This document shows, one piece after another, positions 1-48,136 of a DNA stretch of 48,136 bases (within the stretch, counting starts at the first letter, position 1; every line of letters begins with the position of its first letter). Location: IMG/VR virus record IMGVR_UViG_3300033977_000008, positions 1-48,136 of that record. One strand, written 5' to 3'. Below the pieces are notes generated by a model. That model saw only the letters and a program-made list of their open reading frames with translations. It was not told where the DNA came from and did no database searches. The translations under genes were made by a program, and so were the position numbers. Source of the DNA: a virus.

Positions 1-127
1 CCACCGCCGCTTCTACTTCCTGTGACCACTGCGCGAACTGCTCAAACGTCTTCACGCTTCCTCCTTTATGAACGGTCTTGGATCGGCCGGCAAAGGGAAG
101 CCCGGACTGATACGGCCCAAGCGCTCG
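1..127. repeat. Terminal direct repeat, copy 1; identical to 48010..48136. Circular-assembly overlap or short DTR
   Basis: Bases 1..127 (ccaccgccgcttctacttcc...caagcgctcg) recur exactly as the last 127 bases of the window. Confidence 0.95.
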
Positions 128-279
128 CCACAGAATAGATAGGCCGTATTGGGAATTGGCCGGCTAATGATCGCTTGCGCGGTCGCTTTAGCTTCGGTGA
201 TGCCGACAAAATCTGCGATACGCTCCGGTCGGTACTTTTCGGTAAGAGGTTGCGGGAAATCTAGTGAAAGTGTTTTCAT
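52..279 (-). CDS. 75-aa protein resembling only the N-terminus of an AAA+ clamp loader / RFC (KYRP box), ending before a Walker A
   Basis: Strong SD (GGAGGGAGGA) precedes ATG 279. Motif PLTEKYRPERIADFVGITEAKA...AYLFCG resembles T4 gp44/RFC (eQKYRPstidE..). No GxxGxGKT follows. Confidence 0.5.
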   Translation of the reverse strand: MKTLSLDFPQPLTEKYRPERIADFVGITEAKATAQAIISRPIPNTAYLFCGERLGRISPGFPLPADPRPFIKEEA

Positions 280-368
280 ATCCGTATCCTCCCTCCAGCC
301 CCACGGTTCCCTTCCCCGAACTTGAGAGGGCACTTATGAAAGCCGCGAGGCTGGAGGCAGAGCGCGAG

Positions 369-617
369 CTAGCGTCTACCGTTCCACACGTTGCCTTTCT
401 TGGTTTCCTCCCACGTGCCTAGCAGCTTGGACGAGCCGTGCCCATTGCTGCCACCTGTGAGATATACTCTGATTTCGTCGTGCCCGTCTACATGCATGGC
501 ATCGAGCGATACACCGACGTTCCAACCATTTGCCGTAACTTGGAGTCCGCTGTCCTTGCTTCCCAGCCTCGATGCTGGACCTCTAAAACCTTGAATTGTT
601 CCCCTGAATTGTGCCAT
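369..617 (-). CDS. Hypothetical early protein, 82 aa
   Basis: ORF with a strong SD (AAGGAGAGG) 6 nt upstream of ATG 617. No recognisable motif. Confidence 0.6.
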   Translation of the reverse strand: MAQFRGTIQGFRGPASRLGSKDSGLQVTANGWNVGVSLDAMHVDGHDEIRVYLTGGSNGHGSSKLLGTWEETKKGNVWNGRR

Positions 618-656
618 TGTCTGACCTCTCCTTTCGAGTGCGGCTGCCTGCTTGCG

Positions 657-824
657 TCAGGACTTAGGCCGTTCAATGTCATAAAGTTTAACGCGCTGAA
701 TGCGTAGCTTCGCCAGTTTCCGCTCTGCCTTATCAAACCGTGCCAGCGATCGGCGTGCTGCGCGTTGTCGTTCGCGGATGGCTTTCTCGATCAGTTGGTC
801 TAGTTGGATAATCGTCATTAACAT
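657..824 (-). CDS. Small basic coiled-coil protein, 55 aa
   Basis: Internal ATG 824 (MLMTIIQLDQL...) with GGTGA upstream. Charged helical sequence. The start is uncertain; the ORF track begins at 887. Confidence 0.4.
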   Translation of the reverse strand: MLMTIIQLDQLIEKAIRERQRAARRSLARFDKAERKLAKLRIQRVKLYDIERPKS

Positions 825-936
825 TGTTTCACCACGATTTTGATGGCTTGGCGAATCTCGCGCGTCAGCGTGGATCGAAATGCCCAATAGAGCCGTATTG
901 TTAGAATGATTGCCCGCATTTTAGCACCTTTATAAT

Positions 937-1011
937 TGGGGTGAGCGGTGAGAATCGGACTCACGTTTCCGCGTTCACAGCGCGGCGTTCTACCATTGAA
1001 CTACGCTTACC
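937..1011 (-). tRNA. tRNA-His (anticodon GTG) with encoded G-1 and CCA
   Basis: Hand fold: G-1, acceptor GTAAGCG/CGCTCAC (one A3.C70 mismatch), D arm GTTC-AATGGTA-GAAC, anticodon arm CCGCG-CTGTGAA-CGCGG, variable loop AAAC, T arm GTGAG-TCCGATT-CTCAC, C73, CCA. Confidence 0.8.
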
Positions 1012-1014
1012 GCA

Positions 1015-1090
1015 TGGCGGAGCGTATGGGATTCGCACCCATGATCTCAGCATTGACAGTGCCGCGAGAACTCTCCTTCTCCAACGCTCC
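1015..1090 (-). tRNA. tRNA-Asp (anticodon GTC) with encoded CCA
   Basis: Hand fold: acceptor GGAGCGT/ACGCTCC, U8, D arm GAGA-AGGAGAGT-TCTC, anticodon arm CGGCA-CTGTCAA-TGCTG, variable loop AGATC, T arm ATGGG-TGCGAAT-CCCAT, G73, CCA. 76 nt, 3 nt upstream of tRNA-His. Confidence 0.85.
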
Positions 1091-1109
1091 GGGCTTACTT
1101 TCTGTTTCA

Positions 1110-1146
1110 GGCACATTTATATTGCAAGACATGTGCCAAACTGCAA
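1110..1146 (-). promoter_or_regulatory. Candidate minus-strand promoter for the tRNA/early block, overlapped by a 7-bp inverted repeat
   Basis: Minus strand reads TTGCAG (1141..1146)-N19-TATAAA (1116..1121), about 25 nt upstream of tRNA-Asp. The inverted repeat GGCACAT (1110..1116) / ATGTGCC (1131..1137) overlaps the -10 and most of the spacer. Confidence 0.35.
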
Positions 1147-1317
1147 GTGTTTGAAACTAAACATGTAGCCTATCTAAATAGAGGAATTTTGTGACCGCGA
1201 ATAAACAGCGAAAGTATACGTTAAATTTCTGATTCTAAGAAGATTGCCCATTTGCGTCAGCAGGCTAGACACTTTTTGACTCGCACTGCGGCTGGTTCGG
1301 TTCTGAAAATTGGCTGA

Positions 1318-1365
1318 AATTACTCAGTAATTGTGCTTGCGCGGTCGGCTTGCCCATGTTATAAG
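1318..1365 (+). promoter_or_regulatory. Operator-like palindrome followed by a plus-strand promoter abutting ATG 1371
   Basis: Palindrome AATTACT-C-AGTAATT at 1318..1332. TTGCGC (1337..1342)-N17-TATAAG (1360..1365). ATG 1371 lies 5 nt after the -10. Confidence 0.45.
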
Positions 1366-1370
1366 AAATC

Positions 1371-1847
1371 ATGCCTGGTCCTGTGTCACAAGTTCCAATT
1401 GCGGTTAGAGACGGTAAGCGCGGCAAAGCGCCGCTGATTCGCAAGCTCAAGATGCGTTACCCGGAACTCGGAGAATCGGCGATTGCTCGTCGCGTAGGAT
1501 GCAGTGCCGCTAACGTTCATCACGTCCTTAAACGCTTCCTCGGCGATAATCATTCCGAAGCTGAATTGCGACGCTATCAGCAAGAAAAAGCTGATATCTT
1601 TGATGCAATTCAAATGAGAAATCTTGAGTCTATAACGAACAAGGACATCAAGAAAAGCTCGATGCTTCAACGAGTTACGGGGGCGGCGATCCTTGAAGAT
1701 AAGGCGCGGATCATCCGGGGACAGGCTACCAGTATAGACGTTCATGTACTCCTGGATGCTGTTTCAGCGGTGCGAGAAATCCGCAGATCAGGTCAGGAAA
1801 GGGGCAAAAATGTTAACCAACTTATGACATCTAGTGATTCTAAATAA
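1371..1847 (+). CDS. HTH protein, candidate small terminase subunit or module regulator
   Basis: HTH-like ESAIARRVGCSAANVHHVLKRF near the N-terminus, followed by a helical C-terminal half. First gene of the packaging-side operon, about 1.5 kb upstream of TerL. Leaderless-type promoter geometry supports ATG 1371. Confidence 0.45.
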   Translation: MPGPVSQVPIAVRDGKRGKAPLIRKLKMRYPELGESAIARRVGCSAANVHHVLKRFLGDNHSEAELRRYQQEKADIFDAIQMRNLESITNKDIKKSSMLQRVTGAAILEDKARIIRGQATSIDVHVLLDAVSAVREIRRSGQERGKNVNQLMTSSDSK

Positions 1848-1886
1848 TTTATAGGTTGACATAATTCCTTTTATCAGACGAACGCA

Positions 1887-1915
1887 GGATTTTCAACGGA
1901 TTTTGTGCGCATTTT
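1887..1915. repeat. Three 11-bp phased repeats (GGATTTT / GGATTTT / GCATTTT)
   Basis: Copies at 1887, 1898 and 1909, exactly helical-repeat phased T-tracts, in the intergenic region after the TerS-like gene. Confidence 0.6.
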
Positions 1916-2023
1916 CACAAGCCTGAAAAGAGAGCCTATCGACGACCCGATCCCCCCATAGACCACCCCCGCCTGCGAATTTACATATCCTCTCCAAGCG
2001 CTTTTCCCTAAAAGATGCCTTAC

Positions 2024-2079
2024 GGGAATCCGTATTCCGATTTCTCTTGACATAGAGGGAAGGGAATACGTATTACTAT
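2024..2079 (+). promoter_or_regulatory. Sigma70-like promoter bracketed by two copies of a 15-bp partial palindrome (operator pair)
   Basis: GGGAATCCGTATTCC (2024..2038) and GGGAATACGTATTAC (2062..2076) match at 13 of 15 positions. TTGACA at 2047..2052. The -10 is TATTAC 2071..2076 (N18) or TACTAT 2074..2079. ATG at 2086. Confidence 0.5.
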
Positions 2080-2085
2080 TAGGCT

Positions 2086-2436
2086 ATGCTTCATAACAAA
2101 CCCGAATTTGATTGCATTCCTACGCCAGAGTGGTTGATGCGGCTCTTTGAAGGATTTCACGACCCATTCCCATTAGGGTGTGAGAACCCCGTTCCACCAA
2201 AAGCTGGAGACAAGATTTTTGCGAATCCAGGCTACTCACGGAAAGAAAGCGCTGCGGAGATGTGTATAAAGTGGCATCAGGCAGGGCATTATGTTGCCCT
2301 ACTCGTTCCAATCGAGACATCTACGCGATTTGCGAAAAGGCTCATTCAATACGGTGTTGAGCGCGTATATTTCGAGCACCGGATTTTCCCTAACTGTCGT
2401 GGAGTTGAATTACTTATTTTGGTTGGTGCTGCATGA
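2086..2436 (+). CDS. Compact phage Dam-family (PF05869-like) N6-adenine methyltransferase homologue with NPGY in place of NPPY
   Basis: The order TPEWLMRLF...DPFP...FANPGYS...VALLVPIETSTRF...RIF matches the phage Dam layout (TP..., DPxx, NPPYS, lvP..t.t.wf, Ri.F). Only 116 aa. Confidence 0.4.
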   Translation: MLHNKPEFDCIPTPEWLMRLFEGFHDPFPLGCENPVPPKAGDKIFANPGYSRKESAAEMCIKWHQAGHYVALLVPIETSTRFAKRLIQYGVERVYFEHRIFPNCRGVELLILVGAA

Positions 2437-2861
2437 GGCCGAAGAGCGAGAATCCACGGTGCAGGCTGGTAACAATAAAGCTGACAGACGAGGAGTTTGG
2501 CAGATGGCGGACAGCGGCAGGGCCACGGGCGTTGAGCGTTTGGATACGCGAAGTTTGTTTTGGATTTTTGGATGAAGTACATAAATTAGCGAAGGAGATC
2601 AGCGATGAAGGTTTGCAACGGCAACAGGAAGATGGCAAGGTAGCACGAACCAATAGTGCACAACTCAACAAAATGCCCGCTGTGCATAGAATGGGAAAGG
2701 TGCAACCGACTGCTGAAAGAACTCGCCGAACTGAAAAGATTATATCTAAGCCACCAAAAGGCAGCAAGTGGGGTTACGAGAGTTGGCGGCAAGTAAGTGA
2801 GAGGCTGGGTCGGAATCCGACTGAAGCGGAGTGGGAGTTGTACCAGAAAGGACGACTATGA
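2433..2861 (+). CDS. Ribbon-helix-helix (CopG/MobC-like) domain protein
   Basis: N-terminal RLVTIKLTDEEFGRWRTAAG...LSVWIREV fits a beta-strand plus two helices of an RHH. ATGA-type overlaps with both neighbours. Confidence 0.45.
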   Translation: MRPKSENPRCRLVTIKLTDEEFGRWRTAAGPRALSVWIREVCFGFLDEVHKLAKEISDEGLQRQQEDGKVARTNSAQLNKMPAVHRMGKVQPTAERTRRTEKIISKPPKGSKWGYESWRQVSERLGRNPTEAEWELYQKGRL

Positions 2862-3322
2862 GCTATGAACATACGTTAGTCCCGGTGTCACGTTCGCAAG
2901 AAGCGATACGAAAACTTATTCTGCAAAACGGCGGTTCGGCTGTAGCGTTTGTATCTCAGCCACCGCGCGAGGGATTTGAAGCACAACTTGCGATTGATGC
3001 AGCAACCTATCGGGTGAGAATCCAGGCAGAAGCTAAGCCGAAAGAAAGAAAGCGCCGTAGGCGCTGGGGAAGATTGCCTCTAAAAGACCCCTCAGAAGAG
3101 GCTACCAAACGAGTATGGCGAGTTCTGTTCTTCCACCTCAAAAGTGTATTTGAAGCATCTGCTTCTGGTGTCATGGAACGCCGCGAGTTGTTGATGCCGT
3201 ACATCGTGACGAAAGACGGTAGGACGATTGCCGACCATATTTTACCTCGGCTTGAAGCAGCCGTGCAAGGCAAGCCCGAACGTTTGTTGCCGGAGAAATC
3301 GACAGGAGCAACTACTTCCTGA
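2858..3322 (+). CDS. Hypothetical protein with a KR-rich patch
   Basis: ATG 2858 overlaps the upstream stop (ATGA). 154 aa with KPKERKRRRRWG. No recognised motif. Confidence 0.5.
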   Translation: MSYEHTLVPVSRSQEAIRKLILQNGGSAVAFVSQPPREGFEAQLAIDAATYRVRIQAEAKPKERKRRRRWGRLPLKDPSEEATKRVWRVLFFHLKSVFEASASGVMERRELLMPYIVTKDGRTIADHILPRLEAAVQGKPERLLPEKSTGATTS

Positions 3323-3346
3323 AAGAAGTTTAGAGTTTGTGGTAGG

Positions 3347-5080
3347 ATGCGGCTGATGAAGAACGCCAAACTTGAAGACGTTCTCGCAAAGCTGGGTAAC
3401 AAAAACGAGCCGATAGACTCGACCAAGGCGATTGCCGCCGTCGAATCTCTGATGAAGATTGGCTTGCTTCGCATGAACCGCATTCAAGAACCATTCATCA
3501 GAATCAAGAACAAATTTAGCCGAACTCCGAAAGTGCGGATTTTGGAGACGGGCGAGAAAGCTGGGAAAACGAGAGTAGGGATTGCTGAAGACATAGCCCA
3601 CGCGATGGGCTTCAGGCCGTGGCTTGAAGAGAGTGATCCCGATTGGAAGATTTCGGTCAGAGTTCCCAATGAAGGTTTAATTGGGTGCGAGACAATGGCC
3701 CAATCGGTAAACGCCAAAGTTGAACCTGAGTTGGAGACGCTCATACCGGCTCACTGTGCACCGGAATGGAAGCGGGATACGACGGGTGCCTTGAAGTGCG
3801 TCACGTTGCGCTACGACTATTTGGGCAACCGATGCGGAAGCACGATTCATATTCGCAGTTACAATCAAGAGCCTAAGACGTTTCTGGGAATTGACTACGC
3901 TTGGCAGCACTTCGATGAGCCTCCGCCAAGAGCAATCTTGATTGCCGTCCAGCGGGGAGCTGTAACCACCGATGCGCCAACCTGGTTTACCATGACACCT
4001 TTGACCGAGGCCTATCTTTACGATATGTTTTCCGTAAAGGCGTTCAATGCTGGCGGCACCGATCCCGACATCGCAGTATTTCGTGGTTCGATGTACGACA
4101 ACTGCCAAGATTACTGCCGTAAGTGCAATTGCTACATTCCCGAAAACGATCCCCTGAAAATGGCCGATGCTTTCCAAGAACGACCAGTTAATGTTTGCCC
4201 TAAGTGTGGCGAAGTGATGGGCTTTATCCCGTGGGCGGGCATTAAGAACTATCTGAAGCTGTTCATAGACCCTGACGAATTGGAAGCGCACACTGAGGGT
4301 AAGTGGGCACACCTTTCGGGATTGGTTTACAAAGAGTTGAACCGTGAGATTCATTTGTATCCAGATTTCGAGATTCCGCGAGAGTGGATGAAAGTCGAAG
4401 TCATTGATCCGCACGATGCGCGTCCTACTAGGTGGCTCTTTGCAGCAGTCTCGCCAGAGGAAGTGATTATCAACGGCAAGCCAGCCAATCGGATTCGCAT
4501 TTATGATTACCTCTTGGCAAATGGCAACGTCCATGAAATTGTGAAACAAGTACGAATGAAGCGTGCACAACATAATTACATCATGCCAGAAATGGTGATT
4601 CTGGATGCCAAGTTTGGAGCCAAGACTGTAAAAACAGTTGAGGTTACGACTTCCTGGGAAGAGGAACTCGACAAGGCTGGAATCAAGAATATCTACCTCT
4701 CGCATTCTGATCCTGGGGATATTGCCCTTGGTCACAAGCGAGTCAAGGAATATCTTAGGCCACACTATTCTCCGTTGCGCAATGCGGAGTTTCCTGCTAT
4801 GTTGTTCGCGGAGGAAGGGTGCCGTGGAGATCGCGGGCCAATTCAGGACATGTTCAATTATCAGTGGAAGCAGGGAACGGATAAGCCTGATGAAGCCTAC
4901 AAAGACTTCGCGGATTGTGTGAGGTATTTGGCTCTGGAGCAACCGGTTTATCGTTCACTGGAGCGTGAGCCTCAAAACGAAATGGACACACTCTTGAAAG
5001 GTTTGCCCGGACAACAGAAGGGCCAGCATGAGCGTTACAATCCTATGACTCACGGAATGAGAGTGGCACGGAATGCTTGA
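3347..5080 (+). CDS. terL: Terminase large subunit
   Basis: Walker A GEKAGKTRVG, Walker B-like WQHFDEPPP, C-terminal RNase H-like nuclease signatures (ILDAKFGAK, DFADCVRY), 577 aa, upstream of the portal. Contains a Cys-rich insertion. Confidence 0.9.
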   Translation: MRLMKNAKLEDVLAKLGNKNEPIDSTKAIAAVESLMKIGLLRMNRIQEPFIRIKNKFSRTPKVRILETGEKAGKTRVGIAEDIAHAMGFRPWLEESDPDWKISVRVPNEGLIGCETMAQSVNAKVEPELETLIPAHCAPEWKRDTTGALKCVTLRYDYLGNRCGSTIHIRSYNQEPKTFLGIDYAWQHFDEPPPRAILIAVQRGAVTTDAPTWFTMTPLTEAYLYDMFSVKAFNAGGTDPDIAVFRGSMYDNCQDYCRKCNCYIPENDPLKMADAFQERPVNVCPKCGEVMGFIPWAGIKNYLKLFIDPDELEAHTEGKWAHLSGLVYKELNREIHLYPDFEIPREWMKVEVIDPHDARPTRWLFAAVSPEEVIINGKPANRIRIYDYLLANGNVHEIVKQVRMKRAQHNYIMPEMVILDAKFGAKTVKTVEVTTSWEEELDKAGIKNIYLSHSDPGDIALGHKRVKEYLRPHYSPLRNAEFPAMLFAEEGCRGDRGPIQDMFNYQWKQGTDKPDEAYKDFADCVRYLALEQPVYRSLEREPQNEMDTLLKGLPGQQKGQHERYNPMTHGMRVARNA

Positions 5081-5570
5081 ATTTCGTGTTGAGAAACTGA
5101 ACCGCGAATTGATTGCCGAAATGCTTCCCATGCAGAAAGAGTATTGGGAAGATGTCGCCGCACCATTCCACCAGTTCCCACCTGACGTTGATTGGGAGAC
5201 TTACCTGAAAGCTCAAGACATTGGTCGTCTCATCGTGATTTGCGCCAGAAACGAAGCCGGAGAATTGAAGGGCGGCGCAATGGTCATAATGGGACCGCAT
5301 CCACACTATGCCTGTATTGGCGCGTCCTTGCCGCTCCTTTTTATCGAGCCTACATACCGACGCGGGATGGAAGGTCTGCGCCTTGTTTCGATGGCTGAGC
5401 GGGAAGCGGAGAAAGCCGGAGCGCAATTGATGATTACTCACGGCGGCATGCACAACGGAGTTTACCGATTGTTTGAAGTTATGAAATACTCGAACTTCGG
5501 TCAGTATTTCGTTAAAGTGCTGCCGAATGGCCCAAACGGAATTGCGCCAGTGTTCAAGGAGTTGAAGTGA
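5073..5570 (+). CDS. GNAT-family acetyltransferase-like protein
   Basis: IEPTYRRGMEGLRLVSMAEREAEKAGA resembles the acetyl-CoA-binding Q/RxxGxG/A segment followed by a helix. About 165 aa, typical GNAT size. Confidence 0.5.
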   Translation: MLEFRVEKLNRELIAEMLPMQKEYWEDVAAPFHQFPPDVDWETYLKAQDIGRLIVICARNEAGELKGGAMVIMGPHPHYACIGASLPLLFIEPTYRRGMEGLRLVSMAEREAEKAGAQLMITHGGMHNGVYRLFEVMKYSNFGQYFVKVLPNGPNGIAPVFKELK

Positions 5571-5999
5571 ATGCCTGATTTGCCTGAGCATGTACCCATT
5601 CTGCTAATTGATTTTGATGGTGTATTGCACTCCTACAAAAGCGGATGGACGGGTGCGTGCAACATCCCTGATCCTCCGATACCTGGGGCGATTAAATGGT
5701 TGGATTCCCTCGTTGAAGATGGCGAAGCAGTGTGTGCAATGGCTTCTCGATTTAGGGAATTTGATGTTTGCATTTTTTCAAGTCGTTCGCGTTATTGGGG
5801 AGGGCGTAAAGCGATGAAGCGCTGGCTCGTAAAGTGGGGATTCCCGGCTGACAAAATAGAAAACGTGAGATTCCCTCTTATGAAACCAGCAGCCTTTCTT
5901 CTCATTGATGATCGAGCCTTCAAATTCGAGGGAAGATTTCCTAGCATAGCAGAAATGTTAGCCTTCAAGCCGTGGCGAGTTTTGACGGAGGCAAAGTAA
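5571..5999 (+). CDS. HAD-superfamily phosphatase, 5'(3')-deoxyribonucleotidase-like
   Basis: Motif I ILLIDFDGVLH and the late acidic motif FLLIDDR. 142 aa. Starts immediately after the GNAT stop. Confidence 0.6.
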   Translation: MPDLPEHVPILLIDFDGVLHSYKSGWTGACNIPDPPIPGAIKWLDSLVEDGEAVCAMASRFREFDVCIFSSRSRYWGGRKAMKRWLVKWGFPADKIENVRFPLMKPAAFLLIDDRAFKFEGRFPSIAEMLAFKPWRVLTEAK

Positions 6000-6269
6000 A
6001 TGGGTGTGACAGCGCTTTTGGCTACACTTGCGGTCAGTGCGGCGGGGACAATTGGCACTGGTATCTATGAAGCCGTAGCCAAGCCATCACCGCCTCCCGC
6101 ACCTACTTCTGCTCAAACTGCTGCTCAGCAAGCTGAGGCTCAGCAGGCAGCGGCATTGGCTCAGGCGCAAGCGTTGACGGCAAGGCGGGGAATGGCTTCA
6201 ACAATTCTTACAAGCCCGCTTGGTGTGACAACTCAGCCGACTGTAGGACGTGCAACTTTGGGAGCTTGA
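6000..6269 (+). CDS. Small N-terminal-TM, Ala/Gln/Pro-rich protein
   Basis: Hydrophobic N-terminus (GVTALLATLAVSAAGTIGTGI), then PSPPPAP and an AQQA-rich helix. Tightly packed between the HAD gene and the portal. Confidence 0.5.
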   Translation: MGVTALLATLAVSAAGTIGTGIYEAVAKPSPPPAPTSAQTAAQQAEAQQAAALAQAQALTARRGMASTILTSPLGVTTQPTVGRATLGA

Positions 6270-8143
6270 CGGTGGCCTATCCAAACATTGGTCTGCCGTA
6301 CCGTGACAATTCGACATTCAACCCTCCGAGTTTCGTTGCTGATTCGCCGGACGAGCGCGCAAAACAAGCCCAAAAGTATTTACTCGTTCTCGCTGAGCAG
6401 CGCCTTCCTTGGGAACCTCAAATAGACAACTTAATCATGTATGTCAACCACGGACGGCGCAGCATCCAGGACAAAGACTTGTGGCCTGGGATGCCCACGG
6501 GCATGGAGATTTACGATGACAGCGCGATGCTCGCTCGCAACATGCTGGTGGACGGCATGTGCGGCTATTTATGTGGTCGGAATCAGCCTTGGTTCGCACT
6601 CGAAATCCCCGGTAAGCTGAACTTCCCGCGTGGCGCTGGCATGAGGGCTTGGACGGGAAAGCGTGTTGACGAATATCCACAAGTTCAGCGCTGGCTTCAG
6701 GACTGTCAGGAAGTCATGTACTCCGCTTTCAACCGCTCGAATTTCTACGATGTCATAACAGAATTCATCAGTGATGGAGCGACTTGCGGCACTGCGCATC
6801 TCGTTGTCGAAGAGGATGTGATAACGGGAACTATCGTGTTCATTGTTCCGCACTTCCGGGAATGCTTCATTGCCGTAAATCGTTTCGGCCAGGTGGATAC
6901 GAATTACCGGGTTTACAAGATGACCTTGCGGCAATTCGTACAGCAGTTTGGCCTAGAGCGGATGAAAGAAGCCGAGCCGAATTTCGAGAACTCGTACAAA
7001 GCCAACATGCACGCGGAACGCGAAGTTTTGCACGCGGTTTATCCTCGCAAAGATTACAAGCCTGGGAGAATTGATGCGCAGGGTAAGCCGTGGGCATCGT
7101 TGTGGGTTTATTGTCGAGGCGGCAGAATATCTCCGTTTCAGGGTAATGTAGAACTGAGTGCCCCGGCTGGCAATGCTCTGAGTTTGTTATCTGAGGGTGG
7201 CTACGATTCGATGCCCACGATTACTTGGCGTTGGCGGGTGAATTCGGATGAAATTTACGGTCGAGGCCCAGCGCATGATGCTTGGGTGGCTATCGCGCTT
7301 GCTAATCAGATGGGAAGGACGAATCTGGTCACGGCACAGAAAGCCGCTGAGCCGCCCCTCGTGGCCTACTCAGACATGCGCGGCCAAATCCAGCGCGGCC
7401 CGAACGGGATTACTTTTGTTGAATCGAATCGAGGCGATCTGCGAGTACGGATGCCTCAGCCGCTCACAACAGGGGTGCAAAACCTTCCCTTTAACGCTGA
7501 GTATCAGACTAAGGTCAGCCAGATCATCAACCAACATTTCCACACAGATGTTTTCATGTTGTTGACCCAATTAGCTCAAGCAAAGGCCAGCGAGCGTATG
7601 GTGACTGAGCAAATTTTCGAGTTAATGAATGAGAAGGCGGCAGTATTGGGAACTCGTGTAGGCAACCTGCAATCGGAAGCATTCGATCCCCTAATTGCCA
7701 GAGTGTATGATATCGAAGCGCGCGCTGGGCGAATTCCTGAACCGCCTGATATTTTACTCAGTAGTGAGCATGGGCCGGTGCAAGTGCAATATCTCGGGCC
7801 ACTTGCGCAGGCACAGATGCGATTGTCAAAAGTTCGGTCCATTCAATCAGGGGTAGCGCTGGTCCAACAAATTGCGCAGGTAGACCCAGTTGCCATGCAT
7901 GTGATTGATTTCGACCAAGCGGTGCGCGAGGCTCTGGATGCTACTGGATTCCCAGCTTCCTGTCTACGCGACCCGCAAGCGGTTGCCGAGATTCGCCGGA
8001 TGGCAGAAGAGAAATTGGCACGTCAAGAAAAAATTGAGGAGCTTCCAAAGGTTGCTAAGGCGATGGCCCTTGCAGGCAAAGCCAGTGAACAAGGAAGTCC
8101 CCTCAAGACACTTATGGGCGGAAGTCCAGAACCAGGTGAATGA
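6266..8143 (+). CDS. Portal (head-to-tail connector) protein, podovirus type
   Basis: 625 aa, downstream of TerL and upstream of scaffold and MCP. N-terminal ...LARNMLVDGMCGYLCGRNQPWFALEIP resembles T7-like connector family members. Confidence 0.8.
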   Translation: MTVAYPNIGLPYRDNSTFNPPSFVADSPDERAKQAQKYLLVLAEQRLPWEPQIDNLIMYVNHGRRSIQDKDLWPGMPTGMEIYDDSAMLARNMLVDGMCGYLCGRNQPWFALEIPGKLNFPRGAGMRAWTGKRVDEYPQVQRWLQDCQEVMYSAFNRSNFYDVITEFISDGATCGTAHLVVEEDVITGTIVFIVPHFRECFIAVNRFGQVDTNYRVYKMTLRQFVQQFGLERMKEAEPNFENSYKANMHAEREVLHAVYPRKDYKPGRIDAQGKPWASLWVYCRGGRISPFQGNVELSAPAGNALSLLSEGGYDSMPTITWRWRVNSDEIYGRGPAHDAWVAIALANQMGRTNLVTAQKAAEPPLVAYSDMRGQIQRGPNGITFVESNRGDLRVRMPQPLTTGVQNLPFNAEYQTKVSQIINQHFHTDVFMLLTQLAQAKASERMVTEQIFELMNEKAAVLGTRVGNLQSEAFDPLIARVYDIEARAGRIPEPPDILLSSEHGPVQVQYLGPLAQAQMRLSKVRSIQSGVALVQQIAQVDPVAMHVIDFDQAVREALDATGFPASCLRDPQAVAEIRRMAEEKLARQEKIEELPKVAKAMALAGKASEQGSPLKTLMGGSPEPGE

Positions 8144-8391
8144 TGCCTATTGAGTTTGCTCCGCCCAATCTGGACGCGAAGAAACTTGAGGAAATGAGGC
8201 AACGCTACCGGAATGTTTTTGGTAGTGAGGAAGGACGTTTGGTGCTAGGAGACATCTTGGTGATGTGTCACTTCGGAGTCCCACTCAACAGTGAAGAGGA
8301 GCGCCATGAGTACAACGTAGGGGTTGCTATTGCTCGGATGTGTGCTATCATGAGCGAGGTTGACAGTTTACTGGGCATTAGAGGAGGGTGA
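8140..8391 (+). CDS. Bbp19-like small protein
   Basis: FGSEEGRLVLGDILVMCHFG...EYNVGVAIARM resembles the Bbp19 family found after the portal in BPP-1-like podoviruses. ATGA overlap with the portal. Confidence 0.45.
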   Translation: MMPIEFAPPNLDAKKLEEMRQRYRNVFGSEEGRLVLGDILVMCHFGVPLNSEEERHEYNVGVAIARMCAIMSEVDSLLGIRGG

Positions 8392-8395
8392 GAAT

Positions 8396-8785
8396 ATGCC
8401 AAGCGGTCCGTATTATGACAATGTTCGCCAGGGAGGACCAGATGGAATTCGCTTCCCTCTGGAAGTTCAACGCGCCATGTACGCAGTCGAGAAGGAAGTT
8501 GATCTCGGTAGCCTCGCTAGCGGCTCGACCACCTACCTAACACCTGACCAAGCAGGAGCCTCGGTGATCACGGCAACTCCTGGAGGAGCTTGTACGATTG
8601 TCTATCCGTGTTGCCAGCCAGGTTTTACGGTATTGATCATAAATCTTGCGAGCGGTGCTGGTTACACAATCACGATTCAGTGTGGAACGAACACAACCAA
8701 TGTCGCCGTATGTCCCATTAGCAAGACGAGCTTGGTGATTCACACTGGGACAAATGGCGGTGCTTTGTTGGGACCAAACGCCTGA
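8396..8785 (+). CDS. Hypothetical structural-module protein
   Basis: SD GAGGAGGG lies 7 nt before ATG 8396. 129 aa, beta-rich, Cys-containing. Confidence 0.6.
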   Translation: MPSGPYYDNVRQGGPDGIRFPLEVQRAMYAVEKEVDLGSLASGSTTYLTPDQAGASVITATPGGACTIVYPCCQPGFTVLIINLASGAGYTITIQCGTNTTNVAVCPISKTSLVIHTGTNGGALLGPNA

Positions 8786-8800
8786 GACTGAGGAGGTCTG

Positions 8801-8983
8801 ATGCCTGGTGCTAGCGGAGGCGGCAAGGGCGGAGGAAAAGGCAAGGCGTCTAATCCTGCTTTGCATGATGATGAGGATTGGTTTCGCTCGTGGGTGAATA
8901 AGCGTAGAAAAGAACTGCGAGATAAGAAAGCGCTCAAGGGTATGACCTATCCGAAATCTCACATGCACCCGCGAAGACCATGA
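8801..8983 (+). CDS. Small Gly/Lys-rich protein
   Basis: SD GAGGAGG before the ATG. Sequence GGGKGGGKGK followed by a basic helix. Confidence 0.55.
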   Translation: MPGASGGGKGGGKGKASNPALHDDEDWFRSWVNKRRKELRDKKALKGMTYPKSHMHPRRP

Positions 8984-9222
8984 AAGACGTGGCGACTTCA
9001 ATGACGAACAAGGAACGTGAGGAGAAATGGAAGGCCGAAGACGACGCACGAACTCTCGCTGAGGCTGAAGTTATTAAGGGGGATGGGAAACGCCATGCCA
9101 AAGCGAAAGAAGCTGGCGAAAGACTTGCCAAAGAAGCACATGAGCGGGCAGAGGCTATGGAGAGAATCGCAAAGTCTAAAATGAAATATGACAAGAGCGA
9201 GATGCCACCTGCGAAGGAGTGA
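8980..9222 (+). CDS. Small charged helical protein; possible second scaffold or scaffold-like protein
   Basis: ATGA overlap upstream. Highly charged helix. The C-terminus KMKYDKSEMPPAKE duplicates the scaffold C-terminus KMVYDKSNMPPAKA. Confidence 0.55.
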   Translation: MKDVATSMTNKEREEKWKAEDDARTLAEAEVIKGDGKRHAKAKEAGERLAKEAHERAEAMERIAKSKMKYDKSEMPPAKE

Positions 9223-9398
9223 CGGAATTGCCAAAAGACTTCGATGCTTGTGTAGCAGCGGGAGGCCGTGTGCGGACGGTGAGCGGAAGTAAGGCGCATG
9301 GCTTGAAGAAAGATGAGTATGTCAGATATTGCTTCCCGAAGGGTGGAGGCGCAGGAATTCGAGGAGAAGTTCAGAAGAAAGAGAAGGAGAAGAAGTAA
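9219..9398 (+). CDS. 59-aa Cys-containing protein, absent from the ORF track (below its length cut-off)
   Basis: GTG 9219 overlaps the upstream stop (GTGA). Sequence VTELPKDFDACVAAGGRVRTVSG...YCFPKGGG...KKEKEKK. Its stop overlaps the scaffold ATG (TAATG). Confidence 0.4.
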   Translation: MTELPKDFDACVAAGGRVRTVSGSKAHGLKKDEYVRYCFPKGGGAGIRGEVQKKEKEKK

Positions 9399-10123
9399 TG
9401 CCAGAGGAAGTTCCACCGAAAGCGGGCGACCAGCCAACACCATCGCTGGGATGGCGAGCGGGCCTGCCAGATGACCTCAAAGAGAATGCGGCTTTCACGC
9501 CGTACAAGACGGTGGGAGATTTTGCAAAATTCCACCTTGAGACGGCAACGAAAGTGCAAGGACTTGAGGCGAAACTGGCAGACGCGATTCCCAAACTTCC
9601 CGATGATGCCACGCAGGAAGAGCGGGATATTTACCTGATGTCACTCGGACGGCCGGAAACGGCTGAAGAGTACGAATTGGCCGGGGATGGCAAGGACGCG
9701 CCGGAGTGGACGAACTATTGGAAGGGTGAACTTTTCAAGCTCGGCGTTTCCAAGGATACCGCAAAGGCGCTGTCTCAAACTCTCCAAGGCCAAATCTCGA
9801 AAATGGTGGAAGCGCACAATGCAGCAATTAAGAAGGAAATTGAAGATGCTTCTACCAAACTCAAAACCGAGTTGGGAGACAAGTACGATGCCAGCGTTCA
9901 ACTGGCTACGCGGCTGTGGAAGCAGTATACGGATAGCGATTTCGATAAAGCGTTCACTGGCGAGACATCCGCCAATCGCTTTCAGATTATCCGGTACATT
10001 CTGAAAATGGCCGCGAAAACCGGAGAAGACACATCTTTGCCTGGAGGTACGCAAAGAACAACTGCTCCTGTTCAAGACAAAATGGTCTATGACAAGAGCA
10101 ACATGCCTCCGGCTAAGGCGTAG
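9398..10123 (+). CDS. Head scaffolding protein
   Basis: ATG 9398 preceded by GAGAAGGAGAAGAAG. Acidic helical 241-aa protein directly upstream of the MCP. Confidence 0.6.
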   Translation: MPEEVPPKAGDQPTPSLGWRAGLPDDLKENAAFTPYKTVGDFAKFHLETATKVQGLEAKLADAIPKLPDDATQEERDIYLMSLGRPETAEEYELAGDGKDAPEWTNYWKGELFKLGVSKDTAKALSQTLQGQISKMVEAHNAAIKKEIEDASTKLKTELGDKYDASVQLATRLWKQYTDSDFDKAFTGETSANRFQIIRYILKMAAKTGEDTSLPGGTQRTTAPVQDKMVYDKSNMPPAKA

Positions 10124-10143
10124 TCCTCCAAAGGAGAAAAAAC

Positions 10144-11193
10144 GTGGCAGACGTATCTGTGTTGGGTTATCCAACCCTAATCGACATTTTCAATAACTAT
10201 TCGTCTACTGACGCCCGAGCCCAGTTCATTTGGGCTGCTCGCATCTTGGATCGCACCTGCCCGCTCATTCGCATCATGCCCATGATCGAATCAAACAACA
10301 TGCTGTCCAATGTCGCAACTCGGACGGATTACATTCCCAGCCCGGCCACTCGGCGTTTCGATGAAGGCGTGACGCCGACCGTCGCGCACAACATTCCATT
10401 GAACGATCCCATCGCGCTTTTCTATGATTACTCCGAAGTGGATAAAGACAAGTGCGATTTTCAGAACGACCCGACTGCCTGGCGGCAAGATCAGGACGCT
10501 AACCATGTCGAAGGTTTCCGGCAGAAGCTGGAATTGATGATGTGGTATGGGTCGCTAACTCAAGACGGGGGAGCATTCAACGGTTTGGCTACTCGATTCA
10601 ACAACCTAGAATCCTTGCCCAATGGCTTAGCCGACTGGCCTCCGAATGTTTGGAACGGAGGCGCTTCATCCGGCCAGGTAACAAGTGCTTGGTTCATTGA
10701 GTTCGGCAAGCAGAAAGTTCACGGGATTTATCCGCGAAATACCGCTGCTGGTTTGCAAATCCGCGACCTTGGTGAAATGACTAAGGAAATTGCTACCAGC
10801 ACCACAGGCGGACCCACCATGAACAAACTGCTCCAGGTTTATCGAACGCTGTTGATGTGGTGGGTCGGCATTCAGGTTGTGGATGAACGCTGTGTCCAGA
10901 GAATCGCTAACATCAACCCGGCTATCCTATCTAGTAATAACTTCGATGAGAACATCTTCATCGAAGCGAAAAACTGGCTGCCGGATGGCGGGGAGAATCC
11001 GGGCACGGCGATCTTCGTCAATCGCTGGCTGAAGACTCAAATCGACATTCGCGCGGTCAGCCAGAAAATCAACACTTATTTTACCCAGGACAAGGCGACT
11101 GGCGATGTTTATGGCCGTCCGGTCGCTCGTTTTCAGGGTATCCCGATCTTTGTCGCCGAGAAAATTCTGACGACAGAGACGGTGCTGACGTAG
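10144..11193 (+). CDS. Major capsid protein
   Basis: 349 aa. GTG start with SD AAAGGAGAAAA. Canonical portal-scaffold-MCP position. Confidence 0.75.
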   Translation: MADVSVLGYPTLIDIFNNYSSTDARAQFIWAARILDRTCPLIRIMPMIESNNMLSNVATRTDYIPSPATRRFDEGVTPTVAHNIPLNDPIALFYDYSEVDKDKCDFQNDPTAWRQDQDANHVEGFRQKLELMMWYGSLTQDGGAFNGLATRFNNLESLPNGLADWPPNVWNGGASSGQVTSAWFIEFGKQKVHGIYPRNTAAGLQIRDLGEMTKEIATSTTGGPTMNKLLQVYRTLLMWWVGIQVVDERCVQRIANINPAILSSNNFDENIFIEAKNWLPDGGENPGTAIFVNRWLKTQIDIRAVSQKINTYFTQDKATGDVYGRPVARFQGIPIFVAEKILTTETVLT

Positions 11194-11207
11194 GAGGGAG
11201 GGAAAAC

Positions 11208-11978
11208 ATGCCAGTCACGGATGCATTGCTTTTTGTTCATGGTTCTGGGACTTCGGCTTACGGGCCAATGACTGCTACGGCGGTAGCGTACACGGCAAGC
11301 GTGACTGCTGGCAGTACAACTCTGACGGTTTCAGCCGTTGCCGGTGGTACGATTATCGTGGGACAGGCAGTGATTGGTCCTGGCGTAGCTCCCGGCACGG
11401 TCATTGCAGGACTAAACAGCGGCGTTGGAGGAACCGGAACATATTATTTGAATCTTCCCGCCACAAGCACGCAGAGTGGCGCATCCTACGTTGGCTCACC
11501 CAAGAGTTTGGGAGACGCGCTTTGCTGGGCTGGACTCAACGGGACTGCCGGAGCGCAATACAGTAACATCGAACTCGACTTCGGAACTGGCTATTTAGGT
11601 GGAGCTGGTGGCTACCCGTCTTATGCAGAGAAGGGTTATACCTTCCCGCCTGAGATTCTTGGTGACGGCGGGGTCGAATTTGGCTTGCATATTCAGATCG
11701 AAGCGCCATTCTTTACCGGAGCGGGATGCACTGGAATCGCTTTCAGTGTTTGTACCAGTTCAGCTTCCGGCGCGCTGGTTGGGAACGCGCCAAATCCTAT
11801 TGCGGCCAGAACACTCAGCCTAGCTCAACTTGAAGTTCTGGGTGCGCATTACTTCATTCCAGTAAACTTTGCCTCGGTGCTGGAATTCCTCAATTTCTAT
11901 GCTGCACCTGGCACCGGCAATCCGAATTCGGGATTGATTGTTGCTTGGTTTGGTCCGAAGACTGGAGGGGAGCAGTAA
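11208..11978 (+). CDS. Capsid decoration/cement-like protein carrying an inserted ~55-aa module
   Basis: Strong SD (GGAGGGAGGG). Immediately after the MCP. Carries the module GSTTLTVSAVAGGTIIVGQAVIGPGVAPGTVIAGL...GTYYL that is shared with ORF 12286. Confidence 0.45.
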   Translation: MPVTDALLFVHGSGTSAYGPMTATAVAYTASVTAGSTTLTVSAVAGGTIIVGQAVIGPGVAPGTVIAGLNSGVGGTGTYYLNLPATSTQSGASYVGSPKSLGDALCWAGLNGTAGAQYSNIELDFGTGYLGGAGGYPSYAEKGYTFPPEILGDGGVEFGLHIQIEAPFFTGAGCTGIAFSVCTSSASGALVGNAPNPIAARTLSLAQLEVLGAHYFIPVNFASVLEFLNFYAAPGTGNPNSGLIVAWFGPKTGGEQ

Positions 11979-11979
11979 A

Positions 11980-12243
11980 ATGCTGGTTAAAGCCAAGTGC
12001 GTCGCGCAAGCATTCGACAATCAAGGCAAGCACCTATATTATCCCGGCGATGTCGTTGAGATGAACAGTGAAAGCTCGCTGGCTCAACTGCTCACTCCGG
12101 CTGGGAAATGGGTCTTTACTTGGGATGGGAGACAACCGCCTGATCCGAAACTCGTAGCAGCGATGCTGCATGCTCCTATCCCGGAACCTGTGCCAGTTGA
12201 GAATCCGAAGCCGCAAAAGGCCGCAGGGAGTCGGGTTTCCTAG
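11980..12243 (+). CDS. Hypothetical structural-module protein, 87 aa
   Basis: ATG 1 nt after the upstream stop. Pro-rich C-terminus. Confidence 0.5.
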   Translation: MLVKAKCVAQAFDNQGKHLYYPGDVVEMNSESSLAQLLTPAGKWVFTWDGRQPPDPKLVAAMLHAPIPEPVPVENPKPQKAAGSRVS

Positions 12244-12285
12244 TCCTCCTTTCCCCGACTCCCCGCGACTAACTAAGAGGGCGGA

Positions 12286-13227
12286 GTGAACTATTCCGCA
12301 GTGTCGATTGCGAACATGGCGTTGTTGCGCATCGGCGCACGCGGTTCGATTGCCAGCCTCGACGAAGATTCCCCCAACGCAATTAAGGTGAATACTGTCT
12401 GGGACATGATCTTCCAGGAAGTCCTATCTGAACGAGACTGGAAATTTGCTAAAATTCGTGCGGAATTACAAGAAGCTGGGAAGGTCAGTTTTACCGGTTG
12501 GATCTCCGGCACTACGCTCACCGTTACAGCTATTACCTACGGGACTTTGCAGATCGGACAGGTAATTTGGGGTGCGGGCATACTGCCGGGAACAATCATC
12601 ACGGGTTTAGGCACGGGCACGGGTCAGAGTGGTACATACATAGTCAGTATTTCCCAAACGGTTGCCAGCGAAAGTATGACGACTGCGATGCGCCCGCTCT
12701 ATGCCTATCGCCATGCCTATGCTCTTCCTTCTGACTTTCTCCGACTCGTAAAACCCCGCGAGGTTCCGCAAGAACGTTCCATTGCCTATTTCAATGATGT
12801 CGGGCTGTACCCATTCTTTGGTCACGGCTGCTGGCGAGACAGAGATGTACCCGTATGGCCGCGCGAAGTTGCTCCCTACGTGGTAGAAACATTGTCTGAC
12901 GGCAATAAGTATCTCTTGAGCAACTATCCTGATTGGGGCGAAGTCCACATTGCCGTAAAAATCAATTACATCCGGCTGATTACGGACTTGACTCAATTGA
13001 TGCCGGGTTTTGTGAACTGCTTAGCTTATCGGCTTGCTGGAGAACTAGCTGTACCAATTACTGAGGATAAGCAAAAAGCTCAGGATATGATGCAGGGCTT
13101 TCGTGACGCGCTGAACTCTGCTCAAGCTCAACTGGAATGCGACGACTTTTTGAAGGACGAACAAGGTTCTCAAAGCTGGGTGGAAGCTGGCAGGTGGCCC
13201 TGTCCGGGACGGGGATGGCTACGCTAA
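12286..13227 (+). CDS. Head-tail adaptor / tail tubular protein A-like protein with an inserted module
   Basis: N-terminal [24 protein letters not shown]...W.FAK and later [17 protein letters not shown] resemble podovirus adaptor-type proteins. Lies between the head and nozzle genes. Confidence 0.5.
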
Positions 13228-13524
13228 ATGGCCAAAACGGTAAAACTGTGTGGCGCGGAGTTTGCGAGGCTCAAACGCGCGCTTAGGCGCAGTCAACTCA
13301 CCGCAGCGACTGATAGTTTTGCAGACGGCGAAACGCCAACAGATTCGGGGGACCATCAGCATTTCGGATTGATTCGCGTGCCGGTTCCTGCGTTGAGTTT
13401 AATTTTACCTCTGAATGGTATAGTTCAGAATCAGGGTCAGGATTACACTTTGAGTGGAAATCAAATTACGTTTGCAAACGCCCTGACGCCACCCTTTACG
13501 CTGCTGGCTTGGTATCGTTGTTAG
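13228..13524 (+). CDS. Small virion-module protein with an NG..DYTLSG..ITF beta-domain
   Basis: LPLNGIVQNQGQDYTLSGNQITFANAL...WY. The same motif occurs at the C-terminus of ORF 13534. Confidence 0.5.
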   Translation: MAKTVKLCGAEFARLKRALRRSQLTAATDSFADGETPTDSGDHQHFGLIRVPVPALSLILPLNGIVQNQGQDYTLSGNQITFANALTPPFTLLAWYRC

Positions 13525-13533
13525 GAGGTTCCA

Positions 13534-14247
13534 ATGCGTTTACTGTCTTTTCGGGATGCGAGAGGAAGATTTTGGTATGGCAGAGGTGCGAGATTTATTA
13601 ACTTCTCGCCCGGACCTCTATTGATTCTTTGCGTTCTACTCCTTGGTGCTTTCGGCGTCGGGGCCGCTACACAGATTAGTCTCACAACGCAAGTACAAGG
13701 AATTCTCCCAGGGACGAATGGTGGCACTAGCGTGAGCAGCACGGCTACATTCCCAACTTCAGGAACCGTGATGACTACGGGAACAAGTGTTAGCTGCTCT
13801 CAACTGCCTGCCCTGACGGGAAACGTGACTACGACCGCTGGGAGTTGTACTTCGACGGTAGCTGCTGTGAATGGGACAACGGTGCCCACGAACTCTGCGG
13901 CGGATCAAGTTATCAACACCACAGCCAGTGCAACCGGTCAGTGGACATCTTTACCCAACACTGGTACAGGCCAAGCATTGGGGTACAGCACAAGTTCACA
14001 TGGATTCAGTGCTGTAACGGTGCTTACTGGTACGCTTGTGGATGCGGAGACGCCGAGTGGAACTTGTCCAACGACGACCTTGACCTTAGCAAATACCCCG
14101 AATCCAACAACCAGCCTAAAACTCTATAAAAACGGTCAAAGGGAAATCGTTGGGTCATCTGCGGATTACACGCTATCCAGCGCCACCATTACTTTGAACA
14201 CCTCTTGCGCGTCAACTGATGCCTTTATTGCAGATTACCGACACTGA
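13534..14247 (+). CDS. S/T-rich virion-module protein with an N-terminal signal/anchor segment
   Basis: SD TAGGAGG. Hydrophobic segment PLLILCVLLLGAFGVGAA after a basic n-region. T/S-rich body. C-terminal LYKNGQREIVGSSADYTLSSATITL domain. Confidence 0.55.
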   Translation: MRLLSFRDARGRFWYGRGARFINFSPGPLLILCVLLLGAFGVGAATQISLTTQVQGILPGTNGGTSVSSTATFPTSGTVMTTGTSVSCSQLPALTGNVTTTAGSCTSTVAAVNGTTVPTNSAADQVINTTASATGQWTSLPNTGTGQALGYSTSSHGFSAVTVLTGTLVDAETPSGTCPTTTLTLANTPNPTTSLKLYKNGQREIVGSSADYTLSSATITLNTSCASTDAFIADYRH

Positions 14248-14254
14248 GGTGGTT

Positions 14255-14737
14255 ATGAAATTCAGATCGGTCATACTGGCTCTGCTGTCTACTACGCTTC
14301 TTAATCTGGGCTCGCAGACAACCGGAGTCGCGCCTTCCGGGACTTACATGAAGACAATGGTGCATCTGTTTTGTACCGGTACGCAATCCACAACTGCTGG
14401 GACTTACTACATGCCGGGGTTTGGCGGTACTTCCACTGCTTGCTCGAGTTTGCCCACATCCGCATCGGGGGGGACTCCAGCTCCAACAAGTACGGGGACG
14501 ATTAAGAACTTGCGCGCTCTTTCTAGTGCCGCCGGCAAGGGTTCGGGAAGCGGCGTTCTCAAGATTTACTTAGCCGGGACCGCAACTTCTGTTACGTGCA
14601 CGCTGGGGACTAGTACCTCTTGCAGCGATACGACTGATTCAGCGACTTACACGGCAGGCCAAACGCTGACCGTCTCGACAGCGAGTATAGCCAGTGAGAC
14701 TCTTGCAAATACAGCTATTTCGTTCGAGATTTGGTAA
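14255..14737 (+). CDS. S/T-rich protein with a Sec-type signal peptide
   Basis: SD GAGGTGG before ATG 14255. N-terminus MKFRSVILALLSTTLLNLGS, followed by a T/S/G-rich beta sequence. Confidence 0.55.
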   Translation: MKFRSVILALLSTTLLNLGSQTTGVAPSGTYMKTMVHLFCTGTQSTTAGTYYMPGFGGTSTACSSLPTSASGGTPAPTSTGTIKNLRALSSAAGKGSGSGVLKIYLAGTATSVTCTLGTSTSCSDTTDSATYTAGQTLTVSTASIASETLANTAISFEIW

Positions 14738-14755
14738 CTGGGATGGTTCTTGTAG

Positions 14756-17347
14756 ATGGCTCGCGCCAATGTTCTTGTCAATAACTTCAACGGCGGCGAA
14801 TTTTCAAGACTCATTGAGAGCCGAAGCGACCTGTCTAAGTATGCCTCGGGATGCCGCCGACTTGAAAACGCCATTCCGCTTGTTGAAGGCGGCGCGAAGA
14901 AGATGCCCGGAACAATCTTTGCGGGCATTGCAGGGAATGGCGGGCCACTAGGGACGGCGACAACAGGAAAGTCAAGGCTAGTTCCTTTCCAATTTTCAAC
15001 GCTTCAAACAGCAATCATTGAATTTTGCGCAGGATTCATCCGCATCTGGATGGACGGCGGCTTGATTGAAAGTGGTAACCCACTGACGCCCATAGTAGTA
15101 GCAACACCTTACGCCGAAGCCGACCTCTTTGACCTCGATGTATCAACCCAAAGTGCAGATGTTCTCTATATCTTTCATTCTAGTTACCCACCAGCTTCAC
15201 TTAATCGGATTTCAAACACGAATTGGACTTACACGCTTCTGTCGCTGTACGGCACAGAAGATGTGGTGAAAACTGGCTACAGCGCACTGGGTCAGTGCAT
15301 CACTAGTATCACTCAGGCAAATCCAGCGGTGGTGACTGTTGTGGGCACGGGAAGTAATGCGCCATTTGCAAACGGCGACCGAATTTACATCAACCTTTGT
15401 GCTGGCATGATGGAATTCAACCAAGGACAATTCATTGTCTCAAATATGAGCGCCACTGCTCCTTGGACATTTAACCTTTTGCCGCTTAATTCTAGCGGCG
15501 GAGGAAGTGTAGCTGCTTTGACGCCTGGGTTTCTGGATGGACCGTTTTCCTCTAATCCAGCCGGAATATATAATACAACTGGTGGAACGGGAACAGGACT
15601 TACAGTAGGTGTGGGAGTTCAGCATCGTCCCGATGGGACTTGGGTCATAACGAGCGTTTTCCCTATTAACGGCGGCACTGGTTATTACGTGGGAGATATA
15701 ATCCACTTCGTTGTTTTGAGTGAAACATTATCAGCTACGGTCAATGCTGTTATTGGGAGTAGTGCAATAGATTCTACGCATTTTCTTACCTACGAAGGCG
15801 GTGGTTTCGCAGTCAAGGTTCCGGCGCTTTTCAATAGTGCGGGTAACTACCCGGCTTGCGCTACGTTTCATCAAGAACGTTTCTGCATCGCGGGATCAAC
15901 GAACAATCCCACGCAAATGAATGGCAGCACTCAGGATGATTTTCCTGACTTCATCGCTGATCCCAATGAAGATGATTACGCGATTCAATTCACTCTGGTT
16001 AGCCAGCAGATTGATCAGATTCGGTGGATGATCGGGACTCCGAATGCGCTGCTGCTTGGGACGGCGAGCGGTGTGTGGGCTATGTTTAGTCCTTCGGGGA
16101 CATCGCTATCCCAGACAAATGTGATGGCGGCAAAGCAGACCAGTATGGGAGTTGGGGCAATCGCCCCGCAACTCGTAAACGACGCTATCATTTGGGTTAC
16201 GCGCTCGACCTACATTGTAAGATTGCTCATCTATAACTGGATCACAAACCAGTGGGAAGGCCCCGATCTTACGCGACTAAACCGTGAGATAACAGTTGGA
16301 CCTAGCGAGCCGCAATCGGGGATCGTGCAAACCGCCTTTCAGCGTGACCCGTATTTTATCTTCTGGGCAGTGCGTGCGGACGGTCAGCTTATCGGTCTGA
16401 CTTACGAGCGAGAGGATCAGGTATTTGCTTGGTTCAGAATCGTCACCGATGGGATTATCGAGTCGGTAGCTTGCATAAGCCAAGACGGGGCGGAAGACCA
16501 AGTATGGATTTCAGTGCAACGCACTGTGAACGGCGTGGCTCAGAGATACATCGAGTATTTCACTCCACAGGGACTTTTCAACGAATTATCAAACGGCTTC
16601 TTCGTTCACTGCGGTCTTCAGTGGCAAGGAGTCGGACCTTTCACGATTACGGGAATATCACAAGCCAATCCCTGCGTAGTGACGGCACCTGGACACACGT
16701 TGCAGAACGGGCAGAGCGTTAGAATCACCGGAGTCCAAGGCATGACTCAGGCGAATAACGATCCTGCTTCGGCCTGGATTGTAGCTGGAGTCAGCGGCAA
16801 CACATTCCAGTTGCAGAACGTAGATTCGACTGGATGGAATGCCTATACGTCTGGTGGCTCGGCAAGCCAAGTTACGAACACCGTTACGGGTCTTCAGTAC
16901 ATCCAAGGTCAAAGCGCGGTTGCGGTAGGAGACGGCGCGAAAATTTGGCAAGGTACGGTGCCCTCAAATGGGCAAGTGACCTTCGCATATTACGCTAATC
17001 TCGTGAGCATCGGGTTGACATTCCAGACGATCATTGAGCCGATGAATCCTACGCTTGGCAATCCTCAGCAAACTTCCAAAGGTAAGAAACAGAAAATCTC
17101 CCGCGTGACTTTCAGCCTTTGCGATTCTATTGGTGGTCAGTACGGAAACGACCAACAACATCTTCATTTGATGGCATATGGGCCTGGAGCCAAAGGATTG
17201 CCACCAGCTTTGTTCACAGGTAATATCACGCGGGATTTGGACGGAGATTGGCAGGACGAGGCCACGATTTCCATTGTTCATGGCGAGCCGTTTCCGTTTA
17301 CACTTAGAAGCGTCATACCTCGTGTGGATGTCGCGGAGATGGGATAA
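14756..17347 (+). CDS. Large tail nozzle / tail tubular protein B-like protein with two inserted beta-barrel domains
   Basis: 863 aa, after the adaptor and before the internal virion proteins. Two copies of I(T/S)..(T/S)QANP.VVT...G(D/Q)...I.......N.....V. Confidence 0.55.
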   Translation: MARANVLVNNFNGGEFSRLIESRSDLSKYASGCRRLENAIPLVEGGAKKMPGTIFAGIAGNGGPLGTATTGKSRLVPFQFSTLQTAIIEFCAGFIRIWMDGGLIESGNPLTPIVVATPYAEADLFDLDVSTQSADVLYIFHSSYPPASLNRISNTNWTYTLLSLYGTEDVVKTGYSALGQCITSITQANPAVVTVVGTGSNAPFANGDRIYINLCAGMMEFNQGQFIVSNMSATAPWTFNLLPLNSSGGGSVAALTPGFLDGPFSSNPAGIYNTTGGTGTGLTVGVGVQHRPDGTWVITSVFPINGGTGYYVGDIIHFVVLSETLSATVNAVIGSSAIDSTHFLTYEGGGFAVKVPALFNSAGNYPACATFHQERFCIAGSTNNPTQMNGSTQDDFPDFIADPNEDDYAIQFTLVSQQIDQIRWMIGTPNALLLGTASGVWAMFSPSGTSLSQTNVMAAKQTSMGVGAIAPQLVNDAIIWVTRSTYIVRLLIYNWITNQWEGPDLTRLNREITVGPSEPQSGIVQTAFQRDPYFIFWAVRADGQLIGLTYEREDQVFAWFRIVTDGIIESVACISQDGAEDQVWISVQRTVNGVAQRYIEYFTPQGLFNELSNGFFVHCGLQWQGVGPFTITGISQANPCVVTAPGHTLQNGQSVRITGVQGMTQANNDPASAWIVAGVSGNTFQLQNVDSTGWNAYTSGGSASQVTNTVTGLQYIQGQSAVAVGDGAKIWQGTVPSNGQVTFAYYANLVSIGLTFQTIIEPMNPTLGNPQQTSKGKKQKISRVTFSLCDSIGGQYGNDQQHLHLMAYGPGAKGLPPALFTGNITRDLDGDWQDEATISIVHGEPFPFTLRSVIPRVDVAEMG

Positions 17348-17796
17348 TGGGTGACCTGCTCACACTGAAAAATCTCCAGATGGGCTTTGCTGGCCTTGGC
17401 GCTCTCACCAGTGCGGTGTCGGGCTTCGGAGAGTATGAAGCTGGTCAGGAAAAGAAAGCCGCCTATGATTATAATGCCGCAGTCAGCCTCCAGCGAATGC
17501 AAGAAGAAATGCAGACTTCGGAGACGCAATATGCTGTTCTGACCGGCAGGCAGGCATCTCGTTATGCTGCCGCTGGCGTTGATATTGCTTCCGGTTCGCC
17601 GCTTTTGGTAATGGCGCACACCGCAGCGCAAGGTGCGAAGGAACAGGAGAGCGAATACCTAGCAGGCACGGAAGAAGCCGCGTTGCAGCGCTACTACGGT
17701 AAGGTGGCGGCTTTCAGCGGAACCGTGGGCGGTATCAGCACGTTCCTTAGTGGGCTGGCGAAATCAGGTAGCCAGATGGCTACTATTATGGCGTGA
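17347..17796 (+). CDS. Internal virion protein (small, gp14-like position)
   Basis: TAATG coupling to the nozzle gene. Hydrophobic Gly/Ala-rich ends. RQASRYAAAGVDIASGSPLLV is a motif typical of podovirus internal/ejection proteins. Confidence 0.5.
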   Translation: MGDLLTLKNLQMGFAGLGALTSAVSGFGEYEAGQEKKAAYDYNAAVSLQRMQEEMQTSETQYAVLTGRQASRYAAAGVDIASGSPLLVMAHTAAQGAKEQESEYLAGTEEAALQRYYGKVAAFSGTVGGISTFLSGLAKSGSQMATIMA

Positions 17797-19658
17797 GGGG
17801 GAGTCCAATCCCTGAAATTCCAGTAGTTACAGCTCCTCGTTTAGTTCCTCCACCGGAGATCAGTCCGCAGATTGCCGGGCAGCCTGGGGAGACGCTTGCC
17901 CGCCTCGGACGAGAATTTGGTACTGTAGCTGATTATGGATTTCAGGTAGCATCCCGGATAAAGGACGCACAAGATGCCGTTTTGATCCAGGATGCTGAAA
18001 ACCGAATAGTCGCGGATATTCAAAAAGCTCGCATGGAGTTAGCAAACTGGAGTGATTTCACCCAAGCCGATCAACTTAAAGAACAAACTGCGAAAACGCT
18101 AAGGGATAAATACTCGGCGCAATTCGCCAACCATCCTCACTTATGGCGGTATCTTGAACCTTACCTCGGGAGGGAATTGAATCAGTACAACTACGATGTT
18201 GACGTTAGGAGAGCAGGCCTAATCTCAGATTTCGGCACGGCTGGTCTTGTTGAAACACTGAGGAATGACTCCTTGCTAATATCCAACGCGAGATCGGAAG
18301 CTGAAAAGCGGAAATACGAGCAACATAGCCTAGGCCAGATACAAGTATTCCAGGATAAGGGAATCATAAATCCGCTCAAAGCGGAAGAGATGCGGCAGGC
18401 ATTTTTCAAGACGAACGAAGAGGCGATACTAACGAAACTTACTCGAAGCCCGAATCCTGACGATGTAGCGAGAGGAATATCTCTTCTTCAGGATTCAAAC
18501 AACTTCCCACATATCCCAACCAGCGAGCAAGCGAAGTATTTAACCGCCGCTGAAAAACACCTGGAAGTCGTAACTGAGATGGCTGGGAAAGCGCAACGCG
18601 ACAGGGCGGAGAGCACTGCAACTCAAGCGCTTCAAATGAAGTTCCCAGACGATTATGATACGCAACTCGAAATGCTCGAAGGTGTTGGGGCAACGACGCC
18701 AGAAGCTCAAGCACAATACATTGAATGGCTAAAGAGTGTTGGCCTTGCCGATCAGAATGGCGTTAAAGATATGGCAGCGATTAAGCAGACAAGAGAAGCT
18801 ATTGACGCCATGCAAGCAGATCGGAAGAAGCGCGAGACAGAAGAAAGTGATAAAGCCGAGAAGCAGATCACGGACGCCATGGCGACGCATGATTTTGTGA
18901 AAGCGCGACAACTGCTCAAGCAAAGTCTTCCCATGTTGGTGAAAGGGAAAGCCGAAGAACTTGATAAGGCGATAGTGGCGCGCGCGAAAAGGACAGATGA
19001 TGATATTTCCAATCACGAGGATGCGGCAGAATATCTGAAAATCATCAAGATGATGGCCGATGATCCAGATGCCGCAGAGAGAGAAATTATCCAAACCCCG
19101 CATTTGAAAACTACAACGCGAGAGAGTTTGGTAAAGCGCCTTGAGACAGCGCAGGATAAAATTTTGAAAAGTGGCCTTGCTATGGCAGACGGCTATCTCC
19201 GCGAGCAGATTTCAGCGACGAAAGACCCGCTTCAATTGCCAGGACCGTTGCATCTTGCAAAAGCGCGGGATGCGCAAGTAGCCCTTGGCGAGTGGATTGA
19301 ACAGGAAAATGCGCGAAGGGCTACGGGCAGACAGAAAGCGTTAACGTCTCAGGAGATATACGAGCACGCAAAGGAAATGGTGCCTGCGTACTATGTGACG
19401 ACAGCGCAGGAGATACAGTACGAAGCGGAAATGAAGAAGCGGGCTTTGCAAGCGCAGAAACCTTACAACTACACTCCTGAGCAACTCAAGCATTGGGCCG
19501 ATCACTACGGGATTACTGTTGATGAACTAAAACGTAGAATGAAGCAGCCTACCGATCAAAGAACCAGTGGCGCCTACACCGAAAAGGAACTTAAAGATAT
19601 GGCTGCGGAGTGGGATATAAGTGTTGAGCAAGTAAAAGACTATTTGGGGATTAAATAA
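17793..19658 (+). CDS. Internal virion/ejection protein, helical, with two C-terminal HeH/SAP-like motifs
   Basis: 621 aa, highly charged and helical. Overlapping start and stop with neighbours. C-terminal repeats YTPEQLKHWADHYGITVDELKRRM and YTEKELKDMAAEWDISVEQVKDYL. Confidence 0.55.
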   Translation: MRGSPIPEIPVVTAPRLVPPPEISPQIAGQPGETLARLGREFGTVADYGFQVASRIKDAQDAVLIQDAENRIVADIQKARMELANWSDFTQADQLKEQTAKTLRDKYSAQFANHPHLWRYLEPYLGRELNQYNYDVDVRRAGLISDFGTAGLVETLRNDSLLISNARSEAEKRKYEQHSLGQIQVFQDKGIINPLKAEEMRQAFFKTNEEAILTKLTRSPNPDDVARGISLLQDSNNFPHIPTSEQAKYLTAAEKHLEVVTEMAGKAQRDRAESTATQALQMKFPDDYDTQLEMLEGVGATTPEAQAQYIEWLKSVGLADQNGVKDMAAIKQTREAIDAMQADRKKRETEESDKAEKQITDAMATHDFVKARQLLKQSLPMLVKGKAEELDKAIVARAKRTDDDISNHEDAAEYLKIIKMMADDPDAAEREIIQTPHLKTTTRESLVKRLETAQDKILKSGLAMADGYLREQISATKDPLQLPGPLHLAKARDAQVALGEWIEQENARRATGRQKALTSQEIYEHAKEMVPAYYVTTAQEIQYEAEMKKRALQAQKPYNYTPEQLKHWADHYGITVDELKRRMKQPTDQRTSGAYTEKELKDMAAEWDISVEQVKDYLGIK

Positions 19659-22600
19659 TGCCTATTGATCCTCAGCACGGTCCTGATCCTTTGGAGGGCT
19701 CAGCGGTTCAGTACGGACCGGACCCGTTTGAACAAATGCATCCTGAGCCTCCGCCTTTCCCGATTGACGATCATGTTCACGAGCAAATTAAAAAATTACC
19801 TCCTCAACAAGAAGTGAAAGCGAGAAGCGGATGGAATTCTGTTCTTTACCAACTGAGTCAGCCATATCTCGCAAGTGGCTATAGCGCCGCATCAGCCTTG
19901 AATCGTGGTATGGCGCACTTCGCGGATACTCTGGACAATGCGAGAAAATGGCTACAGGAAAGTATGGGCCATGTGACTTGGGGTCCCAAGACTGAGCCAC
20001 TTGTCCCAGAAGACTTCTTTGAAAAACTTGCCAAGGTTTATGAATTAAATGCGGATTATTGGAAGCAGCGTGCTGACCAAGTAGGTCCCTCTTTTCTTGA
20101 AGAATTGGTTGGTGAAGCGATAGGTGGCGCGGTGCCCGGGATAACGGAATTCACTGTAGATACAGCTTCGTACTTCACTATCCCAGGTATGGCTGGGTGG
20201 GAAAAAGCACAAAAGCACGGGGAATCGGGAATAGACCCGGTGATTACAGGATTAGTTGAAGCGGCTAAGGTGGGAACGCTGCAATATCTATTTCGGACGA
20301 TGGCACCGTTCAAAAGATATCTGCAAGCATCTGCGATGGGTTCTTTTTTTGGTGCTCAGGCAGTGGCGGAAGCTCCAAGTGGTCAAAGGCTCAGAGGAGG
20401 CGCTAAAGGTCTGGGTACCGGAATGCTTTTGGCCGGAATCAGCCAGCCTGGTGAAATTGGCGTGAGGGACATCTATCCTGAACTTGGCAGTGGAATTCCT
20501 AGAATATCTCAAGACTTGCTCGTCCCACAATTGCCTATGGCGGAAGGATTAAAACCTGCCATTAAGACAGCCGACCGGGTGACCACAGGGGAAGTGGGAG
20601 AAACACATCCTGATATTGGCCCTCCGACACGCGACGAAGAGCGTGGCTTCGTGACTCCGCAAGGCAAGTTCCTAACGCGCAAAGGTGCGGAGGAGTGGCT
20701 GGCTCAAAACAATCCTGAAGTTCACGAAGAATGGAAGAAAAGAGCTGGAGAGGGAGCGGAATTTCACTCCGAAGATTATAACCTAGCGCGTGAGACCGTG
20801 CAGGCTTCACGTCGGCCTTTGCCTTTAGGTGCAGCGTCTCGGCTTCCAATAGATAATCCTCCGGTATTTCGGCCTCATGTGGAGCCGACTGGAATTTGGG
20901 GCAGCATCGGCAGGATATTTCATTCGATGTATAAAGCCACGACAATAGACATCGTACCGGGTCTTGCTGATGTAGGAGTATCCAATAACGCAGTCCAACA
21001 TGCTCACGCAAGAGAGGCGGCACCAAGGATTGTAGACGACCTTCTATCGCGAGTCTTCCCTGAAGATTACAAAAAGCCCCAAGTCATGGCGAACTTTATC
21101 GACCTACTCAACAAGGATAATATTTTAGGGGGGCTTGACTCTTTTCTGTTGCGGGCATCTGAGGCAAGAGTCGAAGGGGATACTGCCACCGCCGAAAAAT
21201 GGGATACACTCGCAGAAGCAGTTAAACAAGCGCACGACATTTCCGCTTATGATACCGAAGTTCGCAAAGCAATGCGAAATGACAAGTTCATGCAGACCGT
21301 CCAGCGATGGCAAGATAATGTGTCACCTAAACTCGATCAACTTTATAACGAGATGAAGCAAGTAGACCCTTTTACGCAACGGGATTCTCGCGGGCGTTAT
21401 CTGGACAGCCGCATAAATCTTTTAACTGAAGAAAAGGCGACAAGGTGGGCGGAAGCAATGCTAGACCCTGACAAACCGACGCCCGAGCCTTCGGCGTCAT
21501 CTTATCGCAATCCTAACGTAAAGCGCGATCCGTATGATGTGATGGCAACCTTCACTGGGAAATATTCAACTGACGCGAAGGCTGTGCTTTCTGCCGTTGT
21601 GGGACATAGATGGAATGAAGTAACCAAGATACGTTTCTACAATGATCTTGTGGATAACGGTATAGGAATAGTGCCGGAGGCAAATGAAGCTCCTCCCGAA
21701 GGGTACACTCGCATGGCGTTTAGAATGCCTCATACTGCGAACACTGGTCGGACCAATATTATCGAACAGCCATTGTTCGTACCGCAAAATCTCGTTCGTG
21801 AGATACGCAGTGTGCTTCGTACAGACATGCCGTTGAAGGAAAATCTTGTAGGAAGGGTTTTGACCGGACTTCAATTGGCTCAATTGGCGGACTTGACGAC
21901 TCACACGAAAAATATCCAATCGGTTATTACACGTGCGCAGGGAGCAGGCGATGTCTGGACGGATGTCATCAGGAAAATTCCCGGCTTTGGTTCTGCCGAT
22001 ACAATATGGCGCATGGTCAAGACGACTCGTGAAGTTTTCCACGATACGCCAGAGATAAGAGCAGAAATCGAGCAAATGGCTCGCCGTGGTTTGGTGAGAC
22101 CGGCTTTCCCTGCTATAGGGATACAGAAAATAACGCGCGGTCAGCAAATCATCCACGAGGCGGACACTGCGGCGCGGATCATTATGAATCGGTTCTTTGA
22201 CAATTTGGCAGAACGGAAACTCGTTCTTGATACAGAAGAAAACCGGCGCAACTTTGTCAATCAGGTCGGCGAATATAATACGCGACTTCAAGGACCGATT
22301 ATGAGAGCAGCTAAGCAATCAGGGCTTTCACCTTTCATTGTTGCTGGCCGGAACTTTAATAGACAGGGAAGATGGGCGGTTACAGGTAATCCTGGCATTG
22401 AAGCTGCTAGTACGAATGCTGCCGTTCAAATGCGCGTCTTGAACCTTCTTGGAACGGCTGCTCTTTTCACTCTGCCGATGTTCCTCAATTATCTCACCAG
22501 CGGTAAGATGACAGGACGAGCGGGAACACCTATCGGGGCGTGGGATTTAGGTCTAGAACCTGATCCAAAGACAGGAAAACATAAAGTTATTGATCTTCTC

Positions 22601-23170
22601 AACTGGACTGGAGCGAGGCGTGGGATGCGTTCTATCGGCCTTGATGCTTTGATCCAAGGGTTGATGAACGGCGACCACATGAACGACATAGCGGGAAACG
22701 CTTTGCAGGATGCTGGCAATACCATTATCCATCCCTGGAATGGACCAGCCATCGCATTTGCTGAAAAGACTCTAACTGGCAGACAGCTTGATCTTCGTGG
22801 AATTATGGAAGTGGAAAAATTACCCGAAGGTGGCGGGCTTCAATATGTAGAGAACTTTCGGGCTGCACTGGAAAGTCAGAATCCGTTTGTGTATTCGATT
22901 GTTCGTCCTGCCTTTCAGGAACTAGGCTTGGATCAGAAACCGAAGCCTAGTTATCCAGAAGATGTGATTACGTCATTATTAAAATCTCCTGAAGCAGCGG
23001 TCGGCGCGCGAGATATAACACCGCCACCGACAGAAGGGGAACGGCTGAAACGTGAGGCAGAAATTAAGCGCGCAAGAATGCGGGAAAAACTCGAATACAA
23101 AATAGGACTTGACCGCAAGGCTCAAAAAAAGCGGTTTACGATTCTAAGACGAAGGGCAGAAGAAGACTGA
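19658..23170 (+). CDS. Large internal virion / DNA-ejection protein (gp16-like position)
   Basis: 1170 aa, the largest non-fibre ORF and third in the internal-protein series. TAATG coupling upstream and ATGA coupling downstream. No lytic transglycosylase motif seen. Confidence 0.55.
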   Translation: MPIDPQHGPDPLEGSAVQYGPDPFEQMHPEPPPFPIDDHVHEQIKKLPPQQEVKARSGWNSVLYQLSQPYLASGYSAASALNRGMAHFADTLDNARKWLQESMGHVTWGPKTEPLVPEDFFEKLAKVYELNADYWKQRADQVGPSFLEELVGEAIGGAVPGITEFTVDTASYFTIPGMAGWEKAQKHGESGIDPVITGLVEAAKVGTLQYLFRTMAPFKRYLQASAMGSFFGAQAVAEAPSGQRLRGGAKGLGTGMLLAGISQPGEIGVRDIYPELGSGIPRISQDLLVPQLPMAEGLKPAIKTADRVTTGEVGETHPDIGPPTRDEERGFVTPQGKFLTRKGAEEWLAQNNPEVHEEWKKRAGEGAEFHSEDYNLARETVQASRRPLPLGAASRLPIDNPPVFRPHVEPTGIWGSIGRIFHSMYKATTIDIVPGLADVGVSNNAVQHAHAREAAPRIVDDLLSRVFPEDYKKPQVMANFIDLLNKDNILGGLDSFLLRASEARVEGDTATAEKWDTLAEAVKQAHDISAYDTEVRKAMRNDKFMQTVQRWQDNVSPKLDQLYNEMKQVDPFTQRDSRGRYLDSRINLLTEEKATRWAEAMLDPDKPTPEPSASSYRNPNVKRDPYDVMATFTGKYSTDAKAVLSAVVGHRWNEVTKIRFYNDLVDNGIGIVPEANEAPPEGYTRMAFRMPHTANTGRTNIIEQPLFVPQNLVREIRSVLRTDMPLKENLVGRVLTGLQLAQLADLTTHTKNIQSVITRAQGAGDVWTDVIRKIPGFGSADTIWRMVKTTREVFHDTPEIRAEIEQMARRGLVRPAFPAIGIQKITRGQQIIHEADTAARIIMNRFFDNLAERKLVLDTEENRRNFVNQVGEYNTRLQGPIMRAAKQSGLSPFIVAGRNFNRQGRWAVTGNPGIEAASTNAAVQMRVLNLLGTAALFTLPMFLNYLTSGKMTGRAGTPIGAWDLGLEPDPKTGKHKVIDLLNWTGARRGMRSIGLDALIQGLMNGDHMNDIAGNALQDAGNTIIHPWNGPAIAFAEKTLTGRQLDLRGIMEVEKLPEGGGLQYVENFRAALESQNPFVYSIVRPAFQELGLDQKPKPSYPEDVITSLLKSPEAAVGARDITPPPTEGERLKREAEIKRARMREKLEYKIGLDRKAQKKRFTILRRRAEED
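23125..23131 (+). other. In-frame A AAA AAG heptamer (candidate -1 frameshift or A7 slippage site)
   Basis: Zero-frame codons are CAA AAA AAG. The -1 frame is open from 23131 through ATG 23170 of the ATP-grasp gene. Confidence 0.35.
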
Positions 23171-24423
23171 TGGCAGGCTACAAAAGCAAAAGCGTGTGTG
23201 TTTCCGATAATGGACTGTTCAGCGAACTGGCAAGAACGCTTTCGCGTTCATTTGGGCAAGTTTGGTACACATCGCCTTGGGTGTCGGCGTTTCCTTTAAG
23301 CGAGCATCTTGAAGTTGCGGAAGGCATGGTGGAAATTGACAGGATTGACGACATCCATGAAATCATAAACGACTGCGACCTGTTTGTTTTCCCTGATATT
23401 TACCAAGCTCCGATTCAGATATACCTCGCATCCATTGGCAAGCGTGTGTGGGGAGCACGCGAAGGCGATGAACTGGAAATCTACCGCAAGGATTCAAGGG
23501 CTCACTGCCATGAACTTGGCATTCCGCTACCAGAATATGAAGTGATTAAGGGTATGAACGCCGTGCGGAAGTACATTAAGAACCACGATGGAGAAAAGCT
23601 GTGGGTGAAAGGCAACAAGCCCAGAGGAGATTTTGAGACTTTCTGTGTGGAGGGCTACGACCTTGGTAAGAATCAATTAGATGATATTGAAACACGGCTC
23701 GGACCTAAAGCGGATCAGATGACTTACATTGTCGAGCAAAACCTGAAGGCCAGCATTGACCTTGCCATCGACACGCATTGTATCGACGGACAATATCCAG
23801 ATACAACAGTGCTTGGTACGGAAGAAAAGGGAGAGTGCTATGTTGGGGAAGTTGCTCCGTGGGCGGCAATGCCTAATGCACTGCGAGAGATTTACAGCAA
23901 ACTTTCACGCACTTTGAAACAATACGAGTACCGAAATTTTCTGTCACTTGAATCTCGGGCTTTCGCCAAACGCATTTACCTTGGTGATCCGTGTTGCCGT
24001 GCTGGATCACCACCACTCGAATTGCAATTGAATTGGATTACGAATCTAGCCGATATTTTGTGGGAAGGCGCTGAAGGGCATATGGTCAATCCAGTTTATG
24101 ACGGCAGATTCGGCGTCGAGCTTATCGTGCATTCGGATTGGGCCAATAAGCATCCACTGCTAGTGGAGTTCCCTGAGAAGTACCGTGACAAAATTAAGTT
24201 TCGCTATAATTCGGAGTTTGAGGGCAACACTTGGATTATGCCCCAGGGCGTAGGTCCAAGAATTGCGGCAATCGTGAGTCATGGAAACTCAATCGACGCT
24301 TGCATCGAAGAGTGCAAAGAGATAAGCTCGCAATTGAAAGGAACCTTAGTGGAATCATTCACGAGGAGCTTCCCCATCGTCATGGAAAAGATCGAAACGC
24401 TAAAGACGTGGGGACACTGGTAG
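23170..24423 (+). CDS. ATP-grasp fold ligase (PurD/RimK-like architecture)
   Basis: Rossmann-like N-terminus, then ...EKLWVKGNKPRGDFETFCVEG..., IVEQNL...DLAIDTHCIDGQY and LSLESRAF..RIYLGDPCCRAGSPPLE, which resembles the E..N.R.GdPe motif of ATP-grasp enzymes. Confidence 0.6.
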   Translation: MAGYKSKSVCVSDNGLFSELARTLSRSFGQVWYTSPWVSAFPLSEHLEVAEGMVEIDRIDDIHEIINDCDLFVFPDIYQAPIQIYLASIGKRVWGAREGDELEIYRKDSRAHCHELGIPLPEYEVIKGMNAVRKYIKNHDGEKLWVKGNKPRGDFETFCVEGYDLGKNQLDDIETRLGPKADQMTYIVEQNLKASIDLAIDTHCIDGQYPDTTVLGTEEKGECYVGEVAPWAAMPNALREIYSKLSRTLKQYEYRNFLSLESRAFAKRIYLGDPCCRAGSPPLELQLNWITNLADILWEGAEGHMVNPVYDGRFGVELIVHSDWANKHPLLVEFPEKYRDKIKFRYNSEFEGNTWIMPQGVGPRIAAIVSHGNSIDACIEECKEISSQLKGTLVESFTRSFPIVMEKIETLKTWGHW

Positions 24424-24432
24424 GGAGGATTT

Positions 24433-24987
24433 ATGAAACTCAAAGGATTGCTTCTGATTCTGGCGCTTGCCATTAGCGCTTCTGCTTTCGGAACCGGAAC
24501 TTGTACGGTTACAGATGTCACAAGCACTCAAAACGCCAACAGTCGCGTGCCTGATTCCTGGACCGTAGATGTGATAGTTAAATGTACGGCTGATGGGAGC
24601 GGAAGCATTCCGTCTGCCACTAGCATCCCGATGAGCGGATCAACTAGTTCTTCCGGTCTAATCAATACCTACAATGTGTTTGGGTATTATTTATATCAAG
24701 TTGGGAGAACGCCAGGGAACGTCACAGGCTCAAATACTAGCTGCTCCGCGACATGCCCAACTGCCAACTACAGCACAACCATTACAGACGTCCAAGGATT
24801 CGCTCTTGATCTTGGTCTACTATCCTCAAATGGCAGTGCAACAGCAGCGCAGATGAATGTGATAGCAAATTCCACTACGAATTATCCTGTAGTAAGGAGC
24901 GGCAATTTGGTGCTTGGTGTTACTGGCAACACGAGTTCCAATCCTAATGCAGTAATTACTTTCGACCTGATCTTCAAATCTCAATAG
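24433..24987 (+). CDS. Secreted-type S/T-rich protein (signal peptide), fibre-associated
   Basis: SD GGGAGGA. N-terminus [20 protein letters not shown] is a classical Sec signal with an ASA cleavage motif. Many N-x-S/T sequons. Confidence 0.55.
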
Positions 24988-24997
24988 TGAGACGAAC

Positions 24998-27900
24998 ATG
25001 AAAAAGTCACTCCGTTTTCTAATAGTCGTTCTCATATTAGCTAGTCGTTCATGGGCCATTCTGCCAGCGCCAACTGCAATTCCGAAGACGACGATTCCCA
25101 TTAGCGCCGCCTTTCAGCCTGCTGGGATTGTCATTGTAACAAACGGCGCGAATTCGTCTGATTGCGGCACAGGCTCCGGGACAACTTGGGTGGTATGCTT
25201 CTACACAGGCTCAGCGAACACTTGGAGTTCCGTAGCCCAGTCAGGCGTGAGCGGGGTGAGTTCGTTCAACGGGCGTACAGGCGCGGTTTCTCCAAGCACC
25301 AGCGATTATGCTCTTAGCCAGATCACGGCGACTATCAGTTCTCCATTGACCCTCAGCACGAATACACTATCCATTCCAGTTGCCACTTCAAGCGCAAGTG
25401 GATACCTAGCTTCAACTGACTGGTCTACGTTCAATGGTAAACAGGCCGCACTCTCAAGTGTCTCTGGGGTTAGCCATAGATGGATCAACTCATTTACGGC
25501 ACCGAATACTTTTGGACAAACACAACCAGCTTCAAGTGACCTGTCAGATTACGGATCAGTCTCTCCGTCGTCTCTGTTTGGGAGTGCCAATTCCTGTATC
25601 ACTCTAGGCTCGACCAATGTTTGTCTTGGAAACTCGATCAGTAGTGCCACCGGATTTAACTCCGCAACTGCTTCTGCAATAGCCGGAAGTCCAACTAACG
25701 GACAATACTGGGGCTACAACGGTACTTCGCAGGGTTGGTACACGCCTGCCGGCAGTGGCACCATTACTGGCGTAACGGCGGGCACCGGACTTTCAGGAGG
25801 AGGAACGAGCGGCAGCGTGACGCTATCCTTAGCTAATCCTGTTACTGAGGGAGCGGTAGTCAAAACCGCTGCTTACACTATTACCTCTACGGACCTAGGT
25901 GCGCTGATCGTGATGAATTGCTCTTCTACTTGCGCAGTTACGTTGCCAGGCACGCCCCCAGGTGCGCCCTGGTCAGTCGAGGTAGAGAGCATCGGATCAA
26001 CACTGGCAACCGTGAGTCTGAATGGCAACACTTGGAATGGCGGTAGTTCCGCACCAACGCTAAACAGCTACGATACGTTGGTTGTTTTCTCAAGCGGTTC
26101 TGCTTACTACGGGGTCGGCCCTTATCTCGCTGGAACGGGCTTAACATTCACGGCCGGGAGCGGTAATGGAACTTTCAGTATGACCAACACAGCGGCGACT
26201 GTGAATGGTCAAACCTGCACGTTGGGATCAAACTGCAACGTCAACAGTGGTGCGGCACAATACAGTGTTGCAATCAATGAGGGAGCGGGCGCGGCACTAG
26301 CAGGAGTAGGCCCCGGAACTGTAACGGGAGTACCACTCATTTCACAAGCAAGCGCGGCTCCAGTTTACGGCGCACTCAATCTCGGCGGTGGCTCAAATAT
26401 CATCACAGGAAATCTGCCTGTCGGCAACCTGAATAACGGCACGAGCGCGAGTAGTTCAACATTCTGGCGGGGAGACGGAACCTGGGCTACGCCGTCAGGA
26501 TCGGGCAACGTCAGTACTTCCGGCGTTATCACTACGGGCAGTTTGGCAGAGTGGGCATCAGGTACGACGATTGAGACCGGTAATCTGTCGGCAGACGTGA
26601 CGACAAGTGGCTCGATGGCAGCCACAGTAGTAGCTCTCAGAGGAATTTCCCTCCCTACGTTAGCGTCCAGCACCGGGTATTTATTCGATAATAATGGTTC
26701 CCTTGCTCTTCAGACACCAAGCAACTATACGGTCCAGATTGCAGGAACTGGACTTACCGCAGGCGATACGGTCAATTTCAACGCTTCAACCCCAGCACCG
26801 CAAAGCAATTACGCCAATGTGACTTTCCAGACCAGCAAAAGTAGCAATACCGATAGTGTCAGCGCAGAAATGCCCTACTCTACCACATCAGCCTACGGGG
26901 TTGCGGAACTGGGGTCTCTTTGCACAGGAGTTCAGTATTCGCAAGGGCTGAGCAATGGCAATAATAATTGTGCGAATACTCCTGATATTGGACTGACTCA
27001 GTATGGAGTTTTGGAAGGGGGTGGTTCGGGAAGCGGTCCGGTTGCTTCTGCTGACTTCACAATCGGATCAACAGCCCACACTCTGAAATCAGGTGCGTCA
27101 GGACTTGTTGATTTGAGCGCGGCTACTGGGACTGCGGCTTTTAAGGTCCCATCCAACTCTTCTAACACTGCCTCGGCAGCAGGCGCTTTAGTGTTCGATA
27201 CCACAAACAAAGATTATCACGGCTATATTAACAGCGCGGATTCACGCCTTGCGGCCTATGCCACGACTTTGACACCAACTGCTGGATACGGAGCGACATG
27301 GGTTGCTGCTGGTAGCGCTTGGACGTTAGGTTCAAGCGTCTTCCCGACAGTAACTGGGGGAACGTGTAGCAGTCAGTGGGTAACAGGCATCAGTTCGACT
27401 GCTGTGCCAACTTGCACAAGTTTGACGCTGGACCTCGTGGGAAGTGCAGCAGCGTCAAAAACATTTGCGGATGGCAATTATACCTTAGCTTTCAATTCGG
27501 CGACCACCACAGGTTCACAGACGGCAGTTTCTTTTGGCGAAACCTCGGCAGCAAGCGGGTCCGGTGACATTGAAGTTGGAATCTCCACATCTAGCGGCTC
27601 CACGGCAATCCCACTGAAAGTTACTCAATCGGCGGCAGCATCCGGGACAAATACCCCGAATGTTGTGTCAGTAAACGCGGCCATCGGCGGCGGCCCAGCA
27701 AGTGTCACAAGCGCAGGAAATACAGGCGGGGGATTTACAGGGAGTTTTGCAGCGGCTGGCTCTGCCGGGGGAAGTACATCTGGGAATGGAGGAAATGGTG
27801 GTAGTGGAACACTTACGCTTGGTGGGGCTGGGGGTGGTGCCACGTCGGGAACAGGAGGTACTGGAGGTTCATCCACATTAGTCCTTGCGGGCGCTGGTGG

Positions 27901-28882
27901 CTCGCCTACGGCTGGCGCTGGAGGTACGGCTGGTGCGGGAACATTTACTTGTGGCGGGGCGGGTGGAACAGGTGCAAGTTCAAACAATGCTGGAGCGGCT
28001 GGCGGTTCTTGTACGATTACGGCAGGCGCGGGAGGGAATAGTGCGGGAACTGCCAATAATGCCAGCGGGGGGAACATTGTACTGACACCAGGAGCGGCTG
28101 GCACAGGGGGCTCAGGCACAGCGGGCTCAGCCGGAGTCGTTCAAGTTACTACGCTTGGTGCGGGCGTAGCGCATCTAAACGCCTCGGGCAATCTAACGAG
28201 TTCATCTGTAATTTCATCCGACGTGAATAGCACTGTGATGATCGACGGAGCAAACACCACTACGACTGCCGGTAAGATTCCCTTCTCGACTACTACAGCG
28301 GGCAGTTATACTCCTGGTGATTTCATAGACTCGAAAGAATTTCCCGCGGCGACCTGCAACAGTACGACCGGCGGCAGCGGTTGGAATCTACCAGCATCAA
28401 ACGGATTTACGGTTGGGACCTGCCCGGAAATATCGGGTGGAAACCACAACGTGGGCTATGTATCTGCCACTCAATCCACATCCGCCGAGACACAGATTTT
28501 TCACATTCCCACGAACTGGGACTCGACGGCGGCGATGTACGCAAGCCTCAGCTTCGACCAGGGCAACTACACAACAAGTGGTTCCTCGATCATCTTGAGC
28601 ATCGCTGTGGCCTGCATCCCATCGTCGGGCGCCACCAGCAATCCGTCCTACCAGAGCGCGCAGGCATTCCCGACCGCCACGACAACCACGACGGCCTACA
28701 CGTACTTTTCGGCGAGCGCTGAGTACCTTACGCTGAACTCCACCAGCCTCACGAACTGCTACGCCGGGGGAGACGCGTTCTTCAAGATCAGCCGTGGATC
28801 GAGCGACACGGCAGCAGTGACCCCGAACATCTTCACCATGACGCTTGGCGTCCCACTCCTAAATACGGGGCAGGCACAATGA
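24998..28882 (+). CDS. Tail fibre protein (1294 aa) with an N-terminal Sec-type signal peptide and a Gly-rich solenoid region
   Basis: Tail-fibre motifs [21 protein letters not shown] and [14 protein letters not shown]-rich. GGxGG repeats over about 27700..28130. N-terminus [20 protein letters not shown]. Confidence 0.7.
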
Positions 28883-30471
28883 GACGGGCATTCCTAGTTC
28901 TGGTTCTGATACTTTGGCCTTCTACTAAAGAAGCACAGCAGATTTATCCCGCGGGCACGGCCTTCCAGGAGAACTTCGGCAATAATGGGGTTAACCCACA
29001 GCCTTGCTGGTCAGGCGGAACGGGTTCCGCAGCTCAGTGTATTCAACAGTGGTATGTAAGTTCGGGAAGTGGTCAAAGTATTGTCACGGCACCGAGCGGG
29101 TGGAGCGGCAACGCCCTAGAACTTGCTTCAGCAACTACTGCGAACAAGCTCATAACCGCCGGAACCATGCCGCTAGTGCCGCTGAATAGTGGATTTACTT
29201 TCACGATGACTGCGAATTTATCAGCCTACCCAAGTTCCTACACAGAGTTGGCTAGATTTCGTTCTTACTGGACATCGGGTAACATCGAGGGGCAGATCCA
29301 GGCATATACAGGCGGGTTTGAATTCCCTAACGGTACTACCTGTACCGCGTCCGCGAATGCGGGCCATACGCTTAAGGAAACTAGCAACGGAACTACCATG
29401 TACGGCTACATTGATGGTACGCAATGCGGTAGTTCCTGGGCCGATCCTGGATATCCTATTGGGTCTATTGAGGTTGGAGGGGGCAACGGTTACAACACCT
29501 TTATTCAAACCATCACACTGAATGGCACAACAGTAACCGGTCAGTGGCCTCCGTCGTTCTATGTCAACTTCAACGGGCAGTACGGAAATTCCGTGACTGC
29601 CTCCACCTTGCAATCCGGCACACCCTGCAACTTCAACGCGCAAAACGCAAACGCGACGGGCGATTGGGCGGTTAGCACATTGACGGGTATCTCATATAGC
29701 TACGTGCAAGGTGGTCAACCTTTCCCCAGTAATCTCAGCGCCTGCGGCGGGTCATACACCGGCAACGTAAACGTCGCCCTCGACATGAACGTCACGACCA
29801 CATCGGGAGCGGAAGGCTACTGGGGAGAGACATTCTACACTTCATACCCCAACTTGAGCTGCGGGGTTTACATACGAATAAATCCCACTGGGACACTCGG
29901 CGCGTCTGGGAATATAGATACGCTACTATTGGGCGCGAGTAGCGACGAGTATAATTCGCAGTATTACACAGGTAGCGGCACAAATTTCGTCGTCCATTTT
30001 GAGAACCAGCAGGGTGGAGGCAGCGCTCCGGCAACCAGTACCATTACGACGAACATATATTACTGGGAGACGTTTGATGTAACTGGGTCGGGTGGAACCA
30101 ACTATCTGTGGCTTTTCAACATCAACTCTAGCGGCCAAGTCACATCTTTAGTAAGTCAACTTACGGAGGCAGGCACCCATGAAGCCTTCGGCGGTGGAAC
30201 ATTTCTATTCAGGATCGGCAAGTTGGGTTCAGGAACGATCTCCAACGCCGCCGATGTGATCTACTCGAACGTGATCGTTTCGGCTGCTATGACCGCTGGC
30301 GGACCATTGATGCCTCCGGCAGGCGCGGCCTGCCCAGTGATAATTGGCCGACTATGTCAGCAAGAAAGCGACTTTGCAGAGGGCCGAGGGCTGCTGCCCA
30401 TCTTCCGCGTTGGCCTCTTAGACCCGCCGGTCAGGAGGCCACACACGATCACAGTGAATTGGCCGCAATGA
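28879..30471 (+). CDS. Fibre/receptor-binding-module protein with a signal peptide
   Basis: ATGA coupling to the fibre gene. N-terminus [21 protein letters not shown]. Beta-rich 530-aa body with a jelly-roll/lectin-like feel only. Confidence 0.45.
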
Positions 30472-30510
30472 ACGCGAAAAGACTACTCCAGTAGTTCGCT
30501 CAGATTTACA

Positions 30511-30759
30511 ATGGATGAATCGCGCCCAATCGCCAGAACCGCAAGGCAGAGGCGGCAATTTGCTCACAAGCTCACAGGCCGAGAATTAGATGTGATAAAG
30601 ATGCTGCTAGACGATATGCACCCAAAAGAGATTGCAACCGAACTCGGCGTAAGCTATCAAACTGTGAAGAACCATCTGAGGAATGTTCGTCAAGTCTTAG
30701 GTATTAGAACTACGCTAGGCTTAGGCGCGTACTTGTTGCGTGAGGGCGTCATAAGATAA
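30511..30759 (+). CDS. LuxR/GerE-type HTH transcription regulator, stand-alone DNA-binding domain (82 aa)
   Basis: LTGRELDVIKMLLDDMHPKEIATELGVSYQTVKNHLRNVRQVLG matches the LuxR C-terminal HTH signature. No receiver or ligand domain. Confidence 0.8.
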   Translation: MDESRPIARTARQRRQFAHKLTGRELDVIKMLLDDMHPKEIATELGVSYQTVKNHLRNVRQVLGIRTTLGLGAYLLREGVIR

Positions 30760-30768
30760 GGAGCAACT

Positions 30769-32988
30769 ATGAAAATGTCAAAAGCGACTGCTGCAATAAT
30801 CCTCTTCCTAATCTCAGGCAGTACCCTGTTTGGCACAGTCACGAGTACGAATAACAGCGTGACGTATACCTGCTCCAATTCGACTGGGCCATTCTCTTTT
30901 AGCTTCCCAGCCTACGATGCGGGCAGTATCCAAGTCATTGAAACGGTTGGTACTACGTCCACAACGATTCCTTCCAGTCAGTACACGATTACTATAGTCA
31001 ACCATTCCTTCGCAAACGGTGGGAGCATTTCACTTTCGACTGCTTGTGCTACCGGTAATTTGCTGACAATTCAGCGCGTGACTGAGGAAACGCAACTCAG
31101 CAGTTTTACTGAATATATGCCCGCGCTATACAAAACATTTGAGTACGGCCTTGACAAGCTCACAGAGGAAATCCAAGACCTTCCTAGCAGCGTAATTCCT
31201 ACTCTTCTTTCTACTTCTCTTGCCCTCAAGCCCGCCGTGGCGGATGCGGTGCAATACGTTTCAAAAAATGGGAGCGATTCAAACGATGGCTTCTCCGAGG
31301 GGAGCGCCGTGGCCGATATTGGGACTGCCTATGGTAATCTGCCGTCGTGCACGGTTGCAAACGACCTCAACCCTTTTACAAACCCTCCGTCAACGTACAA
31401 TTCCTACACGTTCTCTCATTGTGGCAAGATTTATGTTGCTGAGGGAACGTATACGGTTTCTTCCCAAATAACTATCTCGTCTCCGTTCGTCACTGTTGAG
31501 GGCCAAGGGCAGGGTGCGGTTATAAACTGGATCGGTACAGCCGGAACCGCAATTAAGTGGACCTCCAGCCCATTCGCGCATGAATTTATAAATGCCGGTG
31601 GTCTATTCAACGTGCGGATTGATGGGTACAACGGGTCAGCCGGGACGTGGGGGCTCAACACTTATAACCTCTCCAGCTTCCATGCAGCGCGGGTTACTAT
31701 CGCCAACTTTAGCGGCTCCGGTTCAGGCTGTTGGAATAACACGATGGATTCTGGGTGGAATGAGAAATACGACGTGGAAATTACCACCGACAACTGCACA
31801 ACTCATTGGCAAGTTCAGAGGCTTTCGACTGGGAGCGGAAGTACTTACGGATACGGTAGATTCGAGGTTAAAAGCATCATTTACGCAGGCCAAACAGGCT
31901 TCGTGCTCGATGGAGGCACGCAAGGTAGCCTCTCGTTTGATAACTCCTTTTTTCATTATGTCGCCAACGAGGTTTCAAACACAGCGAACGACACCGTGAT
32001 GTTGCTTCGCAACGGAGCAAGCATGATTGATAACGTGTGCCAGATACATATGGAGGCTCCTTACGGGATCGGCACTGGAAATGAGATCAACATATCTAGT
32101 AACAGCAGCTTCGCTTGTGCCGGCGAACTCGACCAAGCCTCCCCAAGTTCAAACCTCCTATCAGGCGGCTTTAATGTCTTTAATCCGTTGCAGGCCTGGT
32201 TGCAATTCCGCGGCGACCGCCAAGTATCACTGCTTGACAGTGACTTTGAACTCAGCGGCTCAGGCACGTACCCGGTGGGCCTTCCCCCGGTGGGTTGGAC
32301 ACCAAGCAATTCACCTACATTGGCGTATGAAACGAGCACGGCTTACAACGGCAAAACTCGTTCCCTCAAGATCACAGGCTCAACGCAATACGAAGGGGTT
32401 TTCAGCCAGAACTTTCCGGTTGCCGCTGGCGATACTTATTCAATCCAATGCGCTGCCAAATCGGATGGAACCGGGACAGCCGATTGCAACGTTCAGTTCA
32501 AAAATGAGAGTGGAAGTAACTTAGCTTCAGCAAGCGCCACAACTATGTCCACTAGTTGGACAGCCTTGAGCGCCTCGGCAACAGCTCCGGCAAACGCAAC
32601 CTATGGAACCGTTGTCCTTCAGAACGATACATCGGCTGGTGCCGGTGCTACATGGTTCGACGACATTGTGGTGCGCAAGGTTGACTTTTCTGTGCTTGTA
32701 GCAAGTGGAAGACAGGCTAGCCTTTCTGGTACGGGAGCCTGTGCGACGATTACAACTCAAAAGGGTGGATCGTGGGCGGGATCATTCGTTTGTACCGGAA
32801 CAACCGGAACGAGCACGATAACGGTTACGGCGGGTCCAACCGCGCCAAACGGTTGGGTACTCACGGCCTACGACATGAATGATGGCGTGCATGGCGCGCA
32901 AACCGCCTACACGACGACTACGGCCTCCGCTAGCTTTTCCAGCGTGACGCAAAACGCCGTTTTGACCTTCACGCTAACGGCTTTCTAA
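30769..32988 (+). CDS. Tailspike/depolymerase-like protein: signal peptide, beta-helix-like core, C-terminal CBM-like jelly roll
   Basis: SD AAGGAG. N-terminus MKMSKATAAIILFLISGSTLFG. VQYVSKNGSDSNDG... resembles pectate-lyase-fold spikes. The C-terminal DSDFE...WT...Y.G..SLKI...W.DD.V pattern is CBM4/9-like. Confidence 0.5.
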   Translation: MKMSKATAAIILFLISGSTLFGTVTSTNNSVTYTCSNSTGPFSFSFPAYDAGSIQVIETVGTTSTTIPSSQYTITIVNHSFANGGSISLSTACATGNLLTIQRVTEETQLSSFTEYMPALYKTFEYGLDKLTEEIQDLPSSVIPTLLSTSLALKPAVADAVQYVSKNGSDSNDGFSEGSAVADIGTAYGNLPSCTVANDLNPFTNPPSTYNSYTFSHCGKIYVAEGTYTVSSQITISSPFVTVEGQGQGAVINWIGTAGTAIKWTSSPFAHEFINAGGLFNVRIDGYNGSAGTWGLNTYNLSSFHAARVTIANFSGSGSGCWNNTMDSGWNEKYDVEITTDNCTTHWQVQRLSTGSGSTYGYGRFEVKSIIYAGQTGFVLDGGTQGSLSFDNSFFHYVANEVSNTANDTVMLLRNGASMIDNVCQIHMEAPYGIGTGNEINISSNSSFACAGELDQASPSSNLLSGGFNVFNPLQAWLQFRGDRQVSLLDSDFELSGSGTYPVGLPPVGWTPSNSPTLAYETSTAYNGKTRSLKITGSTQYEGVFSQNFPVAAGDTYSIQCAAKSDGTGTADCNVQFKNESGSNLASASATTMSTSWTALSASATAPANATYGTVVLQNDTSAGAGATWFDDIVVRKVDFSVLVASGRQASLSGTGACATITTQKGGSWAGSFVCTGTTGTSTITVTAGPTAPNGWVLTAYDMNDGVHGAQTAYTTTTASASFSSVTQNAVLTFTLTAF

Positions 32989-33028
32989 CATGTTGACCTT
33001 CAACCTGTGTGGACTCTGAGGAAACCAA

Positions 33029-33373
33029 ATGCCTGAAAAACGCCGGTGGATTGACTGGCACATGACGCTGGGAGAAGTGATTCTCTGTATTCCAGTACTT
33101 TTGTTGCTCATTGGCGGCATCTACGGATGGCTCAAAAACAACTGGACTACAGAACAGTGGCACAAAAAGGTTGAAAGCCAGCTTCTCCAAGTGCAGCAAG
33201 AACTTTCCACTCATGGTAGTGCTCTAAAAGACATCAAGGAATCTAATGCTCAACTTTGGTTTGTTGTAAAGACCTGGGCGGAGAACCGAAAAATCGTGCC
33301 CGTTCCTATCGGAAATGGAAACGAAAAACCACTTGACAACCAGGATGCTGTGGGAGTAAAACAGCCGCAATGA
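33029..33373 (+). CDS. Single-TM protein with a periplasmic coiled coil (holin or i-spanin-like lysis candidate)
   Basis: SD GAGGAAA. TM segment VILCIPVLLLLIGGIYGWL, then helix QLLQVQQELSTHGSALKDIKE. First gene after the fibre block. Confidence 0.4.
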   Translation: MPEKRRWIDWHMTLGEVILCIPVLLLLIGGIYGWLKNNWTTEQWHKKVESQLLQVQQELSTHGSALKDIKESNAQLWFVVKTWAENRKIVPVPIGNGNEKPLDNQDAVGVKQPQ

Positions 33374-33404
33374 GTGACCATTGCGATCCTTCTCGAGGCT
33401 CTCC

Positions 33405-33430
33405 GGGGCGAGGATTCGCACCCTCGCCCC
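33405..33430 (+). terminator. Perfect 9-bp GC-rich hairpin after ORF 33029..33373
   Basis: GGGGCGAGG-attcgcac-CCTCGCCCC. The T-run after it is weak (tctcggtt), so its role as an intrinsic terminator is uncertain. Confidence 0.4.
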
Positions 33431-33449
33431 TCTCGGTTAGAGGTGAGAA

Positions 33450-34250
33450 GTGAATATCATAGATGCGTTCTGGCTCTGGCGTAAATGGGCCAAGGTCTCG
33501 CAGAAATTAAACCAGGAGGAGAAATCAGACATGACAAGCAGTTGGAAAACAAGTCTCGTAGGTGTTCTCGGCGGAATTCTTTATCTGATCGTTCAACAGA
33601 TGAGCCAAGGCGTAAAACTCCGCGATGCAGTGCTTGCGGCAGCTATGGCTTTGCTCGGGATTCTCGCCAAAGACTTCAATGTAACGGGCGGCACAACGAA
33701 ACTCAGTATCTTTTTCGCCATCATTTTGACTTTGAGTGTTACGCATGCCCAAGCACAGACGCCACCGCCAAGCCCCGTTCCCACTCCCACACAATCTACA
33801 TTGAATTTCAACGTTGGGAGTTCGATCTTCGGTGTAGGCTCACAAGCAGCCGCAGATGTGATTTTGCAAATCAATCCTGGCATCAAGAACTCGGTCCTGA
33901 AGAATCTCAGCTTTATGACAGACTCCCTGTTAAATAGCGGCGCTAACTTCCAGTATTATGGCGGGGGAGTCTTGTTTCCGATTCCCAAGAATCCGTTTGC
34001 CAACACCGCGTTGAGTCCGCTGGGGTTCTATGCCAGAGGCACAGTCGGAATAGACAGACTTGCGCCTCCAACTGGTCCCGGAAGCCAGCATATCGCCTTG
34101 ATGGTTGGGGGCGGAGTAAACTGGAAACTCGCAAATGGAGTTCAGTTCAACATCGTCGAAGTTGACCTGCTCCGCGCGCCAGGTGCGCCTTGGGGAGCAA
34201 ACGCCGTTGCCGTGTCGGGCGGAATCTCATACTTCTTCGGGCAACATTAA
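33450..34250 (+). CDS. Fusion-like protein: two-TM holin-like N-terminus, internal signal-like segment, OMP-type beta-barrel domain
   Basis: The better start may be ATG 33531 (SD AGGAGGAG). SWKTSLVGVLGGILYLIV...AAAMALLGILAKDFNVTGG is holin-like. LSIFFAIILTLSVTHAQA/Q and a Pro-rich linker follow, then alternating beta pattern ending ISYFFGQH. Confidence 0.45.
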   Translation: MNIIDAFWLWRKWAKVSQKLNQEEKSDMTSSWKTSLVGVLGGILYLIVQQMSQGVKLRDAVLAAAMALLGILAKDFNVTGGTTKLSIFFAIILTLSVTHAQAQTPPPSPVPTPTQSTLNFNVGSSIFGVGSQAAADVILQINPGIKNSVLKNLSFMTDSLLNSGANFQYYGGGVLFPIPKNPFANTALSPLGFYARGTVGIDRLAPPTGPGSQHIALMVGGGVNWKLANGVQFNIVEVDLLRAPGAPWGANAVAVSGGISYFFGQH

Positions 34251-34356
34251 GGAATTCGGATATCAGCATCTCCGCTAATATGCTGGGCGTGGCCTATCGG
34301 CATAATTGCAATTGCGTGGATAGACCACAAAGTGTTTGGGAAGAAACAGCAGTACA

Positions 34357-34740
34357 ATGAGTAATCTGCTGCTGAAGCGTACAACTTTCTTGCCGAATTG
34401 TACTCAGGGAGAGTTGTATCTCGAAGGAACATTTAATTGCTATACATTAGAGCCCGCGAAACTTGACCCCCCTATAAAACCTCGGTGTATCCCGCCTGGC
34501 ACGTACCAGTTCGAGATTGCATACTCTCCGAAGCACGCACGGAATCTACCGATATTGGAGTCTGTCCCTGGCTTCGATGAGATTGAGATTCACGTTGGGA
34601 ATTTCCCGCAGGATACGCTTGGGTGCATTCTTGTCGGAAACCAGCAAGGCACCGCCGCAGTCTACGGCTCAGGCGCTGCATTTGAAGCACTGTTTCCTCA
34701 ACTGACGCCGGGAACAATAGAAATACTTGAATCTTCGTAA
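34357..34740 (+). CDS. DUF5675-like protein with a YkuD-type H...GC signature; candidate cell-wall hydrolase/endolysin
   Basis: TQGELYLEG..CYTLEP...IPPGTYQF...LESVPGFDEIEIHVGNFPQDTLGCILVG. The H-x(n)-(S/T)-x-GC-(I/V) pattern is as in L,D-transpeptidase-fold enzymes. Confidence 0.45.
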   Translation: MSNLLLKRTTFLPNCTQGELYLEGTFNCYTLEPAKLDPPIKPRCIPPGTYQFEIAYSPKHARNLPILESVPGFDEIEIHVGNFPQDTLGCILVGNQQGTAAVYGSGAAFEALFPQLTPGTIEILESS

Positions 34741-34770
34741 GTGGTTGAAAACACCCCAAATATAAATAGC

Positions 34771-34799
34771 TTGACAAACACCCTTAATGTGCTTACTAT
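34771..34799 (+). promoter_or_regulatory. Near-consensus sigma70 promoter with a leaderless start
   Basis: TTGACA (34771..34776)-N17-TACTAT (34794..34799). ATG 34807 lies 7 nt after the -10. Confidence 0.6.
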
Positions 34800-34806
34800 G
34801 CACATT

Positions 34807-34974
34807 ATGAAATGCCAACTGAAAGGTTGCGGCAATAAATTCAAACCAGGGAAAGTTACGCAACGCTATTGTTGCGCCGCACACAGACGCAAGGCTCAAG
34901 CCAAAAGGCGTGAAGAGCGCGTGAAGCTGGCGCTCAGTCGGTATGGACCGACATGGGAAGGCGGCAAACCGTGA
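34807..34974 (+). CDS. Zinc-ribbon mini-protein (CxxC...QxYCC motif), family member 1 of 3
   Basis: MKCQLKGCGNKFKPGKVTQRYCCAAHRRKAQAKRR. The promoter places the TSS at or near this ATG. Paralogous motifs occur at 45171 and 45499. Confidence 0.55.
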   Translation: MKCQLKGCGNKFKPGKVTQRYCCAAHRRKAQAKRREERVKLALSRYGPTWEGGKP

Positions 34975-35072
34975 TCGGTGCAACACTATTTTCTATGGCT
35001 TTAATTCTGTACGTGGTTATGTGGATTGTATTCGCCGTTCTCATCATTCGTAGGATGAAGGAGCGCCAATGA
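34971..35072 (+). CDS. 33-aa single-TM peptide, absent from the ORF track
   Basis: GTGA overlap upstream and ATGA overlap downstream. Sequence VIGATLFSMALILYVVMWIVFAVLIIRRMKERQ. Confidence 0.35.
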   Translation: MIGATLFSMALILYVVMWIVFAVLIIRRMKERQ

Positions 35073-35734
35073 AAATCCAGGATGTAGTGACTGTCTACAA
35101 GCTCACCGATGAGAAAGGGGAAAGTCACAACGAAACCCAATGGGGTCCAGGGATAACCCATAGAACCAATGGGGAGGGCGAACTGTGCGGACCCGGCTGG
35201 ATTCATGTTTACCCCGATGCTCTGCTTGCCATTCTGTTAAATCCCATCCACGCTGCGTTCTCATCTCCGCGTCTTTGGGAAGCCAGCGCCTCGGGGAAAA
35301 GCAAAACGGATCATGGGCTGAAGTTTGGATATACCGAAGTTACCACCAATAAAGAACTGCCAATTCCTAAAGTCATAACGGCTCAGCGGGTGCGGTTTAG
35401 CATCCTGTGCGCGTTGGCAGTATACCACGGAGCATCATTCGAGAAGTGGGCAAACGATTGGCTAAGCGGCAAGGATCGAACTTGGGCACCCACGGGGTGG
35501 GCGGCGTGGCCGGCGGAGGCGGCGTGGGCGGCGCGGGCGGCGGAGGCGGCGCGGGCGGCGGAGGCGGTGGCGGCGGAGGCGTGGGCGGCGGAGCAGGCGG
35601 CGGTGGCGGCGGAGGCGGCGGAGACGTGGGCGGCGGAGGCGGCGGCGCACGCGGCGTGGGCGGCGCAAGATAGGCCGCTTCTCGCTTTTGATTTAATCGC
35701 TCTGGCGCATCAGGCCATCGAGGAAGAGAAATAA
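35069..35734 (+). CDS. Protein with a conserved YK..D...W..G...LC..G.H N-domain and a C-terminal Ala/Trp/Glu repeat region
   Basis: VYKLTDEKGESHNETQWGPGITH...LCGPGWIHVYPDALLAILLNP, then WAAWPAEAAWAARAAEAARAAEAVAAEAWAAEQ... Function unknown. Confidence 0.6.
   Translation: MKIQDVVTVYKLTDEKGESHNETQWGPGITHRTNGEGELCGPGWIHVYPDALLAILLNPIHAAFSSPRLWEASASGKSKTDHGLKFGYTEVTTNKELPIPKVITAQRVRFSILCALAVYHGASFEKWANDWLSGKDRTWAPTGWAAWPAEAAWAARAAEAARAAEAVAAEAWAAEQAAVAAEAAETWAAEAAAHAAWAAQDRPLLAFDLIALAHQAIEEEK
35496..35667. repeat. GC-rich low-complexity codon repeat (GCG GCG GAG GCG / GCG TGG units)
   Basis: Visible imperfect tandem repetition. The ORF track lists repeat-driven ORFs in a second plus frame (35407..35673, poly-Gly) and on the minus strand (35462..35668, Arg-rich). 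Confidence 0.8.
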
Positions 35735-35777
35735 AAACCTAGAGAAGTTCCACTAAAGTGGACGAAAAGGAAACTCC

Positions 35778-36911
35778 ATGCCAGCAAAGAGAAAGGCCAA
35801 GCAAGACACGGACCTCACTGTAGTGGAAAAGGAACCGATTACTGAGCAGCCGCGATTAAATCCTCAAGCGCTTTTGAAGGTTGCTATTGAGAAGGGTACA
35901 GACATTGCAACCTTGGAGCGGCTCGTTCAACTCGCTAAAGATGTGCGCGCTGAGCAAGCTAAGGCCGCGTACAACGAAGCGATGGCGGAATTCCACAAAC
36001 GGTGCCCTGCAATTTTCAAGACGAGTAAAGCGGTAATCTCGACACGCGGGGGTGGCAGCTTCTCCTACAAGTTTGCATCCTTGGATGAATTGAACAAGCG
36101 AGTCCTGCCGGTGATGGCTTCGGTTGGGCTGACAGTTTCATATCGGATCGCGCAGAAACCAGAAAGCGTAACTTCGGTCTGCCGGATAACTCATGCTCTC
36201 GGACACTTCGAGGAGAGCGGACCAATCGAAATGCCGATTGTTATTATGAGTGGCGAAGATGGCAAGACTGTCGGAGCTAACCCTGCTCAGTGTGTGGGAA
36301 TCGCTATGAGCTATGCACGGCGGTACTCATTTCTTGCCATAACTGGCCTAGCGGCACAAGACGAGGATAAAGACGGTCAACCAAGTATAGAAGAGCCACG
36401 ACGACAATCTGAAGCGACACAACCAACGAAACCGCAAGCACCAAGCAAAACTATTCAAACGATCAGCGACGACGAATGGAACCAAATCTTTATCGAAGGC
36501 AAGCAGGCTGGCATCGGACCGGCAGAAAAGGTGATGGCATTCCTAACCGGGCAATTCGGTATCAGGAGTCGCAACGAGATTACGGGTGCCCAATATCCGA
36601 AGGTGCTTGAGAGCATTCGCGGCTGGAAACCTGCGCAAAAAGCTGAGAAGAAAAGAACTCCGTCAGATGCAAGCGAAGGACAGATGAAGCGGGTTTCTCC
36701 TGAGCAAATCGGCTCATTACATTCACTCGCACGAAGACACGGCTGGGAGGGGAAACAGCCAAGGGAAGATGACCCGTATCATACTTACCTTCGGCGTGTG
36801 GGCTACGAATCCACAAAGGACTTGCCAGCGGACATGGTAGGCGCAATCAAATCGGTGCTCCTCAAAGGACCAGAATCTGAGGGGTTTAAGAAAGTAGCTG
36901 AAAATGCCTAA
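35778..36911 (+). CDS. erf: ERF-family single-strand annealing recombinase
   Basis: AMAEFHKRCPAI...GSFSYKFASLDELNKRVLPVMASVGLTVSYRI...CVGIAMSYARRYSFLAITGL matches the ERF core pattern. Long disordered C-terminal tail. Confidence 0.8.
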   Translation: MPAKRKAKQDTDLTVVEKEPITEQPRLNPQALLKVAIEKGTDIATLERLVQLAKDVRAEQAKAAYNEAMAEFHKRCPAIFKTSKAVISTRGGGSFSYKFASLDELNKRVLPVMASVGLTVSYRIAQKPESVTSVCRITHALGHFEESGPIEMPIVIMSGEDGKTVGANPAQCVGIAMSYARRYSFLAITGLAAQDEDKDGQPSIEEPRRQSEATQPTKPQAPSKTIQTISDDEWNQIFIEGKQAGIGPAEKVMAFLTGQFGIRSRNEITGAQYPKVLESIRGWKPAQKAEKKRTPSDASEGQMKRVSPEQIGSLHSLARRHGWEGKQPREDDPYHTYLRRVGYESTKDLPADMVGAIKSVLLKGPESEGFKKVAENA

Positions 36912-37533
36912 AGAAGAGTTCATTGAAAAGGGCCACATCTATTTGCTTGATGGTCGCAGAATTCCGAGTGTTTCACAAGTTCTTCGGCTTACAGGAATAG
37001 CGCAGGATTTGTCTATGGTAAATCCAGGAATTCTACAGCACAGACGCGACATCGGCAATGCCGTCGATCATGCCGTTCAATTCTTGCAAGAAAACGATTT
37101 AGACCGAAGCAGCCTTGACTTAGAAGTTGCGGCGAGGCTAATGGGCTATGAGCGGTTCGTGCGAGATACGGGATTCAAGGTTCAACGCATTCATGGCCGA
37201 CGATGGGCGGTCCTGGGAGGAATGTCCTATGGAATGGAATATGATTTTGCGGGAGCAATGGATCACTACGCTTGGGTCATTGATGGGAAGATCACCGAAG
37301 GCAAACCGCATCGCTCTTGGGGAATACAGACTGCCGCATACACCCACGGCGCATTTCCGCCGTTGACTGTGCCATTTTACTATCGCCGTGCCACGTTGCA
37401 ACTTCTCAGAAACGGCAAGTATCGCTTGCACGAATGGACTGACCCGGCTGACCTGCAAGAATTCCAATCGGCTTTGTTCTTGGTATGGAGGCGAATCAAT
37501 TCCGGTGAAGATATTTGGAAAGTCTTAGGGTGA
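36904..37533 (+). CDS. PD-(D/E)XK (RecB/Cas4-like) exonuclease, recombination partner of ERF
   Basis: GHIYLLDGRRIPSVSQVL (N-terminal H.Y...PSVT-type motif), DF.G...VIDGKIT (D...D.K) and QTAAY (QxxxY). Overlaps the end of erf. Confidence 0.65.
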   Translation: MPKEEFIEKGHIYLLDGRRIPSVSQVLRLTGIAQDLSMVNPGILQHRRDIGNAVDHAVQFLQENDLDRSSLDLEVAARLMGYERFVRDTGFKVQRIHGRRWAVLGGMSYGMEYDFAGAMDHYAWVIDGKITEGKPHRSWGIQTAAYTHGAFPPLTVPFYYRRATLQLLRNGKYRLHEWTDPADLQEFQSALFLVWRRINSGEDIWKVLG

Positions 37534-37546
37534 AAATGTTAGCGCA

Positions 37547-37732
37547 ATGAAAATCATAAGCAAACTCTCATCCGTGAAAATACGACTTGATGGTAGAAAC
37601 CGCGCAGGTAATGTCACAACTTACGTGATTCGACTTGCTGATACCAATATAGATGAAGTGAAGGATATGATCGAGAATGGCGCAGAAAAATTTGATAGGG
37701 AAAGGAGGGATCATGGCGAAAAAGAAGGCTAA
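37547..37732 (+). CDS. Hypothetical small protein, 61 aa
   Basis: ORF only, with a weak RBS. A 26-codon Lys-rich ORF (37713..37793) with a strong SD (AAAGGAGGG) overlaps its end. Confidence 0.35.
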   Translation: MKIISKLSSVKIRLDGRNRAGNVTTYVIRLADTNIDEVKDMIENGAEKFDRERRDHGEKEG

Positions 37733-37861
37733 GAAAGCGAAGAAGCAAAAGCCTGTCGAGCCACTGGTGCCACCCGAAGCAGCCCCAGTTTAGTCGAGTC
37801 TAGCTAGGGCGCAGGATGGAGGGCCGTGCGCCTTGTGGTAGATTCGTAAAGGACGAATGCT

Positions 37862-38044
37862 ATGATAATCGAAACCCGGACAGACATAACTCTTGAAATT
37901 CGCGTCAAATGCTCAGTTTGCGGGCGCGACCTCAGCGCAGAGTTTATTGACTCTCCTGGAACACGCGGTGCAAGTTTGCATGTTGACCCTTGCGAAAATT
38001 GTCTTGAAGAAGCTCGCAAAGCAGCGCTCCAAAGCGGAACCTGA
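37862..38044 (+). CDS. Small zinc-finger protein (CxxC...CxxC)
   Basis: KCSVCGRDL...DPCENCLEEA. SD AAAGGACGA before the ATG. Confidence 0.5.
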   Translation: MIIETRTDITLEIRVKCSVCGRDLSAEFIDSPGTRGASLHVDPCENCLEEARKAALQSGT

Positions 38045-38083
38045 TGTTTACTTTAGTGGACGAAATCAAAAAGGAGAACAAGA

Positions 38084-39088
38084 ATGGGACTAGCAATAGT
38101 TAAGATTCCAGATGCAAGTGTTGGACTGATCGAGGTCCGCAATCTGCCGATCACCGTTGAGCCAAACGAGAAATTTCATCTCGCCAAAGCAGCCTTGACA
38201 GGAATCGTTACGCAGGCAAGTAGCATTGTCAATGCCATCACAACGGATGACCAATACAATCTCGGCATCGCTCTTATCAAGCAAATCCGCACATTTCGGA
38301 AGCAAGCGGAAGCTGGTGCGAAGCCAAGTAAGGATTGCCTCAACAAAGCCAAAGACGAGCTTATGGGCTATATCCATGAACTCGATGACCCTGCTGCGAA
38401 GATTGAGAAAGCTCTTCAAGTGGAAACAGCACGCTACGCTGAATGGAAGGAACAAGAACGGCTCAAAGAAGAGGCGCGTCGGCGCGATGAAGAAGAGCGC
38501 AAGCGGAGGGCAGAACAGCGGCGGTTCGATTTAATAGCTCTTCGACATCAGATCGCGGACGCTGAAATCGAACTTGAGGCAGCGCGCTTGCGACATCAGA
38601 CGCAAACGGTCGAAGAAATTTCTGTAACAATAGCAAGATTCAGATCCTTAGAATCTTTCCCGGATGGCTATCCTAATCCTGCCAAAGATGCTCAAGATGT
38701 GCGCCAGGAAGTTGCTAATGCCAAAATCCGTGAAGCAGGGCGAATTGCGGCTGCAAAGGCTAAGGAAGCAGGTGACAAGGCAGCGGCTCGCAGGATTGAG
38801 AAGGCAGCGGCGACGGCGACCGCCGAAGTCGCTCCAGTTATCGTAGAACAAGCTCAGGCAGCGCCAGTGGCGGTCCCCAAAGCGGAACTTGCACGCGAGA
38901 AGGGCCAACATCTGAAGATTCGCTGGTTACTCGACCGAATTTCTGAACCTGCGGTTGTACCTATGCGATTCTGGATAATCTCCGAAAAACTCTTGCAAGA
39001 CTACGCCGACCAGCAAGGTGAGAGTGAGCCTCACGTTCCTGGTGTGGTATTCAAGCGAGAGGCGAAAACTGCGGGAATTCGTGGATAA
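38084..39088 (+). CDS. Coiled-coil protein of the recombination module (DUF1351-like layout)
   Basis: SD AAGGAG. N-terminal domain, then a long charged coiled coil (EQERLKEEARRRDEEERKRRAEQRR). Lies next to ERF and the exonuclease. Confidence 0.4.
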   Translation: MGLAIVKIPDASVGLIEVRNLPITVEPNEKFHLAKAALTGIVTQASSIVNAITTDDQYNLGIALIKQIRTFRKQAEAGAKPSKDCLNKAKDELMGYIHELDDPAAKIEKALQVETARYAEWKEQERLKEEARRRDEEERKRRAEQRRFDLIALRHQIADAEIELEAARLRHQTQTVEEISVTIARFRSLESFPDGYPNPAKDAQDVRQEVANAKIREAGRIAAAKAKEAGDKAAARRIEKAAATATAEVAPVIVEQAQAAPVAVPKAELAREKGQHLKIRWLLDRISEPAVVPMRFWIISEKLLQDYADQQGESEPHVPGVVFKREAKTAGIRG

Positions 39089-39621
39089 TAGGTTTATGGC
39101 GAGCGCGGCGTGGAAGCGTGCGAATTGCGCTGGGAGTTAGCCGCCAAATTGCCAGCGGGTAATCGCCTGGGATCGGCTCCAGCCGCTCGCCATCAAGATT
39201 GCGGTCCAAGCGCAGGGCGTATTGCGGAGGAATGCCACGTGGTACGACGCACGCTCAATGATAGAAACCCTCGCTGAGCGAGCAACATCACTGAGCGGAA
39301 ATCCTATTCAGCACCGCGAGGTGCTCTTGGACCATCAAGATTGTGCCGCCGCTAGTGCGAGAGCGCGGATGCTGAGGTCCAGCCTAGTTGAGATGACGCC
39401 CTACAGACTTATGGGTAGTCGCAGACGGTAAATAAGGTATGAGATTAGTAACCTCATGCCGAATCCTCAGCGTGCGGCGGCTCCAGTTTGTGGCCCCGCG
39501 CGGCCCCACGTGAGGGGCGTACCAGGAGACCGGATAGGGATGCATACTGAAGCCGGAGAGCGCGTAGGCTGAGAACGCTTAGCGGTTCAGCGGCACGGGG
39601 CCACAAGTTTCGGCGGTGAAT

Positions 39622-39786
39622 ATGGCGTGCGAAATTTGTGGACGACTAATGTGCACGCGGAGTTTCCACACTCTGGAGGAGCAGGAGTCCTTCGATACCT
39701 ATGCGAATTGCGCCATGTGCGCCGACAGACTTAGGGAATCTGAACTTGATGCCGAAGGACTCTGCGAGCAGTGCAGAACAGACTGA
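39622..39786 (+). CDS. 54-aa Cys-rich zinc-finger mini-ORF flanked by a 14-bp direct repeat, absent from the ORF track
   Basis: MACEICGRLMC...NCAMCADRL...GLCEQCRTD. SD-like GGCGGTGA lies 2 nt before the ATG. AGTTTCGGCGGTGA occurs at 39606..39619 and 39786..39799. Confidence 0.35.
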   Translation: MACEICGRLMCTRSFHTLEEQESFDTYANCAMCADRLRESELDAEGLCEQCRTD

Positions 39787-39892
39787 GTTTCGGCGGTGAG
39801 CCGCGCAAAGCGGAGGGGAATCGAACCACCCAGAATGAAGGCTCTGGGCCTCGGCTGAGAATGCCGACACCGCCATCAATTTGGAGGGCGAG

Positions 39893-40588
39893 ATGAGCGA
39901 TTGGGCTGATGAACACGAACGCAAACGACTCGTTGAGAAGCTGAAATATGGCACTGATAAGGAAATTAACGAGGCACTGGATGAAGTCTACGAGCGCGGC
40001 AAAGCCGACCTAGCGAAAGAATTGCTCTGCGAGAAACACAAATACATGAGCGCTGTTGGTGGATGCCGTTATTGTGCCTACGAGCGCGGAAAGGCCAAGG
40101 CTAATAGTGCTGAGGCGGCTGGCGGCTGGCCGGACACAATCCGACTTTGGCGACGAGTGGCTGGTTGTAGCTCGCCAGACTGTCATGGCCGCGAACATTA
40201 TCAGGCCGCAATGCGCGAGTTCTTTAACCGGGGCGAAGCCGAGATGCTGAGCGAATTCAGCTCTGCCGTAAAAGTGCATCGTGACAAGAACTTGTTTGTG
40301 TTTGGCGAGCCGGAAGCGACAAAGATTGTACAGGATGTACTGTTAAGCGCCGACGCCAGCGAGCCGCTTCCCTGCAGGCACGCGGTCGCGCTCGAACTCT
40401 TCGGGATGTGGCTCGATGTGAACGCCCACCGGATAACTGGCGGCTACCTGACGGGCGCGCAGGTCATCGGCGCGTGGGACGACGCGAGGGACAACCGGAT
40501 CGGGCAGTTCTTTTCCCTGGAAACCGTCGAGGAGGCGAAGCGCAGGTGCGCCGACTTGGAGCGCGTCAGGGAGCACAAAAATGACTGA
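39893..40588 (+). CDS. Hypothetical protein, 231 aa
   Basis: ATG 39893 preceded by GGAGGG. Cys/His-containing N-terminal half (CEKH..GGCRYC..SSPDCHG). Confidence 0.55.
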   Translation: MSDWADEHERKRLVEKLKYGTDKEINEALDEVYERGKADLAKELLCEKHKYMSAVGGCRYCAYERGKAKANSAEAAGGWPDTIRLWRRVAGCSSPDCHGREHYQAAMREFFNRGEAEMLSEFSSAVKVHRDKNLFVFGEPEATKIVQDVLLSADASEPLPCRHAVALELFGMWLDVNAHRITGGYLTGAQVIGAWDDARDNRIGQFFSLETVEEAKRRCADLERVREHKND

Positions 40589-40868
40589 CGTTGAAATCCC
40601 AAGCAATTCGGAAACTGACCGAATTCGCGAGTTGCTCAAGAATTTTACCATTGGAGGGCCGATGAAACTCATTCAAGAGTGGGAAAGTAAAACAAAGCGC
40701 GGCAATCCTTGTCGAGTGACAGTCCGCCAAAACCATCATGGTTACTACGAAGCTCTGATTCTGATTCGGGAGGGCCTGCAAGGTCAATACTTCAGTTGCT
40801 ACGACCAAAAGGACCAAGAAGAGGCCGTAGCGGTCGCCTTGGCGCGCGCAGACGAAGCTGGATATTAG
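40581..40868 (+). CDS. Hypothetical protein, 95 aa
   Basis: ATG overlaps the end of the upstream gene (AATGACTGA). Confidence 0.5.
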   Translation: MTDVEIPSNSETDRIRELLKNFTIGGPMKLIQEWESKTKRGNPCRVTVRQNHHGYYEALILIREGLQGQYFSCYDQKDQEEAVAVALARADEAGY

Positions 40869-40870
40869 CA

Positions 40871-41536
40871 ATGGGAAGGTGGACCCTACCAAAAGTTATC
40901 TGTGACTGCGGTTCCGAGCAAACAGTTGGACAGCTCGAATCGCAACAGCATCAGAGTTCTGTCCGCCATAAACATCACAAGCGCATTGCAATACTGCTGA
41001 TGAAACCTTGTGTAACTTTATCAGAAATCGGCAATCGCTTGGGCGTGTCGCGCGAAAGGGCCAGGCAGATAGCTGCAAGCTATGGACTACGGGGATTTAA
41101 CAGGATGCACGTCTGTACTTTAGAGCGAGCAAATGAATTTTTCAAAACCTATTTTCACACGTTGATTCTTGCTTGCCCATTCCCCGTCAATCCAATTAAA
41201 AAATGTGACCGAGGCGCCAAAGAAATGTTTTCTCGCACCAAGGTCGCCATCAATGGGCATCTATCTTTGGTGCTTAACTGTTGTGGCAAACGTCCGGATG
41301 GCAAAACAGTATGGATAGGAGCAATAAAGCAACCCAGTCTGGTTTCTTGCGAGTTTGTTGTTTCTCACATTCGAGGAACGACGGATTACATGATTGTTCC
41401 AAGTTATCTATGGCATCAGACTTTATTCGTTCTCAATCCTCGCAAGGGATATGGAACCAAGTCTAGTTTTCATGGTTGGAGAAACTACATCAACGCATGG
41501 CACTTATTAGAGTCTCAGCCTGCCAGTGAGAATTAG
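40871..41536 (+). CDS. HTH protein (sigma70 region 4-like / Sigma70_r4-type HTH) with an unknown C-terminal domain
   Basis: VTLSEIGNRLGVSRERARQIAASYG. The internal ATG was chosen because the track's 5' extension overlaps ORF 40581..40868. Visibly more AT-rich than its neighbours. Confidence 0.45.
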   Translation: MGRWTLPKVICDCGSEQTVGQLESQQHQSSVRHKHHKRIAILLMKPCVTLSEIGNRLGVSRERARQIAASYGLRGFNRMHVCTLERANEFFKTYFHTLILACPFPVNPIKKCDRGAKEMFSRTKVAINGHLSLVLNCCGKRPDGKTVWIGAIKQPSLVSCEFVVSHIRGTTDYMIVPSYLWHQTLFVLNPRKGYGTKSSFHGWRNYINAWHLLESQPASEN

Positions 41537-41537
41537 C

Positions 41538-41566
41538 TTGACAGGTATGATTATTTGATTTAGGTT
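41538..41566 (+). promoter_or_regulatory. Sigma70-like promoter at the head of a ~600-bp ORF-poor region
   Basis: TTGACA (41538..41543)-N17-TAGGTT (41561..41566). Shares the 10-mer TAGCTTGACA with the promoter at 34771. Confidence 0.45.
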
Positions 41567-41606
41567 ATTCTTGTCGCTTCAGGCCAGGGGCGGCAGGGAA
41601 GTAGAT

Positions 41607-41654
41607 TTGTGGGGCTGGTGCCCTGATCACTAGCCCCCACAATCCCGATCAGGG
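41607..41654 (+). other. Two interleaved inverted repeats (pseudoknot topology or mutually exclusive hairpins)
   Basis: Stem A: TTGTGGGGCT (41607..41616) with AGCCCCCACAA (41632..41642). Stem B: CCCTGATC (41621..41628) with GATCAGGG (41647..41654). Confidence 0.5.
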
Positions 41655-42134
41655 CGGGTAAATGATTTTCACCCACCAACACGATCTCCAACAAAAAGTT
41701 GACGCGCAGGAGATAATCGCCGCAGCAAATGCGGATCATCGTGCCGGTCGGCCCTCATTTGCGTCAGAGTATTTGGCCCAGCATAGTGGGAGCCGAGGGC
41801 ATCATGGAGCGGTGTCTCAACCGGATGACTCTGACCAAGAGTCATGCGGTAGAGGCATCGGTCCTGAGATTAACTGAAGGTTCTTAGATGAGACGAAAAG
41901 CACAAAACAAGATTGAGCCTCGTAACGGTCATCAAGACCAAGGTCAGGCCAGCCGAAAAATCGGCGTCCGCTGTTTGTGTTTGGGATTCGCTTGCCTTTT
42001 AGTGTGCGTGAGATAGTTGTTCCCTTTGTCATCGAGGTTGACTTCGGCTAGATGCTTCCACAGTAGATCGGATGACCTACTCACGTGCTGTTGAGGGCAA
42101 AGCGCAAGCTCAAAGAAGTGAGCTTGGTTGAATA

Positions 42135-42533
42135 ATGTTAATTCCTAAATATAGTTCAGAATTTGACCGTTTGTGGAACGCTTGCCCTCTCCAGATGCGA
42201 AAGGCCAAGGCTTATGCTTTCAAGTGCTTTCAAAAACTCCACTGCGATTATAATGATGTTGAGAAGATCATAGCTTCGATCGTACGGCATATGGAAACTC
42301 GACAATGGCAAGAGGGCTTCATTCCGCACTTATCCACGTTTCTTAACCAGCGCCGATTTGAAGATGAAATCGCACCAGAGGAGAACAGAAATGGGCGAAG
42401 AGCCACGCCAAGGGAACAACTTAAAGAAAACCTTGAAGCCAGCCGACGATTTATCCAGCGTCATCGCCAAATGGATGAACGTGTTTGCCCTGAGCAACCC
42501 GGACCTAAGCGGTCGCCCGCAGATCATCACTGA
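42135..42533 (+). CDS. Conserved phage replication-module protein (F..LW...P...K..A...F type)
   Basis: SEFDRLWNACPLQMRKAKAYAFKCFQKL...FIPHLSTFLNQRRFEDE resembles a widespread phage N-terminal domain seen next to replisome-organiser genes. Confidence 0.45.
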   Translation: MLIPKYSSEFDRLWNACPLQMRKAKAYAFKCFQKLHCDYNDVEKIIASIVRHMETRQWQEGFIPHLSTFLNQRRFEDEIAPEENRNGRRATPREQLKENLEASRRFIQRHRQMDERVCPEQPGPKRSPADHH

Positions 42534-43077
42534 AGAGCGCGCTGAGGTCTATTACCAGTTGCTCAAAGATTTGACTGTCGGCGAGCTTGAGGTCGCGTGT
42601 GAGTTTGCCGCGAAGAACGTGCGGGGGAGATTTCCTTCCCCCGCTGACATTCGCTCGTTTTTGAAAGAAGTTAGAACGCAAGATGAATCCGCCGAAGCAG
42701 AAGCGGCTTGGATTGAGACTGAGCGGTGGGTGTTGAAGCACTTCGATCCCGACAGTGGTTTTCGTTTGTGGGAATCTGAGACCGGTGCGATTTGTGTTGT
42801 GCCATTAGACCGTCACCCTTCCGAAACGGGACTCTGGCATCGCGTGGCGCTTTTGCCCGAGAGGATTCAAGCAACAATTCAGGCCCTCGGCGGTTACGAG
42901 CGCATATGGTACGATCTTCAGAATGACAAGTATCCTTGGGTCAAAAAGGAATTCCTGGAGTCGTACAAGCGAGCGGAGGCTGTGCAAGAGCACCTGCAAT
43001 TGGCACAAGGAAAAGAGCCGAAGCGTTTAGGTGAAGCGGAAACTGCCGGACAGATTTTGAAGCGATTAACTGAATAG
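42391..43077 (+). CDS. Replication-module protein (replisome-organiser-like position)
   Basis: SD GAGGAGAA before ATG 42391. Overlaps the upstream ORF by 143 nt in the +1 frame. Confidence 0.45.
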   Translation: MGEEPRQGNNLKKTLKPADDLSSVIAKWMNVFALSNPDLSGRPQIITEERAEVYYQLLKDLTVGELEVACEFAAKNVRGRFPSPADIRSFLKEVRTQDESAEAEAAWIETERWVLKHFDPDSGFRLWESETGAICVVPLDRHPSETGLWHRVALLPERIQATIQALGGYERIWYDLQNDKYPWVKKEFLESYKRAEAVQEHLQLAQGKEPKRLGEAETAGQILKRLTE

Positions 43078-43092
43078 CAGAGAGGGGTCATC

Positions 43093-43869
43093 ATGCACAC
43101 AAAGCCGCTAAACCGTAAACTCGAAGCGGAAAGATTGCAGGCTCAGATTGAGCATAACGAATGTAGCATAGCCAAAGCGTATTTAGGTTTGGGCGCTATG
43201 TACCGCAAGATGCACACACACCATTTCTACATCGAGTTGGGCTTTGAGACGTGGGAAGCATTCATGGAGAGCCGTGACCTCAGTCGGAGCCGAATTGAGG
43301 ATTTGATTTACGTTTATACGCAGCTTGAAGGTTCGTACTGTCATCGGGACATCATTCAGATCCGGTTTGATAACGGCAAACTGCTGGTCCGGGCATTCGG
43401 TCCAGATGTGCCGAAGCCCTTGCGGAAAGACTTGCTGATTGCGGCAAAGAAACTTGCAAAGCTCGCGTTTCACAAATTCCTGAATGAAAAAAGGCCGAAC
43501 CTCCATCTTCCAGTCGAGCATCCCAAAACCATTGTATTCGATAGTAAAGAGGCTCGCGGGAAGTTAGCGCACGCGATCAACGTGCTAAAGCAAAATGGAG
43601 AAGCTGAGACAGAAGCTCAGGCGGTCGAAGTAATGGCTGAACACGAAATTGCGCGCGACATCGGGCAATTGCCAGCCGGACCGCTTGTAGCTTTAGCACG
43701 CCAAATTCGTGCAGCGGAGGTAGATCGTCTGCATCGGCGAGACGATAGACCAACGGCTGAGCAATGGGCGAATGTAGTTACTTCGCTTGATGCGTTGATG
43801 TCCACTTTAGTTGCTGCGGCGGAAATTCAAGACGACCAAAGGCCAATGCAAGAGGCAGGAGCAGCGTGA
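43093..43869 (+). CDS. Hypothetical DNA-binding-like protein (DUF3102/ParB-HTH-like feel)
   Basis: SD GAGGGG. ...YRKMHTHHFYIELGFETWEAFMESRDLSRSRIEDLIYVY resembles the LGF.sw.e...l..srs..y motif family. Confidence 0.35.
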   Translation: MHTKPLNRKLEAERLQAQIEHNECSIAKAYLGLGAMYRKMHTHHFYIELGFETWEAFMESRDLSRSRIEDLIYVYTQLEGSYCHRDIIQIRFDNGKLLVRAFGPDVPKPLRKDLLIAAKKLAKLAFHKFLNEKRPNLHLPVEHPKTIVFDSKEARGKLAHAINVLKQNGEAETEAQAVEVMAEHEIARDIGQLPAGPLVALARQIRAAEVDRLHRRDDRPTAEQWANVVTSLDALMSTLVAAAEIQDDQRPMQEAGAA

Positions 43870-44159
43870 GAAAACTATTCAAACTGATTGGTGAATGGTC
43901 GGATAGCGTATTCGGTCACGGTCGAAATCCTAGCGGGGCAATAGCACACTTAGCGTTGGAAGTTATCGAACTTGCGGCTAGTCCTTATGATATTGAAGAA
44001 TACGCTGATTGTATTCATTTGATTTTTGACGCGGCTCGGTTAGCTGGGTTTTCGTATGGCCAGCTACTCAGTGCGGTGAGCATAAAACTTGAGAAAAACA
44101 AGAGAAGAAAGTGGGGAAAAGATTTAGGCAATGGAGCAATCGGACACGTCGAACCTTGA
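43866..44159 (+). CDS. MazG-like / DUF550-like nucleoside triphosphate pyrophosphohydrolase
   Basis: W.DSVFG...AIAHLALEVIELAASP...EEYADCIHLIFDAARLAGFS...KLEKNKRRKW fits the all-alpha NTP-PPase pattern (E..E ... E..D). GTGA overlap upstream. Confidence 0.55.
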   Translation: MRKLFKLIGEWSDSVFGHGRNPSGAIAHLALEVIELAASPYDIEEYADCIHLIFDAARLAGFSYGQLLSAVSIKLEKNKRRKWGKDLGNGAIGHVEP

Positions 44160-44355
44160 AATTGTAAAAGCGAAAGCAAAGATAACCGAGCGCATGATAG
44201 CTGAAGCATCGCTACTCGCCATGAAAGGGTTGATCTCGCGCAAGGACTCGTTGTTTGTACGTCAGATGAAAGAAGATTGGGACAAAGGCTGGCGGACTTT
44301 TCGGGAAGAATACGTGGAGAGGCTGCTGAAAATCTGCGAGAGGGAAGCAGCGTGA
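44131..44355 (+). CDS. Hypothetical protein, 74 aa
   Basis: ORF only. Overlaps the end of the MazG-like gene by 29 nt. Confidence 0.35.
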   Translation: MEQSDTSNLEIVKAKAKITERMIAEASLLAMKGLISRKDSLFVRQMKEDWDKGWRTFREEYVERLLKICEREAA

Positions 44356-44720
44356 AGCGTTCCTGGATTCGCCACACAAAGAATCATCCTGCCCGAAGAG
44401 TTACAAAAGACGGCAGAGAAATCCTCTCAGGTTTGGCCTATCGGATGCGATGCTTCGCGCGATGGCAAAAAGATAAGATGGCGTGCGTTCTTTGCTTTCG
44501 CAAGTTGCCAGAATTCAGTACGGCGCTGATTGACCACATTCAGAAGCGGCGAATGGGCGGAGGCTGCCGGGATGACCGAATGGAGAATCTCAGGACACTT
44601 TGTTTCGTATGCCATGATGAACAAGACAACCGAGGTGGCAAGACATTAAATGGCTCAAGAAACTCTGCTGCCAGGGACGCGCATGATTCCGCGTCCTACG
44701 CTCGAATGGGAACTATATAA
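44352..44720 (+). CDS. HNH endonuclease 1
   Basis: CVLCFRKL...IDHIQKRRMGGGCRDDRMENLRTLCFVCHDEQ (CxxC...DH...N...CxxCH). GTGA overlap upstream. Confidence 0.7.
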   Translation: MKRSWIRHTKNHPARRVTKDGREILSGLAYRMRCFARWQKDKMACVLCFRKLPEFSTALIDHIQKRRMGGGCRDDRMENLRTLCFVCHDEQDNRGGKTLNGSRNSAARDAHDSASYARMGTI

Positions 44721-44853
44721 AGGTCAAGAGTTGGTTCGCTACCGCGATTCTCAAGGCTTTGTCCATCGGCTTTTGACTCGCCAGTATTTTGAGGCTGAAG
44801 AGTTCTTTTTCTCATGTCTGAGCAAATTGAGGCGCGAGAGTGCAAAAACCTAG
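44650..44853 (+). CDS. Hypothetical protein, 67 aa
   Basis: ORF only. Overlaps the tail of HNH-1 by 71 nt. Weak RBS. Confidence 0.3.
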   Translation: MAQETLLPGTRMIPRPTLEWELYKGQELVRYRDSQGFVHRLLTRQYFEAEEFFFSCLSKLRRESAKT

Positions 44854-45184
44854 TTACAATACGGGCGCAGCGTGGAAGTCAGGGATTTTGAACCCTCGAT
44901 GGAAAGGCGGAGTACGCACAAATGAAGACGGCTACAGGCGGTTATCTGCGGGTGCTAACCGTGGCAAGTACGAGCATCGAGTAAAAATGGAAATCGTACT
45001 TGGGAAGCCGATACCTCCAGGCTTTGAGGTAGACCACATGGATTTTAACCGGCAACATAATTGTGTAGGCGTAGCAGGATCAGACGGGAAGCCATTACAC
45101 TTTGGGAATCTACTATTGATTGATGGTCGGTTGCATTCAAGGATCGGTCGTAAACCTGGGAGACCGCGCGATGCGCAAGTGTGA
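44840..45184 (+). CDS. HNH endonuclease 2 (HNH_3-like)
   Basis: NPRWKGGVRTNEDGYRRL...KYEHRVKMEIVLGKPIPPGFEVDHMDFNRQHN...NLLLIDGRLH. Confidence 0.7.
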   Translation: MQKPSYNTGAAWKSGILNPRWKGGVRTNEDGYRRLSAGANRGKYEHRVKMEIVLGKPIPPGFEVDHMDFNRQHNCVGVAGSDGKPLHFGNLLLIDGRLHSRIGRKPGRPRDAQV

Positions 45185-45266
45185 TTGGTGCCAAAAATCG
45201 TTTGAGCCGAAGGTCCCTTGGCAGCGATTTTGCTCAAATCAGGGGAAGTGCGCCGATTGTTCTTGA
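45171..45266 (+). CDS. 31-aa zinc-ribbon mini-ORF, family member 2 of 3, absent from the ORF track
   Basis: MRKCDWCQKSFEPKVPWQRFCSNQGKCADCS. Overlaps the end of HNH-2 in another frame. Confidence 0.35.
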   Translation: MRKCDWCQKSFEPKVPWQRFCSNQGKCADCS

Positions 45267-45293
45267 CATATCCATCTATAACGCGTGTATAAT
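45263..45293 (+). promoter_or_regulatory. Consensus-hexamer sigma70 promoter with a leaderless-type start
   Basis: TTGACA (45263..45268)-N19-TATAAT (45288..45293) with a TG at the extended -10 position. GTG 45300 lies 6 nt after the -10. Confidence 0.55.
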
Positions 45294-45299
45294 GCTTCT

Positions 45300-45806
45300 G
45301 TGAGTCCTCAACTTAGGGTCAAAGACATCGGTACGCCGTGTGGTTATTGTTTCGAGCGGTTAGCGACTGGATACGACCATTTAGTACCTCGATCCGCTGG
45401 CGGAAGTAATTCTAAATCCAATCTTTATCCATCCTGCTTACGCTGTAATCTCCTGCTTTCAAACATGATGTTTGCGAGCATTGAGGCAAAGAGGGAATAT
45501 GTCAGAAACAAACTCATCGCAACTGGGGAATGGCACGTGCCGTCAGTGCGGGACGACATTTCAGAAAACGCGCAAACATCAGATTTTTTGCTGCCCGAAG
45601 TGTCGGTACGAACATTGGCGAGCGAGCAACGTCATAACGCCACTCCAGAAGGCTCAGATTCGCCAGATGATACGGGAAGCGCTGAAAGAATGCAAGCCTT
45701 AGTTGATGAATTGATCGAGGTTTTTGAAACAGAGTTTTTAGGCGTTTGGGAAAAGGATAAGTGCTTCAGTTGGACGCGAGAAGAAGGAGCACAGCCTGTT
45801 CTATAG
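45300..45806 (+). CDS. HNH endonuclease 3, with a long C-terminal extension of uncertain reality
   Basis: CGYCFERLATGYDHLVPRSAGGSNSKSNLYPSCLRCNLLLSN. GTG 45300 was chosen because the track start 45285 lies inside the -10 region. Confidence 0.6.
   Translation: MSPQLRVKDIGTPCGYCFERLATGYDHLVPRSAGGSNSKSNLYPSCLRCNLLLSNMMFASIEAKREYVRNKLIATGEWHVPSVRDDISENAQTSDFLLPEVSVRTLASEQRHNATPEGSDSPDDTGSAERMQALVDELIEVFETEFLGVWEKDKCFSWTREEGAQPVL
45499..45702 (+). CDS. Zinc-ribbon mini-protein, family member 3 of 3, embedded in the +1 frame of the HNH-3 ORF
   Basis: SD GAGGGAA before ATG 45499. TCRQCGTTFQKTRKHQIFCCPKCRYEHWR matches the motif of members 1 and 2. Confidence 0.45.
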   Translation: MSETNSSQLGNGTCRQCGTTFQKTRKHQIFCCPKCRYEHWRASNVITPLQKAQIRQMIREALKECKP

Positions 45807-45819
45807 AGTATAGCCAAAC

Positions 45820-46140
45820 ATGGCTCGAAATAAGAACTACGCGGTTGGGAGATACGCCGAGTACCGGACGTGCGAAATCCTGAAACGTCAGGGTTATGTT
45901 GCGATCCGGGCGGCTGGCTCGCATGGGCTGTGGGACGTGTGGGCCTATCGTGAGCACATCGAGGATGATGGATTGCCTTTAGTCCGATTGATTCAGGTAA
46001 AGAAGAACAAGAAACCCACTGCCAAAGAGCGGTGGGCTATTCAGGATGCTATTGTACCGTACTGCTGCTCAAAAGAGATTTGGTTTTTTGCGAAAGCTAG
46101 TCGAGAACCGCAGATTGAGTTTGTGCGGCGAGATTTATAA
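45820..46140 (+). CDS. Hjc/RecU-like PD-(D/E)XK Holliday-junction resolvase homologue
   Basis: GRYAEYRTCEILKRQGYVAIRAAGSHGLWDVWAY...VRLIQVKKNKK parallels Hjc (G..E...L...G..v.R...S.g..D..a...iEvK), but with Q in the E position. Confidence 0.5.
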   Translation: MARNKNYAVGRYAEYRTCEILKRQGYVAIRAAGSHGLWDVWAYREHIEDDGLPLVRLIQVKKNKKPTAKERWAIQDAIVPYCCSKEIWFFAKASREPQIEFVRRDL

Positions 46141-46290
46141 CATCCAGTAAAGTGGATGCCTTTCGCCAATGTCCGCTTGCCAATATAGCCAGTTCACCCA
46201 ATCCTTTAGGATAAAACTTTGCGAGCGCATACGTTCCTGATAGAGTCGGAGACGCTCGCGGGCGAGCCATTGAGCAGTTTCAATTTTCAC
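46135..46290 (-). CDS. 51-aa Trp-rich protein, absent from the ORF track
   Basis: SD GGAGGAAAGC before GTG 46290. Sequence VKIETAQWLARERLRLYQER...WVNWLYWQADIGERHPLYWML. Its stop overlaps the convergent stop of the plus-strand gene. Confidence 0.4.
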   Translation of the reverse strand: MKIETAQWLARERLRLYQERMRSQSFILKDWVNWLYWQADIGERHPLYWML

Positions 46291-46299
46291 GCTTTCCTC

Positions 46300-46608
46300 C
46301 TATTCCACATTTCCCGATTCCCAGCGCTCGCGGTCGTACTGTGTGAGCGGCTGGCCGGTCAGACGTAGGTTTGTCGGCTTATTTAGAAAGCGAAGATACG
46401 AGCCATCCCGAGAAAACTCATGCGTGAAAACAGCAGGACCATAGTCTGCAAAAGCATTGGCAAGCGCTCGCCATGTGCCACCTTGGCCGGGCGCAACCCA
46501 GCAAGTGCCAAGCTCGGCCGGGTGACGGCGATCTTTGGTGATGTCATTTAGCTGTGGCATTGGTCTATGCTCCCGCCGACCGCTGTAGCAATCGGCATTC
46601 CGAAACAT
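46300..46608 (-). CDS. Hypothetical early protein
   Basis: ORF only. The start is uncertain; the internal MPQLND has a GGGAG upstream. Confidence 0.45.
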   Translation of the reverse strand: MFRNADCYSGRREHRPMPQLNDITKDRRHPAELGTCWVAPGQGGTWRALANAFADYGPAVFTHEFSRDGSYLRFLNKPTNLRLTGQPLTQYDRERWESGNVE

Positions 46609-46614
46609 TGAAAC

Positions 46615-46782
46615 CTACTCATTGCGAAAGTAGTCTTTATGCCGGTGCTCGTATTCCTTCAGTGCATCCCACCAGCCATTATTCCAATCTTGTGCTTCTT
46701 TACTGTTAGCTGGATAAGGATTTTGGTTCTCATATTTCCCTTTGTAAAAGTCAGCTTCGCCTTGGTCATGTTTGTCGCTCAT
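46615..46782 (-). CDS. Rmf/CrpP-family-like small protein
   Basis: SD GGAGGG before ATG 46782. GKYENQNPYPANSKEAQDWNNGWWDAL parallels RMF (G..G....CPY.....R..W..GW..A). Confidence 0.45.
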   Translation of the reverse strand: MSDKHDQGEADFYKGKYENQNPYPANSKEAQDWNNGWWDALKEYEHRHKDYFRNE

Positions 46783-46892
46783 AGAGTTTACCCTCCAGAA
46801 CATTCAAACATTCGCGTACATTATTCCGCGCTTCTTTGGCGAAGGACTTTGCGCGGCTGCATGAAGGCTGGCCAGGTTTTGATCACGTCCAC

Positions 46893-47204
46893 TCAGTTCG
46901 CTCCCCTGATGATGGCCGCCGCACGCCTAACGAATCTCAAGTAAGCCTCGGTGAAAGCCTTGACCGACGGTGAACCGTCTGGTGGAAACTCGTTTGGGCA
47001 AGCGTAGAAGCGCGTTCCGTCCAGTTCGACCGCACGCCACTGTGTGTTGGCTCCAGGGTCGCTCTGCTGTTGGGCGCCACACATGACGCATATCATCGTT
47101 TCGCCCACGAAGACGTTCTTGGCCCGCCGCGCCATCTCTTGTCGCGTCACGCCTGCCCCTATCACCGTCACAGTTGGCTTCGGTCGTCTGTGGCTGCGTC
47201 CCAT
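46893..47204 (-). CDS. Hypothetical Cys-containing protein
   Basis: ICVMCGAQQ...FYACPNEF. Its start immediately follows the stop of the upstream gene. Confidence 0.5.
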   Translation of the reverse strand: MGRSHRRPKPTVTVIGAGVTRQEMARRAKNVFVGETMICVMCGAQQQSDPGANTQWRAVELDGTRFYACPNEFPPDGSPSVKAFTEAYLRFVRRAAAIIRGAN

Positions 47205-47654
47205 CTATCTATTTTCGCTTATCCTAAATTTTCGCGCGCCTGGCTTCGCCAATTCGGCCTTCGGCGCGGCTGGCTTCTCCGATTTTGCAGCACTTGCAGG
47301 CTCTACCTGAATGGATGATATTTCGTCCCGGGTTATGCCCTCCGGGACGTAGGGCGCGCTAACCGTGCCGACCGAGCTGTCAGCCCACTCTCCCAAGAAC
47401 TGCCTCCGGAACGGCCCACTATCTCTTCCGGCTACTTCCTCCAGCACCAACCGCGGCGTGAAATCCTCAACGTTGAGACGTAGAGCGTCAAATTCGGCCG
47501 ACGAGATGCTTCCCTGCTTATATAGTTCTCGTAGCGACCCTAGTGACGGTTGTTCTTGCTGCGATGGCGAGCTGATTATCAACGGCTCTCGCTTGGACTG
47601 CAACCGCTCAAGCAGCTTGCGAAAGAGTTTTTTGTTGCGGTCGTCTGCGCTCAT
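47205..47654 (-). CDS. Hypothetical protein with a SHOCT-like segment
   Basis: SLRELYKQGSISSAEFDALRLNV resembles the SHOCT motif (L..L...G.It..Ef). ATGA-type overlap with the upstream gene. Confidence 0.45.
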   Translation of the reverse strand: MSADDRNKKLFRKLLERLQSKREPLIISSPSQQEQPSLGSLRELYKQGSISSAEFDALRLNVEDFTPRLVLEEVAGRDSGPFRRQFLGEWADSSVGTVSAPYVPEGITRDEISSIQVEPASAAKSEKPAAPKAELAKPGARKFRISENR

Positions 47655-48064
47655 GGCCTTACCAGGTTCGGAATGGAATGCGCCTCAATTACCAGGCGCT
47701 CCCATGGCGCCGGGTCGGGCACGCCGTAGAGTACCACGAAAGCGTGCACAAAGGTTAGTACGTTCAAGGAAGGCTCAAGCGTCCACACGCCGGGCGTCAG
47801 CTTCTCCACCCCAAAGGCCAGCAACTCCCCTGTTTCCTCGTTCATTACCGCGCCCTTGGTATTGATCTCCAGAACCATTGCGCCGCTCGGCGGATCGAAG
47901 TATATGGCCACGCCACGCGGGTCTGCTCGGCAAATCAAGTCGCCATTGTGCTGCCTGGGATCTTCGCACCAGCGGAAGCAGAGAATGCCGATGGCCTCGG
48001 CGACGTCCCCCACCGCCGCTTCTACTTCCTGTGACCACTGCGCGAACTGCTCAAACGTCTTCAC
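47651..48064 (-). CDS. Hypothetical early protein, 137 aa; start lies in the terminal repeat
   Basis: SD AAGGAGGAAGC before GTG 48064 (equivalent to position 55). Overlaps the stop of ORF 52..279 by GTGA across the circular junction. Confidence 0.55.
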   Translation of the reverse strand: MKTFEQFAQWSQEVEAAVGDVAEAIGILCFRWCEDPRQHNGDLICRADPRGVAIYFDPPSGAMVLEINTKGAVMNEETGELLAFGVEKLTPGVWTLEPSLNVLTFVHAFVVLYGVPDPAPWERLVIEAHSIPNLVRP

Positions 48065-48136
48065 GCTTCCTCCTTTATGAACGGTCTTGGATCGGCCGGC
48101 AAAGGGAAGCCCGGACTGATACGGCCCAAGCGCTCG
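48010..48136. repeat. Terminal direct repeat, copy 2
   Basis: Exact 127-bp copy of 1..127. The minus-strand ORF starting at 48064 is equivalent to position 55 and overlaps the stop of ORF 52..279 by GTGA. Confidence 0.95.

What the first reader, a model, noticed from the sequence alone, without database searches (positions are those of the whole stretch)
23170..24423. ATP-grasp ligase embedded between ejection proteins and tail fibres
A 417-aa protein with ATP-grasp hallmarks is translationally coupled (ATGA) to the last internal virion protein and precedes the fibre block. The hallmarks are a central K-containing strand (LWVKGNK...FCVEG), IVEQN...IDGQY and LSLESR...GDPCCRAGSPPLE. Metabolic ATP-grasp enzymes are not expected in a virion structural operon. 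The placement suggests a virion-associated or virion-modifying ligase. It could add amino acids or peptides to a fibre or ejection protein, or act in the host after injection. This role is inference only.
Basis: partly seen in the sequence, partly recalled or inferred. Interest (0 to 1): 0.65.

Follow-up and report, generated by a model that had tools for sequence, protein, structure and literature searches.

The report
Phage PurD-like ligase among virion genes
The gene encodes what looks like a working ATP-powered enzyme that joins an acid to an amine; it belongs to a very large, unstudied, almost entirely phage family that always sits among head, tail and DNA-packaging genes and often has an amine-making decarboxylase next to it.

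Summary
The ORF at 23170-24423 (417 aa) is real. The ATP-grasp call is correct: the AlphaFold model (pLDDT 92.6) matches PurD (GAR synthetase) over its full length (Foldseek E 7e-21, TM 0.75), and a family profile hits PurD by sequence. It is not PurD or PurK: it scores 12-19 bits against cut-offs of 288-327.

The residues aligned to PurD's ATP, Mg and acyl-phosphate residues are invariant in 73 homologues down to 25% identity. An active ligase is therefore likely.

The family is large (1351 clusters at 50% identity). It has no Pfam or PHROG model and no cultured phage member. It always lies in morphogenesis modules: after the large ejection protein (as here), between terminase and portal, after portal, or between predicted injected "polyvalent" proteins.

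In 24 of 68 dereplicated loci an AdoMetDC-like pyruvoyl decarboxylase sits within three genes, directly upstream in 21. Other partners are a small unknown metal-site protein, a GNAT, and HAD-phosphatase or acylphosphatase fusions. These point to amide formation with a small decarboxylated amine rather than proven protein ligation. This phage has none of these partners.

Whether the enzyme is packaged into virions or modifies virion proteins is untested.

The parts
23170..24423 (+). Gene for the 417-aa PurD-like ATP-grasp ligase (47.5 kDa, pI 5.2).
   Evidence: ORF and translation. AF2 model pLDDT 92.6, pTM 0.91. Foldseek top 14 PDB hits are all PurD, best 2yw2_A with E 6.8e-21, TMq 0.75 and full length. 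Family profile against PDB: PurD E 1.3e-4. Mass and pI.
23476..23487 (+). Codons E103 to R106 (ELEIYR). E103 aligns with PurD Glu100 (Mg). R106 aligns with PurD Lys103/105 (ATP phosphate).
   Evidence: HMMER and hhalign alignments agree. PurD residue roles come from PMC8880213. Both residues are invariant in 73/73 homologues.
23608..23637 (+). Codons K147 to E156 (KGNKPRGDFE). K147 is the central ATP-binding lysine. This segment replaces PurD's glycine-rich loop and carries invariant R152, D154 (72/73) and E156.
   Evidence: K147 aligns with PurD K143 (A. aeolicus) and K145 (E. coli). Conservation.
23734..23736 (+). Codon E189 (IVEQN), the hinge glutamate next to the adenine pocket.
   Evidence: Aligned within one to four residues of the EEFLEGEE hinge of PurD, which contains Glu185 (the text alignment puts E189 opposite Gly190). 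Present in 72/73 homologues.
23821..23829 (+). Codons E218 to K220 (GTEEKG), proposed equivalents of PurD Asp212 and Lys214 (substrate amino group; ATP/Mg).
   Evidence: Both invariant in 73/73. The correspondence is my six-residue manual shift of the HMMER alignment, so it is an inference.
23950..24021 (+). Codons E261 to E284 (ESRAFAKRIYLGDPCCRAGSPPLE), the Mg/acyl-phosphate motif. D273 aligns with PurD Glu283, C275 with Asn285 and R277 with Arg287.
   Evidence: Alignment. E261, D273 and R277 are invariant in 73/73. C275 is Cys in 64/73 and otherwise Met, Ala or Thr. In homologue P0122 an intein is inserted exactly between P274 and C275.
19658..23170 (+). Upstream 1170-aa ORF at the position of T7 gp16 (IVP-D). 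Its stop codon overlaps the ligase start by one base.
   Evidence: No Pfam, PHROG or PDB match. The assignment is by gene order after tubular protein B and a gp14-like protein. Homologues occupy the same position in the clade.
14756..17796 (+). Tail tubular protein B (14756-17347) and gp14-like internal virion protein (17347-17796). These anchor the T7-like gene order.
   Evidence: phrog_376 E 2.4e-147 and phrog_418 E 5.8e-9.
24433..24987 (+). Downstream 184-aa ORF of unknown function. It neighbours the ligase in 13 related loci but moves position in others.
   Evidence: No Pfam, PHROG or NCBIfam hit.
30769..32988 (+). 739-aa protein whose N-terminal ~140 residues match a tail-protein family. 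In most relatives a protein with this N-terminus directly follows the ligase.
   Evidence: phrog_1640 E 3.7e-11. tblastn synteny.

Best explanation
The gene encodes a catalytically active ATP-grasp carboxylate-amine ligase. It belongs to a large, uncharacterised family found almost entirely in phages and prophages, built on the four-domain PurD scaffold.

Proposed mechanism:
1. MgATP is clamped between the central and C-terminal domains by R106, K147, E189, K220, E261 and D273.
2. A carboxylate is phosphorylated to an acyl-phosphate, stabilised by R277.
3. A primary amine attacks it to give an amide plus ADP and Pi.

In many relatives the amine is most likely the product of the AdoMetDC-like pyruvoyl decarboxylase encoded immediately upstream. 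That product would be a decarboxylated amino acid of the polyamine, agmatine or ethanolamine type, and in some lineages it is handled as a phosphate ester that a fused HAD phosphatase later removes. The window phage has lost or never had these partners, so its enzyme must use an amine and an acid from the host pool.

The enzyme is made late, co-translated with the ejection and tail proteins, so its product is needed during or just after particle assembly.

Shown: the fold, the conserved catalytic set, the partners and the placement. Inferred: activity, the nature of the amine, the acid partner and the timing.
For: - Fold: AF2 pLDDT 92.6. Foldseek: the top 14 PDB hits are all PurD, E down to 6.8e-21, TM 0.75, over the full length, followed by biotin carboxylase and PurT. 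A profile of 42 homologues hits PurD 2yw2 at E 1.3e-4, in register, plus six weaker PurD hits.
- Catalytic set: E103, R106, K147, R152, E156, D201, E218, K220, E261, D273, R277 and N292 are invariant in 73 distinct homologues, including the Aquificae viruses at 24-26% identity. These align with PurD residues listed as ATP, Mg or glycine ligands in PMC8880213.
- Strong constraint: the ligase keeps 38-44% identity in loci where no other window structural protein is detectable apart from tubular protein B at 25-29% in some. Inteins with LAGLIDADG domains sit in its conserved motifs.
- Partner genes: the AdoMetDC-like protein matches Pfam PF02675 at 28.2 bits against a cut-off of 25, and many family members carry a precomputed PF02675 hit. 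Its ES-dyad Ser and the Cys are invariant. It lies within three genes in 24 of 68 dereplicated loci and directly upstream in 21.
- Other partners: a GNAT is upstream in two loci. N-terminal HAD phosphatase fusions occur in at least five cluster representatives, and an acylphosphatase fusion in one.
- Precedent for the logic: in the C. jejuni capsule pathway, Cj1436 (a decarboxylase) makes ethanolamine phosphate, Cj1438C forms the amide with ATP, and Cj1435 removes the phosphate (PMC12409886).
- Known phage decarboxylases: phage AdoMetDC homologues have been shown to be AdoMetDC, arginine or ornithine decarboxylases (PMC9992855).
- Late operon: one-base overlap upstream, 9-nt gap downstream, no internal signals.
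Against: - No activity, substrate or product has been measured for any family member.
- The window phage has no decarboxylase, no second partner protein and no HAD domain anywhere in its 48 kb. The partner-based inference is therefore transferred from relatives at 38-58% identity.
- About half of the dereplicated loci show neither partner.
- The Asn that ligates Mg in PurD is Cys here (Met, Ala or Thr in 9 of 73), so metal binding differs from the canonical site.
- The decarboxylase family profile finds no solved AdoMetDC structure by sequence, and one of the two members tested is just under the Pfam cut-off (23.4 bits).
- Metabolic genes rarely keep a fixed place inside head and tail operons across such divergence. 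A purely metabolic role does not explain this.
Confidence: 0.5

Rival explanations
1. Packaged effector. The ligase (with the decarboxylase where present) is loaded into the capsid with the ejection proteins and injected with the DNA. It then works in the newly infected cytoplasm, where ATP is available, making or destroying a small amine or acid metabolite or amidating a host protein. This would favour takeover or blunt a defence, in the manner of T4 Alt or the enzymatic domains carried by internal virion proteins.
For: - Every context found is next to proteins that are packaged or predicted to be packaged. These are after the IVP-D-position protein (window clade and distant T7-like loci), after portal or between terminase and portal, and, in L035/L093, between a 792-803-aa InPase/minor-head protein and a 2718-aa protein with methylase, helicase and LPD38 domains.
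[quoted passage not shown] Late-operon placement of T4 Alt-family genes is linked to packaging (PMC5512222).
- Internal virion proteins of podoviruses host domains destined for the cytoplasm (PMC4819975).
- An ATP-dependent enzyme can only work in a cytoplasm.
Against: - This is association only. No fusion of the ligase to an internal virion, MuF or portal domain was seen among 83 loci or the 150 best cluster representatives.
- There are no virion proteomics, because no cultured phage has the gene.
- A 47.5-kDa four-domain enzyme would need unfolding to pass through the tail channel.
Confidence: 0.22
2. Virion-modifying ligase. The enzyme attaches an amino acid or a polyamine-type amine to a Glu or Asp side chain, or to the C-terminus, of an ejection, portal or fibre protein during assembly. 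Where present, the decarboxylase supplies the amine.
For: - It is co-translated with virion proteins and fixed in morphogenesis modules.
- ATP-grasp enzymes that modify proteins exist (RimK, TTL family, LysX; from general knowledge).
- The small partner protein c2 gives weak, non-significant fold matches to zincin peptidase cores, including the tubulin carboxypeptidase MATCAP (best E 0.24).
Against: - The nearest folds are small-molecule ligases. No RimK, TTL or LysX-type chain is among the 50 PDB matches listed.
- The adjacent virion protein differs between architectures (IVP-D-like, portal, terminase, polyvalent protein), so no constant candidate substrate is encoded nearby.
- The C-termini of the upstream large proteins are basic, (K/R)(K/R)xF(S/T)IRG-like, not acidic tails.
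- HAD phosphatase and acylphosphatase fusions fit small phosphorylated intermediates better.
Confidence: 0.13
3. Ordinary purine-pathway auxiliary gene: a divergent PurD (or PurK, as one Aquificae virus record annotates it) that boosts nucleotide supply.
For: PurD is the best fold and profile match. The homologue in GenBank record BK013347 is annotated 'phosphoribosylaminoimidazole carboxylase'.
Against: - NCBIfam purD and purK models score 12-19 bits against cut-offs of 288-327.
- Pfam GARS_A is not significant in any of 42 members (best E 0.043).
- Identity to PurD is 11-15%.
- The glycine-rich loop and the Mg-binding Asn are replaced.
- No other purine gene is nearby. The partners are a decarboxylase, a GNAT and a HAD phosphatase.
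Confidence: 0.03
4. Dead enzyme reused as a structural or assembly protein of the tail or head.
For: Position in the structural operon. Cys replaces the canonical Mg-binding Asn.
Against: - Every other nucleotide, Mg and acyl-phosphate position is invariant over 73 homologues down to 25% identity. A scaffold role would not require this.
- The family is fused to catalytic partners (HAD, acylphosphatase) and adjoins a decarboxylase.
Confidence: 0.05

Closest known systems
PurD, glycinamide ribonucleotide synthetase (ATP-grasp; PDB 2yw2, 1gso)
   Same: - Same four-domain fold over the whole length (TM 0.75).
- In-register profile match.
- Equivalent Glu/Lys(Arg)/Lys/Glu(Asp)/Arg set for MgATP and the acyl-phosphate.
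- Same reaction class: carboxylate plus amine gives an amide.
   Different: - 11-15% identity.
- Fails the purD model by about 270 bits.
- The glycine-rich loop is replaced by NKPRGDFE, with invariant Arg and Glu and a near-invariant Asp (72 of 73).
- Mg-binding Asn is replaced by Cys, and the GDPE motif by GSPP.
- No purine-pathway context.
- Encoded in phage morphogenesis modules.
Decarboxylase + ATP-dependent amide ligase + phosphatase pathways, e.g. C. jejuni capsule glucuronamide (Cj1436, Cj1438C, Cj1435). Methanofuran MfnA/MfnD is a second example, from memory.
   Same: Same enzyme logic as the gene sets seen here: a decarboxylase makes the amine, an ATP-dependent ligase forms the amide, and a phosphatase removes a phosphate handle (PMC12409886; partners).
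   Different: - No sequence relationship was tested or claimed.
- The decarboxylase here is pyruvoyl-type (AdoMetDC-like). Cj1436 being PLP-dependent is from memory; the paper text read does not state its cofactor.
- Substrates are unknown.
- The window phage carries only the ligase.
Phage AdoMetDC/SpeD homologues that act as AdoMetDC, arginine or ornithine decarboxylases (PMC9992855, PMC10407285)
   Same: The partner protein is a ~120-aa class-1b-like AdoMetDC homologue encoded by phages.
   Different: - Those papers never use the term 'ATP-grasp' (occurrence counts; no 'grasp', 'ligase' or 'capsid' in PMC9992855).
- The family here has no tblastn match in 50,697 phage records.
- Its substrate is unknown.
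LUZ24/phiRIO-1-type phage operon for gamma-glutamyl amide or unusual peptide bonds (ATP-grasp, amidoligase, amidotransferase)
   Same: Phage-encoded ATP-grasp amide-bond enzymes of unknown product in podoviruses (PMC3890496, PMC4819975).
   Different: - Those lie in the early or replication strand.
- They are about 290 aa and are partnered with amidoligase and glutamine amidotransferase.
- No PHROG family matches the window protein.
Virion-packaged enzymes: T4 Alt, N4 virion RNA polymerase inside an IVP-D homologue, phage polyvalent proteins
   Same: Encoded in late or structural operons next to ejection proteins. This is the precedent that such placement accompanies packaging and injection (PMC5512222, PMC4819975).
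   Different: Those are proven or predicted from fusions to packaging domains. No such fusion was found for this ligase.

Membership tests
ATP-grasp superfamily | Three-part ATP-grasp fold with nucleotide clamped between the central and C-terminal domains | tested here: met
   AF2 model pLDDT 92.6. 533 PDB matches at E<=1e-3, and all 50 listed are ATP-grasp enzymes.
ATP-grasp superfamily | Conserved basic residues for ATP phosphates, and acidic residues plus Arg for Mg and the acyl-phosphate | tested here: met
   R106, K147, K220, E261, D273 and R277 are invariant in 73/73 and aligned to PurD ligands. Exception: the Mg-binding Asn position is Cys.
ATP-grasp superfamily | ATP-dependent ligation through an acyl-phosphate intermediate | not testable with these tools
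   Needs an enzyme assay.
PurD (GAR synthetase) family | Score above the curated family threshold (TIGR00877; Pfam GARS_N/A/C) | tested here: not met
   purD scores 11-19 bits against a cut-off of 288. Pfam GARS_A best E 0.043, in 5 of 42 members. No hit for the window protein.
PurD (GAR synthetase) family | Purine-biosynthesis gene context or function | tested here: not met
   Neighbours are virion, packaging, decarboxylase, GNAT and HAD genes. No purine-pathway gene was found among the neighbours that could be annotated; most neighbours have no family match.
PurK (N5-CAIR synthetase), as annotated in BK013347 | Score above the curated threshold | tested here: not met
   12-18 bits against cut-offs of 318-327.
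Protein-modifying ATP-grasp ligases (RimK, TTL, LysX type) | Closest structural or sequence relationship to those clades; a protein substrate | tested here: inconclusive
   None appears among the 50 PDB matches listed. TTL-like viral proteins match only at TM <=0.32. The substrate is not testable here.
Virion (internal or ejection) proteins of T7-like podoviruses | Encoded in the structural operon next to internal virion proteins | tested here: met
Virion (internal or ejection) proteins of T7-like podoviruses | Physically present in purified particles | not testable with these tools
   No cultured phage carries the gene.
AdoMetDC-like pyruvoyl enzymes (partner protein c1, absent from the window) | Pfam PF02675 above threshold, conserved Glu-Ser self-cleavage dyad and active-site Cys | tested here: met
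   28.2 bits against a cut-off of 25 for one member and 23.4 for another. Many family members carry a precomputed PF02675 hit. Ser and Cys are invariant. Self-processing itself is not testable here.

The most novel reading that the evidence does not exclude
A two-enzyme module (pyruvoyl decarboxylase plus PurD-like ligase; ligase alone in this phage) is a widespread but unrecognised piece of phage particle biology. One reading is that it is loaded into capsids and injected to make or consume a polyamine-type amide in the first moments of infection. The other is that it makes, at the packaging step, a cationic amide that goes into the capsid with the DNA or onto virion proteins. Either reading would be a new class of virion-linked metabolism, present in over a thousand phage lineages including Bradyrhizobium prophages.
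Probability: 0.3. Interest if true: 0.85.

Novelty: new variant of a known kind. Interest (0 to 1): 0.62.

Why it matters
The fold and reaction class are known. What is new is the family and where it sits.
- The family has no model in Pfam, PHROGs or NCBIfam and no studied member, yet it comprises about 1350 clusters at 50% identity.
- It is among the best-conserved genes of these phages and carries inteins in its catalytic motifs.
- It is tied to head, tail and packaging modules in four different genome layouts.
- Its recurrent pairing with an AdoMetDC-like decarboxylase links it to phage polyamine metabolism, which has so far been described without any ligase step.

If the product or target were found, it would explain a conserved late function of many soil and freshwater podoviruses. 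It could also reveal a new virion-associated small molecule or modification. Intact copies in a Bradyrhizobium isolate genome make the question testable.

Tried and rejected
- Single-sequence searches of the window protein gave nothing usable: Pfam (only Hydrolase_6, E 0.18), PHROGs (none), PDB phmmer (none), NCBIfam (far below cut-offs).
- The BFVD viral structure library gave only weak ATP-grasp matches, TM <=0.48.
- hhalign of the family profile against a single E. coli PurD sequence aligned only residues 84-149 (probability 2%). It served only to confirm register.
- The first scan of species genomes found no relative. A second scan with other patterns found nine loci.
- The decarboxylase partner c1 had no tblastn hit in phage records and no solved-structure hit by sequence or profile.
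- The partner c2 had no Pfam or NCBIfam hit and no PDB sequence hit. Its very confident model (pLDDT 97) has no significant fold match, best E 0.24. The zincin-like resemblance is only a lead.
- Looking up contigs for the HAD-fused and acylphosphatase-fused forms gave only short contigs.
- The search for c1 or c2 anywhere in the window found none at E<=10.
- I looked for acidic C-terminal tails on the upstream large proteins as candidate ligase substrates. The tails are basic.
- Promoter and terminator scans and base composition around the gene show nothing beyond chance.
- The 1170-aa, 1294-aa and 739-aa neighbours have no solved-structure relatives.
- Literature searches for an ATP-grasp plus pyruvoyl or AdoMetDC pairing in phages found no description.
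Full report
**1. The observation**

The ORF 23170..24423 (+) exists, starts with ATG and encodes 417 residues. Its start shares one base with the TGA stop of the upstream 1170-aa ORF. The junction reads TGATG, not ATGA. Several relatives do have the ATGA form. The next ORF starts 9 nt after the stop.

Promoter-like and terminator-like matches in 14000-33500 do not clearly exceed the shuffled expectation (promoters 16 vs 17.4 +/- 4.2; terminators 26 vs 19.1 +/- 4.3). GC content (0.47-0.49) matches that of the neighbouring genes. The gene is therefore an integral part of the late operon.

The window has identical first and last 127 bases. The matching contig is 48,150 bp. The window is therefore essentially a complete phage genome. 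Its gene order is:
- terminase 3347-5080;
- portal 6266-8143;
- protease/scaffold-like 9329-10123;
- capsid 10144-11193;
- tubular protein A 12286-13227;
- tubular protein B 14756-17347;
- gp14-like 17347-17796;
- 621-aa and 1170-aa ORFs;
- the ligase;
- 184-aa, 1294-aa, 530-aa, 82-aa and 739-aa ORFs;
- Erf and an exonuclease.

Calling the 1170-aa protein the "last internal virion protein" and the following genes "fibres" rests on T7-like order, plus a tail-family hit for the N-terminus of the 739-aa protein. The large proteins themselves match no family or solved structure.

**2. What the protein is**

Single-sequence searches are empty. A profile of 42 homologues hits PurD of Aquifex aeolicus (2yw2) at E 1.3e-4 over residues 85-329, in register. 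Six further weak PurD hits align at the same positions.

The AlphaFold model built on that alignment is confident (pLDDT 92.6, pTM 0.91). In the PDB its 14 best Foldseek matches are all PurD, with E down to 6.8e-21, TM 0.75 and full-length alignment. Biotin carboxylases and PurT follow. The ATP-grasp call is therefore correct, and the scaffold is specifically PurD-like.

It is not a PurD or PurK. The NCBIfam purD and purK models give 12-19 bits against cut-offs of 288-327. Pfam GARS_A is not significant. Identity to PurD is 11-15%.

**3. Is it an enzyme?**

I aligned 73 distinct homologues from fetched loci, including two Aquificae viruses at 24-26% identity. Invariant in all 73 are E103, R106, K147, R152, E156, D201, E218, K220, E261, D273, R277, P281 and N292.

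The table maps these to PurD using the HMMER alignment to 2yw2, the hhalign register check against E. coli PurD and the residue roles listed for A. aeolicus PurD in PMC8880213.

| Window residue | PurD equivalent | Role in PurD |
|---|---|---|
| E103 | Glu100 | Mg |
| R106 | Lys103 | ATP |
| K147 | Lys143 | ATP |
| E189 | hinge near Glu185 | adenine pocket |
| D273 | Glu283 | Mg/acyl-phosphate motif |
| R277 | Arg287 | acyl-phosphate |

E218 and K220 probably correspond to Asp212 and Lys214. That mapping is my manual six-residue shift of the alignment and is an inference.

Two differences from PurD stand out:
- The Mg-ligating Asn285 position is Cys275 (64 of 73; otherwise Met, Ala or Thr).
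- PurD's glycine-rich loop is replaced by NKPRGDFE, carrying invariant R152 and E156 and a near-invariant D154 (72 of 73).

The pattern fits an active ligase with its own substrate pocket. It does not fit a decayed scaffold.

**4. How big and where**

One search returned 382 homologues, nearly all about 417 aa and labelled hypothetical or unnamed (one carries a stray JGI 'HicB family nuclease' label), many on 36-50-kb contigs. An exhaustive profile search of 1.84 billion cluster representatives found 1351 clusters at E<=1e-3, of which 823 are at E<=1e-30.

Among 50,697 phage records only two uncultivated Aquificae virus genomes carry it. One is annotated "phosphoribosylaminoimidazole carboxylase". 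The paper describing them does not discuss it. PHROGs has no family for it.

IMG/VR holds 182 loci. Species genomes give nine loci. These include Bradyrhizobium sp. YR681, the B. oligotrophicum S58 chromosome (ligase and terminase both split there, so a decayed prophage) and several soil MAG bins. An intact copy also lies in a Bradyrhizobium assembly prophage.

**5. Gene neighbourhood**

In the window's clade (at least 50% identity) the order is fixed: tubular B, gp14-like, ~600 aa, 1000-1500 aa, ligase, then a protein with the 739-aa N-terminus and/or the 184-aa protein.

In loci where the ligase is 38-44% identical, no other window structural protein is detectable by tblastn, apart from tubular protein B at 25-29% in some.

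Four layouts recur:
- (A) T7-like: tubular B, internal proteins, ligase, fibre. This occurs in close and distant clades.
- (B) Terminase, ligase, portal. This is the P22-portal type and includes the Bradyrhizobium prophages.
- (C) Terminase, portal, ligase, scaffold, capsid. In the Aquificae viruses: portal, two small genes, ligase, terminase.
- (D) Ligase between a 792-803-aa InPase/minor-head-type protein and a 2718-aa protein with methylase, helicase and LPD38 domains.

Of 68 loci dereplicated at 90% identity, 42 have a recognisable packaging or tail neighbour. This is a lower bound, because my profiles are limited.

**6. Partner genes and fusions**

- c1: A ~120-aa protein lies immediately upstream of the ligase in many loci. 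It carries the motif PITESF..D.W....GAYL.ICSC. It passes the Pfam AdoMet_dc threshold (28.2 bits against 25; a second member scores 23.4). Its family (418 proteins) largely carries PF02675 and the JGI name "S-adenosylmethionine/arginine decarboxylase-like enzyme". The Ser of the self-cleavage dyad and the Cys are invariant. It lies within three genes of the ligase in 24 of 68 dereplicated loci and directly upstream in 21.
- c2: A second ~120-aa family has invariant H47, E51, H96 and E103. It occurs in 12 of the 68, either upstream of c1 or, in the window's own clade, directly upstream of the ligase. It has no Pfam, NCBIfam or PDB relative. Its confident model (pLDDT 97) has no significant fold match. 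The best matches, at E 0.24-0.5, are zincin peptidase cores.
- GNAT: Two loci have a GNAT acetyltransferase upstream instead.
- Fusions: Among cluster representatives, at least five carry an N-terminal HAD-type phosphatase (DxDGT motif; one passes Pfam HAD_2). One carries an acylphosphatase domain (52 bits).
- Inteins: Eleven forms of 758-802 aa with two matched stretches suggest insertions. The two I read are inteins with LAGLIDADG domains, one inserted exactly between P274 and C275.

The window contains neither c1 nor c2 in any frame.

**7. Interpretation**

The partners are enzymes that act on small molecules. A pyruvoyl decarboxylase makes a primary amine from an amino acid. Phage AdoMetDC homologues have been shown to be AdoMetDC, arginine or ornithine decarboxylases (PMC9992855). 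An ATP-grasp ligase can then join that amine to a carboxylate. A HAD phosphatase suggests that in some lineages a substrate carries a phosphate that is later removed.

Exactly this logic operates in the C. jejuni capsule pathway: decarboxylase Cj1436, ATP-dependent amidation by Cj1438C, phosphatase Cj1435 (PMC12409886). I therefore favour an acid-amine ligation with a small decarboxylated amine. In this phage both substrates would have to come from the host.

A plain metabolic role does not explain the fixed residence among head, tail and packaging genes across very different phages. Literature precedent links such placement to packaging and injection, as for T4 Alt, polyvalent proteins and enzymatic domains inside internal virion proteins (PMC5512222, PMC4819975). 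Layout D puts the pair between two predicted injected proteins.

Against protein modification:
- there is no constant neighbouring substrate;
- the upstream proteins have basic rather than acidic C-termini;
- the nearest folds are small-molecule ligases.

**8. Comparison with known systems and novelty**

The fold and reaction class are known. Membership of PurD and PurK was tested and failed. The LUZ24/phiRIO-1 ATP-grasp operon is a different, early-region system.

I found no paper describing an ATP-grasp paired with an AdoMetDC-like or pyruvoyl enzyme in phages, nor this family.

I rate it a new variant of a known kind: an uncharacterised, very large, almost entirely phage ligase family with a conserved late-module address and a decarboxylase partner. 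Interest is moderate to high. The finding is surprising in its placement and scale, and it is testable in Bradyrhizobium prophages. Its product, however, is unknown.

Noticed in passing
window 1-127 and 48010-48136: The first and last 127 bases are identical. This is most simply an assembler overlap marking a complete circular or terminally redundant genome of about 48.0 kb.
   Followed up: partly
homologues P0121, P0122 (and probably P0149, P0161, P0177, P0184, P0188, P0223, P0236, P0254, P0264): Eleven ligase homologues of 758-802 aa match the profile in two stretches, suggesting a ~360-aa insertion. The two I read, P0121 and P0122, are inteins with LAGLIDADG domains. One is inserted exactly between P274 and C275 of the catalytic motif (C275 is the +1 Cys). 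The other is near residues 70-74.
   Followed up: partly
homologues P0167, P0171, P0175, P0202, P0209, P0163: These carry N-terminal fusions of the ligase to a small HAD-type phosphatase (five cluster representatives) or to an acylphosphatase domain (one). Their contigs were too short to show context.
   Followed up: partly
loci L018, L020, L025, L026, L030, L036, L041, L046 etc., directly upstream of the ligase or of c1: A ~120-aa protein family (c2) found almost only on short or phage-sized contigs has invariant His/Glu/His/Glu and a very confident predicted fold (pLDDT 97). It has no significant match in the PDB and no Pfam model.
   Followed up: yes
window 23120-23167 and the C-termini of upstream large ORFs in L003, L005, L008, L010, L011, L019, L021, L023: Most of the large proteins upstream of the ligase (16 of 20 in the window's clade) end in a conserved basic motif, (K/R)(K/R)xF(S/T)IR(G). 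In the window it reads KKRFTILRRRAEED. Its function is unknown.
   Followed up: no
window 17793-23170 versus L008: The closest relative (IMG/VR contig, ligase 82% identical) shares 92-97% identity in the 184-aa, 1294-aa and 530-aa proteins and 86-95% in tubular B and gp14. Over the short stretches that align at all, it shares only 46-51% in the 621-aa and 1170-aa proteins. Mosaic exchange or fast evolution of the ejection proteins would explain this.
   Followed up: no
L001 (BK013347) 10023-11213: The Aquificae virus homologue is annotated 'phosphoribosylaminoimidazole carboxylase'. It scores only 15-18 bits against PurK models with cut-offs of 318-326, so the name is probably an over-reach from shared fold.
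   Followed up: yes
L098 (Bradyrhizobium oligotrophicum S58 chromosome, 5727796-5745150): A prophage with the terminase, ligase, portal layout has both the ligase and the terminase split over two frames and no decarboxylase. It is apparently a decaying prophage.
   Followed up: partly
window 35778-36911, 38084-39088, 40709-41536, 45285-45806: These ORFs are an Erf-like annealing protein, an exonuclease, a protein with a sigma-70 region 4 match and an HNH endonuclease. Most other ORFs outside the structural block that were scanned have no family match.
   Followed up: no
L035 11781-19934 and L093 12193-20349: A 2718-aa polyvalent protein (methyltransferase, AAA_34/helicase, LPD38) lies two genes downstream of the decarboxylase-ligase pair (a 171-173-aa reverse-strand ORF lies between). 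An InPase/minor-head-type 792-803-aa protein lies one or two genes upstream of the pair.
   Followed up: partly

Follow-up and report, generated by a model that had tools for sequence, protein, structure and literature searches.

Sec-type leaders on the large fibre and spike proteins of an uncultured podovirus and a possible periplasmic route to the virion

In the complete genome of a podovirus, about 48,009 bp long (the window analyzed here, positions 1 to 48,136 of IMG/VR record IMGVR_UViG_3300033977_000008), six ORFs of the structural modules, starting at 13534, 14255, 24433, 24998, 28879, and 30769, begin with a tripartite leader composed of a basic n-region, a hydrophobic h-region, and a small-residue c-region. 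The textbook morphogenesis of tailed phages is entirely cytoplasmic. The initial annotation had described Sec-type signals on every large fibre or spike protein as unexpected for a tailed phage; this part of its reading stood, whereas the N-x-S/T richness that it listed, taken as a hint at glycosylation, did not. The explanation that we favor, with a probability of roughly 0.55, is that the N-terminal segments are cleavable Sec signals processed by signal peptidase I, and that the fibres undergo oxidative folding in the periplasm and join cytoplasmic particles at or after lysis. A paired-cysteine signature and a wide, evolutionarily labile distribution of the leaders, both absent from the initial annotation, are described below.

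The genome backbone comprises a T7-type portal (PF12236), a GP7 capsid protein (PF20911), and a nozzle protein (phrog_376), and no integrase was noticed in the complete genome. The fibre block at 24433–32988 consists of four large ORFs, all with a signal-peptide-like N-terminus, and one small helix-turn-helix gene, the only leaderless gene inside the block (Table 1). The leader-type N-termini of ORFs 13534 and 14255, in the tail module, also proved to be as initially described. Family searches with 13534, 14255, 24433, 24998, 28879, and 23170 gave no match in Pfam, PHROG, NCBIfam, or the PDB sequences.

Table 1. Coordinates of the leader-bearing proteins and neighboring features; a slash marks the predicted cleavage site.
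Feature	Position	Strand	Details
Fibre-like protein, 237 aa, between adaptor and nozzle genes	13534..14247	+	leader, then TQISLTTQVQGILPGTNGGT
S/T-rich protein, 160 aa, 36% S+T, 4 Cys	14255..14737	+	leader MKFRSVILALLSTTLLNLGS/Q, aa 1-20, nt 14255-14314
ATP-grasp-like cytoplasmic protein (predicted), 417 aa, leaderless	23170..24423	+	directly upstream of leader-bearing fibre block
184-aa protein, 4 Cys in mature part	24433..24987	+	leader aa 1-18, nt 24433-24486, then /FGTGTC
Tail fibre, 1294 aa	24998..28882	+	leader aa 1-20, nt 24998-25057, then /ILPAP; fibre motifs
Predicted all-beta protein, 530 aa, two ConA-like/LamG-type jelly-roll domains	28879..30471	+	leader aa 1-19, nt 28879-28935, then /QQIYP
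LuxR/GerE-type (sigma-70 region-4-like) helix-turn-helix protein, 82 aa	30511..30759	+	PF00196, E 6.6e-12
Tailspike leader, aa 1-22	30769..30834	+	MKMSKATAAIILFLISGSTLFG/TVTST
Particle-binding (anchor) N-domain, aa 23 to about 157	30835..31239	+	phrog_1640, Dpo31 homology
Distal tailspike part: probable beta-helix enzyme and C-terminal binding domain	31240..32988	+	10 Cys, 5 close pairs
Probable lysis region	33029..34740	+	roles assigned from topology only

Five of the n-regions read MKLK, MKKSLR, MRR, MKMSK, and MKFR, and that of ORF 13534 is an Arg-rich stretch of 27 aa. The h-regions span 9–13 residues in five ORFs and 18 residues in ORF 13534, a length borderline for a type I signal; the maximum Kyte–Doolittle value in a 10-residue window was 2.35 for ORF 14255 (measured from the 14219 start) and 2.9–3.3 for the other four ORFs with short h-regions. 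The c-regions end in ASA/F (24433), SWA/I (24998), LFG/T (30769), LGS/Q (14255), and GAA/T (13534), and that of ORF 28879 is an atypical KEA/Q, with a non-canonical Lys at −3. A lipoprotein signal for signal peptidase II was rejected because the lipobox [LVI][ASTVI][GAS]C with Cys at +1 was absent at the end of the h-region in all six ORFs; the first Cys of mature 24433 lies at +6, in the context GTGTC. A Tat signal was rejected because the twin-arginine consensus S/T-R-R-x-F-L-K was absent: among the six leaders, RR occurs only in 28879 (MRRAF), where it directly follows the initial Met and the remaining motif residues are missing, and the basic tail of 13534 carries RGR/RGAR. Leaders at this frequency go far beyond chance: none of the approximately 40 other genes has a comparable N-terminus, except for TM-type lysis candidates. 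Signal peptides were scored with a simple home-made heuristic; in control viral loci whose fibre is without a signal peptide, it flagged only 3 large ORFs out of 309 (1%).

Strong Shine–Dalgarno sequences lie upstream of 13534, 24433, and 30769 (AAGGAG in the last case), and ORF 14255 starts at 14255, where GAGGTG precedes the ATG, rather than at the upstream ATG at 14219. ORFs 24998 and 28879 contain no in-frame ATG, GTG, or TTG within the first ~60 codons, and the downstream candidates in the other ORFs either lie within the leader or would remove residues that are conserved in the mature protein. Thus, no usable start was found downstream of the hydrophobic segments, and the interpretation of these segments as real leaders survived this test. 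It also survived a comparison with related phages, which keep their leaders: the close relative L004 retains every one of them, with substitutions that preserve hydrophobicity and with mature parts that are 92–94% identical.

In the tailspike (ORF 30769), the anchor domain starts exactly after the leader, at residue 23, and not at the protein N-terminus: positions 2–130 of the phrog_1640 "tail protein" profile align to aa 23–157 (E = 3.7e-11). Judging from this alignment, the domain would be N-terminal only after cleavage of the leader. A profile of the anchor family matched residues 2–125 of the Dpo31 tailspike (PDB 28lx/28mg/8ck1; E = 6.6e-19), and in the solved Dpo31, which is leaderless, residue 2 is the first to align, at profile position 21. 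When aa 1–150 of ORF 30769 were compared with GenBank phages by tblastn, no match was found; the family representative P0075 did reach cultured phages, matching 60 GenBank phage records annotated as tail fibre or tailspike, including those of Pelagibacter, Klebsiella, Burkholderia, Ralstonia, and epsilon15-like Salmonella phages. The 40 of these 60 matches that were listed begin at query aa 21–25, except for four Manatee Spring records (aa 14), one of which was inspected and is leaderless. Full-length ORF 30769 had only three relatives in an index of 5.8 billion proteins.

The anchor family comprised 1139 matches at E<1e-3. Among its best 150 cluster representatives (50% identity), of which 146 were aligned, a leader was present in 112 and absent in 34, so that at least 112 protein clusters of this one family carry leaders. 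The family leaders have a median length of 20 aa and a net n-region charge of +1 or +2 in 104 of 112 cases; at the cleavage site, position −3 is Ala in 82, position −1 is Ala in 91 or Gly in 18 (109/112), and position +1 is Thr in 103. The 34 leaderless representatives and all cultured relatives checked start with (M)TV/SV, which coincides with the predicted N-terminus after cleavage. The L004 counterpart of the tailspike retains the leader. As to the probable beta-helix in the distal part, the L004 paralogue matches PF12708, and P0029 has a weak match to PF13229 (Beta_helix).

The leader-bearing anchors also differ from the leaderless ones in their cysteines. A Cys35/Cys93 pair in the anchor domain was present in 96 of 112 leader-bearing representatives (86%) versus 2 of 34 leaderless representatives (6%; Fisher's test, 5e-18), the Cys density was 1.82 versus 0.70 per 100 aa (2.6-fold; Mann–Whitney test, 7e-12), and the Cys count was even in 79% versus 50%; these leader and cysteine statistics are for family representatives, which are not phylogenetically independent. 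Exported bacterial proteins show a bias toward even cysteine numbers, and by sequence the leader-bearing proteins look like disulfide-bonded exported proteins. Against this export reading, the cysteine pairs could be oxidized after release, in which case export would be unneeded. The richness in serine and threonine noted in the initial annotation was real (S+T 21–36% in the six proteins versus 4–20% elsewhere). The claimed richness in N-x-S/T disappeared on comparison with composition-preserving shuffles, because the number of sequons equaled the shuffle expectation in all six proteins; the hint at N-glycosylation was therefore rejected as purely compositional.

The remaining leader-bearing proteins showed the same arrangement. 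The tail-fibre motifs of ORF 24998 are genuine and belong to the fibre-shaft class (F/L)xRGDGTWxxP plus NGRTGAV: tblastn confirmed 485 viral stretches for the FWRGDGTW region and 505 for the second motif region in viral contigs. Its 18 cysteines form nine close pairs (P of about 1e-4 for the clustering), all 18 are kept in the L004 counterpart, and the homologues in L101 and L120, whose similarity starts at aa ~25, begin with a signal peptide as well. The leader of ORF 24433 is 61% identical to that of L004 and the mature part 94%, and the distant L098 homologue has a canonical signal peptide, ...SSLWA/AGTCIVSDVSSTQ, so that the family junction is kept as A/xGTC; a single-sequence AlphaFold model of ORF 24433 (pLDDT 38) gave no usable fold. 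For ORF 28879, homologues with canonical signal peptides (P0156, ...CLLQA/QQTYPTGT; P0158, ...SHAFA/QQNYPNGT) place the junction at the equal position, giving the family form A/QQxYP. The AF2 model of ORF 28879 (pLDDT 68) matched lectin, CBM, and PL7 folds in Foldseek with TM-scores of 0.2–0.26; the model yields only a fold class, and the protein probably binds carbohydrate.

In ORF 13534, the hydrophobic segment at aa 28–45 (nt 13615–13668) ends with GAA/TQ and is followed by the conserved fibre motif TQISLTTQVQGILPGTNGGT, and the mature part contains four cysteines. Homologues occur as two tandem genes each in L091 and in the unrelated virus L090, and in all of them the leader is followed directly by QINLTTQVQGILPxANGGTG, the family junction being kept as /QINLTTQVQGILP. 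By its sequence, this leader could be a signal-anchor instead of a cleaved signal peptide. ORF 13534 gave no tblastn match to GenBank phages, and for ORF 14255 the only counterpart found was the positional equivalent in L091.

Leader-bearing fibre genes recur widely in uncultured phages, and the leader was not present in any cultured relative examined. The syntenic podoviruses L096, L097, L098, and L095 each have two or three leader-bearing genes in the receptor-binding protein (RBP) block, adjoining leaderless internal-virion genes, and runs of leader-bearing fibre genes are also found in unrelated uncultured phages. At IMG/VR fibre loci whose fibre has a signal peptide, the heuristic predicted one for 30 of 92 large ORFs, in contiguous runs, and such leader-bearing loci made up about 10–25% of the sampled IMG/VR fibre loci, in both podovirus-type and tape-measure-bearing phages. 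A neighbour-joining tree of the anchors implied no fewer than about 8–11 switches between the two leader states, and leaderless and leader-bearing anchors were separated by distances as small as 0.18. This repeated gain and loss fits the idea that fibres are added in a detachable last step of assembly. In the full-text library searched, Sec signals were nowhere described for the fibres of tailed phages; where the papers inspected mentioned signal peptides, only endolysins and spanins were concerned.

From these sequences, we infer that the leaders direct export and are cleaved, and further that disulfides form, that the proteins enter the virion, and that docking is late. The exported set would be the spike 30769, the long fibre 24998, the lectin-like 28879, 24433, 14255, and probably 13534, meaning that the whole receptor-binding apparatus would be routed across the inner membrane. 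The leader would be cut off at A-x-A-type sites, and the Cys-rich, low-charge, S/T-rich proteins would fold with disulfide bonds in the periplasm, while the leaderless capsid, portal, adaptor, nozzle, and internal proteins would be assembled in the cytoplasm. The two sets would stay apart until the inner membrane is opened by the holin or the cell lyses, and the anchor domain at the freed N-terminus of the spike would then dock on the tail last. Spontaneous attachment to particles that lack fibres is known in vitro for P22 tailspikes and T4 fibres. Against this scheme, the Lys at −3 in ORF 28879 is non-canonical, the 18-residue segment and conserved basic N-tail of 13534 look more like a signal-anchor, and a meeting at lysis would dilute the components, which seems costly; we know of no precedent among tailed phages for particles and fibres that meet only at lysis. 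Extended beyond this genome, the proposal would be that in a sizeable fraction of uncultured tailed phages all RBPs are exported by Sec, processed, disulfide-bonded in the periplasm, and added at holin breach or lysis, a generalization to which we give slightly less than even odds.

The six proteins might instead be exported without ever joining the virion and act on their own, in the periplasm or after secretion, as enzymes and binders: polysaccharide depolymerases that aid release by loosening capsule or EPS, or factors that mask or destroy receptors and so stop superinfection and the sticking of progeny to debris. Signal peptides and the cysteine signature would suit any exported protein, in P0002 and P0003 the distal module of 30769 lacks the anchor and is fused straight to a signal peptide, and 28879 resembles a lectin, CBM, or lyase fold. 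We nevertheless consider such a role unlikely, because 30769 keeps the particle-binding N-domain of solved and cultured tailspikes and lies at the usual genomic place of podovirus RBPs, the motifs of ORF 24998 are those of classical fibre shafts, and the complete genome encodes no leaderless fibre or spike able to serve as an RBP. The retained virion-anchor domain and the lack of other RBPs likewise disfavor display of the fibres on the host surface, which the initial annotation had raised; a different host cell biology, also raised there, is not required.

Its other suggestion, that the segments are membrane anchors or uncleaved assembly domains, is disfavored too. As uncleaved type II signal anchors in the inner membrane, the proteins could provide an assembly platform or be held until lysis, and the poor −3 residue of 28879 and the 18-aa stretch of 13534, with a conserved cytoplasmic basic N-tail common to the unrelated virus L090, would agree with this. 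We regard it as quite unlikely: in 14255, 24433, 24998, 28879, and 30769, the h-regions of 9–13 residues are too short for a stable TM helix, whereas type II anchors have a span of at least ~18–20 residues and no conserved cleavage motif; A-x-A/T is strongly conserved at the junction in the tailspike family; and the particle-binding domain begins at the next residue, leaderless homologues needing only a free (M)TV N-terminus. Tethering would also leave the compartment problem in place, as the positive n-region still puts the bulk of the protein in the periplasm. That problem would vanish if real leaders were unused in productive infection, with Sec bypassed or blocked late or with a cytoplasmic fraction of dual-localized proteins being assembled, and the frequent gain and loss of leaders suggests that both states are viable. 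Such disuse is very unlikely, given that it leaves the A-x-A sites, the positive n-regions, and the paired, even cysteines of the leader-bearing proteins unexplained and that an uncleaved hydrophobic leader would sit on the tail-docking domain. An artefact of miscalled starts or chance hydrophobic N-termini is hardly credible: beyond the general risk of start-codon miscalls nothing speaks for it, and it is refuted by the start-site analysis, with no alternative starts and Shine–Dalgarno sites preceding the leaders, by leader conservation over the 112 clusters and several syntenic genomes, and by the 1% background.

The nearest known systems are the leaderless podovirus anchors of phrog_1640, namely Carin1 Dpo31 (Cobetia phage, PDB 8ck1/28lx), the HTVC010P tail fibre (Pelagibacter), the epsilon15-like and SPN1S tailspikes (Salmonella), and BcepC6B gp18. 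ORF 30769 shares with them the homologous domain, the architecture of an anchor plus a beta-helix enzyme, a gene position after the internal virion protein genes, and the type of phage backbone; unlike them, it prepends a Sec-type signal of ~20 aa with an A-x-A-type site, its anchor has an added Cys pair, and its remainder is Cys-paired and charge-poor. In P22 (gp9) and T4 (long tail fibres), fibres can dock on finished particles outside cells, which supports the last step that we propose. Unlike in our proposal, both partners of those phages are cytoplasmic and meet before lysis. In filamentous (Ff/Inovirus) phages, pIII, pVIII, and other coat proteins carry Sec signals processed by signal peptidase, and pIII is disulfide-bonded in the periplasm before assembly. 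The use of host export machinery by filamentous phage is described in PMC4823517. Those phages are extruded through the envelope with neither lysis nor a cytoplasmic capsid, whereas in a tailed, DNA-packaging, lytic-type podovirus two compartments would have to meet. Late proteins of tailed phages that use Sec and signal peptidases include SP/SAR endolysins, the T4 antiholin RI, and o-spanin lipoproteins (PMC8385771, PMC8951688, PMC9144972). These are lysis factors and not virion components. Morons of the lambda lom/bor type place signal-peptide genes among late or tail genes, Lom and Bor being outer-membrane proteins or lipoproteins that have no relation to fibres and are expressed from the prophage; unlike in those morons, the putatively exported proteins here are the fibre and spike homologues themselves.

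If the leaders work, completion of the virion in a large group of environmental phages would require Sec, signal peptidase, and Dsb of the host, which would become new points of host dependency and resistance, and fibres would pre-exist in the periplasm of the infected cell, where they could mask or destroy receptors. Recombinant depolymerases and RBPs of this kind would need periplasmic, oxidizing expression. Given the repeated gain and loss of leaders, maturation of fibres in the cytoplasm and in the periplasm would be strategies that can replace each other, with the periplasm chosen where Cys-stabilized fibres are needed. The absence of a signal peptide has been argued to be a sign that a fibre-like protein is phage-borne and not bacterial (PMC6199706). 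If the leaders work, annotation pipelines and virus/host classifiers that take a signal peptide as a mark of non-viral origin would put such fibre genes in the wrong class.

Homologues of the ATP-grasp-like gene 23170 occupy the equivalent position in L096 (with a weak match to PF01071, GARS_A), L098, and L095. An obligatory tie to leader-bearing fibres was rejected, because the tblastn match in the Thermocrinis GBS virus ("phosphoribosylaminoimidazole carboxylase") lies elsewhere and the fibres of that virus are leaderless. Encoded in the probable lysis region are a protein of 114 aa that has a single TM segment in N-in orientation and a coiled-coil tail, a protein of 266 aa that has multiple TM segments and a C-terminus rich in beta structure, and a DUF5675 protein (PF18925, the only family match of the region). 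A profile scan of genomes found the tailspike anchor domain at four MAG loci, of which that of a "delta proteobacterium" is leader-bearing, those of Bacteroidales and Nitrospinales are leaderless, and that of Methylococcaceae is truncated.

The four large ORFs at 24433–32988 begin with Sec-type N-termini, comprising a basic n-region, an uncharged hydrophobic core, and a small-residue c-region, as the initial annotation had claimed, and the same signal-peptide-like anatomy was found in the earlier ORFs 13534 and 14255 (genes are named by start coordinate; a slash marks a predicted cleavage junction). Neither a lipobox nor a Tat motif was present in the leaders of these six proteins, and none of the capsid, portal, adaptor, nozzle, or internal proteins of the window had a signal-peptide-like N-terminus. 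The leader ATGs are preceded by Shine-Dalgarno sequences. It had been considered that the true starts might lie 3′ of the hydrophobic segments, but an in-frame check revealed no usable downstream start: ORFs 24998 and 28879 have no in-frame alternative within ~60 codons, and in the other leader ORFs the alternatives sit within the leader or would delete conserved sequence. Nor do relatives lack the leaders, because the close relative L004 retains every one. Between the two phages, the leader of ORF 24433 is 61% identical and the mature protein 94%, with hydrophobicity kept by substitutions; a fast-changing leader of preserved hydrophobicity is the usual evolutionary behavior of signal peptides. 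The proposed richness in N-x-S/T did not hold, as sequons were not above the composition expectation.

All protein genes of the window lie on the plus strand, and the internal virion genes are followed by the fiber block, putative lysis genes, and then an ERF recombinase and other early-type genes. Because bases 1–127 are repeated identically at 48010–48136, the window (source assembly, ENA ERZ27251359) is a complete genome of ~48,009 bp in a circular or terminally redundant assembly. The closest cultured phages (HTVC010P-like pelagiphages, Pseudomonas podoviruses, and others) share only ~30% identity in the nozzle, and there is a single close uncultured relative, IMGVR_UViG_3300035643_000004, with 86–92% amino-acid identity.

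Features of the window, with predicted leader cleavage junctions
Feature	Position	Strand	Match	Junction
tRNA-His(GTG) and tRNA-Asp(GTC)	937–1090	-
Terminase	3347–5080	+
89-aa protein	6000–6269	+
T7-type portal	6266–8143	+	PF12236
GP7-type major capsid	10144–11193	+	PF20911
256-aa post-capsid protein	11208–11978	+	phrog_38233/phrog_21413
Adaptor	12286–13227	+	phrog_394; phrog_38233/phrog_21413
ORF 13534	13534 (start)	+		GAA/T
ORF 14255	14255 (start)	+		LGS/Q
Nozzle	14756–17347	+	phrog_376; Pfam E1_FCCH
Internal virion proteins	17347–23170	+
417-aa ATP-grasp-like protein	23170–24423	+
ORF 24433	24433 (start)	+		ASA/F
ORF 24998	24998 (start)	+		SWA/I
ORF 28879	28879 (start)	+		KEA/Q
82-aa helix-turn-helix protein	30511–30759	+	LuxR/GerE (sigma-70 region-4-like)
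ORF 30769	30769 (start)	+		LFG/T
266-aa protein	33450–34250	+

The two tRNA genes, opposite in strand to all protein genes, adjoin the genome junction. A domain of ~65 aa is repeated in the adaptor, the nozzle, and the 256-aa protein, possibly as a common module for surface or decoration functions; the phrog_38233/phrog_21413 matches correspond to it, and in the nozzle a similar-sized domain was matched as E1_FCCH. The 89-aa protein, encoded between the terminase region and the portal, begins with an uncharged hydrophobic segment (MGVTALLATLAVSAAGTIGTGIY…) that is not signal-peptide-like and ends in an Ala/Pro/Gln-rich tail.

ORF 30769 is, judged by its homology, a tailspike with an added leader. 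Position 2 of the PHROG 1640 (“tail protein”) profile aligns to its residue 23, the first post-leader residue. An exhaustive phmmer search of 1.84 billion cluster representatives with aa 1–175, which include the particle-binding domain, gave 1139 matches (the anchor family), and 146 alignable sequences among the top representatives were used for leader statistics. A leader (median, 20 aa) was present in 112 of the 146, with a net n-region charge of +1/+2 in 104, Ala at −3 in 82, Ala (91) or Gly (18) at −1, and Thr at +1 in 103. The other 34 representatives were leaderless, with an N-terminus of M-TV/SV…. The family profile also matched the solved leaderless tailspike Dpo31 of Cobetia phage Carin1 (PDB 28lx/28mg/8ck1; E 6.6e-19); the first position after the leader is aligned with chain residue 2 of Dpo31 (TVPTND…). 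When a leader-bearing representative was compared by tblastn with 50,697 GenBank phage records, 60 matched, which were tail fibers or tailspikes of Pelagibacter, Cobetia, Klebsiella, Burkholderia, Ralstonia, and epsilon15-like Salmonella phages. Among the 40 records listed, the alignments started at query residues 21–25, except in four Manatee Spring records (residue 14), and the Manatee Spring spike was leaderless in the one record of these four that was inspected. These cultured-phage spikes and Dpo31 have a homologous anchor, whereas in ORF 30769 the anchor occurs only after a leader. Cleavage at the conserved A-x-A would therefore generate the same N-terminus as that of a leaderless, virion-proven kind of spike, and this coincidence is the strongest argument that the ORF 30769 leader is probably cleaved off as a signal and does not act as a membrane anchor. 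The probable beta-helix enzyme region of ORF 30769 (from aa ~161) recurs with 52–86% identity in the homologous proteins P0002 (contig IMGVR_UViG_3300035643_000034) and P0003, joined directly to a signal peptide without the virion-anchor domain, so that modules shuffle between anchored and free exported forms.

The cysteines of the leader-bearing proteins are also distinctive. ORF 24998 has 18, arranged as nine tight pairs with alternating short and long gaps (permutation P ~1e-4), ORF 30769 has 12 in six pairs (P = 0.03), the small leader-bearing proteins have four each, and ORF 28879 has nine. Within the anchor family, the representatives of which are not phylogenetically independent, the Cys35/Cys93 pair occurred in 96/112 leader-bearing and 2/34 leaderless members (Fisher 5e-18), whole mature proteins had 1.82 and 0.70 Cys per 100 aa, respectively (P = 7e-12), the Cys count was even in 79% and 50%, and charged residues made up 8.4% and 14.8%. 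A neighbor-joining tree required at least ~8–11 changes of leader state; the leaderless P0034, P0081, and P0114, nested among leader-bearing members, have lost one Cys of the pair, and the two leaderless sequences that kept it are P0095 and P0144, the latter probably 5′-truncated. Paired, even-numbered cysteines are typical of proteins oxidized in the periplasm, and this signature indicates that the leader-bearing proteins probably undergo oxidative folding.

Leaders also recur in homologues of the other ORFs. Those of ORF 28879 carry canonical signals with the junction in the same place (…CLLQA/QQTYPTGT, …SHAFA/QQNYPNGT), a distant ORF 24433 homologue in the syntenic podovirus L098 begins …SSLWA/AGTCIVSDVSSTQ, and two viral ORFs matching ORF 24998 from residue ~25 likewise begin with signals. 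ORF 28879 was modeled (pLDDT 68) as an all-beta protein containing jelly rolls of ConA-like/LamG/CBM type, matched at low TM-scores, and its last ~48 residues (30300–30471) have very low confidence. Because the L004 homologue falls short of this length by 17 aa and has two fewer Cys, this C-terminus may be variable, or the reading frame may differ between the two phages.

In the syntenic 49-kb contig L096, the nozzle is followed by internal proteins, an ATP-grasp-like protein, a leader-bearing 1868-aa spike, a small TM protein, and two more leader-bearing proteins, and L095, L097, and L098 are arranged similarly; leaders are thus a predicted trait of the whole fiber block in each phage. In 79 IMG/VR loci with the FWRGDGTW motif of ORF 24998, 18 fiber ORFs begin with classical signals (…AFA/QTS, …ASA/QIN). 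By a simple heuristic applied to large ORFs, signal peptides were predicted for 30/92 in the loci of these 18 fibers, in contiguous runs, compared with 3/309 (1%) in the remaining control loci. A second motif set had a leader on 5/51 complete N-termini. One signal-bearing fiber lies downstream of a tape-measure and baseplate hub and another comes after a large terminase, so the trait is not limited to podoviruses. In a prophage-like region of a “delta proteobacterium” MAG, a leader-bearing spike directly follows an internal-virion-like protein. The leaderless ATP-grasp-like protein of the window, which has 10 Cys, is encoded in the structural module; its gene lies directly upstream of the leader-bearing block also in L095, L096, and L098, and a distant homologue, annotated as PurK-like, occurs in Thermocrinis/Aquificae hot-spring viruses.

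The sequences lend good support to a predicted export step for these tail fibers and tailspikes, and the consequence of such a step for assembly is a proposal. The positive-inside rule would place the bulk of each leader protein outside the inner membrane, and the short h-regions and conserved A-x-A indicate probable processing by SPase I. ORF 13534 may be an exception, as a membrane-anchored component, because it combines an 18-residue hydrophobic segment with a conserved basic N-tail. In its family, the leader is followed directly by QINLTTQVQGILPxANGGTG, both in the close relative and in an unrelated virus, each of which has two tandem genes. Its N-tail (MRLLSFRDARGRFWY…; 13534–13614) is conserved in the otherwise unrelated virus L090 (3001–3090; MRFFDARGNR…), which suggests a functional cytoplasmic segment in a membrane-spanning protein. 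Taken together, the topology, the A-x-A and short h-regions, the cysteine signature, and the leaderless particle proteins make periplasmic maturation with late docking the most economical model: the whole receptor-binding set would mature in the periplasm, and spikes and fibers would dock on the tail as the membrane is breached by the holin, or once the cell has lysed. In P22 and T4, spikes and fibers dock spontaneously onto finished particles. Speculatively, periplasmic fibers might bring a side benefit by masking or destroying receptors in the infected cell. In full-text literature searches, lysis proteins were the only setting in which signal peptides of tailed phages came up, and the absence of such signals from fiber-like proteins has been taken as a sign of phage origin (PMC6199706).

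Beside the block, the 266-aa protein, for which family searches gave no match, begins with two or three TM segments, of which the last resembles an internal signal peptide (…LSIFFAIILTLSVTHAQA/QTPPPSP), and continues through a Pro-rich linker into a beta-rich C-terminus that ends in YFFGQH. This C-terminus is reminiscent of an outer-membrane barrel, and the protein may represent either a fusion of a holin with an OMP or an atypical spanin-like lysis protein. The 82-aa helix-turn-helix protein, encoded inside the fiber block directly before the tailspike gene, may be a late regulator.

Follow-up and report, generated by a model that had tools for sequence, protein, structure and literature searches.

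Class II holins, such as S21 of phage 21, possess two transmembrane (TM) helices and have both ends in the cytoplasm. FbcH of Bradyrhizobium is a cytochrome b/c1 precursor, a polyprotein that is split at an internal signal peptide, and the Ail, OmpX and NspA class of barrels includes Lom of phage lambda. Phages of Acidobacteriota are, to our knowledge, almost unstudied. Approximately 13% of the phages of Gram-negative hosts are without a recognisable spanin, and how the outer membrane is opened there is an open question (PMC6139136). It has been suggested that an outer-membrane protein (OMP) could serve as an o-spanin (Kongari et al. 2018; PMC6139136).

The gene described here is carried by the complete 48-kb genome of a phage from peat soil that probably infects Acidobacteriota (IMG/VR record IMGVR_UViG_3300033977_000008; the whole stretch analysed, 48,136 nucleotides, is hereafter the window). 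We consider it probable that this gene is a selected fusion within a lysis cassette, and that it encodes a precursor made of a two-helix module (the N-module), an internal signal peptide and an outer-membrane barrel, to be split by signal peptidase I.

The N-module resembles the class II holins in being small and two-helix, with its gene adjoining an endolysin gene in over 90 viral loci, and its fusion to a downstream signal peptide in the window requires both of its ends to be cytoplasmic. Unlike class II holins, it has no sequence relation to the holins of Pfam or PHROGs, has a very short C-terminal tail and continues covalently into an exported protein, and its hole formation is putative. 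The barrel shares with Lom, Ail, OmpX, NspA and the OmpA TM domain (OmpA-TM) a predicted 8-stranded architecture of approximately 150 residues, and like Lom-type proteins it is phage-encoded and found at the end of a late operon. It differs from this class in matching neither Ail_Lom nor OMP_b-brl of Pfam, in its identity of 7-18%, in its short predicted surface-side connections, and in its location among lysis genes as a fusion to a holin-like module. Compared with the spanins (Rz/Rz1; gp11 of T1), the barrel gene takes the i-spanin/o-spanin place relative to the N-module, its product is predicted to be an outer-membrane-targeted component of a lysis cassette, and the genome is without a lipoprotein spanin. 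In contrast to spanins, the barrel bears no lipobox or Cys, and so is not a lipoprotein, has no C-terminal TM helix, and would be a membrane-integral barrel, not a small protein of the periplasm.

With FbcH the window protein shares the order of membrane helices, internal signal-like helix and exported domain within one frame, from which two products are expected. Its helices (residues 5-25, 30-48 and 55-69), followed by a disordered cut region and the barrel, place an even number of helices before the signal-like helix. FbcH serves a respiratory complex, whereas the present protein is encoded among phage lysis genes, has an outer-membrane barrel as its exported part, and is processed by prediction. 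The stand-alone relatives of each half differ from the window protein, in which a single frame covers both halves and the barrel lacks a start codon of its own. Such a precursor would be a rare natural instance, in a bacterial virus, of a polyprotein cut at an internal signal peptide, and the fusion suggests which topology is likely for an unannotated holin-slot family that is widespread, being present on more than 100 viral contigs. The barrel family itself is a cloneable candidate tied to lysis cassettes across six families of cell-wall enzymes, and may be an undescribed means of dealing with the outer membrane at lysis. Were the barrel a mere passenger, the locus would still be a tidy example of neighbouring membrane-protein genes fusing harmlessly.

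Table 1. Features of the fusion gene and its cassette, in window coordinates; residues are counted from ATG 33531.
Feature	Coordinates	Strand	Basis
114-aa protein, N-terminal hydrophobic helix and polar charged tail, first cassette gene	33029..33373	+	ORF, weak PHROG matches
Possible 27-codon N-terminal extension, basic and amphipathic; putative translation	33450..33530	+	Frame open in window and L002
N-module, residues 1-57, two-helix hairpin of the NWKTT...AKDFNVTGG family	33531..33701	+	phmmer, AF2, viral loci
Internal Sec-type signal peptide (predicted), residues 58-75	33702..33755	+	Aligned with N-terminal signal peptides of stand-alone relatives
Pro/Thr-rich linker, residues 76-91, N-terminal tail of predicted mature protein	33756..33803	+	Sequence, AF2
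8-stranded outer-membrane beta-barrel (predicted), residues 92-239, and stop codon	33804..34250	+	AF2, Foldseek, BFVD
DUF5675 protein, 127 aa, only candidate endolysin of cassette	34357..34740	+	Pfam DUF5675, E 1.9e-31

Reading frame and conservation of the fusion

The open reading frame (33450..34250, + strand) offers two alternative starts. Translation from GTG 33450 yields a product of 266 aa, and from ATG 33531 one of 239 aa; the latter codon has AGGAGG 8 nt upstream and coincides in the alignment with the M-x-x-W-K-T at which N-module proteins begin. Within the 27 codons ahead of ATG 33531, comparison with the related phage L002 reveals no synonymous and two non-synonymous changes (W>C, A>G), and ATG 33531 is therefore preferred over GTG 33450 as the likely start codon of the fusion gene.

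The fusion is genuine and under selection, and is not the product of a sequencing error, as the initial annotation had allowed. A Logan contig, assembled independently from a peat metagenome run that may represent the source sample, matches 33400-34300 without any difference or indel at a word depth of 39. Phage L002, from another sample and 96.5% identical in nucleotide sequence, keeps the frame with 20 synonymous against 8 non-synonymous codon changes, among them 6 and 1 in the N-module and 11 and 0 in the barrel. Fused relatives span 26-49% identity and include P0007, found on two contigs of separate origin and 49% identical over its full length (phmmer), and P0031, which has the same architecture. 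The search for split homologues that had been proposed for this locus did find them (L135, P0004-P0006); rather than being always separate and unrelated, the split halves neighbour each other in lysis regions.

Fusions to this barrel recur. Approximately 16 of the 64 barrel representatives, about a quarter, bear N-terminal hydrophobic extensions that fall into seven groups unrelated by BLAST. In a hydrophobicity scan, the signal peptide of most fused relatives is preceded by two hydrophobic segments, and that of P0015, P0063 and P0077 by one. The same kind of module is split from the barrel in L135 and fused to it in L139. The N-module is also joined to other signal-bearing cargo, with a lipobox in P0101 and, in P0106, with a C-terminal region that resembles another barrel and has F as its last residue. 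Some fused relatives (P0010, P0014) have longer linkers. Searches of Pfam and PHROGs with ten of the other N-terminal modules returned nothing above noise (DUF7940, E 0.0046, below the cut-off).

The N-terminal two-helix module

The two hydrophobic N-terminal helices of the initial annotation are borne out by the full-length AF2 model, in which they occupy residues 5-25 and 30-48. Both are short and rich in Gly and Ala, and a hydrophobicity scan picks them up at a lenient threshold only. The basic residues flanking the hairpin (1+2 vs 2) leave its topology unfixed by the positive-inside rule; the proposed orientation, with both ends cytoplasmic, is adopted because a signal peptide follows downstream, not because of charge bias.

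Approximately 45 stand-alone relatives of 54-90 aa are recovered by phmmer (E 1.9e-7 to 1e-3), and alignment to proteins of 54-84 aa (P0044-P0114) gives 32-53% identity, with W5, G11 and K47 invariant and T7, G27, G43, D48 and G53 conserved in at least 90%. The KDFNVTGG motif, likened earlier to small holin-like proteins, is a signature of this family: the AKDFNVTG DNA pattern matches 119 IMG/VR loci, with the module a separate gene of 52-74 aa in 118 of them. All but one of these 118 stand-alone modules stop no more than about 20 residues past the AKDFNVTGG motif, unlike the window protein and a close relative, the fused variant of the family, which continue for some 190 residues beyond it.

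The module gene directly follows a GH108, M15, VanY or DUF5675 endolysin gene in 96 of the 118 loci, many of which are close relatives, so that such counts overstate the independent support. Where an endolysin lies within 2.5 kb (100 loci), it belongs to GH108 (65), M15_4 (29), VanY (3), DUF5675 (2) or M15_3 (1). The next gene is usually spanin-like, encoding an N-terminal TM helix with a charged tail in 87 of 114 loci and a lipoprotein in at least nine. Gene order thereby suggests that the family occupies the holin slot of lysis cassettes, and the module may act as a holin; the ESM Atlas clusters nearest to it in a feature search are automatically named 'putative Holin', a lead only. The N-module alignment matched no holin or other family in Pfam and PHROGs, and tblastn of this half against GenBank phages gave no match. 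A pinholin with a SAR helix was also considered and dropped, since the sequences examined of endolysins adjoining N-modules lack a SAR-like helix at the N-terminus.

The internal signal peptide and linker

Between the two halves lies the signal-like segment with an AxA site that had been recognised at the outset: K57 stands just ahead of a 13-residue hydrophobic core (L58-V70), which is followed by T-H-A-Q-A before Q76, and an AF2 helix (55-69) covers the segment. In 59 of 59 aligned members of the barrel family, fused or not, the residue at -1 is small and that at +1 is Gln; cleavage by signal peptidase I is placed, as a prediction, between A75 and Q76. In the window, no ATG, GTG or TTG and no Shine-Dalgarno sequence occurs between helix 2 and the hydrophobic core, which rules out a separate translation start, so the barrel can only be produced within the precursor. 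The signal peptide of relatives opens with ATG AAA, for which the window has ACG AAA. In P0106, a GTG with AAGGA upstream makes an internal barrel start possible.

The Pro-rich linker of the initial annotation is likewise present, with Thr as its other abundant residue and low pLDDT. Values fall below 50 at residues 73-79 and 86-88, AF2 assigns the region no secondary structure, and the PTPTQST motif is kept in close relatives. The tail between the predicted cut site and the first strand comprises approximately 16 residues.

The barrel domain

The C-terminal part was expected to be a small OMP barrel, and structure prediction agrees. Both AF2 models display 8 strands, with a pLDDT of 78 and a pTM of 0.69 for the barrel alone and barrel blocks of pLDDT 88-96 at full length; the full-length model was built on the alignment of barrel relatives only, since MAFFT overlays the unrelated relatives of the two halves. 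The top Foldseek matches in the PDB are Ail (2n2l), OmpA-TM, OmpX (1qj9), NspA (1p4t) and OprF-N (E 2.6e-6 to 4e-4), with a probability of 1.0 to Ail, OmpX, NspA and OmpA at identities of 7-18%; PagL and OmpW are also among the matches. Those in BFVD are phage proteins named 'outer membrane protein beta-barrel', small phage-encoded barrels being common and mostly of unknown role. The models thus support residues 92-239 as a predicted 8-stranded barrel of the OmpX/Ail/Lom/OmpA-TM class, which is poreless, and the porin envisaged in the initial annotation is the wrong description. Hydrophobic and polar faces alternate along the strands, the putative surface-side connections are short (2, 4, 7 and 8 residues), and the conserved connections sit opposite the termini in the model, on what would be the cell-surface side.

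Sequence searches are far less telling. No Pfam family was found for the window protein at E up to 1, including OMP_b-brl, Ail_Lom and OmpA_membrane, and among 62 barrel relatives two touch OMP_b-brl (E 0.008) and one PagL. A PDB profile search with the window protein, searches of PHROGs with the whole frame and of Pfam and PHROGs with each half, and tblastn of the barrel half against GenBank phages found nothing. Its close stand-alone relatives (P0004-P0006, P0011 and others) are 46-64% identical and have their own 'MK...A/Q' signal peptide. The mature barrel part contains no Cys, the cut site (A-Q-A/Q) has no lipobox, and the C-terminus has no TM helix. The window protein ends in Y-F-F-G-Q-H, without a terminal aromatic residue, close relatives end in F-G-x-x, and F or W is the last residue of many distant ones. 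Members of the family seem confined to Acidobacteriota phages and prophages, among them L133, a prophage in a Ca. Acidiferrales MAG.

The lysis cassette

The first gene of the cassette encodes a 114-aa protein that resembles either an i-spanin or a holin with one TM helix, with weak PHROG matches to a holin (phrog_263, E 0.032) and an Rz-like spanin (phrog_312, E 0.16). It is conserved in L002 (87% nt, 90% aa) and distantly similar to the TM protein preceding DUF5675 in L135 (pairwise E 1e-6); apart from these two counterparts, a homologue search returned only the protein itself. Co-folding of the barrel with its periplasmic part scored 0.00, a result that counts neither for nor against binding.

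The DUF5675 gene begins 107 nt downstream of the fusion gene, in the position held by Phage_lysozyme in L002, and its support as an endolysin comes from this swap with a lysozyme between two near-identical phages. DUF5675 also lies directly 5' of an N-module gene in L117 and within the barrel cassette of L135. The protein carries an H-x10-G-C pattern (HVGNFPQDTLGC), and the family is reported to be like C82 (L,D-transpeptidase-type) peptidases and to be a lysin candidate (preprint 10.64898/2026.04.11.717860). The neighbours of the barrel gene are DUF5675 (window, L135), Phage_lysozyme (L002), Tlde1_dom (L007), VanY/M15 (L139), SLT (L133) and a PG_binding_3 protein (L005). Neither the cassette nor any plausible location on the remainder of the coding strand of the complete genome contains a lipobox ORF, as expected of a lipoprotein spanin. 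The barrel contexts of L133 and L135 also hold a lipoprotein gene, possibly an ordinary o-spanin. The gene preceding the barrel in L001 and L132 is large, signal-bearing and fibre-like, and the visible sequence contains no lysis enzyme. Sites after fibre-like genes also house lysogenic-conversion genes.

Proposed mechanism and alternative explanations

The two helices of the 24.8-kDa precursor would insert with both ends in the cytoplasm, and the third, signal-like helix would take the remainder across the inner membrane, where signal peptidase I would cleave between A75 and Q76. A three-helix protein of 7.9 kDa would remain in the inner membrane, and a barrel of 16.9 kDa would reach the outer membrane via the usual route of the host. 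One late message would thus yield, from a single fused precursor, the holin-like protein and the barrel in equal numbers. Our best guess is that the barrel acts at the outer membrane in lysis, because the genome has no lipoprotein spanin and because the barrel is persistently found next to endolysins and small membrane proteins, even across unrelated phages. A bolder and tentative proposal, which we put forward as no better than a possibility worth naming, is that the barrel is the long-suggested, never identified 'OMP-type o-spanin', disrupting the outer membrane in Acidobacteriota phages without lipoprotein spanins, with the fusion to the holin fixing ratio and timing through a processed precursor. 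The barrel could do so alone or with an adjacent single-TM coiled-coil protein, namely the 114-aa protein in the window and the proteins of 93 and 78 aa encoded behind the barrel gene in L139 and L136.

The barrel might instead be a Lom/Ail-like surface protein of lysogenic conversion (a moron, for exclusion, adhesion or host fitness) that was fused neutrally to a holin gene at the end of the late operon, the fusion to a 2-TM neighbour doing no harm because the products are parted again by signal peptidase. This is possible but doubtful. The nearest folds (Ail, OmpX, NspA), the wide occurrence of small phage-encoded barrels, the location in L001 and L132 behind a fibre-like gene where no lysis enzyme is visible, the prophage nature of L133 and the conserved connections on the inferred cell-surface side are all as such a passenger would have them. 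Seven unrelated hydrophobic modules fused to the same barrel are, however, many for chance adjacency, and the gene remains among lysis genes through six changes of endolysin family; the predicted surface-side connections of 2, 4, 7 and 8 residues are unlike those of adhesins, and the complete genome is without a lipoprotein spanin. A rather unlikely alternative concerns the other half, namely that the N-module is an antiholin-like regulator or a simple membrane anchor, with the fusion serving the timing or tethering of the barrel precursor and the 114-aa single-TM protein acting as the holin. The weak holin match of the 114-aa protein (E 0.032) and the location of its relative directly 5' of DUF5675 in L135 would fit, as would the further small TM genes in the N-module cassettes of L048, L050 and L055, the short, Gly/Ala-rich helices, and the short tail after AKDFNVTGG in all but one of the 118 stand-alone modules. 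Yet the N-module is the sole holin candidate in the visible part of L013, a view that starts at the endolysin and runs through the N-module to overlapping i-spanin-like and lipoprotein genes; its slot is constant over five endolysin families, and the feature search, as a lead only, places it nearest to holin-named clusters.

Two further explanations deny that the precursor is split or that it exists at all. The one-piece envelope-spanning factor of the initial annotation, with the third helix as a permanent anchor and a link between both membranes like that of a reversed unimolecular spanin, is improbable, the cut at A75/Q76 being a prediction and some fused relatives (P0010, P0014) having longer linkers notwithstanding. 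Unimolecular spanins do offer a parallel as single chains anchored in both membranes (PMC6139136). Against this stands the intact cleavage signature, for the 13-residue core and T-H-A-Q-A before Q are the same as in the cleaved-type signals of stand-alone relatives, with Gln at +1 in 59 of 59. Moreover, a tail of approximately 16 residues would measure only about 5 nm when fully extended, well under the width of the periplasm, and a barrel held so near the inner membrane would scarcely be able to get to the assembly machinery. Scarcely credible, and largely refuted, is an artefact or one-off lesion, in which a recent frameshift, or an error of sequencing or assembly, brought a small holin-like gene and a barrel gene with its own signal peptide into one frame. 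Each half is a separate gene elsewhere, ACG AAA replaces the ATG AAA of relatives, and the matched run is possibly the source sample, so its reads would not be independent. But a separate assembly at word depth 39 contains no indel or variant, a phage from a different sample carries this fusion too, most differences on either side of the junction being synonymous, fused relatives are recorded at 26-49% identity, and the design recurs with seven kinds of module.

The upstream region

Sequencing runs matched to the locus comprise one DNA run, the peat metagenome that is possibly the source sample, and no RNA runs. There are no terminator-like sites on the coding strand within 32800-35100, and the hairpin in the predicted fold of 33374-33452 does not stand out from those of shuffled sequences (z -1.4). 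In this fold, the GAGGUGAGAAG stretch 5' of the GTG is paired.

Reality and recurrence of the fusion

The phage genome (IMG/VR) is complete, 48,136 bp long and bounded by direct terminal repeats, and its plus strand is open throughout 33450..34250. The preferred main start is ATG 33531, which has AGGAGG 8 nt upstream, matches exactly the start of the relatives of the N-terminal module (N-module, residues 1-57) and yields a 239-aa product, P0002; a longer form from GTG 33450 is possible, and in the 27 codons between the two starts, 2 non-synonymous and no synonymous changes separate it from the close relative phage L002 (IMG/VR 3300035643, 47 kb, another sample). Neither the whole protein nor either half matches a Pfam or PHROG family. 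A predicted GC-rich hairpin (core GGGGCGAGG / CCUCGCCCC, its outer stem paired with the GAGGUGAGAAG stretch 5' of GTG 33450) precedes the ORF and is kept in L002; its fold energy is ordinary against shuffles (z -1.4).

The fused ORF is a real, recurrent architecture. The initial annotation had entertained two genes joined by a sequencing error, but the Logan assembly of a run that is possibly the source sample reproduces 33400-34300 without difference or indel at a word depth of 39, L002 keeps the frame, and P0007, found on two contigs from different sources, is fused in the same way at 49% identity; an accidental fusion is therefore rejected for this locus. Of the codons of this ORF, 28 differ between window and L002, 20 of them synonymously (synonymous/non-synonymous: N-module 6/1, signal peptide 2/3, linker 1/2, barrel 11/0), and the non-synonymous changes in the signal peptide are all hydrophobic swaps.

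Run exhaustively against 1.8 billion representatives, phmmer returned three classes of match: about 45 small proteins (54-90 aa) matching residues 1-57; about 60 proteins matching residues ~57-239, most of 170-200 aa with their own 'MK...' signal peptide; and a few full-length matches (P0003, 97%; P0007; P0031). An N-terminal extension precedes the signal peptide in about 16 of 64 barrel representatives, in 7 BLAST-unrelated groups, and by a hydrophobicity scan most extensions contain two hydrophobic segments, those of P0015, P0063 and P0077 only one. Homologues in split form, for which the initial annotation suggested a search, were found: locus L135 (TM protein, DUF5675, 61-aa two-TM gene, 103-aa gene, barrel with its own signal, lipoprotein) and locus L139 (VanY/M15 peptidase, two-TM::signal::barrel, then a 93-aa TM and coiled-coil-like protein) are the split and fused forms of one extension kind.

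The N-module in the holin slot

In the alignment of 40 N-module members, W5, G11 and K47 are invariant, and T7, G27, G43, D48 and G53 are at least 90% conserved. A degenerate DNA pattern for AKDFNVTG recovered 119 loci from IMG/VR, 118 of which encode the module as a separate gene of 52-74 aa; the single fusion among them belongs to the window's close relative. Within 2.5 kb, 100 loci have a recognisable endolysin, directly upstream in 96, with 10 further loci having too little upstream sequence to judge. Many loci are close kin, so these counts overstate independence, yet five endolysin families are represented (GH108 65, M15_4 29, VanY 3, DUF5675 2, M15_3 1). The gene directly 3' of the module, usually overlapping it by ATGA, encodes in 87 of 114 loci a protein of 70-81 aa whose N-terminal TM helix is followed by a charged tail, and in at least 9 loci a lipoprotein; overlapping lipobox ORFs were seen in loci read as examples. 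By this gene order (endolysin, N-module, i-spanin/o-spanin) the module occupies the holin slot. The nearest clusters in an ESM Atlas feature search are auto-named 'putative Holin', a lead only. The holin-like two-helix start of the initial annotation stands as to predicted helices and family, with holin activity as its putative function.

The internal signal peptide and the barrel

Stand-alone barrel proteins have N-terminal signal peptides with which residues 58-75 (core L58-V70, then T-H-A-Q-A) line up, and this bears out the signal with an AxA site seen in the initial annotation. In the 59-sequence barrel-family alignment, Gln follows the hydrophobic segment, directly after the predicted signal-peptidase site, in 59/59; a small residue (A, G, S or C) precedes this Gln, and the site mostly reads A|Q-T. 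Because this signature is the same for N-terminal and internal signals, it is kept under selection in the fused forms. From helix 2 up to the hydrophobic core the window offers no ATG, GTG or TTG, with ACG AAA in place of the relatives' ATG AAA at the signal start, so its barrel can be made only within the long protein. The 'Q-rule' (pyroglutamate N-termini) is described as Bacteroidetes-specific in a paper in which Acidobacteria are unmentioned (PMC5837995); the invariant Gln in these phage and prophage proteins linked to Acidobacteriota looks like it.

The C-terminus is barrel-like, as initially proposed. AlphaFold2 with a 62-sequence alignment gives the barrel domain eight strands (pLDDT 78, pTM 0.69), and the full-length model has helices at 5-25, 30-48 and 55-69, a disordered cut-site region and the same eight strands (block pLDDT 88-96). 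Foldseek matches in the PDB include Ail, OmpA-TM, OmpX, NspA, OprF-N, PagL and OmpW (E 2.6e-6 to 1.4e-3), and those in BFVD numerous phage proteins named 'outer membrane protein beta-barrel'. Hydrophobic and polar faces alternate along the strands; many distant relatives end in F or W, and the window protein in F-F-G-Q-H. Genome-borne relatives come from Ca. Acidiferrales and Acidobacteriaceae MAGs; the host is likely a diderm member of Acidobacteriota, and the sample is peat. Several relatives (P0009, P0013, P0021, P0037, P0111; L005 3767-4345) carry an Arg/Lys/Ala-rich tail of 20-45 extra residues past the last strand, a feature recalling membrane-active lysis proteins whose tails are cationic and amphipathic.

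A helix pair whose two ends lie inside, with a signal peptide behind it, would make a precursor of consistent topology. Cleavage by signal peptidase I would fall behind A75, leaving a three-helix protein (calculated 7.9 kDa) in the inner membrane and freeing a 16.9-kDa barrel; we infer membrane insertion, the cut, outer-membrane location and holin activity. The precursor, as proposed, would be split at an internal signal peptide like Bradyrhizobium FbcH, the cytochrome b/c1 precursor. The initial annotation rightly placed holin-type helices, signal and outer-membrane barrel on one ORF; its one-piece factor would be a tether that spans the envelope uncleaved, which the conserved cut site and a tail of 16 residues make unlikely.

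Lysis cassette and role of the barrel

Genomic features of the window and related loci
Feature	Contig	Position	Remarks
739-aa fibre/spike protein	window	30769-32988	just 5' of cassette; signal-peptide-like start M-K-M-S-K-A-T-A-A-I-I-L-F-L-I-S-G...
114-aa protein	window	33029..33373	upstream of fused ORF; one N-terminal hydrophobic helix and polar tail
Hairpin	window	33389-33450	between 114-aa gene and fused ORF
A75|Q76	window	33753-33758	
Swapped module	window	34251-34740	DUF5675
Swapped module	L002	10802-11561	67-aa C-terminal-TM protein and Phage_lysozyme
Remnant ORF	window	34280..34360	26 codons (M-L-G-V-A-Y-R-H-N...)
DUF5675 protein	window	34357..34740	downstream of fused ORF; E 1.9e-31
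Papain-like-looking protein	L005	2991-3734	~250 aa; Cys/His motifs
Barrel with tail	L005	3767-4345	
P0106	L008	5001-5741	
Papain-like-looking gene	L008	5741-6520	
109-138 aa protein	L006	1403-1795	
109-138 aa protein	L134	711-1127	
109-138 aa protein	L135	2569-2952	
109-138 aa protein	L137	603-968	
109-138 aa protein	L139	1683-2012	

DUF5675 is a reported lysin candidate with C82 (L,D-transpeptidase-type) peptidase likeness (preprint 10.64898/2026.04.11.717860), and the window protein has H-x10-G-C. By the genes around the fused ORF, DUF5675 among them, this stretch is the lysis cassette. The 114-aa protein gives weak PHROG hints only, to holin and Rz-like spanin. L002 has the same 114-aa gene and fused ORF, then a 67-aa TM protein and Phage_lysozyme in DUF5675's place, an endolysin module swap between near-identical phages; the first codons of the 67-aa gene survive in the window as a remnant ORF whose stop overlaps the DUF5675 start (ATGA). 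Large proteins 5' of the barrel gene in L132 and L133, like the window's fibre/spike protein, have signal-peptide-like starts.

The leading reading of the barrel's job, held at somewhat less than even confidence, is that it acts at the outer membrane in lysis. It leads because the barrel gene lies beside lysis genes with a changing cell-wall enzyme (DUF5675, Phage_lysozyme, Tlde1_dom, VanY/M15, SLT, PG_binding_3 protein; on one contig P0007 directly follows the gene of an L,D-transpeptidase-like Tlde1_dom protein), it often has as neighbour a single-TM protein whose tail is charged and helix-like (5' of it in the window, 3' in L139 and L136), the complete window genome encodes no plausible lipoprotein spanin, and Kongari et al., who list spanins as lacking in 91/677 phages, remarked that 'an OMP could act as an o-spanin' (PMC6139136). 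The specific version, an OMP-type o-spanin, is doubtful. A Lom-like passenger is likewise doubtful; in its favour are the position of the barrel gene 3' of fibre-like genes in L001 and L132 and the lipoprotein genes adjoining the barrel gene in L133 and L135. The parts (holin-slot protein, Sec signal, small outer-membrane barrel) are all of known kinds. Full-text literature searches turned up neither a described holin-barrel fusion nor a described lysis-cassette barrel, and to our knowledge there is no account of the recurrent holin::signal::barrel precursor or of the link between the barrel family and lysis cassettes.

Other cargo and neighbouring genes

In P0101, P0106, P0040 and P0107, the N-module has other signal-bearing cargo joined to it in frame. 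The cargo of P0101 is a lipoprotein (lipobox L-N-A-C) behind a collagen-like Gly-x-y stretch, and P0040 and P0107 are proteins of 344 and 634 aa. The C-terminal part of P0106 has a terminal F and resembles another kind of barrel, whose translation could also begin at an internal GTG preceded by AAGGA; in its phage, which has a portal gene of the P22 type, the P0106 gene is three small genes 3' of an SLT endolysin. Similar genes that look papain-like adjoin the P0106 gene (L008) and the barrel gene of L005. Five loci encode, 3' of the barrel region, a conserved 109-138 aa protein (N-terminal ...P-L-T-P-x-Q-V...A-E...); terminase-like genes come just after it in L134 and L137.
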